Part shown: positions 1-46,512 of the stretch, piece by piece | How positions within the stretch are numbered: the first letter of the stretch is position 1 | Layout of the letters: each line of letters begins with the position of its first letter | Assembly (NCBI GenBank): GCA_028286825.1 | Contig: JAQBQV010000005.1 | Coordinates: 1-46,512 of the forward strand | DNA length: 46,512 bases | Reading direction: 5' to 3' | Source of the DNA: Parcubacteria group bacterium | GTDB taxonomy: Bacteria > Patescibacteriota > Minisyncoccia > Phycocordibacterales > Phycocordibacteraceae | Made by a program: the position numbers and the translations under genes | Notes under the pieces: generated by a model | Told to the model about the DNA's origin: nothing | The model's database searches: none | What the model saw: the letters and a program-made list of their open reading frames with translations, nothing else

Positions 1-552
1 TTTCCCGGCGAAGAGCCAGTTGATCGGGGTCACATGAAGCCATGAAAGAATGTTGAAGTCGCCGCAGACAATAGTTCGTTGTGTAGAATCGAGATGTGCG
101 AAGGCTCTTTGGAGTTCTTCAAGTCTCCAGAGCGGATGACCAAGTATTAAATGAAGACAGAACACCCGGACGACGCCTGACTGCGTTGAGACATCGGCAT
201 AGATACCATTACGATTACGGATTTTGGAAAAATGAAACGGCCTTAAGAGGCGTACGGCGAGTCGTGTGCGAAAAGGTAACGCGTCTTGATAGTCGCGGAA
301 GGGGATGGTCTCTTCCTTCAGGATCGGAAATTTAGAAAGTATGACATTGTATCCAGGATAAACCGCGTATGGAAAGATGCGCTCGACGTCAGTCACATAA
401 GCGAGGTGATACTTCGTTGCTTTTAGTTTAGTGAGCATTTCGGTTGGAACTTCCTGCAAGCAGAAAATATCGAAATCACTACCCGTGACATACTCAAAAG
501 CAGCATCAACTTCTTTCGAGCGGAAAAGCATGTTCCAAGAATAAATTTTCAT
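1..552 (-). CDS. Endonuclease/exonuclease/phosphatase (EEP) family protein, 3' end runs off the window
   Basis: Hand translation (not in the ORF track): MKIYSWNMLFRSKEV...DIFCLQEV...VFCLHL...IVCGDFNI. These are the EEP motifs SWN, CLQE and GDFN. The frame stays open to position 1, and a GGAG lies just upstream of the ATG at 552. Confidence 0.85.
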   Translation of the reverse strand, partial: MKIYSWNMLFRSKEVDAAFEYVTGSDFDIFCLQEVPTEMLTKLKATKYHLAYVTDVERIFPYAVYPGYNVILSKFPILKEETIPFRDYQDALPFRTRLAVRLLRPFHFSKIRNRNGIYADVSTQSGVVRVFCLHLILGHPLWRLEELQRAFAHLDSTQRTIVCGDFNILSWLHVTPINWLFAGK

Positions 553-559
553 ATCTCCA

Positions 560-1417
560 TTATGCACGATGCCATGCCCCAAACTCTTCTTTGGTGAGTC
601 CACGTAGCTCGAGCGAGATGAGGGCAGTCATGACATCTCCGACATCTGCACTTACACGACGGAGGATCTCGTCGCGCGTCTTCGGTTCCTCGAGCATAGT
701 CCATATAACCAGTTCAGTGCCCTCAAGGTCACTCGGCGCATTCATGATGTCAGCTGACTCGCGAGGAGTGATCTTAAGCGCTTCAAGGATGTGAAGGGGC
801 TCGCTCACTAGGGTGGCTCCAAGGCGGATGAATAGATGGCTGCCAAACGAGTGTGGATCGCCGATGCGATGGGGGACGCAGAGCAGGTCACGATTGTACT
901 CACTTGCGAGCCGGGCGGTAATGAGGGTACCTGACTTCTCGCCAGCCTCAATCACTAGAACTGCATCTGAAAGCCCGGCCATAAGACGATTCCTCTCCGG
1001 GAAGTAATGGATTCGGGACGCTTCGTCCTGTGCGTACTCTGAGAGAAGTCCGCCACCTTTTTCGATGATTTCTTTTGCAAACGTACGATTGCTGCGCGGG
1101 TATATCACGTCATCACCAAGACCCGAGCCAGGTACTGCAAGGGTGTGGAGCCCAGCAGCGAGCGCGGCTTTGTGTGCGCACGTGTCAGTCCCAAGCGCCA
1201 AACCGCTCACAATAGAGATTGGATAGCCCGAAAGACCGCTGATTAATTTCTGGCACGCCTCTTCACCATAGCGGGTCATTGCACGACTCCCGACGACCGT
1301 GAGGAGCTTGGTGCCGGGCAAAGGCAGCTGGCCACGCATCCACAGCTGGTTAGGAGGCTGGGGTATTTGGAGAAGCTGCTTGGGCCACTGGCTCTTCGGT
1401 AACTCACGAACGTCCAT
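560..1417 (-). CDS. dprA: DNA-processing protein DprA/Smf
   Basis: Motifs VVGSR, IVSGLALGTD, FPERNRLMAGLS and EAGEKSGTLITA, plus a C-terminal winged-helix (LISLELRG). Start trimmed to MDVRELP; the longer ORF-track extension overlaps a + strand gene. Confidence 0.95.
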   Translation of the reverse strand: MDVRELPKSQWPKQLLQIPQPPNQLWMRGQLPLPGTKLLTVVGSRAMTRYGEEACQKLISGLSGYPISIVSGLALGTDTCAHKAALAAGLHTLAVPGSGLGDDVIYPRSNRTFAKEIIEKGGGLLSEYAQDEASRIHYFPERNRLMAGLSDAVLVIEAGEKSGTLITARLASEYNRDLLCVPHRIGDPHSFGSHLFIRLGATLVSEPLHILEALKITPRESADIMNAPSDLEGTELVIWTMLEEPKTRDEILRRVSADVGDVMTALISLELRGLTKEEFGAWHRA

Positions 1418-1501
1418 ATAAAGTAGTATAGCTAAAAATTTTACAGGGTATAAACGGGGTGGTATCTTCAAATTCGATTGATTTTTCACAAGGAGAGACG
1501 C

Positions 1502-1738
1502 ATGACGTTGCATTGCCCTAACTGTGGTTCCCCATTTGCTACTCCGCACAACGATGGCGATCCGTGTAGATCGTGTAAACAGGTATCGCCAAAACCAGCA
1601 GCCGATATTCCCGACTGTACGTGCGTTGGTCTCGGGTTTTTGATTCTCGGGGTCGGTCCGTTTGAACCCATCCAGGCAAATCCCGCATGCCCCGAGCACG
1701 GCGCTGAATTCATGCAACGTCTTTTGCTCTCCTCTTAA
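1502..1738 (+). CDS. Small Cys-rich, putative Zn-binding hypothetical protein (78 aa)
   Basis: AAGGAG upstream of ATG 1502. Contains CPNC, CRSC, CTC and CPEH. Followed by a GC hairpin (CGCCGCGACC...GGTCGCGGCG). Confidence 0.6.
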   Translation: MTLHCPNCGSPFATPHNDGDPCRSCKQVSPKPAADIPDCTCVGLGFLILGVGPFEPIQANPACPEHGAEFMQRLLLSS

Positions 1739-1805
1739 ACCACGGCGCCGCGACCAGCAGGGTCGCGGCGAATTGTTTTATTTATTTGATATACTACTCA
1801 GCATT

Positions 1806-3074
1806 ATGCTCGACATTAAATTTATTCGGGAGAATGCGGAGCTTATTAAAGCGGGCGCCACTAAGAAGCGTATGGAGGTTGATATTGATCGGCTCTTAAT
1901 TGTTGACGATGAGCGCAAATTGATTCGTCAGGAGCTTGATGCTAAGAAGGCTGAACAGAACCGACGCAGCAACGAGATCCAGCTTTTGAAAGACGCTGAG
2001 CGGGAGAAGGTGATCGAGCAAATGAAGCATCTCAAAGACGGTATGGCCGAGAGCGAGGAACGACTTAAGGGCGTGATGGAGGAATGGCAGCGGCTCATGC
2101 TTACCGTGCCCAATATTCCTGATATGTCTGTCCCAGACGGTGAGAGTGATGCTGACAATATGGAAGTGAAGAAGTGGGGTGAACCTACCGTTTTTGATTT
2201 TGAACCAAAAGATCACGTCACCTTGATGACGAATCTCGGCATTGCCGACTTCGAGCGTGGTACGAAGGTTGCTGGTTTCCGCGGGTACTTTCTACGAGGT
2301 GATGGAGTGCTTCTTGCAAATGCCGTGTGGCAATTGGCTCTAAAACATTTTACTGCCAAAGGTCTTGAGCCACTTCTCGCGCCATCGCTTGTTCGTCGCG
2401 AAGTCTTCATGGGTAGCGGGTATTTGCCGCAAGGGGAAGAGGATCTCTATAAGACACAAGACGGCGACTATCTTGCTGGTACCGCTGAGGTAGCAACCAT
2501 GGGGTATTACATGAACGAGACCGTTGATCTTGAAAAGCTACCAATACAGTTTCTCGCATTCTCTCCTTGCTTTAGGCGCGAAGCGGGCGCACATGGGAAG
2601 GACGTTCGTGGGCTTATTCGCGTACACGAGTTCTTTAAGTGGGAGCAGGTTGTTCTCTGTAAGGCTGAGCACGACGAGACCGTAAAGATGCATGAGTGGC
2701 TAAATCGCAACACCGAAGAGTTTATCGAATTACTCAACATCCCTTATCACACGGTTGCCAATTGTGGCGGAGACCTCGGCCTCGGCCAGGTAAAAAAGTA
2801 TGATATCGAGCTATGGGTGCCTGGCGAGCAGACATATCGCGAAATAAGCTCCGCCTCGTACTTCCACGACTTCCAGACAAGACGACTAAACATTCGCTAT
2901 CGCGATGCAGAGGGCGAAATGAAGTTTGCTCACTCGCTTAACTCAACCGCAATTCCAACCCCGCGCATTCTCGTTTCAATCATAGAGAACTATCAACAAG
3001 CAGACGGTACGATTAAAGTGCCTCAGGCTCTCATCCCTTATGTCGGCAAGGACGTCATCGGGGGAGCGAGGTAG
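1806..3074 (+). CDS. serS: Serine--tRNA ligase
   Basis: N-terminal MLDIKFIREN and coiled coil; class II motifs GTAE, CFRREAG, RVHEFFKWEQ, EISSAS and HSLNST. Confidence 0.98.
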   Translation: MLDIKFIRENAELIKAGATKKRMEVDIDRLLIVDDERKLIRQELDAKKAEQNRRSNEIQLLKDAEREKVIEQMKHLKDGMAESEERLKGVMEEWQRLMLTVPNIPDMSVPDGESDADNMEVKKWGEPTVFDFEPKDHVTLMTNLGIADFERGTKVAGFRGYFLRGDGVLLANAVWQLALKHFTAKGLEPLLAPSLVRREVFMGSGYLPQGEEDLYKTQDGDYLAGTAEVATMGYYMNETVDLEKLPIQFLAFSPCFRREAGAHGKDVRGLIRVHEFFKWEQVVLCKAEHDETVKMHEWLNRNTEEFIELLNIPYHTVANCGGDLGLGQVKKYDIELWVPGEQTYREISSASYFHDFQTRRLNIRYRDAEGEMKFAHSLNSTAIPTPRILVSIIENYQQADGTIKVPQALIPYVGKDVIGGAR

Positions 3075-3876
3075 CGATCGGTTGCGTAATCGGCGGCGTC
3101 TTCGCCGCCGCCGCATCTTGATCCTCGTCGGCGTCCTTTTCGTCATTTTGATTGGCGATGGGATCTACGAACTCCATCAACCTTTTGCTCGTATCACGCA
3201 GGTCCATATATTTGGCGCTGACGAATCGCTTGCTGCTACAGCGCTCTCGGCTATGCGAGGGACCTATCTCGGTATCATCCCACGCGATTCCACCCTCTTC
3301 TATCCGGAAGACAAAATTCGCGAAGCGATTTTGAAAGGTAACCCTGATATTGCTGCGGTCTCATTGTTCCGCAATGGACTCAATGGCCTTTCTATCAGGG
3401 TTGATATGCGCGTCCCAATCGCTCGCTGGTGCGGCCGCTCGCCGACTCAAGGCGTTGAGGAATACTGTTATATATTTGATTCGAGCGGTCTTATTTATGC
3501 AGTCTATGCTTCAAGTACACCGACGCTGAACACATTTAAACTATACGCACCGCTTGTGGGAGAGGTAGAAGAACCTTTACAAGCCACCATTGCTGAAGCT
3601 CACACCTTGCCTGCGACGTTCGACTTCGCTCGTCAGGTGGGGACGCTCGGATCAGTGGTCGCACGTATTCGACTGCATGATGGAGAAGTTGATGACATTT
3701 TGACAAATGGTACACGCATTTCTTACGTACTCGGTGAAGAGAAGGCTGCGTATACCGCTCTGGTTTCAGCACAGGCAAATAGTAACCTTGTCGATGGGTC
3801 GGTGGAGTACATTGATCTTCGATTCGGAAGTAAAGTCTATGTAAAAAGAAAAGGAGCAGCAAGCAATGAGCTGTAG
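3040..3876 (+). CDS. FtsQ/DivIB-like cell division membrane protein
   Basis: Basic N-terminus, a single TM helix, a POTRA-like segment, a RxPIARWC motif and a C-terminal YIDLRFGSKVYVK typical of FtsQ. Confidence 0.65.
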   Translation: MSARTSSGERGSDRLRNRRRLRRRRILILVGVLFVILIGDGIYELHQPFARITQVHIFGADESLAATALSAMRGTYLGIIPRDSTLFYPEDKIREAILKGNPDIAAVSLFRNGLNGLSIRVDMRVPIARWCGRSPTQGVEEYCYIFDSSGLIYAVYASSTPTLNTFKLYAPLVGEVEEPLQATIAEAHTLPATFDFARQVGTLGSVVARIRLHDGEVDDILTNGTRISYVLGEEKAAYTALVSAQANSNLVDGSVEYIDLRFGSKVYVKRKGAASNEL

Positions 3877-3909
3877 GCAGCTTACTGCAATTTCTGATAC
3901 GGTATCAAA

Positions 3910-4890
3910 ATGAAGTCATTTTGGAACAATCTATCTAAACCATTTTTTGTAATGGCACCGATGGCGGACGTCACTGACGCCGCCTTCCGCTCCCTCGTAG
4001 CCTTGCGAGGAGCCCCTGACGTATTTTGGACCGAATTCGTCTCAGCTGATGGGGTCTACCATACGCGCGAGATAGGGAAGTTGAAGGATGAGGAGAACCC
4101 GCTAATGCGGGATTTCATAAAGAGCGACGCTGAGAAGCCTATTGTGGCACAGATCTTCTCTAGTAATCCGGAGAATATCGCTTACGTGACCAAGCTCGTC
4201 GCTAAGCTTGGCTTTGACGGCGTCGATATCAATATGGGCTGCCCTGATCGCACTATTGAGAAGCAGGGTTGTGGGGCCGCAATGATTAAGACACCAAAAC
4301 TCGCTCAAGAGATCATTCGTGCTGCCCAGGTGGCTAGCGACATGCCCGTTTCAGTAAAGACGCGTGTTGGCTATAACAAAGAATCACTCGATGAGTGGCT
4401 ACCTGCACTCCTAGAGACACATCCGGCAGCAATCACACTTCACTTGCGCACTAGAAAAGAGATGTCGCTCGTGCCCGCGCAGTGGGAGCTAATGCAAAAG
4501 GCCGTCGAGATCCGTGACCGACTGAACCCGGCAGTGCTCCTCATTGGAAATGGAGACGTGCTGGATCTTGAAGATGCGAAGATGAAAGTAGCAGAGTCTG
4601 GTTGTGACGGAGCGATGATTGGCCGCGGAATGTTCGGTAACCCGTGGGTCTTTGCAGGTAGAAAACCAGAAGACACGCCGCTCGAAGAAAAGCTTGCGGC
4701 ACTTGTTGAGCTGGCTCACGGCTTTGAGAGGCTTACTCCGCCCAAAAACTTCTCTATCTTGAAAAAGCATATCAAGGCATTCGTGACTGGTTTTGATGGC
4801 GCAGCAGAGCTGCGTGCTCGGTTGATGGATGCTCAAAATGCGCCCCAAATAGAGGGCATTGTAACCTCACTTGACAAAGTAGTGTTATAG
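3910..4890 (+). CDS. dus: tRNA-dihydrouridine synthase
   Basis: Motifs APMADVTD, TEFVS, DINMGCP, SVKTR, H-x-RT, GNGD and MIGRG-x-x-GNPW. Confidence 0.95.
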   Translation: MKSFWNNLSKPFFVMAPMADVTDAAFRSLVALRGAPDVFWTEFVSADGVYHTREIGKLKDEENPLMRDFIKSDAEKPIVAQIFSSNPENIAYVTKLVAKLGFDGVDINMGCPDRTIEKQGCGAAMIKTPKLAQEIIRAAQVASDMPVSVKTRVGYNKESLDEWLPALLETHPAAITLHLRTRKEMSLVPAQWELMQKAVEIRDRLNPAVLLIGNGDVLDLEDAKMKVAESGCDGAMIGRGMFGNPWVFAGRKPEDTPLEEKLAALVELAHGFERLTPPKNFSILKKHIKAFVTGFDGAAELRARLMDAQNAPQIEGIVTSLDKVVL

Positions 4891-4908
4891 AATGCAGAAT
4901 GTAGGTAT

Positions 4909-5039
4909 CCGGGCTTGAGCCGTCTCCTCAACTGTGCTCGCCCCGATGTGGAGAGAGTGCTTGATTTGTCGCCTCACAGCGCCATTTCCAGGAAGCATTT
5001 TTTCCACTTCTTCCGGCGCCCTGTGCGCCGGTTTTTTTT
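4909..5039 (+). ncRNA. Candidate structured non-coding RNA upstream of dnaX
   Basis: Hairpin GGGC-TT-GAGC...GCTC-GCCC; a 15-bp stem (4948-4962 with 4993-5007) containing three G-U pairs; an intrinsic terminator at 5013-5039; TAGAAT at 4888-4893. Confidence 0.5.
5013..5039 (+). terminator. Intrinsic terminator
   Basis: CCGGCGC-cctgt-GCGCCGG followed by T8. Confidence 0.8.
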
Positions 5040-5082
5040 ATTTATCTATACGAGTAACACTCTCTCGCGGTATACTTTTGTC

Positions 5083-6111
5083 ATGGCGCACCAGTCTCTT
5101 TATCGGATCCACCGCCCAGCAACGTTTAGCGACGTTGTGGGACAGGAGCAGGTGACGAAGCCACTTGAGGAAGCGGCTAAGAGCAAGTCGATCGGTCATG
5201 CATACCTTTTTGCCGGTAGCCGCGGGCTTGGTAAAACAAGTGTGGCGCGCATTTTTGCAGCCGCTATTGGTTGTACCGGGAATGACCTCTACGAGATCGA
5301 TGCCGCGAGTAACAATAGTGTCGAGGACATTCGCACCCTCACTGAGGGCGTGTACACACTCCCGTTTAACTCAACGTACAAGGTGTACATTCTCGACGAA
5401 GTGCACATGCTCTCGAAGGGCGCGTGGAACGCATTTCTTAAAACCCTTGAAGAGCCGCCAGCTCATGCTGTCTTTATCTTAGCGACGACTGAGCTCGAGA
5501 AGGTACCCGAGACTGTCCAGTCGCGATGCCAGGTGTTTGAGTTTAAGAAGCCAAACCGCTCGATGCTTGCGAAAATGGTAGCGGCAGTGGCACAGAAAGA
5601 AGGGTATGCACTCGCAGCTGACGCCAGTGATCTGATTTCAATGCTTGCTGGGGGTTCGTATCGCGATGCGCTCTCAGTACTCCAAAAGGTGATCGCAGGG
5701 ACTGACGATACGTCGATTTCGCGCGAGGTAGTCGAGGCAGCCACAGGCGCGCCCAAGCGAGAGCAGGTGCACGCTCTCCTCGCGGCTCTTTCCGCGAAGG
5801 ATCAGGCAAAGGCGCTGACAGCGGTCGAAACGGCTGCTAAAGGAGGTGCTGACATGAAGCTGTATCTTGAGCTGGTGCTTGAAGCGCTTAGGACGGTACT
5901 TCTCGTGCGCTATGCACCAGATTTACGATCGCAGCTTGAAGCGGAGTTTGGTAGTGACGAACTGACAGCACTCGATAAATTTGCCAAGGCGGAGGGTATC
6001 ACTCACAAGACTTTGCTTGCCTTTCTTACTGCCGCAGATCGGATTCGCTATGCGCCTATTCTTGCACTACCGCTCGAGCTTGCGGTACTTGAACTCTTTT
6101 CAGTCGCATGA
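5083..6111 (+). CDS. dnaX: DNA polymerase III subunit gamma/tau (short form)
   Basis: Motifs LYRIHRP...VVGQ, HAYLFAGSRGLGKTS, EIDAASN, DEVHML, FLKTLEEPP and SRC. TATACT lies 6 nt upstream of ATG 5083. Confidence 0.96.
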   Translation: MAHQSLYRIHRPATFSDVVGQEQVTKPLEEAAKSKSIGHAYLFAGSRGLGKTSVARIFAAAIGCTGNDLYEIDAASNNSVEDIRTLTEGVYTLPFNSTYKVYILDEVHMLSKGAWNAFLKTLEEPPAHAVFILATTELEKVPETVQSRCQVFEFKKPNRSMLAKMVAAVAQKEGYALAADASDLISMLAGGSYRDALSVLQKVIAGTDDTSISREVVEAATGAPKREQVHALLAALSAKDQAKALTAVETAAKGGADMKLYLELVLEALRTVLLVRYAPDLRSQLEAEFGSDELTALDKFAKAEGITHKTLLAFLTAADRIRYAPILALPLELAVLELFSVA

Positions 6112-6911
6112 CGAACGATTTGGGGCGTTGGGTCATAGTAATCATTGTCGCCGGGGCGTCAGCGGGTGGACTCTACTATGAATATCAGAGCATGCGGCCG
6201 TGCGTACGTCCGGTTGAATATGCAATTGGAGCAGTCGATCCGCGCTTTGGCGTCAGCACATCGACGCTTATGACTGAAGCGGCGCTTGCGGGAGCGATTT
6301 GGAACGAAGCAGCCGGTAAGTCGGTGCTCGTTTATGATCCCGAGGCCAAGATGAAAATAAATTTTGTATATGATGAGCGTGAGGCTAATGCGAAGAAGGG
6401 AAGTCAGATAACCCTTGAGCAAGATGCTCTTGATGCTGAACGTTCTCGAATCGATACTCTCGAAGCGCAGTTTAAGTCGAGACAAGACGCGTATAACAGC
6501 AGAGTCAAGATACTAAACGCTCGCGGCGGCGCAACGAAAGAGGAGGCAGTTCAGCTCGACGCGGAAAAGGCGTCGTTACAACAGCTTGCAAGCACAATAA
6601 ATTCGGGGGTAGCTAGCTACAACGCGGCCGTAAAAGCGCTAAATGGGACCGTTAATGAGTACAATAGAAGCGCCGGCCGCACCTTTGAAGAAGGTCAGTA
6701 CGTGCGCGACTCCGCTGGCGAGCGTATCAATATTTTCGAATTTATCGGGACGACACAACTCGAACGGGTTTTGGCACATGAGTTTGGCCACGCGATTGGC
6801 CTTGACCATAATGACAATCCAAAGTCGATTATGGCGGCAAAGAACGAGAGCGGTAACTTGGTCCCGACCAAGGACGACCTGGCCGCACTCGCCACCCTCT
6901 GTGGGGCTTAA
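6108..6911 (+). CDS. Matrixin-like (M10-type) zinc metalloprotease with coiled-coil insert
   Basis: N-terminal TM anchor, HEFGHAIGLDH zinc motif and a SIM Met-turn. Confidence 0.85.
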   Translation: MTNDLGRWVIVIIVAGASAGGLYYEYQSMRPCVRPVEYAIGAVDPRFGVSTSTLMTEAALAGAIWNEAAGKSVLVYDPEAKMKINFVYDEREANAKKGSQITLEQDALDAERSRIDTLEAQFKSRQDAYNSRVKILNARGGATKEEAVQLDAEKASLQQLASTINSGVASYNAAVKALNGTVNEYNRSAGRTFEEGQYVRDSAGERINIFEFIGTTQLERVLAHEFGHAIGLDHNDNPKSIMAAKNESGNLVPTKDDLAALATLCGA

Positions 6912-6940
6912 AAGCTGAGGGGATTAATGCTAAAGTCTAG

Positions 6941-6967
6941 AAACTGGAGGCTTCGGCCTCCAGTTTT
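6941..6967 (+). terminator. Perfect hairpin with a UUCG tetraloop abutting the tRNA 5' end
   Basis: AAACTGGAGGC-TTCG-GCCTCCAGTTT(T). Confidence 0.6.
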
Positions 6968-7040
6968 GGGGGATCGTCTAATGGTAGGACACCAGCCTTT
7001 GAAGCTGAGAATCTTGGTCCGATTCCAAGTCCCCCAGCCA
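6967..7040 (+). tRNA. tRNA-Gln (anticodon UUG), CCA encoded
   Basis: Acceptor stem TGGGGGA/TCCCCCA, D-arm GTC-TAATGGTAG-GAC, anticodon loop CT-TTG-AA, T-arm CTTGG-TCCGATT-CCAAG, and a GCCA end. Confidence 0.95.
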
Positions 7041-7058
7041 ATCGCCTATACTACGTAC

Positions 7059-7685
7059 ATGAATAAAATCGGGGAAGGGTACTACTACACTGTATACGAA
7101 ATGAGTCCAACTCGAGTGATGAAAAAAGAAACAAGTTATGAGAGTAAACTTGCGAAGCTTCAGAGTTGGTATGGGAATGATTCGCGGTTACTCGAAGAGA
7201 AAATATCTCACCTCGAAGAATCGTCGAAAAAGTCAATTGCACTTTCAAAACGACTTGCAGAGACGCCAGAGTTAAAGGCTGTATTAGGTAATCCTATGTT
7301 CGTCAATGACAGTGAGTACGAACAAGACAAGGCCACGTTGTTGGAATCGTTTCTTGATCAGGAAAACTTCCTACCCTTGCTTCACGAATACATACAAGCA
7401 AACTTTCTGCTTTGGGCTTTTGGATATGGGGACGTCGTCCATAACTTTACTTTCAATGCAGGAGTATCAGTCGTAACTAACAAGGTTATACTTCTGGACT
7501 TCAATGAGCTAACGCAAGATAAGGAGTCAATAGCTAAAGATATTGAAACCCAAAAATGGACAAATCAGGCTTCAATGCTTGGGCTAAAGCGTAAGTACCC
7601 TGATTTATATTCCCAAGTGGAAGCGCTCTTCGGATCAGGTTTTAACATAGATAATGTAGACAAATATTGGGCTAGCCGTTGCTAA
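7059..7685 (+). CDS. Protein-kinase-like fold hypothetical protein (cassette 1)
   Basis: KIGEGYYYTVY Gly-loop-like start, VMKK, D-x(6)-N and LLDF. TATACT 6 nt before ATG 7059. The ORF-track extension overlaps the tRNA and is spurious. Confidence 0.6.
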   Translation: MNKIGEGYYYTVYEMSPTRVMKKETSYESKLAKLQSWYGNDSRLLEEKISHLEESSKKSIALSKRLAETPELKAVLGNPMFVNDSEYEQDKATLLESFLDQENFLPLLHEYIQANFLLWAFGYGDVVHNFTFNAGVSVVTNKVILLDFNELTQDKESIAKDIETQKWTNQASMLGLKRKYPDLYSQVEALFGSGFNIDNVDKYWASRC

Positions 7686-7713
7686 GTTTGTTCCAACATC
7701 GTCCCAGACGGCC

Positions 7714-7847
7714 AGCAGCTTAGTTTTAGTATCGAACGACCACGACAGGTCGAATATCTAAGCCGACAATTGGTAGGTGTCTAAAAGCGTCCTAGACGGA
7801 TCAAAAATCAGAAGTGAGTAAATAGGCTACAATTTTAGTTCGATTCC
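7714..7847 (+). repeat. 134-bp non-coding module, copy 1
   Basis: Ungapped match to 11371-11504 (110/134 by hand count). Confidence 0.9.
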
Positions 7848-7946
7848 AAGACGCCCGGTAGCAATTGACATTTAACCAAAAAGATATAATTTGCATTCAG
7901 GGGAATGTACAAAATCCAGATGGATAACTTTTTGACAGGAATACTC

Positions 7947-8522
7947 ATGAAAACATACGAGGTGGAAATCAAAGTTGAACATACGGAAAACCAGCGTCTC
8001 GAGTTACTCCAGAAATTTTTGGAGCTTTGTTTCGTTGATAATGGCGTCGTGTCGCAACAAGACCGCTACACCAAAGCAGTACTATCGCAGTACGGCGATC
8101 CTAAGGCGTTCGATATTGAGCGTTATCGCTCCGAAGACAGCAAGTTTTTCTTTACCAAGAAGGACTGGGAAGTAGAGGGCGGCAAGCCTGTCCGGAAGGA
8201 GGATGAGCGCGAAATAACGCGGAGGGAATTCGATGTAGCAATCGCCGGCCATCCCAATGCGCTCAAAATCATCAAAGACAGACACAGGTTCAAAGCATCG
8301 TTTGAAGGCATAGACATCAGCCTTTCAATCGACAGTGTGAAGTTCGACCACTCCCCCTCGGTGAGACACTTCATGGAACCAGAAATCCTCGTCGAAGATA
8401 AAGCCAGGGTGCAAGAGACGAAGGAGTTTCTTCGTCGATTTGTTTCATTCTTGCTGGATATACCAACGTCGCAGATAGTCGAAGCTCCCGGCATGTTCGC
8501 AATGGCATTCAAGAAGCTGTAA
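7947..8522 (+). CDS. CYTH-domain (triphosphate tunnel metalloenzyme) protein
   Basis: N-terminal EVEIK (ExExK), QQDRY, RKEDE, IIKDR, SIDSV and FMEPE. Alternative start at 7905. Confidence 0.75.
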   Translation: MKTYEVEIKVEHTENQRLELLQKFLELCFVDNGVVSQQDRYTKAVLSQYGDPKAFDIERYRSEDSKFFFTKKDWEVEGGKPVRKEDEREITRREFDVAIAGHPNALKIIKDRHRFKASFEGIDISLSIDSVKFDHSPSVRHFMEPEILVEDKARVQETKEFLRRFVSFLLDIPTSQIVEAPGMFAMAFKKL

Positions 8523-8627
8523 ATACCTGCTATGCCGAAAGACCGCATGGTTCGCCCAGCGGCCTTTTGTTTTGCCGTTCCAACGTCGTCCCAGACGGTC
8601 AGCCCGTAAAATTGCTACAATGTGCGT

Positions 8628-9050
8628 ATGGAAGACAAACACCTCGCCGCTGCAGTAGCAATACTTAAAAGTATTCACTATATAACGCTCGCCACCGTTT
8701 GTGAGGATGGCAGCCCCTGGAATTCTCCTGTGTCAGCAACTATAGACGCAGACTTAAATTTTAGTTGGGGTTCTAATGCAGACAATATCCACTCACAAAA
8801 CATTGGAAGAGATGGCCGGGTATTTGTGGTTATCTTTGATTCAAAGGCAGCTGAAGGAACAGGAGAGGGCTTATATCTTAAAGGCACAGCAGAAGAACTT
8901 GGACAGGAAAATGATTCTATTAATAAATACCGATTTATAGCAAATCAAGCCTGGGTTAATGACGAGGCTAAGAATGAGAATGGAAGCTATAAACACGACA
9001 TTCGTGTAGAGCTTAACTTGGATTCTTTGAAGGAATCGTTCTCTAAATAA
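8628..9050 (+). CDS. Pyridoxamine 5'-phosphate oxidase-like FMN-binding split-barrel protein
   Basis: YITLATVCEDGSPWNSPV, HSQNI and GLYLKGTA. TACAAT 6 nt upstream. Confidence 0.85.
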   Translation: MEDKHLAAAVAILKSIHYITLATVCEDGSPWNSPVSATIDADLNFSWGSNADNIHSQNIGRDGRVFVVIFDSKAAEGTGEGLYLKGTAEELGQENDSINKYRFIANQAWVNDEAKNENGSYKHDIRVELNLDSLKESFSK

Positions 9051-9103
9051 GTTCCAGCGTCGTCCCAGGCGGCCAGCAAATAAGAATTTTAAATTGTACT
9101 GAT

Positions 9104-9829
9104 ATGAAATTGATAACTCTCAATACATGGGGTGGCAGAATAGGAAAACCTTTCATCGAATTTATCAAAAGCCATCAAGATGTGGATATTTTCTGTTTTC
9201 AGGAGATATACGAAAATGCTAAAGAAGTAATGGAGGCTGTCTATCCAAATGACATGTTTGATCAGTTTTCTGATCTGCAAGAGTTACTGCCGCACCATCA
9301 AGGTTTTTTTAGGCCCGTCTTGCACGGAGTATATGGTATAGCGACTTTCATTAAAAAAGATATCTCGCTTATAGAAGAAGGAGAATTGTTTATTCATTAC
9401 TCAGCTAGCGAAACAATTACTGATGGCCATCACTCAAGAAATTTGCAGTGGGTTAAATTTAACTTAAACGGAAAAGTGTTTACTGTAATTAATGTTCACG
9501 GCTTATGGAATGGGAAGGGAAAATCTGATACTCCAGAAAGAATTGTGCAATCAAATGTAATTAAGGAGTTTATGAATAAAGCCGAAGGAGAAAAGATATT
9601 AGCTGGAGATTTTAATCTCAACCCTGATACCGAAAGCATCGACATTATTGCAAAAGGAATGAGGAATCTCATAACTGAGAATGCTATTACTTCTACTCGA
9701 ACAAGTTTGTATGAAAAGCAGGGTAAATTTGCAGACTATATCTTTATCTCACCGGATATCCATGTTAAAGACTTCAAGGTCTTGCCAGAAGAGGTTTCTG
9801 ACCATTCTGCTTTGTATCTGGAGATATAG
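9104..9829 (+). CDS. Endonuclease/exonuclease/phosphatase (EEP) family protein
   Basis: Motifs ITLN, CFQE, NVHG, AGDFN, DYIF and SDH. Confidence 0.93.
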   Translation: MKLITLNTWGGRIGKPFIEFIKSHQDVDIFCFQEIYENAKEVMEAVYPNDMFDQFSDLQELLPHHQGFFRPVLHGVYGIATFIKKDISLIEEGELFIHYSASETITDGHHSRNLQWVKFNLNGKVFTVINVHGLWNGKGKSDTPERIVQSNVIKEFMNKAEGEKILAGDFNLNPDTESIDIIAKGMRNLITENAITSTRTSLYEKQGKFADYIFISPDIHVKDFKVLPEEVSDHSALYLEI

Positions 9830-9884
9830 AGGTTCCCACGTCGTACCACGCGGCCAGCTCATACTTTTGTGCCATAATTAACTA

Positions 9885-10157
9885 ATGTTTGATTTGACTC
9901 TCGAGACGTTTTTGGAAGTCGTCTATCTGCTTATCGGTATTGCAGTTATATGGAATGTAATTAAGCGCTCAAGTAAATTTGCCGCTAAGCTACAAATATC
10001 TTATATAGAGCAATCGAAGAAAGGAATCATAAATCGTCCTGAACAGTTTGAGGGGAAGTTTTTCTTTATCATGCTTCGAATTGGAATAATCTTCTCCTCA
10101 TTTGTGCTGATGGGAATGGGATATTCAATTCTGTTCGGACCAATTATTCTTAATTAA
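9885..10157 (+). CDS. Small 2-TM membrane protein
   Basis: Two hydrophobic helices. CATAAT 6 nt upstream of the ATG. Confidence 0.7.
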   Translation: MFDLTLETFLEVVYLLIGIAVIWNVIKRSSKFAAKLQISYIEQSKKGIINRPEQFEGKFFFIMLRIGIIFSSFVLMGMGYSILFGPIILN

Positions 10158-10173
10158 TATCCAACTCAATGCT

Positions 10174-10350
10174 ATGTGGAAAAAAATAGTAACTTTTTTC
10201 AATAATCCTATAAGAAGATACTATCCCAACGGAGAGGAGATAATCGATCAAAGCCCTCGTGTTTCTATGATATGGAGCATTCCTATTATTCTAGGTGGCT
10301 CAGTGTTAGTTATTTTCTTATTATTACTCTTTTTTGCTTTCGCAGCTTAA
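10174..10350 (+). CDS. 58-aa protein with a C-terminal membrane anchor (below ORF-track cutoff)
   Basis: Hand translation MWKKIVTFFNNPIRRYYPNGEEIIDQSPRVSMIWSIPIILGGSVLVIFLLLLFFAFAA*. The stop lies 4 nt before a repeat copy. Confidence 0.6.
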   Translation: MWKKIVTFFNNPIRRYYPNGEEIIDQSPRVSMIWSIPIILGGSVLVIFLLLLFFAFAA

Positions 10351-10406
10351 TAAGGTTCCACGTCGTACCACAGAGCCACCTCGTAGGTTTTGTTATAATC
10401 ACAGCA

Positions 10407-10667
10407 ATGAAATGTCCGGAGATAACGATGGGATCAATTCTATTAGCGTTTTTCATTTATGTCTTGGCAGTAAGCATTTGGAATCAAAGACAGATAAGAA
10501 AAATTAGGAATGCCACGGGTGGGCTAATGGCTGGTACGGAAGCTGCGCTAAAAGCGCAAGAGCCAAAGGCAAGGGAGTTGCTGGTTGGCTTTTCTCCAAC
10601 AGAAGCCCTGTCAGGCATTGCCGCTGCGGCTACGCTGTTAAGCCTGTTCTATTCTATTTGTGACTGA
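10407..10667 (+). CDS. Small 2-TM membrane protein
   Basis: TGTTATAAT 7 nt before ATG 10407; lies between two repeat copies. Confidence 0.65.
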   Translation: MKCPEITMGSILLAFFIYVLAVSIWNQRQIRKIRNATGGLMAGTEAALKAQEPKARELLVGFSPTEALSGIAAAATLLSLFYSICD

Positions 10668-10719
10668 TGTAAAAGGTTCCCACGTCGTACCAGACGGCCA
10701 TCAGATTAATTTCCAAACC

Positions 10720-11241
10720 ATGAGGTCCTTACTAAGAAAAACTTTTTTGATTCAATCAATCATAGGCAGCTTCATACTCTTACTCACTATTTTTGCTGGA
10801 ATTGCAGATGCAAAAATAACTGATATTAATGCTGAGGTTTTGCAAAAACAAAATCTAGCAAATAACTATTTGATTTTAGCGCTTGGCGCACAAGAAGCAC
10901 ATAACACATACTCTATGTATGTCCCACTAGGAATACAAATAAATCCGCAAACTTTCGAAAGAGCCCCGCAAATCGATTCCAACCCTAAATTAAAGAATGA
11001 TGCAGATAAATTTTATACTGGGACCATATCGAGTTCACAATACTTAACCGAATACGTCAGCTATTTATCAGATGAGTACGCACGCAATTCAGAGACGTAT
11101 AAAGCAGCGGTGTCCGAACTTAATTTAATCTCTAAAAACGGGAGTCCCTGGTCACTCTGGAAAAATATTTTTCTCTTCCTTCAAATCACTTTAATCCTAG
11201 GTTCGATCCTGATCGGCATACGATCTTCAGTGACTAAATAA
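10720..11241 (+). CDS. Membrane protein with two TM helices and an extracytoplasmic helical loop
   Basis: TM-loop-TM pattern; ATG 19 nt after a repeat; the stop abuts the next repeat. Confidence 0.7.
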   Translation: MRSLLRKTFLIQSIIGSFILLLTIFAGIADAKITDINAEVLQKQNLANNYLILALGAQEAHNTYSMYVPLGIQINPQTFERAPQIDSNPKLKNDADKFYTGTISSSQYLTEYVSYLSDEYARNSETYKAAVSELNLISKNGSPWSLWKNIFLFLQITLILGSILIGIRSSVTK

Positions 11242-11295
11242 GTTCCCACGTCGTACCAAGCGGCCAGCAATCTGGAACAAAGACGTGTTTAAGAA

Positions 11296-11368
11296 TCGAA
11301 CCAGCTTTTATACAAGAGAGATCCATATTCTAGCCCGCAGTACTAGACCTAGTGACATTCCTAGAGCA
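11296..11368 (+). repeat. 73-bp CTAG-rich non-coding module, copy 1
   Basis: Ungapped match to 15917-15989 (63/73 by hand count). Confidence 0.9.
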
Positions 11369-11370
11369 TC

Positions 11371-11504
11371 AGCAGTCTAGTTTTAGTATCGAAGGACCAC
11401 GACAGGTCGAATATTTAGACCGCCGTTTGGCAGGCGTCTAATAACGTCCCAGAGGGGTCAAAAATCATGAGTGAATATATAGGCCGCATATTTAGTTCGA
11501 TTCC
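11371..11504 (+). repeat. 134-bp non-coding module, copy 2
   Basis: Ungapped match to 7714-7847. Confidence 0.9.
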
Positions 11505-11599
11505 TATTCGAGTCACAACATCAGAAATCTATATTGTTTTATAAAACGGTTCCCACATCGTACAACACGGCCACACAATTTATGTGTCATAATTAAAGC

Positions 11600-12478
11600 A
11601 TGACTGCCAACGAAAAAATTTCAGTTACGCAACAGGACATACTTGGTGCATATAATAGAAAAGAATACGGCTGGTTCGCTTTGTACATATTGGCAGTTGT
11701 GCTGGCCTCACGATTGGCCGGTGTTTTTGGGGTCGTTGTTTCAGTAATCGTAGTCGCGGCTTTGTATAAGACTCTTAAAAATTCCAAATTTTCAAAAAAG
11801 AAAAAAGTAACTCTTTCTCTTGCTTATATACTTGGCGGAATGGTTGGAACAATTGTAGGAGTTTATCTTCTTTCGAGTGCTATCTATAATCTTTGGCCTC
11901 AAGCATATATCGCCAGCGTACTTTCAAATGATCCCAAAGTCTCTAATGCTGATTTTGTAAGTAGCTCAACTCCGAACTTAGCGTCAAACACGACAACCCG
12001 CGACACAAGTGAAGTTAGTCTAAAATACATTGATGCAAAGTGGAAATTTTCAATTAATTATCCAAAGACATGGACAGTGGACATGAGTGGTACAAATGGG
12101 GATGTCGAATTCGATAATCCTACCGCGGATGACGTAGCCCTTGAAACCATCTCAGTTGGTTTAGCTGATAGCTATACACCAGAGACATATTCCCAGGCCG
12201 TGATGCATAACTTTAAAGTTTCAGGAGATGAAAATTCAAATATTAAAATTATTTCTGAGGGAAGAACGACATTAGGAGGTAATCCCGCCTATGAATATGA
12301 AGTCATCTACAATTATGTAAATTCAGGTAAGAACTATCCATTCCACGGAATTTACATTACTTCCATATTCAATAACTTGGGATACACGATTTTTGCGTCA
12401 TCCTTTGAGACTACTTGGGCTCAAAATATTCAGCTCTTTAATTCTTCGATTGAGTCCTTCACATTTTCGACCCAATAA
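11600..12478 (+). CDS. Membrane protein with a C-terminal PsbP/DcrB-like domain
   Basis: Three N-terminal TM helices, a Ser/Thr linker, YIDAKWKFSINYPKTW, TTLGGNPAYEY, and a terminal FNSSIESFTF. Confidence 0.7.
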   Translation: MTANEKISVTQQDILGAYNRKEYGWFALYILAVVLASRLAGVFGVVVSVIVVAALYKTLKNSKFSKKKKVTLSLAYILGGMVGTIVGVYLLSSAIYNLWPQAYIASVLSNDPKVSNADFVSSSTPNLASNTTTRDTSEVSLKYIDAKWKFSINYPKTWTVDMSGTNGDVEFDNPTADDVALETISVGLADSYTPETYSQAVMHNFKVSGDENSNIKIISEGRTTLGGNPAYEYEVIYNYVNSGKNYPFHGIYITSIFNNLGYTIFASSFETTWAQNIQLFNSSIESFTFSTQ

Positions 12479-12535
12479 AAGTTGCCATGTCGTACCACGC
12501 GGTCACATAGCGTTTTTTGTGTTTATATAGTTAAT

Positions 12536-12790
12536 ATGGAATTTGCTCACGTCTACAATATCTGTGGATCGCTCATCGCAATAGCAATTGGGATACTGAT
12601 CCTTACTTTCCCTAAACAAGCATTAGAAAAACAAAGAAAAACTATTATAAAACTTGCGAAGGCACTACCGTCCATTTATACGAAGGCACTCACAAAAACA
12701 GAGCGGCAGATTATGAGGGATAATTTCGTAGTCGCTTGCGGATTAGTTGGTATTGGATTTTTTGGACTAATTATCAGTTTTTCTAGCTAG
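12536..12790 (+). CDS. Small 2-TM membrane protein
   Basis: Two hydrophobic helices; bounded by repeat copies. Confidence 0.65.
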   Translation: MEFAHVYNICGSLIAIAIGILILTFPKQALEKQRKTIIKLAKALPSIYTKALTKTERQIMRDNFVVACGLVGIGFFGLIISFSS

Positions 12791-12945
12791 TAAGATTCTC
12801 ACGTCGTACCACGCGGTAATTCACTCAGCTATACTTAGGTTATGTTTTCTTGCATACCATCTCAAACCAGATAAAGCAGCTCCAGAAAACAATTAACAGT
12901 TCGAGATTAAGCAACTCGAAAAGCAACTAATGTTAGAATGTAACC

Positions 12946-13314
12946 ATGAACCAGATGGACTACTTTGAATACGGACTAATCATAGGGGCAACAATATTTT
13001 TCTTATTTCTAGGTTTGAAGTATTTTGATTATTGGAAACAGGTAAAGAAAGGATTTTTAGAATCTGGGATCAAATGGCCTCTTGATTCACAGGCTGAACT
13101 TAACGAAACGGCTCGTACAGATCTTCCTGGAGGTTACCAGATGATGGGAGGGAATATGGCTCAAGCTGCAAAAATAGTTTTCTCAATGCGGACTGATAAT
13201 CCTGCGATTCTCAAACCACTTCGCGGAATGCGTCGTATCTTACTTGCAGTTGTTTTGATCCCAATTCTGCTTGCTATTGTATTAGTTATTACATTCGGTT
13301 TCTTTGCCATCTAA
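12946..13314 (+). CDS. Small 2-TM membrane protein
   Basis: TGTTAGAAT 6 nt before the ATG; hydrophobic helices at both ends. Confidence 0.7.
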   Translation: MNQMDYFEYGLIIGATIFFLFLGLKYFDYWKQVKKGFLESGIKWPLDSQAELNETARTDLPGGYQMMGGNMAQAAKIVFSMRTDNPAILKPLRGMRRILLAVVLIPILLAIVLVITFGFFAI

Positions 13315-13523
13315 ACGACTGTTGTACTCAACCATACTGATTCGCTTTTCTTCAAAAATTTTCCTCCTCCCTTTTCCAAACCTATCCGAGCCTAGTATTG
13401 GGAAGGTTATCCGGAACTCAATTCTCGCTATAGAAGTAGTCTGATCCATATCCTCGTACGCTTTGAGTCGGACTGGTACCGATCCGCATAACTCAGCTTG
13501 GGATTACATGCTAACTTTTAAGG

Positions 13524-14102
13524 GTGACTCAAAATTCCAGTGATCCCTCAGAAAAGGATCTAGTACATGCTGCTCGCAAGGATCCTGAGGCGTTTGCGGC
13601 TATTGTCGCGCGATATGATGAGAGACTTCGTCGCTACATTGTGCGATTAGGATTGCTTGATGCTGACGCAGTAAAGGACGTACTCCAGGAGGCATTCATT
13701 AAAACCTATATACATCTGAACGATTATGACTCCTCGCTTCCATTAAGCGCGTGGCTGTATCGTATAGCAAGAAATGAAACCATGAGTCATTTCCGCAAAC
13801 AGCGGAATCGTCCACATTCGGTCGAATATAGTGAAGATACGGAACAGTTCGAAAAGATTGCCGATGAGCTTGATATCGAACATGAGGCAAATGCATCTAT
13901 TGATCAGGCTGCCGTCCGGGCTGCACTGAATACTCTTGATTTGAAGTATCGCGAAATCCTCATACTTAGATACTTCGAAGAAAAGAGCTATGAAGATATA
14001 GCAGCTATTCTTTTAATACCCATGGGTACGGTAGGCGTATACTTGAATCGAGGAAAAAAGTTGCTCAAGATTGCACTAAAAAGATACGATACGCAGAACT
14101 AA
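13524..14102 (+). CDS. ECF-type RNA polymerase sigma factor
   Basis: Region 2 (DVLQEAFIK...WLYRIARN) and region 4 (YREILILRYFEEKSYEDIA...GTV...RGK). Confidence 0.93.
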   Translation: MTQNSSDPSEKDLVHAARKDPEAFAAIVARYDERLRRYIVRLGLLDADAVKDVLQEAFIKTYIHLNDYDSSLPLSAWLYRIARNETMSHFRKQRNRPHSVEYSEDTEQFEKIADELDIEHEANASIDQAAVRAALNTLDLKYREILILRYFEEKSYEDIAAILLIPMGTVGVYLNRGKKLLKIALKRYDTQN

Positions 14103-14103
14103 T

Positions 14104-14577
14104 ATGAACTCCCCCGACACATTCTCGCAAGACATAGTCCGAAAGATCGAGGCGCGAGGCGTTGTGCCTAAGCCGCGCTGGTATTTTCTCGCGAGTCGCA
14201 GTGCATTGTGGTTCTTGGCCATCGGCTCGGTCGTGATCGGCGCAATCGCGTTTGCCATTGCGGATTTTGTCTTCCTAGACAATGACGGCATTTCGAAACT
14301 TCAAGGCTCATCTATCCAAGATGTTGCGGAAGCTATCCCTTTCGTATGGCTTGCTGGGCTTGCTCTGTTTACGGTAAGTGCATACTACGCTTTTAGACAC
14401 ACTCGCGGTGGCTACAAATATCGGACGGCGACCATTGTCTTTGTAATGGTGCTTCTCAGTATTGGGCTCGGGCTTATTTTGAACGCTTATGACTTTGGTC
14501 AACATATCCACGCATTCATTCTCCACATCACTTCACCAGGTGCTGCATTACCAACTGGAAGCGAAGGCATGGACTAG
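14104..14577 (+). CDS. Membrane protein, probable anti-sigma factor
   Basis: Starts 1 nt after the ECF sigma gene ends; three TM helices. Confidence 0.6.
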   Translation: MNSPDTFSQDIVRKIEARGVVPKPRWYFLASRSALWFLAIGSVVIGAIAFAIADFVFLDNDGISKLQGSSIQDVAEAIPFVWLAGLALFTVSAYYAFRHTRGGYKYRTATIVFVMVLLSIGLGLILNAYDFGQHIHAFILHITSPGAALPTGSEGMD

Positions 14578-14654
14578 CATTGTACGAAATGTGGGGCGAG
14601 ACGCGTATATATAGGTGGAGGGCGAATATTACTCGAACTTAACTTATTTACGCA

Positions 14655-14996
14655 ATGTTTTCAACCAAAAAATATATCCCCATTTTAGCAGCCTTCATAA
14701 TCGGAGTGACAGGAGCGGTGGGGTATGGGGTTCACGCACAGAGCGTAAGCCAAGCCCCAAATGTTCAGTCTGACTCAGCTATGGCAGACCAAGTTTCGGA
14801 CGGTGATGGAGAGACCGCCGACGATGCAAAGGGTGCTACACAACTGCAGACAGACGTACAAGACCCGAAACAACTTGATGGAGAGACTGAAGACGACGCA
14901 GGTGCTATTACAGAGGCTGCTAGCGGCTCACAGGAAGTTGAAAGTGGTCAGGATGACACCGATTCCGACTCAGGAGAAGTGGATAGCGGCAACTAA
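14655..14996 (+). CDS. Secreted acidic low-complexity protein
   Basis: Signal peptide ending VHA; repeated DGET(A/E)DD; Asp/Glu-rich. Confidence 0.7.
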   Translation: MFSTKKYIPILAAFIIGVTGAVGYGVHAQSVSQAPNVQSDSAMADQVSDGDGETADDAKGATQLQTDVQDPKQLDGETEDDAGAITEAASGSQEVESGQDDTDSDSGEVDSGN

Positions 14997-15003
14997 CAAT
15001 AGC

Positions 15004-15038
15004 AAACTCGCCGAGCGCTTATGCGACTCGGCGAGTTT
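15004..15038 (+). terminator. Hairpin / likely terminator
   Basis: AAACTCGCCGAG...CTCGGCGAGTTT. Confidence 0.65.
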
Positions 15039-15073
15039 CTGTGAATTTTATACATTCATGTATTATATCTAAC

Positions 15074-15913
15074 ATGTCTATCTCAACTGCTGACTGGAAG
15101 AATGTCCTTAACAAAGTGCCAGAGGTTACTTTGTACTTCTGGATTATTAAAGTCCTCTGCACCACCGTCGGTGAGACAGCCGCTGACTATCTCAATACAA
15201 CTTTAAATTTAGGCCTCAATGGGACGTCGCTTGTAATGAGTGTTCTTCTTATCATTGTTCTCTTCTTTCAATTCAAATCTAAAAAGTATATCCCGTCGAT
15301 CTACTGGCTTTCTGTGGTTCTTATTAGTGTGGTCGGTACGCTTATCACCGACAATCTGACTGATAATCTCGGCATATCACTTCAGACAACGACTATAGTA
15401 TTTGCTCTCATGCTCGCTGCCGTATTCGGCGTTTGGTATGCGGTTGAAAAGACACTTTCGATGCATTCGATTGTTACCTTGCGTCGTGAGGCCTTCTACT
15501 GGCTCGCTATTTTATTCACCTTTGCTCTAGGAACTGCAGCAGGAGATCTTACCGCTGAGCAATTTGGCCTCGGATATCTCACTTCACTGCTTATCTTCGC
15601 CGGCCTCATCATGCTCGTGACAGCAGGGCATTACCTGGCGAAGAAAGTCTTAGTCACTGAACATAAAAACGCATTACGAAACGCCGTTCTCGCGTTCTGG
15701 CTCGCTTACATCTTGACTCGTCCACTTGGTGCCTCTATTGGCGATTATCTCTCTCAAGACCAAAGCAGCGGTGGCCTCAGTCTCGGCACTACCGTTACGA
15801 GTCTCATCTTCCTCGGCGCCATTCTTGCCCTCGTTATCTACCTCACGCTTACGAGAAAGGATCAAACACCTACCTCGTTGCTTGAGGCCGATCTTGCTGA
15901 AGAACCTATTTAG
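15074..15913 (+). CDS. COG4705 / DUF347-repeat integral membrane protein
   Basis: NKVPEVTLYFWIIKVLCTTVGETAAD, REAFYWLAILFTFALGTAAGD and AYILTRPLGASIGD. Confidence 0.88.
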   Translation: MSISTADWKNVLNKVPEVTLYFWIIKVLCTTVGETAADYLNTTLNLGLNGTSLVMSVLLIIVLFFQFKSKKYIPSIYWLSVVLISVVGTLITDNLTDNLGISLQTTTIVFALMLAAVFGVWYAVEKTLSMHSIVTLRREAFYWLAILFTFALGTAAGDLTAEQFGLGYLTSLLIFAGLIMLVTAGHYLAKKVLVTEHKNALRNAVLAFWLAYILTRPLGASIGDYLSQDQSSGGLSLGTTVTSLIFLGAILALVIYLTLTRKDQTPTSLLEADLAEEPI

Positions 15914-15916
15914 GAC

Positions 15917-15989
15917 TCGAACCAGCTTCTATACAACGGCTATCTATATTCTAGGCCTCAGTACTAGGCCTGGTGACATTCCTAGAGCA
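15917..15989 (+). repeat. 73-bp CTAG-rich non-coding module, copy 2
   Basis: Match to 11296-11368; starts 3 nt after the upstream stop codon. Confidence 0.9.
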
Positions 15990-16104
15990 GCGGCAAATAA
16001 TTTGTGCGAAAGGACTAAAGTTACATGTATACGCAAACTCGGCACAAAGCTCCGTAGTGACGGCCAGCCACGTAACAACTGGGTTTGATATACTGCGGAA
16101 GCAT

Positions 16105-16446
16105 ATGGGCATTCGCGTTGAATTCAATCCTGACTTGGCTCTGAGGAATTTCGAGGAATATACAGCTGGTCGTAGGCAAATGGAGGAGTGTCTTCCTGAG
16201 GTCTTGGAGGCTGGGAGGGTTTACGATTTTTTAAAGAAAGAACAGCGCCTGTATTGGCTTCTTGGCGAACTTCCCTTAGTTGAAACGAAAGGGGATCAAA
16301 AGCTTTCGTTGCCGCTTGCGAGTGTGGTGATCGTCGAAGTAACACATACGCTCGTGATTGGAGAAGTTTGGACGAAAGGGAAATATAAGGTAGTTGAAGT
16401 CTTTGCCGGTTCCAAAGTTCACTTTAATGGTTTTGTAAAAGTGTAA
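16105..16446 (+). CDS. Hypothetical protein
   Basis: MGIRVEFNPDLALRN...; TGATATACT upstream; globular composition. Confidence 0.7.
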   Translation: MGIRVEFNPDLALRNFEEYTAGRRQMEECLPEVLEAGRVYDFLKKEQRLYWLLGELPLVETKGDQKLSLPLASVVIVEVTHTLVIGEVWTKGKYKVVEVFAGSKVHFNGFVKV

Positions 16447-16447
16447 A

Positions 16448-16909
16448 ATGGACATCATGCGCAAATTTGTCATTGTTAGTTTGCTAACTAAAGATTGTCC
16501 AACAACTTTCCAAAAGACTGATTGGCCGCTCCATCTGACACTCGCCAGACCTTTTTTGAGTCCAGACTCGAACGAGGAGCTCATTCAAAAAGTCACATTG
16601 GCTTGCGCTAATCAAACGCCTCTAGTAACTCGCGGAGTATCGAGGGCGCTATTTGATCGTTATCAAAGAAAGATTGCTGCTACTGAGGTTGAGCACACTC
16701 CTGAGCTCCTACGACTACATACTCAAATCAGAGACGCGATCGGACCGGTGCAAGCGGTTGGAGAGTCTTATGACACCTTTAGACCTCATGTCAGCGATCA
16801 GGCCGCTGAAGCAATTGAAGTCGGACAAATCATCACACTTGATTCAGTTTCACTTGTCGAGATGGATGGGAATAATCGATATGTTTTTCATATCGCTGAC
16901 CTGAAATAA
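16448..16909 (+). CDS. 2H phosphoesterase (2'-5' RNA ligase-like) family protein
   Basis: Two HxT/S motifs: WPLHLTL and FRPHVS. Confidence 0.8.
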   Translation: MDIMRKFVIVSLLTKDCPTTFQKTDWPLHLTLARPFLSPDSNEELIQKVTLACANQTPLVTRGVSRALFDRYQRKIAATEVEHTPELLRLHTQIRDAIGPVQAVGESYDTFRPHVSDQAAEAIEVGQIITLDSVSLVEMDGNNRYVFHIADLK

Positions 16910-16929
16910 AACCTGATATAATCGAAACC

Positions 16930-17082
16930 ATGAATAATAATGAAATGGGAGGTCATTCAGAAATAGAAGACTTGGAGAAGACAGTACATGCTGCTGGCTA
17001 CGCGACGGCTGACCAGACAGAAATGGAACCACAATCAGACGTAGTGGTTACTGAAGAAGAGGGTGAAGAGGGCGCAGTGTAA
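16930..17082 (+). CDS. 50-aa acidic microprotein
   Basis: Hand translation MNNNEMGGHSEIEDLEKTVHAAGYATADQTEMEPQSDVVVTEEEGEEGAV*. TGATATAAT 7 nt upstream and its own terminator. Confidence 0.7.
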   Translation: MNNNEMGGHSEIEDLEKTVHAAGYATADQTEMEPQSDVVVTEEEGEEGAV

Positions 17083-17093
17083 TTATCAAACTC

Positions 17094-17122
17094 AACAAAA
17101 GCCGCCCAAAGCGGCTTTTGTT
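17094..17122 (+). terminator. Intrinsic terminator
   Basis: AACAAAAGCCGC-ccaaa-GCGGCTTTTGTT. Confidence 0.8.
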
Positions 17123-17233
17123 ATTTCTGAACGAATGCCGTCATGCCTATCCTCCATAGACATTAGAATGCTGACGCTAACGTACCATTCAGAAAAGTAG
17201 GTGCAAAACCGAATGCCTGTTATACTCCAGCTT

Positions 17234-17368
17234 ATGGATACAAATGATACAGAAGTAAAGGTAGAAGTTACTGAGGGCGAAGTCCCTGAGTCGGGTGCCG
17301 CAGTAGAGACAGAAGTGGAGCCAGCTGCAGACGCAGTTGTAGAGACAGAAGAAGCGGAGACCGTTTAA
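17234..17368 (+). CDS. 44-aa acidic microprotein, paralog of 16930-17082
   Basis: Hand translation MDTNDTEVKVEVTEGEVPESGAAVETEVEPAADAVVETEEAETV*. TGTTATACT 7 nt upstream and its own terminator. Confidence 0.7.
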   Translation: MDTNDTEVKVEVTEGEVPESGAAVETEVEPAADAVVETEEAETV

Positions 17369-17380
17369 TAACCCGAATCG

Positions 17381-17408
17381 ACAAAAGCCGCCTAAAAGCG
17401 GCTTTTGT
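17381..17408 (+). terminator. Intrinsic terminator (near copy of 17094-17122)
   Basis: ACAAAAGCCGC-ctaaaa-GCGGCTTTTGT. Confidence 0.8.
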
Positions 17409-17532
17409 TATTTATGAAAGAATGTCACCTGCAGTTCGTCTGAGCTTGTAGGGAAGAAGAGTATATACTTAGCTGTATAGTGCGTGCTCCGCACACTTAC
17501 AAGCTCATGATTCCTTATCTTTATATCTATTT

Positions 17533-17826
17533 ATGTCATCAAACACCAAGGTCGGCTTAACGCTCGTAGTAGCGATCGTGCTTATCGGCATCGCGGCCTA
17601 CGTCTATACGCCTCAGGAGAGTGCGATTGATTCAGAGCTCGGTAACTCGGCGGAACAAACGACAACTACTACGACAACTACAACTGGGTCTAACGCGACA
17701 CCCTCAGATACAACCGACTCGGCTCTCCTTAAAGACTCAGCGGCGATTGATGCACAAATGTCTGCTCTCGATAAAGACAATACCAGTATGGCCCAAAGTG
17801 ATCAGGCAGTTACTCAGTCTTACTAA
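17533..17826 (+). CDS. Small membrane-anchored protein with a poly-Thr linker
   Basis: N-terminal TM helix, a Thr run and a short C-terminal amphipathic helix. Confidence 0.75.
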   Translation: MSSNTKVGLTLVVAIVLIGIAAYVYTPQESAIDSELGNSAEQTTTTTTTTTGSNATPSDTTDSALLKDSAAIDAQMSALDKDNTSMAQSDQAVTQSY

Positions 17827-17843
17827 TCTATTTTTACATTCCT

Positions 17844-18662
17844 ATGAAACGAATCATTTTGAGTCTCGTCGCGCTTATGGTTACTGTTTCAGTTGTGCCC
17901 CTCCCGGCTCTTGCTGAGACAAGCGATACGATAGCTGTTACTGGAGGACTCCGCGTGGGTAGTTCGAGCGCCAAGATTGGCGTAAAAGCATCAACTACCA
18001 TTGATATCACTCGCGCTAAGAGTCGTGCCGACGAAGAAATCAGTCGCCGAATCAAGAACCTGAGCGATCTTTCAGTTCGCATTAGTGAGATGAAGCGACT
18101 CACTGCCGAACAGAAAGCTAGTCTCTCTGCTTCGATCTCGGCACAGATAAGCGCCCTCACGACACTCAAGTCACAAATCGACGCAGAGACCGTACTTGAA
18201 ATCTTGAAAACGGAGATTCAGTCGATCTCCAGAGAATATCGGATCTATATGCTCGTCATGCCTCAGATCCATATTGCAGCTGCAGCTGATCGCATTCTGA
18301 CAGTAACGAGTGTTGGTGGGAATCTTGATACGCTTGCAACAAAGATAGAGGCGCGTTTAAACGCGACGACCACAGCAAGCACGAATGACCTCAAAGCGCT
18401 CGACACGGAGCTTCGTGCGAAAATGACTGAGGCTAAGTCGCTCGCACAGGCTGCCGTGACGGAAACAATACTGCTCAAGCCTGATAATGGTGATGCAAGC
18501 GTACAAGCCTCAAATAAGGTAGCGCTCGATGATGCGCGTGAAAAAATAAAGAATGCTACGACGGCTCTTAAGACAGCCGTTGCTGATCTTCATAAACTGA
18601 TGGCAGCGCTAAAGCTAAAGGGTTCTAGTGAACTCCACGCCTCGTCGACTGGTTCCCACTAA
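17844..18662 (+). CDS. Secreted helical/coiled-coil protein
   Basis: Signal peptide ending ALA, followed by long heptad-rich helices. Confidence 0.8.
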   Translation: MKRIILSLVALMVTVSVVPLPALAETSDTIAVTGGLRVGSSSAKIGVKASTTIDITRAKSRADEEISRRIKNLSDLSVRISEMKRLTAEQKASLSASISAQISALTTLKSQIDAETVLEILKTEIQSISREYRIYMLVMPQIHIAAAADRILTVTSVGGNLDTLATKIEARLNATTTASTNDLKALDTELRAKMTEAKSLAQAAVTETILLKPDNGDASVQASNKVALDDAREKIKNATTALKTAVADLHKLMAALKLKGSSELHASSTGSH

Positions 18663-18683
18663 AAACCTATATCTTTATAGGGC

Positions 18684-18710
18684 AACCCGGCGCCTTTGGC
18701 GCCGGGTTTT
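18684..18710 (+). terminator. Intrinsic terminator
   Basis: AACCCGGCGCC-ttt-GGCGCCGGGTTTT. Confidence 0.8.
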
Positions 18711-18733
18711 GCGTTCGGCGGTATACTAATCTC

Positions 18734-18973
18734 ATGCCTTACTTTGTCTACATTCTCGAATGCGACGACAGTTCTCTCTATACGGGGATTACGACCGATA
18801 TCGACCGTCGGTTTACTGAGCACAAGAGCGGCGTGGGTGGGCACTTCACTCGCTCAAGAGGTGTGAAGCGCGTTGTATATACCGAAGAGCTACCCGACCG
18901 TAGCTCAGCGCTTAAGCGTGAGGCATCGATCAAAAAGCTTACGCGGGCTGCGAAATTAGCTCTCATTTCTTAG
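18734..18973 (+). CDS. GIY-YIG nuclease family protein (UPF0213/YhbQ-like)
   Basis: FVYILECDDSSLYTGIT..RRFTEH and ALKREASIKKL. Confidence 0.92.
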   Translation: MPYFVYILECDDSSLYTGITTDIDRRFTEHKSGVGGHFTRSRGVKRVVYTEELPDRSSALKREASIKKLTRAAKLALIS

Positions 18974-19051
18974 TTACTTTAGAAGAGGCGCGGATCAGTT
19001 GCTTGCTAGTCGTTTTTTTACAGAACTGCCAGATGATACACTGTACGCACT

Positions 19052-20113
19052 ATGGCTCTTGCTAAACGTTTAGGGATTATTGGTGGAGCAACAGTCCTCG
19101 TTGTTGGCACTATTCTTCTCTTCTCCAACTTCTTCCCGACGGAATATCGCTCAGCACTCGCTGATGTTGCAGAAAAGATGATTCCACTCCCAAGTCTTGA
19201 TAGGGCAGACTACGATGCGCGCATGCTTCGGCTTGCTCATGTAAGCTCAACTACCGCAACGTCGACTAGGAGTATTGCGTCGACGACGCTGCGGAAGTGG
19301 CCGGTGCACAGCGTGTATCCAGATGCTGGCGCGATTCTTCCCTTTAAGCGCATCGTTGCCTATTACGGCAATTTTTATTCACGAGGTATGGGAGTGCTCG
19401 GCGAATATCCAACTGATCAGATGCTTGCGATGCTCGACACTGAAGTGAAGAAATGGACGGCGGCAGATCCAGGGACACCGGTTGTGCCGGCGATTCACTA
19501 TATCGCCGTGGTTGCTCAGGGCACCGCAGGGAGAGAGGGTAAATGGATTCTTCGCATGCCCGACGATCAGATCGATCACGCAATCGATCTGGCAGCGCGG
19601 ATCGGTGGCATCGTGATTTTGGATGTGCAGGTCGGGCAGAGCACGGTTCAGCACGAGATCCCTCTTCTGGAGAAATATTTAAAAATGCCGAACGTGCATC
19701 TTGGTCTCGATCCAGAATTCTCAATGAAAAACGGTGAACCACCTGGCTCGGTTATAGGCACCATGGACGCGAGCGATATTAACTTTACGGCACAATACCT
19801 AGCTAAACTTGTAACTGAGAACAAGCTTCCACCCAAAGTGCTCATTGTGCATCGCTTCACCGGAGACATGCTTACCAACTACAAGCAGATTCAACCGCTT
19901 CCACAGGTCCAAATTGTCGTCGATATGGACGGATACGGCTCGAAAGCAAAGAAGATTGGCACCTATACCCGGGTAGTGGCTCCACAGCCCGTTCAATTTA
20001 CGGGAGTAAAGCTTTTTTATAAAAACGATACTCGACCACCTGCAGATGGTCTCCTCTCCCCAAGTCAGTTACTCAACCTCACTCCGGCGCCGAGCTACAT
20101 TCAGTATCAATAA
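19052..20113 (+). CDS. Membrane-anchored conserved hypothetical protein (possible TIM-barrel/glycoside hydrolase-like)
   Basis: N-terminal TM helix and a Thr/Ser linker; RIVAYYG, LDVQVG, HLGLDPEF, DMDGYG and GVKLFY. Confidence 0.7.
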   Translation: MALAKRLGIIGGATVLVVGTILLFSNFFPTEYRSALADVAEKMIPLPSLDRADYDARMLRLAHVSSTTATSTRSIASTTLRKWPVHSVYPDAGAILPFKRIVAYYGNFYSRGMGVLGEYPTDQMLAMLDTEVKKWTAADPGTPVVPAIHYIAVVAQGTAGREGKWILRMPDDQIDHAIDLAARIGGIVILDVQVGQSTVQHEIPLLEKYLKMPNVHLGLDPEFSMKNGEPPGSVIGTMDASDINFTAQYLAKLVTENKLPPKVLIVHRFTGDMLTNYKQIQPLPQVQIVVDMDGYGSKAKKIGTYTRVVAPQPVQFTGVKLFYKNDTRPPADGLLSPSQLLNLTPAPSYIQYQ

Positions 20114-20114
20114 A

Positions 20115-20136
20115 AGAGCCCCGATTTCGGGGCTCT
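20115..20136. terminator. Hairpin between convergent genes
   Basis: AGAGCCCCGA-tt-TCGGGGCTCT. Confidence 0.7.
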
Positions 20137-20160
20137 AGTGTTCTTATTTTGTGCGTCATC

Positions 20161-20568
20161 TCAGAATCGCCATCGATACGCGAGCATCGGGACGCGCGCG
20201 CCGGTGAAGCTGTTGTTTGCGAATGACACATACAGGCTATTTGTATCATCGACATGGTATTCAAATCCGGCACCGCGAATGAATTCGATCTCGCGGACTT
20301 GGCCGAAACCGACTTGTTCGGAGAACATGAGCATTCGCGTCGCCCTGTTCCAGGTTGCCGAGTAGCCGGAGTTTGCGATAAGCACGTGCACGCGACTCGC
20401 CGATGTCGGAGTGCTCGCACTTTTTGGTATTTCCGAGATAAACCCCTTGACGGGGCTGTAGTGAATCCTCAGACTTGTTGGCGGAAATGCAGAATCGACA
20501 TCACGATTGTCTGCGAGTGCCGAAGCGGAGAGGAGGAAAGAGAGAAGAACAAGAACAAGGTAAGGCAT
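20161..20568 (-). CDS. Secreted hypothetical protein, possibly beta-barrel-like
   Basis: GAAGGA SD, a signal peptide ending ALA, beta-strand-like segments and a C-terminal aromatic YRWRF. Confidence 0.6.
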   Translation of the reverse strand: MPYLVLVLLSFLLSASALADNRDVDSAFPPTSLRIHYSPVKGFISEIPKSASTPTSASRVHVLIANSGYSATWNRATRMLMFSEQVGFGQVREIEFIRGAGFEYHVDDTNSLYVSFANNSFTGARVPMLAYRWRF

Positions 20569-20657
20569 ATAATTCCTTCGCTGTTTTGGAACAGGTGACC
20601 AAAAGGGAATATAGCACCCCGGTTACAAAAGTCTACGACCGCGCATTAGCACGGCCG

Positions 20658-21131
20658 TTACTCTTCAGCGAACGGAAAGAACTCAATATGGTCAAAGTCC
20701 TTGGCTCGATCTTTGTAATACACATTCGCTCTGAACTTATCGCCTCGTGCAGCTCTCGGCAGCCAGTGACGATCTGACTCATACGTCCGCTCAAATGTGG
20801 AGTCATTGATAGGGTACCAGCCGGGAATCATGTCAGCGGTTTCGTGAAGCTCACCTGACAAAAAAGCTGCGCGATAGGTGTGTACACGAAAATCGATCTC
20901 GTCTTCGGCATAGAAGTCGATAATCGCGACGAGTTCAAGAGACGATGGATCAAGCTCGATCTCCAGCTCTTCTCTTGTCTCACGGATAAGGCATTCCGCC
21001 AGAGTCTCACCGAGCTCCAGTTTGCCGCCGGGACCAGAGAGCACTCCGGTACCGATCTCACCCCGCTTCTTTTCGCCTAGAAGCAGTTCATTTTTATCGT
21101 TTGTAATAATACCAAGTGTGGCTATTTTCAT
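20658..21131 (-). CDS. NUDIX hydrolase (MutT/MTH1-like 8-oxo-dGTPase)
   Basis: Nudix box GGKLELGETLAECLIRETREE; LLGEKKRG and SDRHWLP. Confidence 0.9.
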   Translation of the reverse strand: MKIATLGIITNDKNELLLGEKKRGEIGTGVLSGPGGKLELGETLAECLIRETREELEIELDPSSLELVAIIDFYAEDEIDFRVHTYRAAFLSGELHETADMIPGWYPINDSTFERTYESDRHWLPRAARGDKFRANVYYKDRAKDFDHIEFFPFAEE

Positions 21132-21181
21132 ACATTCTTCTCCCGTTGTGGTTTACATCAGTATGGTATCATTTCCTCCAT

Positions 21182-21904
21182 ATGAACAATACCGATACAA
21201 ATAAGTATTTTTTACCAGCGGCCGTCATTGTGGCCGGGCTTTTTATTGGAGGCGCAGTGCTTTGGAATGGTTCGCACGGATCTACCGCGACCGGTAACAC
21301 GGGAGCTGCTGCTCCTGAAGTTGATATTAAAAAGGTGAAGATGGATGGTAATCCGTACCTCGGTAAAGCTGACGCTCCCGTCACGATTGCTTTCTGGAGC
21401 GACTTCCAGTGCCCTTACTGCAAAGCCTTCGAGACAGGTGGCGTAGAGGGAATCACCACCCCAGCCGCGCTTCCTGAGATCATCAAGAATTATGTTGATC
21501 AGGGTAAGGTCAAAGTTGTCTTTATGGACTTTACGTTCCTTGGACAGGATTCAATAGCAGCAGCGCTGTATGGCCGCTCAGTATGGAAACTCTATCCGAA
21601 CCAGTATTTTGCGTGGCGCACCGCAATGTACACGGCGCAAGATGCTGAAGGTGACCAGGGCTTCGGCGACACCGCTTCGATCGATAAGCTGAACGCAACG
21701 ATACCAGGACTCGATGCCGCTAAAATCGCCGCTGATGTGAAGGCGAACACAGCAGCATACCAGGCAATGGTTGATTCTGATCGCGCTGAGGCAGGCAAGG
21801 CAGGCGTGAGTGCAACGCCGTCCTTCGTGCTTGGTAAGCAGGTAATCGCAGGGGCGTATCCATACGCCACCTTCCAAGCAGCGATCGACTCGCTCTTAAA
21901 GTAA
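21182..21904 (+). CDS. DsbA-family thiol-disulfide oxidoreductase
   Basis: TM anchor, G-x-x-DAPVTI, SDFQCPYC, GVSATPSF and GAYPY. Confidence 0.92.
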   Translation: MNNTDTNKYFLPAAVIVAGLFIGGAVLWNGSHGSTATGNTGAAAPEVDIKKVKMDGNPYLGKADAPVTIAFWSDFQCPYCKAFETGGVEGITTPAALPEIIKNYVDQGKVKVVFMDFTFLGQDSIAAALYGRSVWKLYPNQYFAWRTAMYTAQDAEGDQGFGDTASIDKLNATIPGLDAAKIAADVKANTAAYQAMVDSDRAEAGKAGVSATPSFVLGKQVIAGAYPYATFQAAIDSLLK

Positions 21905-21915
21905 GTTAATAGTAA

Positions 21916-21950
21916 AGCAAAACGCCCCGCTATAGGAGGGGCGTTTTGCT
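21916..21950 (+). terminator. Intrinsic terminator
   Basis: AGCAAAACGCCCC...GGGGCGTTTTGCT. Confidence 0.75.
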
Positions 21951-21961
21951 ATTATAGGGGT

Positions 21962-22408
21962 ATGCAAATTAAGGAACTCGGCCATATTGTGCTCTATGTC
22001 ACTGACCTTACTCGTATGGCTGACTTTTACGAAAAGACACTCGGCTTTACGCAGATTGCACGGCAGTGGCCGACCGCGCTCTTTTCAAGCGGCCGCACCC
22101 ACCACGAGCTACTCTTGATCGAAGTGGGCGGCGAGCCCAAGAGCGCGGCACAAATGCACGAGATGCGGGCAGGGCTCTACCACATTGGTTTTAAAATTGG
22201 CGATGGCCCTGAAGCAGCAAAGGTTACGTATGCCGAACTTATGGAAAAGGGTGTGAAAATCATTGGAACTACCGATCACGGTGTAACTCATAGTATTTAT
22301 ATTCTTGACCCAGACGGGAACGAGCTCGAACTATATGCAGATGTGAGTGATGAGTGGAAGAAAGATCCGAAAGCTATTTTAGCTGCGCCGAAACCTCTAA
22401 GACTCTAA
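21962..22408 (+). CDS. VOC / glyoxalase family protein
   Basis: LGHIVLYVTDL, HHEL, GLYHIGF and SIYILDPDGNELELY. Confidence 0.92.
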   Translation: MQIKELGHIVLYVTDLTRMADFYEKTLGFTQIARQWPTALFSSGRTHHELLLIEVGGEPKSAAQMHEMRAGLYHIGFKIGDGPEAAKVTYAELMEKGVKIIGTTDHGVTHSIYILDPDGNELELYADVSDEWKKDPKAILAAPKPLRL

Positions 22409-22426
22409 AGGAGTTCTTATAGAAGT

Positions 22427-23026
22427 ATGAGAAAGCTCCTTAGTCGAGCATTCGTGCTCTGGCTTCCGTTCGTAATTGCCATTACGGGCGTATTTGGTTT
22501 TGCCTATGTTGCAGTGCAACAGAACTATCGCCAGTCATTGAATGATCCGCAAATACAAATGGCAGAAGATGCAGCGATCTCGCTCGCTCGCGAGTACTTG
22601 CCCGCAAATATTCTTCCTCGAAACACACCTCCAATCGATATGCGTACCAGCCTTGCGACGTGGATCACTGTGTACGACGCGTCAGGTACCCCGCTTGAAT
22701 CCTCGGCAACGCTTGATGGCGTTCCGCCACGTTTACCTCCGGGGCTTTTTGACACCCGTACTTGGACGACCTTGAAGACTCTTGCTGCACCCACTGGTCC
22801 AGAAACGCGCGTAACCTGGCAGCCACGCCCGGACGTACGACAAGCCGTTGTTCTCGTGCAATTTAAGAAGCCAGATGGGGTAGGGTATGTGGCAGTCGGC
22901 CGCTCAATGCGTATTACCGAAGATCGCGTCATAGACCTTACTCAAAACGCCGCTCTCGCCTGGTGCGTAACCGTTCTTGCTACTTTCGTAGCGATTTTTC
23001 TTGTTCTTGCTCTCGGTTGGTTGTAA
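22427..23026 (+). CDS. 2-TM membrane protein with a sensor-like (PAS/Cache-like) extracytoplasmic domain
   Basis: TM-domain-TM layout with VYDASG and YVAVGRS; no cytoplasmic output domain. Confidence 0.7.
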   Translation: MRKLLSRAFVLWLPFVIAITGVFGFAYVAVQQNYRQSLNDPQIQMAEDAAISLAREYLPANILPRNTPPIDMRTSLATWITVYDASGTPLESSATLDGVPPRLPPGLFDTRTWTTLKTLAAPTGPETRVTWQPRPDVRQAVVLVQFKKPDGVGYVAVGRSMRITEDRVIDLTQNAALAWCVTVLATFVAIFLVLALGWL

Positions 23027-23125
23027 ACGTCCCAATTACTTCATTTGTATTTCAAATATGGGTACGGTATAGTAATAAGGGAAACGCGAATTGTTCGCGT
23101 TTGTACACTGATGAAAGGAGTTTGC

Positions 23126-23827
23126 ATGGATATGTTTCCAATGAGGTGGGAACCGACAACACATCGGTTTCTTAGGCCCACTGTTGTGGATTTTGCCGCC
23201 GTTCCCGAGATCGCGCGTGAACAAACGCAAAACCTGCTCTGTCGTCTGGGGGACGATGCTCGATGGGTAGCACAACCCATTGCGCACTCTATCGAACACA
23301 CGAAGTTTGACGGCAATCGCTTTGACTTGCTGGTCGCCATGAATTTCGAGTCACCCCATAACTTCTCGCGCACTGGCTGGGTACATGGTCTCGAGGAGCT
23401 AGCTGAAAAATATCCGCTTGTTCCGAGCATTCTCTGGGACACGATTGCGACAATGGGATTGCGACCGAACGCAGATCAGGAAGAGGCCATCCCAAACTTG
23501 GGCGGCATTCTACGCCATCCTTGGAGCCTTTCGGATGCCGCGCTTCACGGAGCGGCAAAAACGACAGCGCTCTGGCTCGACATCTGCTCGACACTTCAGC
23601 GGCGATCGGGTCGGTATCCAGAACATGACTGTGGTTGCTCGCATATCTTTCGTGAGCTGAGAGGGGGCGCACAACTCCCTCAGGCCTCGGAAGATCGCGT
23701 GCCACATCTGCAGAAAGCATGGTGGGAGCATTTTCTGTCCGAATTGGCATTGATTCACGTTTTCGGATTTCCGTTTGCTCTCCATCAGAGCTTGAAGACG
23801 TATGAAGGAACGTTGATTCCTGCGTGA
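23126..23827 (+). CDS. Hypothetical protein
   Basis: AAAGGAG SD before ATG 23126, a long open frame with HDCGCSH, and a terminator hairpin at about 23842-23875. Confidence 0.6.
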   Translation: MDMFPMRWEPTTHRFLRPTVVDFAAVPEIAREQTQNLLCRLGDDARWVAQPIAHSIEHTKFDGNRFDLLVAMNFESPHNFSRTGWVHGLEELAEKYPLVPSILWDTIATMGLRPNADQEEAIPNLGGILRHPWSLSDAALHGAAKTTALWLDICSTLQRRSGRYPEHDCGCSHIFRELRGGAQLPQASEDRVPHLQKAWWEHFLSELALIHVFGFPFALHQSLKTYEGTLIPA

Positions 23828-23892
23828 GATCGTCCGCGGACAGAAGGTACGCTGCATCCGGCGTGCCTTCTTTTTATTCTTAATTTGCTGAT

Positions 23893-24261
23893 ATGACTAT
23901 CATTCTTATCGTTCTTGCTACAGCCGGCGTATCGCTATTATGGCGTACCTATCGCTATGACTCTGAGAATAGCTTTAACGTCGTTCTTGATGCGTGGCCA
24001 TTTTGGATCAGAAAGCCCCTTACCTGCGGGCTCTGCTTTACGTTTTGGATAGCGCTGATCGTCTCTGGTATATTCTCGCCTTTCACTCACTTAATAGGAG
24101 ATTTGCCCTATCGTGTAGAGCCAGAGTATTGGACTGCTCAGATCGTCGCATTTCTTGTCGGGTGGCTGGCACTCGGAACGCTTTCCGTATTTGTTCTATA
24201 TCTCATCGATACTCTTTTCCAAATTTCTCACTACTTCAAGCACGCAGCACACTCTAAGTAG
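23893..24261 (+). CDS. Membrane protein with a CxxC motif (DUF1360-like)
   Basis: KPLTCGLCFTFW within a three-TM protein. Confidence 0.6.
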   Translation: MTIILIVLATAGVSLLWRTYRYDSENSFNVVLDAWPFWIRKPLTCGLCFTFWIALIVSGIFSPFTHLIGDLPYRVEPEYWTAQIVAFLVGWLALGTLSVFVLYLIDTLFQISHYFKHAAHSK

Positions 24262-24262
24262 A

Positions 24263-24281
24263 TGGAAAATAATTATTGCAA
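24263..24281. promoter_or_regulatory. Putative Fur/Zur-family operator
   Basis: AT-rich palindrome AATAATTATT (24268-24277) upstream of TATAAT (24294-24299) and the Fur-family gene. Confidence 0.45.
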
Positions 24282-24310
24282 GTTATTCGCGTCTATAATA
24301 AAGTAAAGGA

Positions 24311-24739
24311 ATGTCAGCACAGATGAATGATAGCGTCGAGTTTGCGCGACTGTTGCGCGAGCATGGGTTCCGCGCTACATTCGGGCGCGTTGCGTTACTC
24401 ACTGCGCTCCAGAAGGCTAAGAAGCCCGTGACGGTTGAATATGTAGTTAAAAATCTAAAAGGGAAAATCGATCAGGCGAATGCCTATCGTGCGGTTGAGG
24501 CACTTGAGAAGAAGGGGCTCGTGCGTCGTATTGATCTTGGGCACGATCACGCCCATTATGAGCTTGCTACAGGAAAACATCATCATCACCTCGTGTGTGA
24601 CTCGTGCGGTAAGATTGCTGATGTGGAGATTGCAGAACAAAAAATGGAGCGTGCTGCGCTTCGTGCCGCACGCGAATTCAAGAGTATCCGCACACATTCA
24701 CTTGAATTTTTTGGTACTTGCCAAGCATGTACTGTCTAA
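24311..24739 (+). CDS. Fur-family transcriptional regulator (likely Zur, from context)
   Basis: HHHHLVCDSCG and a C-terminal CQAC; directly upstream of a ZIP transporter. Confidence 0.92.
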   Translation: MSAQMNDSVEFARLLREHGFRATFGRVALLTALQKAKKPVTVEYVVKNLKGKIDQANAYRAVEALEKKGLVRRIDLGHDHAHYELATGKHHHHLVCDSCGKIADVEIAEQKMERAALRAAREFKSIRTHSLEFFGTCQACTV

Positions 24740-24749
24740 TTTAAAATCC

Positions 24750-25466
24750 ATGACCCTCATTCTCATCAGTCTGGCGGCGTTCATTGCCACATTCATCGGC
24801 GGATCCTTCGCATTGCGGTTTCGCGATAAACTCCATCTCATTCTCGGTTTTTCAGCAGGAGCAGTAGCGGGGGTGGCCCTCTTTGATCTTTTGCCCGAAG
24901 CGATCGAATTGGGAACGGCCTATCATTCTGCTTCGACTATTGCGCTTTTTGTTGCATTCGGTCTCTTCGGGTATCTGATTCTCGACAGGCTCATTCTTTT
25001 GCATACGCACGAGGAAGATAATGAAACGAATGCTCCGAGGGGATTCTTCGGAGCGCTTACGCTCTCCGCACACAGCTTCCTCGATGGTGTTGCTATCGGT
25101 GTCGGTTTTCAAGCGTCAGCAATGGTGGGTGTTGTGGTGACGGCAGCAGTCCTTACTCATGATTTTTCTGATGGTATTAATACGGTGAATCTCATATTGC
25201 GAAATGGAGGAAGCTGGAAGAGCGCCTTTCGCTGGCTTCTTATCGACGCATCCGCGCCGGTACTCGGCGTCGCTTCGACACTCTTCTTCCAGATCCCTGA
25301 CGCTGCTATTGGGCTTGTACTCGCTGTGTTTGTTGGGACATTCCTTTATCTATCGGCGAGCGATCTGATCCCGGAGAGCCATCACCGTCACCCACGCGCG
25401 CTCACAACCGGCATGACGCTCCTTGGTGCGTTGGCACTTTATATTGTTATCAATTTGGTACAATAG
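24750..25466 (+). CDS. ZIP-family divalent metal (zinc) transporter
   Basis: GFSAG, LLPEA, HSFLDGVAIG, HDFSDG and SDLIPESHH. Confidence 0.92.
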   Translation: MTLILISLAAFIATFIGGSFALRFRDKLHLILGFSAGAVAGVALFDLLPEAIELGTAYHSASTIALFVAFGLFGYLILDRLILLHTHEEDNETNAPRGFFGALTLSAHSFLDGVAIGVGFQASAMVGVVVTAAVLTHDFSDGINTVNLILRNGGSWKSAFRWLLIDASAPVLGVASTLFFQIPDAAIGLVLAVFVGTFLYLSASDLIPESHHRHPRALTTGMTLLGALALYIVINLVQ

Positions 25467-25472
25467 CCCTAT

Positions 25473-25808
25473 ATGAAATTACTCTTACATTGGTTTATCG
25501 GCGTGGTCGCAATTCTTATCGCTGCGTATATTGTGCCGGGTTCGAGTATCACTTTTGTAGCTGCATGTATTGCTGCGGTCGTTATTGGTGTATTGAATCT
25601 TTTTATTAAACCGATATTGCTCGTGCTTACGCTCCCTATCAACCTCATCACGCTGGGGCTATTCACGCTCGTAATCAATGCGCTTCTCGTGATGCTCGCG
25701 GCGGTTATTGTTCCTGGTTTTGGAATCGCGGGCTTCTGGACGGCGTTCCTCTTCGCCTTGGTGCTTGCTGTGGTGAACTGGGTCTTCAACTCGTGGGGTA
25801 AGGATTAA
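25473..25808 (+). CDS. YvlD/DUF360 ('phage holin family 4_2') membrane protein
   Basis: NLFIKPILLVLTLPINLITLGLFTLVINA signature. Confidence 0.9.
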   Translation: MKLLLHWFIGVVAILIAAYIVPGSSITFVAACIAAVVIGVLNLFIKPILLVLTLPINLITLGLFTLVINALLVMLAAVIVPGFGIAGFWTAFLFALVLAVVNWVFNSWGKD

Positions 25809-25809
25809 G

Positions 25810-26019
25810 ATGATCGATCCGGAGCTTTCCGCAAAGCTGGATGCTATTGAGGTGAAAGCCGAAATGGCCTATCAGGCTTCTGAGAAGGTACGCAAATATT
25901 TATTTTGGACAGGCGTCATTACGGCTGCTCTTGTGATACTGCCTGCTATTGGCCTAGTCTTTGCAATCCCAGCCTTTCTCAGCTCGTACGGCGCAACGTT
26001 GAACGGACTAGGGTATTAA
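25810..26019 (+). CDS. Small single-TM hypothetical protein
   Basis: AGGA SD, starts 1 nt after the upstream stop; coiled N-terminus followed by a TM helix. Confidence 0.7.
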   Translation: MIDPELSAKLDAIEVKAEMAYQASEKVRKYLFWTGVITAALVILPAIGLVFAIPAFLSSYGATLNGLGY

Positions 26020-26633
26020 ATAGCGCGCTTACCACGGGTGAGATTAATCACAATTGGGAGGAAGGAAATTGCAACAATAACAAGTGAGATTGGAAGGATA
26101 TACTTTTCGCTATTCGGAACGATCGAGCCCAAGGTAAAGCCCATGAGCGTCATGCCGGCACCCCACAGCACCCCGCCGAGTATGTTGAATCCGATAAATT
26201 GACGGTACTTCATCCGACTTGCTCCTGCGAGAATCGGCGCGATTGTACGAACGATAGGGACAAAGCGTGCGAGTACCACTGCTCGACCGCCATATTTTTC
26301 ATAAAACCGCTCCGTACGTTTTAAATATTCTTGCTTGAAAAAACGTGAATCTTTGCGAGTGAAGAGTCGTTCGCCGACCTCTGAGCCAAACCAGTACCCC
26401 ACAGAGTCACCGACAATTGCCGCCACAACGACAACGATAATAAGAGGTCCGATTATGAGATACCCAGCTCCAGCAAGAAGTCCCGCGGCAAAGAGAAGCG
26501 AATCACCTGGTAAAAAAATGCCAATCAAGAGTCCGCTCTCAGCGAACACAAGAAAGGCGAGTCCGATATAACTCCCGGCCTTGATCATCTCAATCGGATC
26601 GAGATGTATACATGCCATGAGGAAATTGATCAT
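26016..26633 (-). CDS. DedA family membrane protein
   Basis: FAESGLLIGIFLPGDSLL, GDSVGYWFG and ARFVPIVRT. Confidence 0.95.
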   Translation of the reverse strand: MINFLMACIHLDPIEMIKAGSYIGLAFLVFAESGLLIGIFLPGDSLLFAAGLLAGAGYLIIGPLIIVVVVAAIVGDSVGYWFGSEVGERLFTRKDSRFFKQEYLKRTERFYEKYGGRAVVLARFVPIVRTIAPILAGASRMKYRQFIGFNILGGVLWGAGMTLMGFTLGSIVPNSEKYILPISLVIVAISFLPIVINLTRGKRAI

Positions 26634-26641
26634 GTCTATCG

Positions 26642-26649
26642 AGTATACT
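26642..26649. promoter_or_regulatory. Palindromic bidirectional -10 element AGTATACT
   Basis: Reads TATACT on both strands: 7 nt before the + strand ATG at 26657 and 8 nt before the - strand ATG at 26633. Confidence 0.55.
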
Positions 26650-26656
26650 TGAAGTA

Positions 26657-29428
26657 ATGGAATCCTCGCCCAAGTTGTCCACGCCAGAAGAGGAGCTCGC
26701 GTATCTGCGCGAACAAGTTTCTCGCAAGGAAGCCGAGCTATCAAAGCGCAATGTCGAGGCAAATGCGTTTGATCACGTGAGAGTCATTTCTGAGACGATC
26801 CACGAACACCATGCTGCTCCACTCGAGGTGCTAGCCAAAGAGTATCAAAGCACTGAAAAGACGATCGATACACAGGCTGAAGCGATCCTCAAAGAGCTTA
26901 ACCTAGGCGGTACCGAAGAAGCGGTGAAGAAGCTCCAGGCAGTTATGGAGGAGAAGGGGGTAAAAAATGCTCTAAGTGTTATGGAGAAACTGCACGATCC
27001 CCATGTGGCTGATGACTTCCATCAGTATCTCGTGCGTCATATTGCTGCGGGGATTCTTGTGCCCGGAATCGACGAGAAGGCACCTCGTTTCCAGGCGCTT
27101 CACATGACGCTATATGAAATCGCACTCCCAGAGCCTAAGCACGAGGAGGGGGGCCGCACAAAGACGCTCAAAGAGCTTGTCTCGGGAATGGAACAGTTCT
27201 ATGCGGGACTGCTCTCAGTTGAGGACGCGGAAGCGGGCGAGCCACCTTACTTTGCACTTGAATTAGCCGTGCCTGAGGACCGCCCTGAGCTCCAGTTTTA
27301 TGCCGCAGTGCCTAATAGTAAGTGCAATTTGTTTGAGAAGCAGCTTCTTGCGATCTTTCCCAATGCGCACCTTGTTGCACAACCACACGACTATAATGTG
27401 TTTACTAACAGCGGTATTTCCTACACCTCAACAGCAACGTTAGCCGCTAATCCGGCGCTTCCGCTGAAGGACTATACTGAGTTTGATTATGATCCGATCA
27501 ATGCGATAACCAATGCCTTCGCCAAGATCGAACACACAGGCGAAGGGGCAGCGCTCCAGATTATTATCGAGCCAAGAGCCGAACGGCATGTAAAGCATTA
27601 CCAGAAAATTTTGCATGCGCTCCGAAAGGGAGAAAAGCATACGACGGCCTTTAGTACGCCTGAGACCATGATGGGTGAAGTGGTTCGCGACATCGGTAAG
27701 TCCCTCTTTTCGAGCAAGCCTAAAGACGAACAGAAAGCAAAGGAGGCAGAAACGCGTCAGATAGAAGCGAACAAAGCGCATATCGAGCAGCTCGAGAAGA
27801 AAATAGCTGCACCCATTGTTGGAGTCACCATCAGACTGGTTGTCTCTTCTACCGACGAGCGTAAGGCAGGGCAGGTGCTCGACGAGATTGAGGCCGCGTT
27901 TAATCAGTTTGCGAGTACGCAAGGCAACCACCTTTCATTTAAGCGTACTCCGATGGGCGATAAAGCCGATGCGGCTTTTGAAAAGTTCTCGTTCCGCTTG
28001 CCGGACTCAAATGCACTCCCGCTCTCGCTTCGCGAACTCACGACCATCTACCACTTCCCGCCGTCTGGAATCGAATCCTCTCCGCACTTAAAGCAGGCGC
28101 GCTTTACCCATGCTCCAGCACCGGTCGCGCTCCCACAGACCGGTTCATTGCTTGGTATTAATACGTATCGTGGTCAAGAATCACGGATCTATCTGAGTCC
28201 TGAAGATCGCCTTCGCCACCTCTACATCATCGGGCAGACCGGTACCGGTAAGACCGGGCTCATGAAATCGATGATTATGCAGGATATAAAAAATGGCGAC
28301 GGCTGCTGCTTTATCGATCCGCACGGCTCAGACATTATCGATATCTTGGCCTCAATCCCGCCTGAGCGTTACCAAGATGTCATTTACTTTGACCCGGCTG
28401 ATCTTTCGCGGCCGCTCTCGCTTAATTTCCTCGAGTACGACATGTCTCGACCAGAGCAGAAGACATTTATTGTGAACGAACTTCTGATGATCTTTAAGCG
28501 CCTCTACGGTGACGTGCCTGAGAGTATGGGTCCCGCGTTTGAGCAGTACTTCCGGAACGCGACATTGCTCGTGATGGAAGATCCAAGCTCCGGATCGACG
28601 ATCCTCGACATTGCGCGCGTGCTTAGTAACAGCGAATTTAGAGCACAGAAGCTTGCAAAGAGTATGAACCCCATCGTGAATCAGTTCTGGACAGAGATCG
28701 CGACGAAGGCCGGAGGCGATGCGGCGCTTGAAAACATCGTGCCGTATATCACCAATAAGTTCGATGACTTTACGGCAAACGATTTCATTCGACCGATCGT
28801 CGGGCAACAGGAATCTTCCTTTAACTTCCGCGAAGTGATGGATACAAAAAAGATATTACTCGTAAACCTCTCGAAGGGCCGCTTAGGCGAGCGAAACGCA
28901 AACCTCCTCGGGCTGATCGTAGTGGGCAAGCTCTTTATGGCTGCGCTCTCTCGAGCCGACAATCCGCGCGGCCAACACGCACCTTTTTACCTCTACATTG
29001 ACGAGTTCCAAAACGTGACGACGGATTCGATCCCGGGGATTCTGTCCGAGGCCCGCAAATACAAACTTTCGCTCAGTATGGCGCACCAGTTCCTTTCGCA
29101 GATCGAGGAAAAAACACGTGACGCAGTCTTCGGGAACGTCGGCAATATGGCAGTCTTTCGTGTGGGTGAAGAGGACGCCGAGTTCTTTGCAAAGCAATTT
29201 GCTCCCGTATTTGAATCATCTGATTTCGTAAATCTTGAAAACCGAAACGCGTACGTAAAGATTCTTTCAAACGGCATACCGCAAAAGGCTTTTGACATGA
29301 AAACGCCTGATTTGCCGGAAGCAAATCAGGCTCAGGTAGACGACCTTATTCACCTCTCGTCGCTTACCTACGGTCGCGATCGTGCTACCGTTGAGAATAT
29401 GATCCGCGAACGATATCTCTCTCGTTAA
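26657..29428 (+). CDS. VirD4/TraD-like coupling-protein ATPase (HerA/FtsK superfamily)
   Basis: RHLYIIGQTGTGKT (Walker A), IDPHG, LYIDEFQN (Walker B), LSEARKY, AHQF and VFGNVG. Confidence 0.9.
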   Translation: MESSPKLSTPEEELAYLREQVSRKEAELSKRNVEANAFDHVRVISETIHEHHAAPLEVLAKEYQSTEKTIDTQAEAILKELNLGGTEEAVKKLQAVMEEKGVKNALSVMEKLHDPHVADDFHQYLVRHIAAGILVPGIDEKAPRFQALHMTLYEIALPEPKHEEGGRTKTLKELVSGMEQFYAGLLSVEDAEAGEPPYFALELAVPEDRPELQFYAAVPNSKCNLFEKQLLAIFPNAHLVAQPHDYNVFTNSGISYTSTATLAANPALPLKDYTEFDYDPINAITNAFAKIEHTGEGAALQIIIEPRAERHVKHYQKILHALRKGEKHTTAFSTPETMMGEVVRDIGKSLFSSKPKDEQKAKEAETRQIEANKAHIEQLEKKIAAPIVGVTIRLVVSSTDERKAGQVLDEIEAAFNQFASTQGNHLSFKRTPMGDKADAAFEKFSFRLPDSNALPLSLRELTTIYHFPPSGIESSPHLKQARFTHAPAPVALPQTGSLLGINTYRGQESRIYLSPEDRLRHLYIIGQTGTGKTGLMKSMIMQDIKNGDGCCFIDPHGSDIIDILASIPPERYQDVIYFDPADLSRPLSLNFLEYDMSRPEQKTFIVNELLMIFKRLYGDVPESMGPAFEQYFRNATLLVMEDPSSGSTILDIARVLSNSEFRAQKLAKSMNPIVNQFWTEIATKAGGDAALENIVPYITNKFDDFTANDFIRPIVGQQESSFNFREVMDTKKILLVNLSKGRLGERNANLLGLIVVGKLFMAALSRADNPRGQHAPFYLYIDEFQNVTTDSIPGILSEARKYKLSLSMAHQFLSQIEEKTRDAVFGNVGNMAVFRVGEEDAEFFAKQFAPVFESSDFVNLENRNAYVKILSNGIPQKAFDMKTPDLPEANQAQVDDLIHLSSLTYGRDRATVENMIRERYLSR

Positions 29429-29431
29429 TTT

Positions 29432-32400
29432 ATGGCACAAAAAAATGGTGAAGAAATGGGTATTGAAAAATTTCAGACACGCCGTCGCTCAGAAGCAGTT
29501 AAAAACGCTACTGACGTCGATGTGCAAACAGAAAATCGAACCTATGATGAACTCAAGTCACGTCTTGAGACCGCTTTTTTTGAAACGTACCCAGAGCCAG
29601 ACATGTCTGTTCCAGAGCAAAAGCAGCTTTACAACAAACTATCCGCTCTGAGAAAAGAATTGGCCAAGTCCATCAACCAACCGGCAAAAACGAGAAGTCT
29701 CGAAAACGTAAAAGCCCAGATTGACGCTTTTAGAGAGGAGTTAAAGCCGGCACAAACTGTGGTAAACGCCCAAATGACAGAAAGCGTTGTCCCTGAAGCC
29801 AGCGTTACTCAGCCTCAAGAGGCTAAACCGTTCAACCCTCATTCTGTAGCCTCTATACAGACCGTAGAAGAGCAACAGAAAAATTTGGAAGGTAGAAAAC
29901 ACGCGGCTGTACTCGGAATCATTCCGCCAGTGTCGATAAATGACCTCGATATAGATATTACTCACGCTCGCACTCCGCAGTATATGACTCGTCCCGAGAT
30001 GCAAAAGGACATGGATGCGTGGGCGGCCGGTTCTATTGCACCGACACAAACAGAGCATTCAGAATTTTCAGCACCAGAGGCGTTGACGGCATTATTTAGC
30101 GGCCACGTGCCCGCTCAGGTTTTAGAGGTGTATTCAAAATTGAAAGATCAAAAAAAGCAAGAAAGTTATCTTGAATCGCTTCGAAAGGAAATCGATGAAG
30201 AGAAGAAAGCCTCAGCTGTTGTGCAAGAGTGGGAACGGCAAGGGCCGACTGAACTCGGCAATCCGTGGGGCCGAGGTGGCTTGAAAAGAGGAATATTTAG
30301 AGAACAGCTTTTGAGTCTCTATCCGCCAAACCCAGACGGCACTCGGGATGCTAAACACATTTCGGAATCAGACTGGAGAAAATACGAAGACCTTGCAGAA
30401 GAACAGCAGAAGAACTTTGCTTCAGGAGACGAAGGAGCAGAGGAGGCGACACTTGAAAAGATTGCTCAGTTTCTGCTTGAGCCAAAAGTCCCCATTACTG
30501 ATGAGGCTGTTCTAGTGCCGACTGCCGAGCGAGTATTAAATGGAAGTTCTCATGAGACCATCTCAGACAAGGAGAACGGAGAGATGGCACAATCGGAAGA
30601 ATCCAATTTTCAAGATATAGGAAAAACCGTAAATATAGATTCCGATTCGAGCAGCGCTCATTTAAGTCTTGAGCTAGCAAAAGAATTTTTGAAGCTTGGT
30701 GATAGAGATACGGCCGAGCAGTATTTACAAGAAGTAATTGCAGAAGGGGATGATACTGAGAAAGCAGAAGCGCTAACTCTTCTCGGGAAAGCGGGTCACC
30801 ATGAGTCGGTAGAGACTGCCCCTAAGGTCTTCCACTTTAGGCCAGGTCATGAGAAAAATATTCCAGAAGACGCCGTTTTTTCAGACGGATCACCGCTTAA
30901 CCCAGAGCCGCGGCAAATTCCTTCTTCTGAGTCACCTAAGGAGCAGACCCAGAATGAGCAGCCGGAAACACCTAAGGAGTGGAAGGCAAAATTGCGTGAG
31001 CTCATTAGCGGAGCCAAGGACAGCACCAAAGAAAAGGTGAATTGGTATAAAAGCTCGGAAGAGGGTCTCATTCGCCGTTCTGCCGAACTGGATCTTAAAG
31101 CAGAGAACATTGGCGGGATTGAAAAATGGTTTAGAAATGTTGGCGAGAACTATAATAAGAAAAGTTTTACGACTAAGCTTGCCATGGGTGCAGGCCTCGG
31201 GCTAGGAGCATTCGCTTTTTCTACTATTGCACCTCCTGTTGCGGCAGCGTTCATGCTGGGTCTCGGCTATCAGCGCACCGCAGCGCTTTCGACAATGTTC
31301 TTAAAATTTGAGAAAAAGGCAGTCGACGACAAAAAAACCAATGCGAAAGAGTGGTCGATGTTGAAAGCGATAGGCTATACAGTAGCAATGGGTGCAGCGA
31401 TACAAGAAGCGCTGTTACTCGCCAATCAGACGGAAACCGGACAAAAAGTACATGAGTATATTGGAGAAAAAGCTCAAGTCGTCGGTGAAAAGACTCAAGA
31501 ATGGCTGAAGCAGTACTGGCCATTCAAGGGTGGTGTAAAACCCGAAGGGACGTGGGCAGAATCAACACCGGGGAATCCCTCGAACCTGTCGCCACAACCA
31601 CAAAAGCATCCTGAGATTACGTCGAGCGGGAAGCTACTGAATGACACAAATATTTCGGAGAGGATAGAAGGGGAGATTGCTCTCCCTGATGACCTTGAGC
31701 CCATTGCGGCGACAAAAGGAAAGGGTACAGAGTATATGATCAAGAGAATGTGGAAGCAGCTTTCGGAAAAGCATCTAGATGCAAGTAGCTATTACGATGC
31801 TGAACGCGCTCCTGATCAGCAACCAGACATATACAAACTTCTTACCGCAGATGAGGAAACAATTGATAAAGTCGTGCATAAAATCGCTGCTGACCCAAAG
31901 CACGGCTTCTATCACCCAGGCGGTACCAATGCGCGCGTTGATCTCGACTCAGTAATGTCTTTTGACACACACGGAGAGATAACGCTCGATGGAATGATGG
32001 AAACGCCAAATGACGGACCGATAACACCGCCATACAACCATGCCGCGAATGCAGAGAACCCTGCAATATCAGATGAGACTAGTGACGACGGTTTTCAGCG
32101 CGTTTCAGCAACTGATGAGTCATTCCACATACAAGAGCAGCTTGAGCGCGACTCGATCGGCGAACCTAGACCCATTAATGGAGGTGCCCCTGAAGGTCTT
32201 CAGGATGCAGATTCTATAGGAACTCAAGATTCAACTACATCGTCTGCTCCTGAGAGTGGCACAATCGAAAATCAGCCATCTCTCCCACAGACAAAGGAAT
32301 TTCTTAGTGATAGCGGACTAAAGATAGAACCTCGAGAGGGACATGTGTTTGTCGAAAAGGGAAGTGGTGTTCCAGTTGCGTATGGAGAACCCTTTGAAGC

Positions 32401-32641
32401 GAGATGGAACGCTGCTAACGAGTACGCAAAGGCTCATCCGGGTGAAGAAGTTTCTGTTGAAGCAGAGCGTCTTGTGATTCTCGAAGATGGCAAAGCTCAC
32501 TCTTGGGTGCACGCGGTTAAGGCAACCAAAATCTTAGGCATGACGTGGGTGTCATCCTCAGTCGAAGCACCACCAAGCTCTCTTGAGGCACCAAACCTTC
32601 GAGATATTGACCCTAAGAAATTTACTAAACAGTTGCAATAA
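29432..32641 (+). CDS. Large acidic orphan membrane protein with coiled coils and an internal FimV C-terminal-like motif
   Basis: 1069 aa; Glu/Pro-rich disordered regions; hydrophobic helices at about aa 585-665; starts 3 nt after the ATPase stop. Confidence 0.8.
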   Translation: MAQKNGEEMGIEKFQTRRRSEAVKNATDVDVQTENRTYDELKSRLETAFFETYPEPDMSVPEQKQLYNKLSALRKELAKSINQPAKTRSLENVKAQIDAFREELKPAQTVVNAQMTESVVPEASVTQPQEAKPFNPHSVASIQTVEEQQKNLEGRKHAAVLGIIPPVSINDLDIDITHARTPQYMTRPEMQKDMDAWAAGSIAPTQTEHSEFSAPEALTALFSGHVPAQVLEVYSKLKDQKKQESYLESLRKEIDEEKKASAVVQEWERQGPTELGNPWGRGGLKRGIFREQLLSLYPPNPDGTRDAKHISESDWRKYEDLAEEQQKNFASGDEGAEEATLEKIAQFLLEPKVPITDEAVLVPTAERVLNGSSHETISDKENGEMAQSEESNFQDIGKTVNIDSDSSSAHLSLELAKEFLKLGDRDTAEQYLQEVIAEGDDTEKAEALTLLGKAGHHESVETAPKVFHFRPGHEKNIPEDAVFSDGSPLNPEPRQIPSSESPKEQTQNEQPETPKEWKAKLRELISGAKDSTKEKVNWYKSSEEGLIRRSAELDLKAENIGGIEKWFRNVGENYNKKSFTTKLAMGAGLGLGAFAFSTIAPPVAAAFMLGLGYQRTAALSTMFLKFEKKAVDDKKTNAKEWSMLKAIGYTVAMGAAIQEALLLANQTETGQKVHEYIGEKAQVVGEKTQEWLKQYWPFKGGVKPEGTWAESTPGNPSNLSPQPQKHPEITSSGKLLNDTNISERIEGEIALPDDLEPIAATKGKGTEYMIKRMWKQLSEKHLDASSYYDAERAPDQQPDIYKLLTADEETIDKVVHKIAADPKHGFYHPGGTNARVDLDSVMSFDTHGEITLDGMMETPNDGPITPPYNHAANAENPAISDETSDDGFQRVSATDESFHIQEQLERDSIGEPRPINGGAPEGLQDADSIGTQDSTTSSAPESGTIENQPSLPQTKEFLSDSGLKIEPREGHVFVEKGSGVPVAYGEPFEARWNAANEYAKAHPGEEVSVEAERLVILEDGKAHSWVHAVKATKILGMTWVSSSVEAPPSSLEAPNLRDIDPKKFTKQLQ

Positions 32642-32663
32642 TTAGCCGTGGTATATTACCTTT

Positions 32664-32960
32664 ATGCAAGATGAACTAACAAAAGCGATAGCAACTGATC
32701 TCGGGATCAACGATCTGAAACCAGAGGAACAGCAGGCCCTTATCAGTCAGTTTGGGGAAGTGGCGCTCAAGGCGGCGACCATTGCCATTGTTGAGAAGAT
32801 GCCAGAAGCGAAAAGAGAAGAGTTCACGCAGCTTGCTGAAGCGGGGGATGCGCTTGCAGTGCAGACCTTCCTTGACGCTGAGGTTCCTGGCCATGAGGCG
32901 ATCGCAAAAGCGGCTGTAGCTGAAGAGGTCAAGCGATTTAAGGCTTTTCAAGCTCCGTAG
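32664..32960 (+). CDS. Small helical hypothetical protein (DUF5663-like)
   Basis: LGINDLKPEEQQALI...FLDAEVPG pattern. TATATT 6 nt upstream. Confidence 0.7.
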   Translation: MQDELTKAIATDLGINDLKPEEQQALISQFGEVALKAATIAIVEKMPEAKREEFTQLAEAGDALAVQTFLDAEVPGHEAIAKAAVAEEVKRFKAFQAP

Positions 32961-32988
32961 TATACTAAGGGTCTAACCGTTATACATT

Positions 32989-33507
32989 ATGAATCCGACA
33001 CAAACAGGAATTGCCGTCGCTTTAGCACTTGTTGTGGTTAGCGTTTTCCTTTTCGTACCGGGGCTGTCGCCCTTCGGAGGCGTACAAACCGCAGCAGTCA
33101 CCGATTCGCAATCATTAGCAACTACAACAGCAGATCAAACAACTACCATGCCACCACAACCTCCCCTTACTCAGCTTGAAATGAAAGACGAAGTCGTCGG
33201 CACAGGTGCCACAGCAGTCGCTGGTGATACTGTGACCGTTCAGTATATTGGTACCCTTACAAACGGTACCGTCTTTGACGCATCAGCCAAACACGGCACA
33301 GAGGGCTTCACATTTAGGCTCGGTGCTGGAGAGGTGATTAAAGGATGGGATCAGGGCGTTGCCGGTATGAAGGAGGGAGGTAAGCGACTTCTCGCAATTC
33401 CAGCAGCACTTGCCTACGGGGCACAAGCCGTTGGCGGTGCAATACCTGCAAACTCGGATCTTATTTTCGAGGTTGAACTTTTGAAGGTTCAGAAGGGTGG
33501 TAACTAG
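32989..33507 (+). CDS. FKBP-type peptidyl-prolyl cis-trans isomerase
   Basis: VQYIGTL, FDAS, VIKGWDQG, AYG and IPANSDLIFEVEL. Confidence 0.96.
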   Translation: MNPTQTGIAVALALVVVSVFLFVPGLSPFGGVQTAAVTDSQSLATTTADQTTTMPPQPPLTQLEMKDEVVGTGATAVAGDTVTVQYIGTLTNGTVFDASAKHGTEGFTFRLGAGEVIKGWDQGVAGMKEGGKRLLAIPAALAYGAQAVGGAIPANSDLIFEVELLKVQKGGN

Positions 33508-33618
33508 AAGAGCTTGCAATTTTAGGGATTCTGTGCTATAAAAAAGACTGCTGTTAAGCGGTCTTTTTTGTCATACCTTGCCTGAGGGTTTCAGGCGTCA
33601 AAATGGAAGGGAAAGAAA

Positions 33619-34224
33619 ATGAAGAAAATGCTACAGTTCGCTCTCCTCGTAACGATGGCGGCACTCCTTACGGCCTGCGCATCACCGCAGTATCGCTCTG
33701 GCGATGTCACGGTCGACAAGAAGGAAACAGGCGAGCTCGCCGATGCTGGTGGTTGGTCGCCTAAGGCAGCCGCGCAGTATGCGCTGGTTCAACACCCGCG
33801 CGTGAACAGTGGAGTCATTCCCGTCGAGGCAATACGCGAATCGCAATTCATGGGTGCGCACTGCCAGACCGAAATCGGCAAACAGATGGCTCCGGCGTAC
33901 ATGAATCCGTTCAGCGCTCAGGCGGCGGCCAAAGCGAAAGGCGACTGCGTGGAGAAGCTCTACGAGTTCTCGAAGGTGCACTTCGATCCCCAACACAGGC
34001 TCAACGGATCGTTCGTGATACCCATGCAAGGCGGCAAAGCCTTCGGCGACGCGCTTCCCACGGTAAGCGACGCAACGGCAGCATCGCTCAAAAAGGCGAA
34101 CGAAGCTTTCGCTAAGAAACAGGTCGACGATGCCGCCAAGAAAAAAGAAGCCGAAAAGATTTCGGCCGCTTGCGACACTTGCAAGAAGGCAACGGAAACC
34201 GCCGCGAAGAAGGACAAGAAGTAG
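33619..34224 (+). CDS. Putative lipoprotein
   Basis: Lipobox LTAC, a purine-rich SD, a TTGCAA-17-TATAAA promoter and a terminator at about 34262-34290. Confidence 0.75.
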   Translation: MKKMLQFALLVTMAALLTACASPQYRSGDVTVDKKETGELADAGGWSPKAAAQYALVQHPRVNSGVIPVEAIRESQFMGAHCQTEIGKQMAPAYMNPFSAQAAAKAKGDCVEKLYEFSKVHFDPQHRLNGSFVIPMQGGKAFGDALPTVSDATAASLKKANEAFAKKQVDDAAKKKEAEKISAACDTCKKATETAAKKDKK

Positions 34225-34311
34225 CGGGTCCGATCAGACCCATCGAGAACGTCGTGTTCCGAAGCCGCGCAGCAATGCGCGGCTTTTTTATTTCTGGTAG
34301 GGTAGAGACAT

Positions 34312-35538
34312 ATGGCGGCTTTCAACTTTAAAATAGAAGCTAAGCAAGGTACGGCGCGTGCTGGCGTTATTACGACGCCTCATGGTGAGATTCACACGCC
34401 AGCTTTTTCTCCTGTAGGTACTAAGGCAAGCGTGAAGGGCATTTCGCCACGCGAGCTTAATGAGCTCGGCGCAGAAGTAGTGCTGGCTAATACCTATCAC
34501 TTATACTTGCAGCCAGGTGAGAAAATTGTTGAAGGAGCGGGTGGGCTAGCCAAATTCATGGGTTGGGAGGGACCGACGATTACTGACTCAGGCGGTTTCC
34601 AGGTCTTCTCGCTAGGTGCTGGCTTTGGCAAATCAGTATCAAAATTTGTAAAAGAGGATGTGCCGCGTGAAGAAGCAGTAACCGTCTTTGATCAAGAGGT
34701 CGCGAGCTCTCACGGGCAGCTTGCCATTATCGACGACGAAGGTGTCACGTTTACGTCACATATCGATGGCTCGCTGCACCGCTTCACGCCTGAACGCTCT
34801 GTCGAGATCCAGCATGCACTCGGCGCTGATATCTTTTTTGCTTTTGATGAGTGCACAGCACCCACTGAGCCATACGAATACCAAAAAGAAGCGATGGAGC
34901 GAACTCACCGCTGGGCCGAACGAAGTTTGAAAGCGCATCGACAAAATATCGACGCGAATAAAAAGCAGGCGATCTTTGGCATTGCTCAGGGTGGACAGTT
35001 TGATGATTTGCGTAAGAGTAGTGCGAGAGCAATCGCTGAAATGGGCTTCGACGGTTTCGGTCTCGGAGGCTCGTTTAGCAAGAAATATGGGGATGATTCC
35101 TTAGAGTCGGCGCTCGCGATGCTAAAGGAGCTACCAGAAACGATGCCGGTCCACGGACTCGGTATTGGGGAACCGGGGGACATCTTGGCGAGCATCGCAG
35201 CCGGCGTTGATATCTTTGACTGTGTTGCTGCGACACGGATTGGCCGCCACGGTTCTATTTATACAAAAAGGGGGATCATTCACATCACGGGCGAGAAGTA
35301 TAGAAACGACTACGGGTCACTCGACCCCGAGGGTGTCATTAAAGGAACTGAGTTGTATACGCGCGCATACGTTGCTCACCTTATTCATTCTAAAGAAATG
35401 CTAGGCTCGATTATTTGCTCCCTGCATAATGTCGGCTTCACCTTAAACTTGGTAAAAGAGGCTCGTCAGGCAATTCTCGATGGACGATTCATCGAATTTC
35501 GTGCAGACTTCATGAGAAACTACTACCAAGCGAGCTGA
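34312..35538 (+). CDS. tgt: tRNA-guanine transglycosylase
   Basis: PVGT, NTYHL, TDSGGFQVFSL, FDEC, QGG, G-x-DIFDCV and HN. Confidence 0.96.
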   Translation: MAAFNFKIEAKQGTARAGVITTPHGEIHTPAFSPVGTKASVKGISPRELNELGAEVVLANTYHLYLQPGEKIVEGAGGLAKFMGWEGPTITDSGGFQVFSLGAGFGKSVSKFVKEDVPREEAVTVFDQEVASSHGQLAIIDDEGVTFTSHIDGSLHRFTPERSVEIQHALGADIFFAFDECTAPTEPYEYQKEAMERTHRWAERSLKAHRQNIDANKKQAIFGIAQGGQFDDLRKSSARAIAEMGFDGFGLGGSFSKKYGDDSLESALAMLKELPETMPVHGLGIGEPGDILASIAAGVDIFDCVAATRIGRHGSIYTKRGIIHITGEKYRNDYGSLDPEGVIKGTELYTRAYVAHLIHSKEMLGSIICSLHNVGFTLNLVKEARQAILDGRFIEFRADFMRNYYQAS

Positions 35539-35608
35539 GTAATATGGACAGAGTTATGTACATATTCGAGGCAAGCGCAGGGAGGAAGGAAGTAAACTAA
35601 TTACTATC

Positions 35609-37663
35609 ATGGCTAACTTCAAACTCCATACCCCATTCCCGCCGGCCGGCGATCAGCCCCAGGCCATTGAGAAGCTCACTGAGGGGCTTAAAAAGGGTAT
35701 GCACCACCAGACCCTACTTGGAGTCACCGGTAGTGGTAAGACTTTTACCGCAGCAAACGTGATAGCGAACTTCGATAAGCCGGCTCTTGTACTCGCGCAC
35801 AATAAGACGCTCGCTGCTCAGCTCGCGCAGGAGTACCGAGAATTCTTCCCTGAGAACGCAGTGCATTACTTCGTTTCCTACTACGACTACTATCAGCCTG
35901 AGGCGTACATCGCACACTCTGACACCTATATCGAGAAGGAGGCGATGATCAATGCGGAGATCGATCGCTTGCGTCATGCAGCTACTCAAGCGCTCCTCAC
36001 GCGCAAAGACGTGATTATCGTAGCGTCAGTTTCGGCGATCTACGGTCTTGGCTCGCCAGCCGAATATGAAAAAGTGCACGTGAAGATTGAAGTGGGTGGG
36101 GTAGAGAATCGAGCAGCACTTATCCGTAAACTCGTTGGTATCTTCTTTGAGCGAACGCCAGCCGACCTTAACCCGGGCCAAGTACGAGCGCTCGGCAATT
36201 CCTTAGAGTTTATGCCGGTCAACGAAAGGGTCATGTATAAGGTTACGTTTGATGGCGATAAAGTAGCCCATATCGATCAGCTCGATCCGGTATCGCGCGC
36301 CAAAGTAGCCGAGCCCAAATCGGTTTTCGTATTCCCGGCGAAGCACTTCGTGACAAGCGAAGACGAGCGCCTGCGTGCCATTGAAGACATTAAGCTCGAG
36401 CTGGCTGAACAGCTCGCCAAGTTTAAGCGCGAAGAGAAGCCGCTTGAGCACGAGCGAATTAAGCGCCGTACGCTCCACGACATCGCTCTCATACGAGAGC
36501 TTGGGTACACAAGCGGGATTGAGAACTATTCTCGCCACTTTGATAAGCGCGCACCCGGCGAGCCGCCTCACACGCTCCTTTCCTACTTCCCACACAAGAA
36601 AGATGGCTCGGCAGACTTCCTTACGGTAATCGATGAGTCACACGTAACTGTTTCTCAAATCGGAGGAATGTATGCGGGTGATCGGTCACGTAAAGATGTG
36701 CTGGTTGAGTATGGCTTTCGGCTCCCTTCAGCGCGCGACAATCGCCCACTCCAGTTTGAAGAGTTCGAAAAGCGCGTCGGCCAAGTGATCTACACGAGCG
36801 CAACGCCGGGGAAGTATGAACACGAGCATTCAGAGCAAATTGTTGAGCAGGTCATTCGCCCGACGGGTCTTATCGACCCTGAGCTTACGGTGCGCGGTGT
36901 TATTGAAGCCGGTAGCTACAAAGGACAAATTGCAGACTTTATTGCTGAAGCCGATATAGTTATTAAGCGCGGCGGTCGCGCACTAGCTACTACGCTGACT
37001 AAGCAGATGGCCGAAGACCTTGCCTCATTTCTTCGCGAGAAGGGGATTAAGGCTGAGTACCTGCACTCAGACATTAAGACGATTGATCGTATCGATATTC
37101 TTACCAAGTTCCGCAAAGGCGGGTTCGACATTCTCGTGGGCGTCAACCTGCTTCGCGAAGGGCTCGATCTTCCTGAAGTAGAGCTGGTGGGAATTCTGGA
37201 CGCAGACAAAGAAGGATTTCTACGAAGTGAGACATCACTCATCCAGACGATCGGTCGCGCGGCACGTAACGTGCTTGGTCGCGTCATCCTCTATGCCGAC
37301 CATATGACGAACTCACTCGACAAGGCGATCGGTGAGACCAATCGTCGCCGTGCCATACAGATGGCGTACAACACTAAGCATGGGATTACTCCCATTACGA
37401 TTAAGAAAGAAATCAGAGACATAGCTGAGTCGATGAGAAGCGAGCATCAGAAAACTATCGATGAGCTTCTTGCTCTCGACACTATCGCCTATAAGGAAGA
37501 CCCAACTGTTTTTATAAAGCGTAAAAGAGAAGAGATGGAAGAGGCAGTCGAGAACCTCGACTTCGAAACGGCCGCCCTCATCCGCGATGAGATCTACAAA
37601 CTGGAAGGCACCGGCCCTAAGGCCAAAAAGCCCCGCACCCGCAAACCGCTTTCTGGAGGTTGA
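35609..37663 (+). CDS. uvrB: Excinuclease ABC subunit B
   Basis: GDQP, GVTGSGKT, YYDYYQPEAY, DESH, NLLREGLDLPEV and QTIGRAARN; C-terminal UVR domain. Confidence 0.98.
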   Translation: MANFKLHTPFPPAGDQPQAIEKLTEGLKKGMHHQTLLGVTGSGKTFTAANVIANFDKPALVLAHNKTLAAQLAQEYREFFPENAVHYFVSYYDYYQPEAYIAHSDTYIEKEAMINAEIDRLRHAATQALLTRKDVIIVASVSAIYGLGSPAEYEKVHVKIEVGGVENRAALIRKLVGIFFERTPADLNPGQVRALGNSLEFMPVNERVMYKVTFDGDKVAHIDQLDPVSRAKVAEPKSVFVFPAKHFVTSEDERLRAIEDIKLELAEQLAKFKREEKPLEHERIKRRTLHDIALIRELGYTSGIENYSRHFDKRAPGEPPHTLLSYFPHKKDGSADFLTVIDESHVTVSQIGGMYAGDRSRKDVLVEYGFRLPSARDNRPLQFEEFEKRVGQVIYTSATPGKYEHEHSEQIVEQVIRPTGLIDPELTVRGVIEAGSYKGQIADFIAEADIVIKRGGRALATTLTKQMAEDLASFLREKGIKAEYLHSDIKTIDRIDILTKFRKGGFDILVGVNLLREGLDLPEVELVGILDADKEGFLRSETSLIQTIGRAARNVLGRVILYADHMTNSLDKAIGETNRRRAIQMAYNTKHGITPITIKKEIRDIAESMRSEHQKTIDELLALDTIAYKEDPTVFIKRKREEMEEAVENLDFETAALIRDEIYKLEGTGPKAKKPRTRKPLSGG

Positions 37664-37717
37664 TTAATACCAGGGGTGTTGTAGATTTATACCTGTCGCT
37701 GATCTTTGGAGGTATGA

Positions 37718-37870
37718 ATGGACAAAAACCGTCTTGGTTTTGTTTTGCTTGTTTGCTTGCTAACAAGTCTATTCTTTCTTGACTGTCTCCAGACGGAGGA
37801 GGAGATAACCGATTTTCAGATTCAACAAATGCTGTCGAACACTGTTTGGGCGACAGCATGCGCACGCTGA
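37718..37870 (+). CDS. 50-aa putative membrane microprotein between uvrB and uvrA
   Basis: GGAGGT SD. Hand translation MDKNRLGFVLLVCLLTSLFFLDCLQTEEEITDFQIQQMLSNTVWATACAR*. Followed by the terminator AAAGAGCATC...GGTGCTCTTTTT. Confidence 0.5.
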   Translation: MDKNRLGFVLLVCLLTSLFFLDCLQTEEEITDFQIQQMLSNTVWATACAR

Positions 37871-37972
37871 GCTGTTTACCGAAAGAGCATCTGTAAAGGT
37901 GCTCTTTTTGTTACGTAAATATTGAAATTTGTGCTATAATCACTCATTGCCCATGGAAAACGGCAGATTTTA

Positions 37973-40633
37973 ATGAAAAAGACTACGGCGAAGGAAGAAC
38001 ATAAGCACAAGCACGGGAGCGACTGGCTCCGCGTGAAGGGTGCTCGCACCCACAACCTCAAGAATATTGATGTCGAGATGCCACGTGGCGCAATGACAGT
38101 GATCACTGGTCTTTCGGGGAGCGGGAAGTCTTCACTAGCGTTTGATACGATCTTTGCCGAAGGGCAGCGCCGCTACGTCGAAAGTCTCTCGGCCTATGCA
38201 CGCCAATTTCTCAATCAAATGGCGAAGCCGGACGTCGACGAGATCACGGGCCTCTCTCCAGCCATTTCAATAGATCAAAAGAGTCGCTCTAATAACCCTC
38301 GCTCGACGGTAGCTACCGTAACAGAGATTTACGACTATATGCGTGTGCTTTATGCGCGCGCCGGCCAACCGTATTGTATTCACCACGATGTACCCATCGT
38401 CCGCCTTTCGAAGGAGGAGATGATAAAAATGGTTTTTAATCGTGTCGAAGCAAAGCGTAAAGGTCTTCCAGTCGCTGCAGACGGCAGCAGTCACGTTATG
38501 GGCGTTGCTGTTGATAAAACAGCGGTGACAATTTATGCGCCTGTCGTTGTCGGCCGCAAAGGCGAGTACTACCAGCTTCTCTACGACCTTCTTGGGAAAG
38601 GATATGAACGAGTAGTGATTGATGGTAAGCCACACTCCTTGAGAGAGAAGATTGCGCTTGATCGCAACAAGCAACACTCGATCGACGCCGTTGTCGACTC
38701 TATTTTTGTATCTGAGTTTGCACGCACCACGGCAGGAGCACGCGAGCGCCTTTCTGAAGCTCTCGAGCTAGCACTGAAAGAAGCTGATGGATTGGTTAAA
38801 ATCCAGCACGCTGACGGGACCACCGAGACGCTGTCATCAAAGTTTATCTGTCCTGAAGACGGTGCGTCTTTCCCTGAAGTTGAGCCGCGCCTTTTCTCCT
38901 TCAACTCGCCCTATGGCGCATGTCCTGAGTGTCACGGGCTCGGCACGGAGTCGCTTTTTTCTACAAAAGTGTGTCCCGTGTGTGAAGGGAAGCGTCTACG
39001 TCCAGAGGCGCTCCGCGTTTTCCTGAAGAGTAAAAAGGATAAGACGCTTGGCAAAAGTGTTGTTGACTTCACGAGCATGTCGATCGCCGAAGCAAAGGAC
39101 TTTGTCGACTCGATTGAACTATCTGAAATGAAGAAGGATATCGCAGCGCCGATCCTTCGCGAGATCGACAGTCGCCTCACCTTTATGCTGAATGTCGGTC
39201 TTGACTACCTTACGCTTAATCGCTCGGCGGCCACTCTCTCTGGTGGCGAGGCACAGCGCATCCGCTTAGCGTCGCAGCTCGGGAGCGGGCTCACGGGCGC
39301 TCTCTATGTGCTTGATGAGCCGACAATTGGTCTCCATCAGCGCGACAACGATCGACTGATTAAAACTCTTTTAGTACTTAAAGACTTAGGCAACACTATT
39401 GTCGTTGTTGAACACGATGAAGACACGATCTACTCAGCTGACTATCTCATCGACATTGGGCCTGGTGCAGGAGTGCATGGTGGGCAAGTCGTGGTGTCGG
39501 GCTGGCTCGACGATCTCTTAACCGCTAAGAAAAATGAGAGCGGGTCATTAACGCTTTCGTACTTGCGACAAGAGACGGAACTTCCAGTTCCTGAGAAACG
39601 TCGCGAGAGCGAAAAGGGATCGATCAAGATCCGCGGAGCAACGCTGCATAACCTCAAGAATCAGAACGTTGACGTTCCTCTCGGCAAGCTGGTGTGCATC
39701 ACTGGAGTCTCGGGAAGCGGTAAGTCCACCTTTTTGTATGACATTCTTCATAAGAACTTGGAGAAGCGTTTTGCGCGCCGCGAGAGTAAGCTTGAGCACG
39801 TTGCCTCTATGACCGGCACCGAGTACGTCGGTCGTGGCATTCTTATCGACCAGTCTCCGATCGGGCGCACACCGCGCAGTAATCCCGCTACCTACACCGG
39901 CGCCTTCACGCATATTCGTGATCTTTTTGCGGCAACGAGCGAGTCTCGCGCACGAGGCTGGAAGCCAGGACGGTTCTCCTTTAACGTTCCGGGTGGTCGT
40001 TGTGAGGCTTGTCAGGGAAATGGAATGATTGCTGTTGAGATGCACTTCCTTCCAACGGTCTATGTGACCTGCGACATCTGTATGGGCAAGCGTTTTATGA
40101 AAGAGACGCTCGAAGTCACCTTCCGAAATAAAAGCATCTACGAAGTGCTTCAAATGACCGTCGAAGAAGCAGAAAAATTCTTCGAAGACATTCCAGCGAT
40201 TAGCGAGCGACTCATGAGTCTCAACTCGACTGGTCTTCAATATCTTACGCTCGGCCAGAGCGCGACTACGCTTTCTGGCGGCGAAGCGCAGCGTGTGAAG
40301 ATCGCGAGTGAACTCTACCGATCGCAGACCATGAAGACGATCTATCTCCTTGATGAGCCAACCGTTGGCCTCCACTACGAAGATGTTAAGAAACTAATTG
40401 AGATCCTCCAGGAGCTCGTCGTACGCGGCAACACGGTTGTGGTGATTGAGCACAACCTGGACGTAATAAAAAGTGCTGACTACCTGATCGACTTTGGCCC
40501 CGAGGGAGGTACAGGCGGCGGTAAGGTAGTCGCGAAAGGTACTCCTGAACAAGTTGCTGACACCAAGGGCTCTCACACAGGCGAATACCTTGCTAAAATG
40601 CTGTACCGCAATGCAAAGAAGCGAACTAGCTAA
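37973..40633 (+). CDS. uvrA: Excinuclease ABC subunit A
   Basis: Two ABC ATPase sites (GLSGSGKSS and GVSGSGKST), two LSGGEAQR signatures and zinc-finger motifs. Confidence 0.98.
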
Positions 40634-41858
40634 ATTCGAGCTGCCGGATTGTCCGGGCGTGTACCTGTTTAAGCAGGGGAGAAAGGTGCTGTATGTGGGT
40701 AAGGCGACGAGCTTGCGCGATCGCGTGCGCTCTTACTTCGACGACGACCTTATCGCGACGCGCGGGCCGCGGGTCGTCGATATGGTCACGAAGGCTGACC
40801 GGGTTGCATATGAGACGACCCCAACGGTGCTTGAAGCCCTCGTGCGTGAGGCAGCACTCATTCGAGAGTACCGGCCAAGTGGAAATAGCGAAGGGAAAGA
40901 CGACAAAACATTTCTCTACGCGCTCATTACCGATGAAGAGATCCCGCGAGTTCTCGCCGTCCGTGGGAAGGACATCGACTTTAAAACCAAAACGACCAAC
41001 GTAGGTTTCAAATTCAAAGGAGCTCATGGACCATTCCCTTCGGGTGCTCAGCTGAGAGAAGGGCTACGGCTCATTCGTCGTATCTTTCCCTTTTACGACA
41101 CACCAAAACCTGTTGGAGCAAAGAGTAAGCATCAGGTGGCGAGAATCGAGTTTAATACTCAGATAAATCAATACCCGCGAGACTTTAACCCAAAGGGCTA
41201 TAAGCGCACCATCAAGCACGTTGAGCTCTTCTTAAGTGGGCGCGTTAATGAGCTACGCCGCACACTCGAAAAGGAAATGCGCGAACTGGCCAAAGAAGAG
41301 TGCTTTGAAGAGGCTGCCGAGACCCGTCGACAACTCTTCTCTCTCGATCACATTCAAGATGTGTCACTCATTAAAGATGAGAACCTCGAGGAAGCGCGTG
41401 AGAAGCTCGGAGGTGAGCGTATCGAGGCGTATGATACGGCGCATTTGGCTGGTACGAATGCGATTGGTGTCATGACGGTCATACAGGACGGTATGCCTGT
41501 TAAGAAGGAGTACCGAACATTTAATATAAGAGGAGTTAAGAAAAACGATGATATTGCGTCACTGAAGGAGCTCCTCACCCGGCGCTTTAGTCACCCGGAA
41601 TGGGCGTACCCAAAAGTGATAGTGATAGACGGTGGGACTACGCATAAAAAGGCCGCGGAAGGCGCACTTGCTGAAATGGGGGTTGGCATCCCAGTCGCGG
41701 CTGTCGTTAAAGACGAGCGGCACCGCCCTCGCGAAGTCTTAGGCGGCAAACGGGCCGGTATTACAGACGCTGATGCGGTACTTGCAAACAGTGAAGCACA
41801 TCGCTTCTCGCTCTCACGCCACCGTCTAGCCCGCTCACGTAACTTACGCGTAAAATAA
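40611..41858 (+). CDS. uvrC: Excinuclease ABC subunit C (compact form, no C-terminal HhH)
   Basis: GIY-YIG domain (PGVYLF..YVGKA.SLRDRVRSYF), UVR domain and RNase H-like domain (RIEAYD, IDGG, EAHRF). Confidence 0.9.
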   Translation: MQRSELAKFELPDCPGVYLFKQGRKVLYVGKATSLRDRVRSYFDDDLIATRGPRVVDMVTKADRVAYETTPTVLEALVREAALIREYRPSGNSEGKDDKTFLYALITDEEIPRVLAVRGKDIDFKTKTTNVGFKFKGAHGPFPSGAQLREGLRLIRRIFPFYDTPKPVGAKSKHQVARIEFNTQINQYPRDFNPKGYKRTIKHVELFLSGRVNELRRTLEKEMRELAKEECFEEAAETRRQLFSLDHIQDVSLIKDENLEEAREKLGGERIEAYDTAHLAGTNAIGVMTVIQDGMPVKKEYRTFNIRGVKKNDDIASLKELLTRRFSHPEWAYPKVIVIDGGTTHKKAAEGALAEMGVGIPVAAVVKDERHRPREVLGGKRAGITDADAVLANSEAHRFSLSRHRLARSRNLRVK

Positions 41859-41876
41859 ATTGTTATACTCTACTAC

Positions 41877-42836
41877 ATGCAGACTGTAGTTGGAGTATTA
41901 CGTGGAGGCCCAAGTCGCGAACACGAAGTGTCGCTCAAGACGGGCGCTGCTATACTCGCGAACCTACCCGAGGATAAGTATCTCGCTCGAGATATCTATA
42001 TCGACAAGCAAGGGCAATGGCATGATCGCGGTCGGGCGACTACTCCTGACAAAATTCTTCGACAGATCGATGTGGCCTTTCTAGGGCTCCATGGCGAATA
42101 CGGGGAGGATGGGGAAGTGCAGAAGCTCCTTGAGCGCTTTGGCGTTCCCTACACCGGCTCAGACTCCTTTGGTTCATATCTCGCAATGCACAAGATCATG
42201 AGTAAGCACAAGGCCGAGGAGGTCGGACTTCTCACACCAAAGTTCCACTATATCGAACGTGCGAGCGATGCTGAGGCGATCGCTCGAGAAGTGGTACAGC
42301 ATTTCCGTCAGCCAGTAGTAGTGAAGCCCGTTGCTTGGGGTTCGTCTGTTGGCGTATCGATAGTGGGCGGCTACGCGCCAGTTTTGGCAGCGATTCAGCA
42401 CCTTTTTAATGAAGGGTCACCCACCGTCGTCGTTGAGGAATTTATTAAGGGTCAAGAGGCAACAGCAGGGGTAGTAGAAGGTTTGCGAGGCGAGCAACTA
42501 TATACACTCCCACCCATTGAGATCATTCCCCCTACCGGCGACTTCTTTTCATACAATTCAAAGTATTCTGGCGAGACTCGCGAGATCTGCCCCGGCAACT
42601 TTACTCGAGTCGAGAGCGAAGAGCTCCAACGACTCTCTAAGGTAATGCATCGGGCTCTAGGATTACGCCACTATTCGCGAAGCGACTTTATTGTCACGCC
42701 AAAAGGCATTTACTATCTTGAGACCAATACGCTCCCCGGCCTCACGGCAGAGTCACTCCTCCCGAAGTCCCTTGCATCAGTCGGGGTCGCGTTTCCCGAT
42801 TTCCTGGCGCATCTCATTGGCCTTGCGCGTACATGA
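41877..42836 (+). CDS. ddl: D-alanine--D-alanine ligase
   Basis: GGPSREHEVSL, LHGEYGEDG, VVKP..GSSVG, KY, RSDF and ETNTLPG. Confidence 0.97.
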   Translation: MQTVVGVLRGGPSREHEVSLKTGAAILANLPEDKYLARDIYIDKQGQWHDRGRATTPDKILRQIDVAFLGLHGEYGEDGEVQKLLERFGVPYTGSDSFGSYLAMHKIMSKHKAEEVGLLTPKFHYIERASDAEAIAREVVQHFRQPVVVKPVAWGSSVGVSIVGGYAPVLAAIQHLFNEGSPTVVVEEFIKGQEATAGVVEGLRGEQLYTLPPIEIIPPTGDFFSYNSKYSGETREICPGNFTRVESEELQRLSKVMHRALGLRHYSRSDFIVTPKGIYYLETNTLPGLTAESLLPKSLASVGVAFPDFLAHLIGLART

Positions 42837-42861
42837 ACTGAGATGATAAGGTAGTAATAAT

Positions 42862-42934
42862 GGGCCGTTAGCTCAGTTGGTAGAGCACCTCATTTGCAAT
42901 GAGGGGGTCGCAGGTTCAAATCCTGTACGGTCCA
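42862..42934 (+). tRNA. tRNA-Ala (anticodon UGC), CCA not encoded
   Basis: Acceptor stem GGGCCGT/ACGGTCC with G3-U70, anticodon arm CCTCA-TTTGCAA-TGAGG, and T-loop TTCAAAT. Confidence 0.96.
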
Positions 42935-43124
42935 CAAATTGAATTGGAGAGCCCCGGAAGGGGCTTTTCAATTTGTGGACCGTAAGCAGAGTGCGGGGCA
43001 CTCTGCGGCAGGATTTGAAGGACGGAACAAGTCGAGCCAGCAGGTGAGACAGTGAGGCAGGGTAGCGGAAATTCATGAGCGACGGCGAACGAATTATCCG
43101 TGACCAGATCCTGTACGGTCCACA
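42915..43124. repeat. tRNA-3'-end-derived element with inverted and direct repeats
   Basis: 17-bp direct repeat ATCCTGTACGGTCCACA at 42920-42936 and 43108-43124; split inverted copy at 42967-42984 plus 43009-43019. Confidence 0.9.
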
Positions 43125-43241
43125 CTTGTTCACAAAGTCAAGGTTTCCGTCATTCCGTATTGGTGCGCTTAGGTTTCGGGAGGTTCTAATCTTAAAGAAA
43201 CGGAAGTTGAAAAAGAGGCTTAAATGTTTCATAATTCAACT

Positions 43242-44297
43242 ATGCTCAACCAGTCTTCTCTAATAAGAGAAATACGAAAAACAATAGACAGCGCGAATAT
43301 CAACTTCTTGGTTGGAGCCGGTCTTTCTAGGCCTTTTCTTGATGTACTCAATGATATTGAAGTATTTCTCAGTGATGATTCAAAAACACCGGAAGAAATA
43401 AGAAATAAAAAGAAGGAGTACTTCAACAAGGTGATGCTTGGGAATCTAAAAATAAGAGACGCTATCTTAGATTCTAGTAAAGATGAGGTTTTGGCTGACT
43501 ATAAGAATTTCTACAAAATTATTAATAATCTTGTTCTAAGGAGAGAGAATTCCATTCTAACTAAGCAGGTGAATGTATTTACAACAAATATAGATATTTT
43601 TTCAGAAAAAGCTTTGGAGGAGACGGGTTTAGAATTTAATGATGGATTTAATGGACGTTTTAACCCGACATTTAATTTAGGAAACTTCAAGAAGTCATAC
43701 TTCATGAAGAGCCTGCATTACGAAAATACTTCTGAAATACCTGTCTTTAATATACTTAAAATTCATGGCTCGCTGACCTGGAGATACGAGAAGGTTGGTA
43801 ATGATGATCTAATTCTCCTTGATAGGGATTTGGAGAATACAAGAAACATAGAAGCTAAGAAAGATACCCCAGATTTCGACGACTGTTATAAGAAACTTAC
43901 AGTCATCAATCCAACTAAGGATAAATTTGAGCACACACTCCTTCGTCAGTATTTTTATGACCTTTTGAGAATTTATTCAAATGAACTAGAGAAAGAGAAT
44001 AGCGTACTTTTTGTAATGGGTTTTTCCTTCGCAGATGCTCACATCAGGGACATGACAGAAAGAGTTGCTGCCTCAAATCCTACTCTCAAGATATATATAT
44101 TTTCGCATGGTGAGATGACCCCTCTTTATAGGAAATTGAAAGATGACGCTAAGAATAAAAACATTGAAATTTTAATTCCTGAGGAAGGTAAAAATTACAA
44201 TCTCAAGACACTGAACACTGAGATTTTCGAAGAGATTATCCACTTTGACGAGGGCGTTGAAGAAACTCCTGTAGTTGAGCAAGGAGATGAAAAATAA
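43242..44297 (+). CDS. SIR2-like NADase of a SIR2-HerA anti-phage system
   Basis: NFLVGAGLS, VFTTNID, KIHGSLTW and GFSFADAHI. CATAAT 6 nt before ATG 43242. Confidence 0.92.
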   Translation: MLNQSSLIREIRKTIDSANINFLVGAGLSRPFLDVLNDIEVFLSDDSKTPEEIRNKKKEYFNKVMLGNLKIRDAILDSSKDEVLADYKNFYKIINNLVLRRENSILTKQVNVFTTNIDIFSEKALEETGLEFNDGFNGRFNPTFNLGNFKKSYFMKSLHYENTSEIPVFNILKIHGSLTWRYEKVGNDDLILLDRDLENTRNIEAKKDTPDFDDCYKKLTVINPTKDKFEHTLLRQYFYDLLRIYSNELEKENSVLFVMGFSFADAHIRDMTERVAASNPTLKIYIFSHGEMTPLYRKLKDDAKNKNIEILIPEEGKNYNLKTLNTEIFEEIIHFDEGVEETPVVEQGDEK

Positions 44298-46179
44298 CGC
44301 GCTTACAAGTACTTATATTATCGACAATTCGATATTTAGAATCGGAGTAGTTTTTTCTGTTGAAGGACAATCGATAAAGGTAAAGGTTGATAAAGGTAAA
44401 AATAGTTCATCCGTCCTGTATAAGGGAAGCATCATTCAAAATATTTCTGTAGGAGGGTACATAAAGATAAAAAAAGGATTCTCAGAAATGATTGGGAAGA
44501 TCGAGGGAGAATCTATATCCGAAGATAAGGAATTCTCAAGAGTAAGTTACAAGAGTAATAAAGAAAAAATAAACAGGGTACTGAACGTAAAGATTCTTGG
44601 CTTTATTGAGGAGGGTACATTTTGCCGCGGTATCAAGGAGTTACCACTAATTGATAATAAATGTTTCCTGCTAAGCAAGGAAGAATTTGAAGAGATTCAT
44701 AACTTTATTCAAAAGGGCGACGAAAGAATTGAGGTCGGGGCACTAGAATACGATGACGGCCAAAAGATTGATCTAGGAATAAACAGTCTTTTTGCTAGTC
44801 ATATTGGCATTTTTGGAAATACAGGAAGTGGCAAGTCATATACATTGGCCAAGCTATACCGGGAGCTTTTTAAAAAGTTTAAAGATAGTTCAAATTTTAA
44901 ATCGAAAGCAAAATTCTTTCTGATCGATTTCAATGGTGAATATGCGGACGATGACGTAATTATCGAAAAGAAATATAAGAATATTTATAAACTTTCAACT
45001 AGCTCTCCTAATCCTAGTGATAAATTCCCAGTTAAGAAGGAAACCCTAAGGGACGTTGGGTTTTGGTCAATCTTTTTAGAAGCAACAGAGAAAACTCAGA
45101 TACCTTTTATAAATAGAGCAATTAAGGATTCTTATATTGAATCTAAATTGAATACAGAATTAAATTTTAAAACCTTAATAAAAGATAAAATTGAGGCCGC
45201 TACTACAGTAAACGGAAAGAACATAGATAGGGCTTTAACAATCGATTTACTCTATGAGCTAGCTTCCTTTCTTGATAATGAAAGTTTGCGTCAAGCAGGA
45301 CATTATTTTAAACAAAATCTATCCGGAGGAAACGAGAATATTAGTTTTTATTTGAAAACTAACCTGGTACCACCAAACGACAAACTTTTTAGTGACAGGC
45401 CAGCCTTCAAGGAAAAAATTAGTGAGCAGATTGACCTTGTAACATTCGAAGATTTTTCAGGATTATCAGTCATTAAGAAAGTAGGGTTAAGGATTATAAT
45501 TAAGTATTACGACGAAATGATCAGAGGGTTCTCAAACCGTGAACATCTTTCACCCCTGATTAAAAGAATGGAAAAAAGAATCTTAGATTTAGAGAAAGTT
45601 ATCACTGTTCACGGAAGAGAAAGATTTGCAAAAAATCTTACGATTATTTCTCTAAAAGATGTGAATTTAGATATTAGAAAGATGCTGCCATTGCTTATTT
45701 GTAAGGAACTTTATGATACTAAAAAGGAAGCCAATAATAAGGATACATCGCTTCATATAATTATTGATGAGGCACACAATATTCTCTCAGGTAATTCTGA
45801 GAGGGAAAGTGAACAATGGAAAGACTATCGACTTGAAACCTTCGAGGAAATCATCAAGGAAGGCAGAAAATTTGCTACATTCCTTACAATTTCAAGTCAA
45901 AGACCATCCGATATCTCTCCAACGATTATTTCCCAATTACATAACTATTTTCTTCATCGGCTGATAAATAATAATGATTTGCTTGCTGTTGAAAAAACTA
46001 TTGCGTATTTAGATAAAGTTTCTGCTGATTCAATTCCTAATTTAGCAACTGGTACATGTATTTTGGCTGGTTTACTAGCTCAAATCCCAGTCGTCATGAA
46101 GGTAAATAAAATTAGTAATAAAAAGAATCAACCAGTGAGTCAGACGATAAATCTTTTAGAGAAGTGGAAGCCTGTATAG
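44287..46179 (+). CDS. herA: HerA-like ATPase/helicase (DUF87) of the SIR2-HerA system
   Basis: N-terminal beta-barrel, HIGIFGNTGSGKS, IDFNGEY, IIDEAHN, EGRKF and SQRP. The start overlaps the SIR2 stop and has an AAGGAG SD. Confidence 0.93.
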   Translation: MKNNALTSTYIIDNSIFRIGVVFSVEGQSIKVKVDKGKNSSSVLYKGSIIQNISVGGYIKIKKGFSEMIGKIEGESISEDKEFSRVSYKSNKEKINRVLNVKILGFIEEGTFCRGIKELPLIDNKCFLLSKEEFEEIHNFIQKGDERIEVGALEYDDGQKIDLGINSLFASHIGIFGNTGSGKSYTLAKLYRELFKKFKDSSNFKSKAKFFLIDFNGEYADDDVIIEKKYKNIYKLSTSSPNPSDKFPVKKETLRDVGFWSIFLEATEKTQIPFINRAIKDSYIESKLNTELNFKTLIKDKIEAATTVNGKNIDRALTIDLLYELASFLDNESLRQAGHYFKQNLSGGNENISFYLKTNLVPPNDKLFSDRPAFKEKISEQIDLVTFEDFSGLSVIKKVGLRIIIKYYDEMIRGFSNREHLSPLIKRMEKRILDLEKVITVHGRERFAKNLTIISLKDVNLDIRKMLPLLICKELYDTKKEANNKDTSLHIIIDEAHNILSGNSERESEQWKDYRLETFEEIIKEGRKFATFLTISSQRPSDISPTIISQLHNYFLHRLINNNDLLAVEKTIAYLDKVSADSIPNLATGTCILAGLLAQIPVVMKVNKISNKKNQPVSQTINLLEKWKPV

Positions 46180-46412
46180 AAAAAACGGGAGTAAGTAATA
46201 AAGGTTCTAATCTCCGAACTTCTCTAGGCTCTCAAGCTCATTCTCGTCCCTCCAGACCATCCCACGAGTCCACGAGGCGTAAGAAATGTATTGGTCTGGA
46301 TTGGATAAGGGAGGTTCTAATATTCTGCAAGAATGACCACCCGAGAAGACATTGGTGCTGAACTAAGTCTTTCGCCTTAAGAATGCTACATGCTTCAAGA
46401 GTTCCAAATTAA

Positions 46413-46511
46413 CTAGAGAAACCTGATCATGTCCGTGTTTATTTGTGCGCTAGACACTTTGTAGCGAGTATCGCTCGTGTCGTATTTGTAACGCACCTCG
46501 TGTATCACGAC
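46413..46511 (-). CDS. Possible C-terminal end of a gene entering from the right edge
   Basis: Open frame ...VVIHEVRYKYDTSDTRYKVSSAQINTDMIRFL*; too short to classify. Confidence 0.3.
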   Translation of the reverse strand, partial: VVIHEVRYKYDTSDTRYKVSSAQINTDMIRFL

Positions 46512-46512
46512 G

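Follow-up and report, generated by a model that had tools for sequence, protein, structure and literature searches.

The window analyzed here, a stretch of 46,512 nt, contains a tRNA-Gln gene followed by short same-strand repeats with genes between them. Does this locus capture genes? An earlier note on this DNA proposed that the 3' end of the tRNA is an attI-like primary insertion site and that the repeats are the att sites of individual cassettes. We consider it likely that an integron-like system of gene cassettes occupies multiple loci and that one of its arrays lies in the window; this is a real and probably undescribed variant of cassette-capture system.

Organization of the array and its cassettes

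The tRNA-Gln(TTG) gene (6967-7040, forward strand), called by ARAGORN and scored at 58 bits by the Rfam tRNA family, has the 3' end ...TTCCAAGTCCCCCAGCCA. Its last ~23-25 nt (7016-7040, forward strand) constitute an attI-like site, referred to here as the type I 'site zero'. An array spans from the tRNA end (7040) to ~12.8 kb and contains ten sites of a second kind, type C, all on one strand; they start on the forward strand at 7690, 8577, 9051, 9832, 10354 (degenerate), 10676, 11242, 11549, 12481, and 12795. A search permitting up to 3 mismatches recovered four repeat copies, compared to none in 100 shuffles. The repeat units described by the earlier note are present, and the first does open right after the tRNA CCA, with a TATACT box and an in-frame ATG (7059) at the same spacing from the tRNA end as from the repeats. 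GC content is 37-45% in the array and 49-53% in the flanks.

All ten cassettes lie on the forward strand. Cassette 1 (7041-7716) comprises a TATACT box, a leaderless ORF of 208 aa (7059-7685), and a type C site (7690-7716); a Pfam scan of 7101-7685 returned no families, and no relative of the cassette was found among metagenome contigs. Cassette 2 (7717-8603) has a TTGACA/TATAAT-like promoter, an ORF (7905-8522), and a type C site (8577-8603). A 146-nt non-coding element (7702-7847) associated with it contains the decayed core of a type C site, along with a remnant resembling type I (7837-7859). In cassette 3 (8604-9077), a TACAAT box (8616-8621) precedes a PNPOx-like ORF that begins at the ATG at 8628 and ends at 9050, next to the type C site (9051-9077). 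Cassette 4 (9078-9858) encodes an endonuclease/exonuclease/phosphatase-family protein (9104-9829; type C site 9832-9858), and cassette 5 (9859-10380) a small membrane-like protein (9885-10157) followed by the degenerate type C site (10354-10380; PWM score 16.9).

The remaining cassettes follow the same plan. Cassette 6 (10381-10702) contains a TATAAT box, an ORF (10407-10667), and a type C site (10676-10702) with the motif CGTC-N6-GACG, and cassette 7 (10703-11268) contains an ORF (10720-11241) and a type C site (11242-11268). Cassette 8 (11269-11575; type C site 11549-11575) has no ORF; in it, the 146-nt element recurs (11359-11504) with 80% identity to 7702-7847. A CATAAT box and a PsbP-like ORF (11600-12478) make up cassette 9 (11576-12507) together with a decayed type C site (12481-12507; PWM score 18.1). 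Cassette 10 (12508-12821) forms the distal end of the array, with an ORF (12536-12790) and a last, strongly decayed site (12795-12816).

The genome has a second array, on contig C8. Genome-wide, the repeat motif matched 18 times on the forward strand, with no reverse and no control matches, and a PWM scan found 19 sites scoring at least 14 against a background 99.99th percentile of -11.8. Contigs C23 and C8 share no k-mer overlap, and their adjacency would be a guess.

Cassette architecture was examined across 119 cassettes. These have a median length of 549 bp, a spacing of 182-2104 nt, and one ORF each, which starts ~45-55 nt after the start of the site and stops 0-8 nt short of the next. 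The cassette ATG is preceded, at 6-7 nt, by an extended -10 box (TGnTAnAnT), and the mRNAs are predicted to be leaderless. In 35 of the 119, the longest ORF is reversed while site orientation is unchanged; such reversed cassettes carry their own promoter and a Shine-Dalgarno sequence (GGAGG) beside the downstream site. Some cassettes have intrinsic terminators immediately before the site. As predicted from these sequences, the cassettes are self-expressed from their own extended -10 promoters. Their contents are diverse: 116 cassette ORFs include only 11 similar pairs, and 65 of 97 are without a Pfam family. The others encode NUDIX, HAD, methyltransferase, GNAT, SDR, cupin, MazG, and similar proteins, and no recombinase, integrase, or integrase fragment was found among the 97. 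The layout of CRISPR arrays (short repeats with non-coding spacers of ~30-40 nt) differs from the spacing of 182-2104 nt and the ORF in each unit seen here, and no CRISPR family scored above the Rfam threshold.

Site types, array heads, and cassette boundaries

The type C site is 27 nt long and reads A.AAAG-GTTCCAACATCGTCCCAGACnGCCAGC-AA; its logo covers 27-33 nt and is asymmetric, without a second conserved box. In relatives, the type I site reads GGTTCGATCCCTAGTCT[C/G]CCAGC and is ~23 nt long, and in the genome of the window it is the genuine end of tRNA-Gln(TTG). Only ~8-9 contiguous bases are common to the two types (CTGCCAGC plus A). Type C copies are near-identical across species; repeat position 21 looked genome-specific by eye in the copies listed.

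The tRNA/repeat resemblance from which the earlier note argued proved uninformative by itself. Its quoted 'proximal repeat', TTCCAACGTCGTCCCAGACGGCCA, is a composite, given that the copy at 7690 has A at position 9 and the copy at 8577 reads GGTCA. The printed alignment (16 of 18 tRNA bases, two gaps) has columns of unequal length, 23 versus 24; when corrected by hand, it matches 17 of 18 tRNA bases with three gaps totalling 6 nt. Shuffles reached the local score of 9 with this tRNA in 187 of 5000 cases. Scores of 8 are obtained with other tRNAs of this genome, and at least one of the 40 tRNAs scored 9 or more in 348 of 500 shuffles. Because this score is so common in shuffles, the tRNA resemblance alone is not above chance in this genome. 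A GTTCGAATATCG... variant was considered as the end of another tRNA and rejected, since ARAGORN calls no tRNA there.

Likewise, the predicted tyrosine-recombinase layout of inverted arms around 6-8 bp was not recovered: the sites are without inverted arms, and no dedicated integrase was found. The earlier note was right that the copies at 8577 and 10676 contain CGTC-N6-GACG. However, this dyad with a 6-bp core is incidental: only 6 of the 18 copies in the genome and 8 of the 158 in the family contain it, and compensatory changes are lacking. In type C, complementarity is limited to 2-4 inner base pairs, and most repeat copies cannot pair at positions 9/20 and 8/21. No hairpin potential was detected when 70 nt of the bottom strand were folded as DNA (8 of 8 window sites, z -0.88 to +1.40 versus shuffles). 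In addition, the site has no Rfam match, and pairing covariation or compensatory changes are absent among 158 copies. Lack of inverted arms or a hairpin is unusual for the substrates of tyrosine and serine recombinases. A role of the repeat as a promoter or ECF-sigma element was rejected by eye (AAC-to-CGT of 20 nt, variable -10 distance): the distance from the site to the -10 box varies whereas that from the -10 box to the ATG is fixed, and the site is hence not a promoter element.

Comparison with relatives provides the evidence that the resemblance could not. The start of an array there is one of three things: tRNA-Gln(TTG), tRNA-Gln(CTG), or 23 nt copied from the tRNA-Gln 3' end and standing alone. 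Six relatives within the genus and two genomes of a sister genus have arrays behind the orthologous tRNA-Gln gene; the arrays are headed by tRNA-Gln(TTG) in G125, G166, G102, G086, G018, and the sister-genus genome G049, and by tRNA-Gln(CTG) in G082, G162, and the sister-genus genome G041. In two genomes of the sister genus, the minimal unit is a tRNA-Gln, one ORF, and a type C site. At non-tRNA loci, arrays are headed by isolated exact copies of the tRNA-Gln 3' 23-mer; one isolated copy is located 7 nt 3' of a tRNA-Pro. Occurrence of the same repeat at non-tRNA loci, which was to count against the proposal, was observed in a literal sense only: what such loci have in place of the tRNA is a free-standing mimic of the tRNA-Gln end.

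A type I site with up to 4 mismatches is located upstream on the same strand in 20 of 33 clusters, and six more have one with 5-7 mismatches. When the set was enlarged to 60 clusters, 40 had a type I head, and none was recognizable within 1.2 kb in the other 20. The reversed-sequence control for type I gave no matches in 626,564 nt on both strands. At the genome level, 11 of the 12 genomes with at least three type I-like matches have at least four type C sites, and type I-like matches number 0-1 in each of the 20 genomes listed that lack type C sites. There are up to ~11 heads per genome. Arrays are also polar: sites carry 1.26 mismatches at rank 1 and 3-5.5 at ranks 7-10 (Spearman 0.40, p 2e-6, 19 arrays).

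Cassettes found in two contexts define the boundaries. One follows a type I site at L034 and a type C site at L391 (96.8% identity over 626 nt), and another a type I site at L037 and a type C site at L367 (88% over 329 nt). Homology between shared cassettes runs from the first base after the upstream site to the 3' edge of the downstream site (...GCCAGC) plus 0-3 nt, a mapping that rests on few shared cassettes (12 pairs among 295). A cassette owns its 3' type C site and begins at the base that directly follows the ...GCCAGC of the preceding site. Together, the type I heads, the cassettes found behind either site, the breaks at site edges, and the polar decay sustain the core proposal of the earlier note: on this comparative evidence, the tRNA 3' end is probably an attI-like primary site, with the repeats serving as att sites of the cassettes. 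The topology is integron-like, an attI x attC arrangement in which insertion would occur next to the attI-like site. Mechanistically, a site-specific recombinase acting in trans would exchange strands in the last bases common to types I and C (CTGCCAGC / CCAGC). Circularized cassettes would be inserted beside the type I site, and older cassettes would be pushed distally, where their sites may decay.

Of 150 other species sampled in the genus, 63 have the site family, as do a few members of sister genera of the family; no credible match was found elsewhere in the phylum. Counts of type C sites in genomes of the genus range from 0 to 26. Viral contigs yielded at least 120 matches to the 19-nt core. 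Among those listed, 111 have a flank signature of C5-methyltransferase coding sequence, the other nine look similar to these, and none has the type C tail. A second, more specific pattern gave six GC-rich matches in viral contigs, all without the 5' half of the site. Matches in Alphaproteobacterial and Myxococcus genome contigs were rejected, all being in one methyltransferase coding sequence (VWDDVGTF...GYPCQ); with an estimated ~9 chance matches expected in 596 Gb, they are judged to be chance occurrences in one widespread gene. The only sequencing run with this DNA, probably that of the soil metagenome from which it came, is available as contigs. Every joint in its contigs matching 6800-13500 extended for under 30 nt on one of its sides and was located on a repeat, and as a result the joints are attributed to other arrays or organisms. 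They speak neither for nor against excision, and neither excised circles nor insertions or deletions between strains were observed.

Candidate recombinases and alternative explanations

No recombinase was found in the window or in array flanks, and no integron integrase (IntI) in the genome, window, or array flanks. The genome has a single Phage_integrase match, an Xer-type tyrosine recombinase. This protein scores below the cut-offs of TIGR02249 for integron integrases (126.4 bits, cut-off 265) and NF011946 (76.2, cut-off 435), and passes the XerA-type model NF040815 (237.9 versus 220). Its gene, for a product of 306 aa, lies at ~4.5-5.4 kb of contig C1 in the genome. The gene is present in 5 of 5 relatives checked, also in genomes without arrays, and directly abuts one array (L383). 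No conserved dif-like motif was evident beside xer in seven loci. Other classical recombinase families were not found in all array-rich genomes: serine recombinases occur in 3 of 5, Y1 transposases in 1 of 5, IS110 in 0 of 5, and reverse transcriptases in 1 of 5. The Y1-like ORF of G022 has no homologue in the genome of the window, apart from synteny, no gene family is found repeatedly next to arrays, and reverse transcriptase genes near sites at two metagenome loci were accompanied by no group II intron RNA match. Tentatively, the Xer-type protein may be the enzyme of the system, as it is the only recombinase in every genome examined. Otherwise, the enzyme would be an unrecognized or extrachromosomal recombinase.

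Two alternatives that retain recombination as the origin of the arrays appear unlikely, to about the same degree. Integrase-carrying elements might have repeatedly entered tRNA-Gln and decayed to single genes, leaving att scars. Such tandem accretion would be in keeping with the seeding of arrays at tRNA genes, the growth of site decay with distance from the tRNA end, and the partial tRNA duplications at L061 and in the window (7827-7859). It has a precedent in the Prochlorococcus tycheposons (10.1101/2020.12.28.424599). Yet only the first site is tRNA-like and the internal sites are type C, the cassettes are uniform, tightly spaced, and single-gene, and neither the 97 cassette ORFs nor the array flanks contain an integrase or fragment. 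Many heads are isolated 23-nt mimics away from tRNAs, and no type C site is among the viral-contig matches listed. Alternatively, there may be no dedicated recombinase, the sites instead serving as portable homology for exchange between arrays and cells through RecA or natural transformation. The competence-type gene DprA at 560-1717, the lack of an array-linked recombinase among those sought, and the near-identity of sites across species are compatible with this, and a genome-specific position 21 (by eye) fits homogenization. Against it, the same cassette follows either site type although they have only ~8-9 contiguous bases in common, which is too short for homologous recombination. Cassette boundaries are precise to the base, and the near-invariant 27 nt and the polar array head would be left unexplained.

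Two further explanations deny the sites a role in recombination or dissociate the array from the tRNA. It is improbable that the site is an RNA or transcription element (tRNA-like punctuation for RNase P/Z, a terminator, or an operator) in arrays formed by other means. Its position 0-8 nt after a stop codon and ahead of the next gene, its loose likeness to the T-arm and acceptor 3' end of tRNA-Gln, and an ECF sigma factor gene just past the array (13524-14102) would suit such a function. However, no fold exceeds shuffles, no Rfam match or pairing covariation was detected, the -10 distance is variable, and some cassettes have their own terminators right before the site. In the 35 of 119 cassettes with a reversed gene, the site still points the same way, and neither type I heads nor cassettes shared between contexts are accounted for. 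Least credible of all is a coincidence of synteny, in which an ordinary variable island happens to lie beside a tRNA. The non-significant tRNA/repeat alignment within this genome would agree with it, but arrays are found behind both tRNA-Gln(TTG) and tRNA-Gln(CTG) in several genomes of two genera, and exact, isolated tRNA-Gln 3' 23-mers head non-tRNA arrays with no matches in the reversed control. The type I heads and the genome-level link already contradict this explanation.

Significance and relation to known systems

Integrons are the textbook gene-capture device and are defined by IntI and hairpin attC sites. The host lineage has genomes of 0.6-0.8 Mb and is thought to be poor in mobile elements. 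It is plausible, if not quite probable, that the integron-like arrays described here represent a new class of gene-capture platform in ultra-small Patescibacteria, combining many tRNA-Gln-mimic heads, short non-hairpin sites, leaderless cassettes, and a moonlighting Xer or unrecognized recombinase. If this is true, accessory-genome turnover in these reduced genomes would be driven mainly by the platform. Confirmation would mean that cassette capture evolved or diversified beyond IntI, and would explain accessory-gene turnover in ultra-small symbiotic bacteria. It would also provide a substrate pair of 23 nt and 27 nt for the recombinase hunt, possibly leading to an Xer with a second job, and the compact leaderless cassettes and defined sites would be genetic-tool parts for Patescibacteria. 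Searches with hairpin-attC models presumably miss such arrays, a blind spot. No description of these arrays was found by full-text and sequence-word searches of the literature, and the terms 'integron', 'cassette', and 'tRNA' are absent from one paper on horizontal transfer in Patescibacteria.

Tycheposon islands of Prochlorococcus are seeded by tRNA genes and consist of transient integrase-carrying elements separated by partial tRNAs (10.1101/2020.12.28.424599). Shared features are a tRNA seed at the proximal end, newer (in the arrays, putatively newer) material beside the tRNA, partial tRNAs as att sites, and streamlined hosts without the usual mobile elements (10.1101/2020.12.28.424599). 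In contrast, tycheposons are multi-gene elements with their own tyrosine recombinase and ~40-nt partial-tRNA att sites at both ends (10.1101/2020.12.28.424599). The arrays here comprise integrase-free single genes with type C internal sites and isolated 23-mer heads away from tRNAs; an own integrase and the same partial-tRNA att on both sides, which characterize tycheposons, were not observed. The rAID-1 clusters of Bacteroidales resemble them in having intergenic repeats 'reminiscent of integrons', skewed GC content, and a recombinase of the XerD family rather than IntI (10.1101/471110). In rAID-1, a recombinase gene is conserved at the cluster head and the cargo consists of immunity genes (10.1101/471110). 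Here, the head is tRNA-like without a recombinase gene, and the cargo is a mixture of small enzymes and unknowns.

In IMEX elements and the pdif modules of Acinetobacter, host Xer enzymes are borrowed to move DNA bounded by ~28-nt sites, and the arrays would likewise borrow one. Sites of the dif type have two partly inverted 11-nt arms and a core of 6-8 nt, and pdif modules alternate in orientation. The arrays agree with Xer/dif modules in site length (27 versus ~28 nt) and in the Xer-type enzyme of all genomes checked; type C and type I sites differ in being without arms and all in one orientation.

Integron attC sites are ~57-141 nt long, with R''/L''-L'/R' boxes in imperfect inverted repeats that fold as single-stranded hairpins. 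The arrays described here, by contrast, are without IntI and have asymmetric, non-hairpin sites of 27-33 nt. Their head is a tRNA-Gln 3' end or a mimic, with up to ~11 per genome, whereas the integron attI lies beside intI, and their leaderless cassettes have their own promoters, whereas integrons rely on the common Pc promoter. The likeness is nevertheless extensive. In both systems, cassettes of a few hundred bp, most with a single gene and each with its own 3' site, form same-strand arrays behind a distinct array-head site, and the crossover maps to the 3' edge in either site type. In the arrays, as in integrons, insertion would be polarized beside the head site, and distal sites decay. In addition, both carry NUDIX, GNAT, HAD, glyoxalase, and cupin proteins with many unknowns, in arrays of lower GC content than their flanks.

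The window array and its genome

The array in the window lies behind a tRNA-Gln(TTG) gene (6967-7040, + strand; called by ARAGORN, with Rfam concurring). Its units are separated by a 27-nt repeat, GTTCC[A/C]AC[G/A]TCGT[C/A]CCA..CGGCCAGC, and all copies lie downstream of the tRNA on its strand (7690, 8577, 9051, 9832, 10354, which is degenerate, 10676, 11242, 11549, 12481 and 12795). Four copies are recovered at three or fewer mismatches, versus none in 100 shuffles. A + strand ORF ends a few bases 5' of each copy and the next start codon follows 18-28 nt after it; the first ORF is placed in the same way relative to the tRNA end, with a TATACT box and then an ATG at 7059. GC content is 37-45% across the array versus 49-53% in both flanks, which carry housekeeping genes (DprA, SerRS, Dus and DnaX on one side; UvrABC and Ddl later). 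No recombinase gene was found anywhere in the window.

The same genome (675 kb, 24 contigs, 70% complete) contains another array, which opens contig C8 (C8:1-7059). Genome-wide, the repeat has 18 forward, no reverse and no control matches, and a PWM scan retrieved 19 sites and nothing else of comparable score. Contig C23 terminates exactly at a tRNA-Gln(CTG) (C23:10798-10869); because relatives carry arrays behind this tRNA, C23 and C8 may adjoin, and no sequence overlap between them was found.

Other features of the window were also recorded. A 146-nt non-coding element, which includes a decayed site core and a tail like that of the array head, occurs twice in the array (7702-7847 and 11359-11504, 80% identical), and 105 nt located 3' of the 11242 site (11270-11374) recur beyond the array at 15891-15995 (79%); these duplicated stretches are possibly recombination scars. 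Directly past the distal array end, an ECF-type sigma factor gene (Sigma70_r2 + r4_2) is followed by a 157-aa ORF without a Pfam family (13524-14577). Further on are a non-coding tandem duplication of ~287-292 nt between ORFs (17015-17424) and, at 26657-32641, a VirD4/TraG-like coupling ATPase (923 aa) with a 1069-aa protein without a Pfam family, which suggests a module for type IV secretion or DNA transfer. Directly past a tRNA-Ala (42862-42935), at 43224-46179, a SIR2_2-domain protein (357 aa) precedes a HerA/DUF87 ATPase (634 aa), a combination resembling a SIR2-HerA anti-phage defence pair.

Site types, distribution and array heads

Two site types are distinguished: type C, the 27-nt repeat at the 3' end of each cassette, with a proposed attC-like role, and type I, the site at the array head, with a proposed attI-like role. 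Of 201 genomes in the family, 64 contain a degenerate 24-nt pattern at two or fewer mismatches: 57 among the 163 from the genus and 6 among the 37 from two sister genera. There were no control matches, and within a genome the matches fall into several clusters, on one strand or the other. Likewise, a sequence-only covariance model detected sites in 63 of 150 other genomes of the genus, with a maximum of 26 in one genome; applied to 150 genomes sampled across the phylum, it returned just single weak partial matches in four. The logo of 158 type C copies reads A.AAAG-GTTCCAACATCGTCCCAGACnGCCAGC-AA, with position 21 alone free and no second conserved box; gathering the copies at up to six mismatches makes this conservation look higher than it is. 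Read on the opposite strand, the 20-nt repeat core also matches exactly a conserved coding stretch of a C5 DNA methyltransferase (VWDDVGTF, upstream of GYPCQ), found in genome contigs (L067-L141) and, among the matches listed, viral contigs (L211-L330); this gene is spread among Rhodobacterales, other Alphaproteobacteria, Myxococcus and many viral contigs. The identity was judged a coincidence.

The earlier note had proposed the tRNA-Gln 3' end as primary insertion site, on the basis of its resemblance to the repeat and a dyad with a 6-bp core. In the alignment it printed, the "proximal repeat" merges the 7690 and 8577 copies and one column is missing. Within this genome, the resemblance does not rise above chance, with a local alignment score of 9 that was reached by 187 of 5000 shuffles; other tRNAs score 8, and some tRNA scores at least 9 in 348 of 500 shuffles. 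The genus consensus fares slightly better against the tRNA-Gln of relatives (score 10; 41 of 5000 shuffles). As for the dyad, CGTC-N6-GACG does occur at 8577 and 10676, but only 6 of 18 copies in this genome and 8 of the 158 in all carry it, and no compensatory changes accompany it. Single-strand folding of eight window sites was no better than that of shuffles (z-scores -0.88 to +1.40). With the alignment at chance, the dyad rare and no fold, the features behind the proposal are therefore weak or incidental.

In relatives, array heads proved to be either tRNA-Gln or an isolated 23-nt copy of its end. Arrays follow tRNA-Gln(TTG) in five relatives (G125, G166, G102, G086, G018) and tRNA-Gln(CTG) in two (G082, G162), and two genomes of a sister genus show the smallest form, in which tRNA-Gln is followed by a single ORF and then a type C site. 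At non-tRNA loci the head is a stand-alone copy of the final 23 nt of tRNA-Gln(TTG), GGTTCGATCCCTAGTCT[C/G]CCAGC, on the strand of the array and 230-790 nt 5' of the first repeat; one such copy lies 7 nt downstream of a tRNA-Pro. A type I site was present at four or fewer mismatches in 20 of 33 clusters and at five to seven in six more, the other seven lying at locus or contig edges or being single sites. In a set enlarged with 133 metagenome loci, it was present in 40 of the 60 clusters with enough upstream sequence, and a reversed-sequence control covering both strands of 626,564 nt gave no matches. Eleven of the 12 genomes of the genus with at least three type I-like matches have at least four type C sites; in the 20 listed genomes without any type C site, type I-like matches number zero or one. 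The earlier observation is partly confirmed, and its interpretation holds in substance on grounds other than those offered.

In G162, a partial second tRNA copy, from D-arm to 3' end, directly follows tRNA-Gln(CTG) (L061:1613-1695); it ends ...GTCTGGCAGC, nearer to the type C tail, and looks like a hybrid att product. Read along the array, flanking GC skew is positive upstream in 18 of 24 cases and downstream in 21 of 27 (mean +0.03, 28 loci), so arrays tend to run with the presumed leading strand.

Cassette boundaries and cargo

Cassette limits were defined by comparing 295 unique bodies (254 after type C, 41 after type I), of which 12 pairs share at least 150 nt. A common body follows type I at one locus and type C at the other in L034/L391 (626 nt, 96.8% identity) and L037/L367 (329 nt, 88%), and L401/L406 share a cassette behind unrelated upstream neighbours. 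In all three pairs, likeness begins at the first base past the ...GCCAGC (or ...GCCACC) of the upstream site, spans the downstream type C site and ends 0-3 nt past it. The 3' site therefore belongs to the cassette, and exchange takes place at the 3' edge common to both site types. Mismatches to the site consensus climb with rank from the head, from 1.26 at rank 1 to 3 to 5.5 at ranks 7-10 (Spearman 0.40, p 2e-6, 19 arrays), which is consistent with entry at the head.

Among 119 units between consecutive sites (20 loci of relatives and the two arrays of this genome), median length is 549 bp (range 182-2104), with one ORF each; the longest ORF is reversed in 35. Forward cassettes (n=56) show TG at -15/-14 and TAnAnT at -12 to -7 from the ATG, at variable distance from the site, and no Shine-Dalgarno sequence; this sequence pattern indicates a putative extended -10 promoter and leaderless mRNA. 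Reversed cassettes have a promoter and GGAGG beside the downstream site, and some forward cassettes an intrinsic terminator immediately 5' of it, so the site is neither promoter nor terminator. Cargo is diverse: only 11 similar pairs occur among 116 ORFs, and no Pfam family was assigned to 65 of 97. The remainder include NUDIX, HAD, methyltransferases, GNAT, SDR, histidine phosphatase, DUF218, S51 peptidase, cupin and MazG, a mix that sister-genus cassettes hold as well; Pfam searches detected no recombinase among the 97.

Candidate recombinase and known systems

The arrays combine two site types, cassette topology, polarity and self-expression with patchy spread over a genus. A cassette-borne type C site would recombine site-specifically with either a type I or a type C site already in place, an exchange that may parallel attC x attI or attC x attC of integrons. 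Since the sites are without inverted arms, a classical double-strand tyrosine or serine mechanism is disfavoured, and a reaction that is one-sided or acts on a single strand would be the better fit. The genome has one tyrosine recombinase, XerA/XerD-like and far under integron-integrase cut-offs; the array-rich, near-complete G022 and G166 have a Xer-type enzyme as their only tyrosine recombinase, as does the array-free G002. One metagenome contig places an array between xer and the gene that normally adjoins it, with 16 nt separating the array end from the xer stop; we treat this as an anecdote and not as evidence. No recurring gene was found in array flanks. That the Xer-type enzyme is the cassette recombinase is a tentative reading, the balance of probability lying with an unrecognised or extrachromosomal recombinase. 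Across five array-rich genomes, serine recombinases occur in three, a Y1 transposase in one, IS110 in none and a reverse transcriptase in one (G166:C5:42641-43195). Reverse transcriptase genes also lie a few hundred bases from type C sites on two metagenome contigs (L361:2300-3586, L379:139-831), where no group II intron RNA was matched.

Neither a prior description of such arrays in Patescibacteria/CPR nor the site core sequence as a word was found in full-text literature outside subscription journals. The arrays are a real variant of a cassette-capture system, one that has apparently not been described before. Prochlorococcus tycheposon islands share tRNA seeding and polar growth, but have element-borne integrases and partial-tRNA repeats between units, both absent here (10.1101/2020.12.28.424599). 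The rAID-1 system of Bacteroidales likewise has integron-like repeats and a Xer-family recombinase, although its recombinase gene is at the head, where the present arrays have none (10.1101/471110). While the system is not filed as an integron because three defining features fail (IntI, hairpin attC and attI beside intI), the logic of its arrays is the same as that of the integron.

Follow-up and report, generated by a model that had tools for sequence, protein, structure and literature searches.

What is the compact array of inverted and direct copies of a tRNA 3' end that lies directly behind an intact tRNA-Ala gene in a Parcubacteria group bacterium? The gene is located in contig C17 of a 675-kb host assembly (24 contigs, about 70% complete). 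The 46,512 nucleotides of this contig are the window analysed here. uvrA, uvrC and ddl are found upstream of the tRNA-Ala gene and a SIR2-like/HerA-like gene pair is found downstream. A preliminary description had proposed either a non-autonomous, tRNA-targeting mini-element with its own target-matching sequence or an RNA switch affecting tRNA maturation. The former is now the best-supported reading, because cognate scaffolds are found elsewhere and an empty site is found in a congener, G022. We estimate at about 55% the probability that positions 42937-43124 are one copy of a gene-less insertion element (ca 100-190 bp) whose preferred sites are in the 3' portion of tRNA and tmRNA genes and, in rare cases, at the 3' end of topA. 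Such an element would be non-autonomous and target-matched, with no linked gene and no recombinase family that tracks it. The features of the locus are as follows.

42862..42935, + strand: tRNA-Ala (anticodon TGC), intact, without encoded CCA (ARAGORN; Rfam tRNA model, 72.6 bits)
42915..42936, + strand: functional tRNA tail (left copy), running from T54 in the T-loop to past the discriminator (inverted and direct repeats)
42937..42973, + strand: palindromic trailer with an A/T-rich arm, a GC hairpin (42950-42965) and a complementary arm (repeat analysis, fold)
42974..42984, + strand: antisense of the acceptor 3' strand, the discriminator and 2 nt (11 nt, exact; inverted repeats)
42986..43006, + strand: variable hairpin with a 9-bp stem and a 3-nt loop, interrupting the antisense copy (inverted repeat)
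43009..43019, + strand: antisense of the T-loop and T-stem 3' strand (11 nt, exact; inverted repeat, minimum-free-energy fold)
43019..43106, + strand: conserved two-domain scaffold, the family core (covariance model R1, 88.3 bits, E = 1.2e-18)
43105..43124, + strand: right direct copy of the tail, 17/17 identical over 43108-43124 and 19/20 over 43105-43124 (direct repeat, fold)
43125..43192, + strand: native flank, found directly after tRNA-Ala in G022 (92% identity to G022:C65:5822-5909)

The left tail copy is the target of both antisense arms. The first arm (42974-42984) is able to pair with the tRNA tail or with the downstream copy. The second arm (43009-43019) is exactly complementary to 42915-42925; in the minimum-free-energy fold it supplies the 5' strand of the scaffold-closing helix, and the right tail copy supplies the 3' strand of the closing helices. 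Our repeat analysis agrees with the arrangement given in the preliminary description: 18-nt arms (42926-42943 and 42967-42984) that are 100% complementary around a hairpin, an inserted hairpin (42986-42994 with 42998-43006), an antisense segment complementary to the T-arm and a 17-bp direct copy. The idea that the antisense copy can pair with either the tRNA or the downstream copy also held, both pairings being possible in the repeat analysis and in the folds. The trailer hairpin resembles an intrinsic terminator, yet a consensus terminator scan made no terminator call there. No third copy of the 17-mer tail was found in the 675-kb assembly, with up to 3 mismatches allowed. Folding of the 191-nt insert gave -89.6 kcal/mol, as compared to -55.2 +/- 4.1 kcal/mol for 200 shuffles, none of which equalled it (z = -8.3). 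The arrangement of repeats and fold exceeds chance.

Short-read assemblies are prone to misjoin repeats near tRNA genes, and the array might in principle be an assembly artefact or a chance arrangement. DNA run X1 probably comes from the source sample and is thus not independent of the assembly; its exact-match unitigs tile all junctions (42700-42886, 42879-42935, 42906-42972 and 42943-43400). Moreover, the same architecture is observed in hundreds of independent assemblies. Taken with the fold z value, these data make an artefact or a chance arrangement practically negligible. The preliminary description would have been abandoned for a one-off arrangement or for an assembly artefact; neither was found, since the arrangement recurs at other tRNAs and the junctions are tiled. 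Three RNA runs matched the tRNA body only, mostly with 3 mismatches, indicating that these matches come from other organisms.

Comparison within the genus shows what has been added. In the congener G022, a 100% identical tRNA-Ala runs directly into the post-repeat flank, with 92% identity over 88 nt. Because the tRNA is joined to the flank without any insert, positions 42937-43124 of the window correspond to a 188-bp insert, bounded by a 17-20-nt repeat. The trailer is likewise missing from this site, which is the empty allele that the preliminary description had asked for. The right tail copy is probably the displaced original tail. A single filled/empty pair, with a 17-bp repeat that can be deleted by slippage, demonstrates gain or loss and not the direction of the event. 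The scaffold was found at 0 of 14 further tRNA-Ala loci of the genus. The tRNA-Ala of G085 has a scaffold with a different trailer and without the splitting hairpin. Its antisense arm tracks its own T-loop variant, which differs between the G000 and G085 tRNA-Ala genes. Among 120 other genomes of the genus, 43 have relatives of 42985-43107 by BLAST, with 1-7 copies each. Copies at one tRNA type appear orthologous within the genus, so that movement may be rare.

A covariance model of the scaffold, R1, was built as the preliminary description had recommended, and it matches across the order. R1 detected the scaffold in 121 of 151 order genomes and in 108 of 132 genera, with at least 836 matches and up to at least 29 copies in one order genome. 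Outside the host's family, only 5 of 149 genomes of a phylum sample were positive; for other orders of the class the count was 0 of 5. The host genome has 12 R1 matches at 11 loci. Ten of these loci lie 22-83 nt 3' of a tRNA gene on the same strand, so that 10 of the 40 tRNA genes carry the element. In IMG/VR, 46 viral contigs contain the two-motif scaffold pattern and none of the 46 passes R1. An Rfam 15 cmscan of positions 42000-44000 (E <= 1) returned the tRNA and two sub-threshold chance matches only. No description of the family was found in Rfam 15 or by full-text search of the literature, at the level of the opening lines of abstracts. This large family of tRNA-associated elements is apparently undescribed.

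The family core was analysed for covariation. From 30 copies aligned with MAFFT, RNAalifold derived a two-domain consensus; compensatory changes are seen at 20 of its 27 pairs. Across 38 order-wide copies, 98.5% of cells pair and double changes are seen in 24 of the 27 pairs; this second alignment was fitted to the model, which favours structure, and the independent MAFFT alignment gave the same pattern. None of 500 shuffles equalled the observed covariation, and slid controls pair in 33-48% of cells. G.U pairs outnumber A.C combinations (28:7 and 20:4), which designates the tRNA-sense strand as the folded strand. Selection acts on the structure that the core adopts on the tRNA-sense strand. 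The helices vary in sequence yet stay paired, which argues for a single-stranded fold and not for double-stranded protein-binding arms.

To describe the arms, 93 copies were pooled (11 from the host genome, 36 from the genus, 37 from the order and 9 from the phylum sample), leaving out one overlapping match in the host genome and one in the order. A tRNA or tmRNA on the same strand ends at most 300 nt upstream in 71 of the 93 copies, and at most 98 nt upstream in 69. The genes associated with the 71 copies comprise 17 tRNA types and tmRNA. Scaffolds with tRNA-specific arms, which the preliminary description had proposed to look for, are thus present both in the host genome and in its relatives. 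In 40 of the 69 copies, the exact match length of the direct repeat lies above the 99th percentile for non-cognate pairs. In the 14 nt that precede the scaffold, the exact match to the complement of the cognate tail has a median length of 8 nt, as compared to 4 nt for non-cognate tails (69 copies). In 32 copies with a gap-free repeat, the contiguous antisense corresponds to tRNA positions 54-64, with an identity of 0.72-1.00; past these positions the antisense is interrupted by a hairpin or absent.

A common plan emerges. Immediately 5' of the core, about 11 nt are antisense to the local T-loop/T-stem 3' strand. Further 5', a hairpin and the complement of the acceptor 3' strand are often found; the hairpin that splits the antisense copy in the window has an equivalent of different sequence in other copies. 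On the 3' side, the core is followed by a direct copy of the tRNA tail. This downstream repeat starts at the T-loop (or at the crossover point in topA) and runs to the gene end, and its distal part decays in old copies. On the tRNA-sense strand, the antisense arm pairs with the downstream tail copy, so that target sequence provides the helices that close the core. Two forms can be distinguished. Type A, like that of the window, accounts for 42 of the 69 copies and has a direct repeat of at least 8 nt. Type B (27 of 69) lacks the repeat; it has a nearly fixed hairpin trailer of 42-47 nt, and its antisense is limited to 7 nt that are complementary to the extreme end of the tRNA.

Similarity between scaffolds does not track the tRNA type. 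Among the 25 most similar scaffold pairs (0.88-0.94 identity), 19 are at different tRNA types. G341 and G350 each have two scaffolds that are 91-93% identical and lie behind different tRNAs with their own cognate arms. Hence, either the arms are respecified at each insertion or the scaffolds are homogenised by gene conversion, and such conversion could mimic recent spread.

A degenerate second tRNA was also considered, in which the arm would be a direct copy of the tRNA 5' strands and the scaffold would sit in the T-loop of the decayed tRNA. This possibility was rejected. The arm is the reverse complement of the T-loop, including positions 59-60 (identity 0.91-1.00), and A, not G, is found opposite U70 in 3 of 4 tRNA-Ala copies.

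Some copies have unusual surroundings. At C21:2679-2784 of the host genome and at L028, L049 and L059:62, the scaffold lies behind a non-tRNA sequence with a tRNA-like end and a conserved upstream motif. Here, a different small RNA gene may provide its 3' end as the target. At C6:23186-23327 of the host genome and at L049, L053 and L058:2113, a different module, weakly scored by R1, follows the type B scaffold. It is again flanked by antisense and direct T-arm pieces, and may represent a second scaffold class of the same system.

The pairing scheme would also suit a cis-acting RNA module. The anti-tail would pair with the tRNA tail or with its decoy copy, and the scaffold, together with a ligand or a protein, would control 3' maturation, stability or quality control of the tRNA. 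In a variant of this model, the module would yield a tRNA-like processed RNA. Tail, anti-tail, scaffold and tail copy follow a classic alternative-pairing layout, with three segments able to form mutually exclusive helices. The minimum-free-energy fold of the tRNA plus element joins the antisense arm to the tail, and the downstream copy to the 5' acceptor strand of the tRNA. Some elements sit between co-oriented tRNAs 125-155 nt apart, indicating that these tRNAs are co-transcribed with the element. In old copies (C6:35173 of the host genome, L060 and L061), the antisense arm has outlasted the decayed downstream repeat and still matches the functional tail. Finally, the order-wide conservation of the fold is also expected of a host-useful RNA, and no transposase accompanies the element. 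However, three quarters of the tRNA genes of the host genome do without the element, and close relatives lack it at the same tRNA. The type B copies, with their 7-nt antisense and no direct repeat, also fit this model poorly.

The copies found outside tRNA genes bear directly on this point. Four copies, from four families of the order (L062, L071, L076 and L080), are located in the 3' end of topA, identified by its Topoisom_bac and Zn-ribbon Pfam domains. In these copies the antisense measures about 12 nt, and the direct repeat, about 58 nt long, takes in the stop codon. A repeat of this length is expected if the insert must carry or regenerate the gene end to keep the gene whole. For an RNA module it is unexpected, pairing being possible for only about 10 nt. 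Tandem stacks at a single target were observed in G017, L065 and L080, the last with two stacked copies in topA. At L142, the repeat spans the native terminator of the tRNA over at least 43 nt. Both the stacks and the L142 repeat resemble insertion products. The switch proposed in the preliminary description therefore stands in so far as the alternative pairings are possible, and is weakened by the topA copies and the tandem stacks. Overall, we regard an RNA module as a rather unlikely alternative.

Within the reading that we prefer, a target-matched insertion element, the origin of the two tails can be envisaged in two ways. At L081 (G220), the arms correspond to a different tRNA-Asp allele with an unusual T-arm, like that in L074, and not to the adjacent tRNA-Asp. 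This suggests, from sequence comparison, that the tRNA gene or its tail was replaced after insertion. As to whether the target site is duplicated or the tail is carried by the element, L142 and L081 would point in opposite directions.

The extent of the repeat raises the question of integrases. A repeat from the T-loop to the tRNA end is reportedly the usual identity block of tyrosine integrases that target the T-loop. The array could thus be a decayed attachment-site remnant of integrase islands or prophages, the scaffold being a former attP arm region. The direct repeat of the family matches this block, and the site behaves as an insertion hotspot, with the SIR2-HerA cassette and an insert in G018 described below. 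On the other hand, the compensatory covariation in every helix indicates a single-stranded fold, and one scaffold family serves at least 17 tRNA types, tmRNA and topA. One integrase is specific for one site. In addition, left of the crossover, a constant scaffold end is observed instead of a T-stem-like core site, and the motif-bearing viral contigs fail R1. Tyrosine recombinases are present in 147 of the 151 order genomes, mostly as one Xer-like gene, in element-free and high-copy genomes alike. A single Xer-like gene is typical even at 17-23 copies (G171, G173, G183, G196, G208 and G218). An attachment-site remnant is therefore improbable. What probability remains is assigned to something else.

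Does another enzyme accompany the insertion element? A co-occurring recombinase or nuclease, suggested by the preliminary description, was looked for and none was found. The profiles PF00589, PF07282, PF01548, PF00078, PF01797, PF00239 and PF01974 were searched, and none of them tracks the element. Six-frame ORFs of at least 80 aa from 58 loci were clustered, and no family recurred apart from translated scaffold sequence. No integrase lies beside the element at these 58 loci. The host genome has one tyrosine recombinase, which is XerC/D-like. No dif-like site was found near its gene, where only a terminator-like palindrome is observed. In the host genome, 70% assembled, neither TnpB (PF07282) nor an IS110 recombinase (PF01548) was detected. 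Among five high-copy genomes, 0/5 have TnpB (complete genomes) and 0/5 an IS110 recombinase above cut-off. The splicing endonuclease EndA (PF01974), needed for an archaeal-type tRNA intron, is found in 0/5 high-copy genomes. A serine recombinase was detected in 3 and a Y1 transposase in 4 of the 5 complete high-copy genomes. Y1 transposase-like genes (PF01797) occur in 90 of the 151 order genomes, including the element-free G038, G043, G046, G207 and G221, and were not found in the high-copy G041, G148, G163, G169 and G208.

A side result of this search concerns multi-copy ORFs of ca 220-260 aa that match only the C-terminal two thirds of the Y1_Tnp profile. Such Y1_Tnp-like ORFs number 13 in G161, 11 in G232, 10 in G159 and 9 in G200, and their distribution is unrelated to that of the mini-element.

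The element was compared with known mobile systems. Like integrative elements that target the T-loop, and like CIMEs, it is inserted in the 3' part of tRNA genes, has a T-loop-to-end direct repeat that keeps the tRNA intact and stacks in tandem at one tRNA. As in CIMEs, the element has no integrase of its own. In contrast to these systems, a single covariation-supported core is shared by the copies at 17 or more tRNA types, at tmRNA and at topA. This core is immediately preceded, on its 5' side, by an antisense copy of the target, and no integrase is present beyond one Xer-like gene. Of the features that define CIMEs and att sites, the direct repeats of the target end are present, whereas a cognate integrase and double-stranded protein-binding arms are absent.

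Integron attC sites and CTX-phage attP resemble the element in that the site is defined by its fold, with little sequence conservation in the stems, and in that inverted and direct boxes pair to rebuild a target-like duplex. For CTX attP, the recombination is carried out by the housekeeping XerCD of the host; the use of Xer by the present element is a guess. Unlike in integrons, no IntI-type integrase, attI site or cassette array is found here. Furthermore, the paired boxes are copied from each target, whereas attC boxes share a 7-nt consensus core.

IS110 and IS1111 elements reportedly use bridge (seek) RNAs, and IS200/IS605 elements are said to use omega RNAs of TnpB and IscB. Like these, our element would be a structured non-coding RNA within a mobile element, and it has target-complementary segments and a scaffold followed by target-derived sequence. 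It differs from IS110 bridge RNAs and from TnpB/IscB omega RNAs in that the IS110 recombinase, TnpB and any Rfam match are absent. Moreover, its antisense and sense arms span the same nucleotides and pair with each other; bridge-RNA guides are not known to do so.

REP/REPIN elements mobilised by RAYTs, and MITEs, are also short, multi-copy, hairpin-rich, gene-less and intergenic; they are moved in trans, as the present element would be. The flanking repeats of the present family, however, are target sequence and not element sequence. Unlike in the REPIN/RAYT case, the copies are placed at tRNA 3' ends, on one strand, and Y1_Tnp-like genes do not track them. For SINE-like elements, retrons and group II introns, a reverse transcriptase (PF00078) is expected; none was detected in the host genome (70% complete), and 2 of the 5 complete high-copy genomes have one. 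For the T-loop-targeting integrative elements, the attC and attP sites and the bridge and omega RNAs, the defining protein is in each case lacking.

A mechanism of insertion can be envisaged. The extent of the repeat, and an antisense arm flush with the scaffold, fit insertion at the TTCRA of the T-loop. Integration would occur at this conserved motif. A new tail and trailer would restore the gene, and the old tail would be pushed to the right. With the hairpin trailer of the element placed behind an intact tail, the tRNA stays functional. The folded sense strand might be recognised by a trans-acting enzyme, probably a housekeeping one. The enzyme could meet this strand as an RNA, transcribed when the tRNA promoter is read through, or as single-stranded DNA. 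The antisense arm would either provide or reflect the choice of target. More generally, the target-matched arms suggest a base-pairing rule for site choice.

In a more radical version, insertion would be programmed by base pairing and would require no protein gene of the element. The antisense arm would serve as a guide to the target, which could be any tRNA tail, tmRNA or topA, the scaffold would recruit Xer, a tRNA-processing enzyme or a repair enzyme, or would itself be catalytic, and the 3' end of the gene would be rebuilt. Under this guide model, the near-identical scaffolds with unrelated arms in G341 and G350 would be recent re-targeting events. We consider this version unlikely.

If an insertion element is indeed involved, an order of ultra-small bacteria holds from several to more than 20 structured non-coding copies per genome. 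Essential tRNA genes would be targeted without breakage and without any encoded or co-occurring transposase or integrase that can be recognised. This raises a testable question: what moves these elements, or what do they do for the tRNAs? In practice, annotators can use R1 to mark hundreds of tRNA 3'-end duplications in Patescibacteria, which without it would pass for integrase scars or misassemblies.

The region downstream of the mini-element also deserves description. In G018 (C29:4016-5540), tRNA-Ala and the flank homologue are about 1.36 kb apart, which represents a further insertion, unlike that of the window, at this hotspot. In the window, the SIR2-like/HerA-like pair (43224-46179) is bracketed by exact 11-nt direct repeats. 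The sites are 43182-43192, 46203-46213 and 46313-46323, one of them being a third copy with one mismatch. Four matches are found in the window for 0.86 expected. The 11-nt motif sits in a T-arm-like hairpin. Judging from these repeats, the SIR2/HerA defence pair looks like a separate cassette of ca 3 kb, inserted downstream of the mini-element at a site that resembles a tRNA fragment. In G022 the motif occurs once, and the sequence diverges directly after it.
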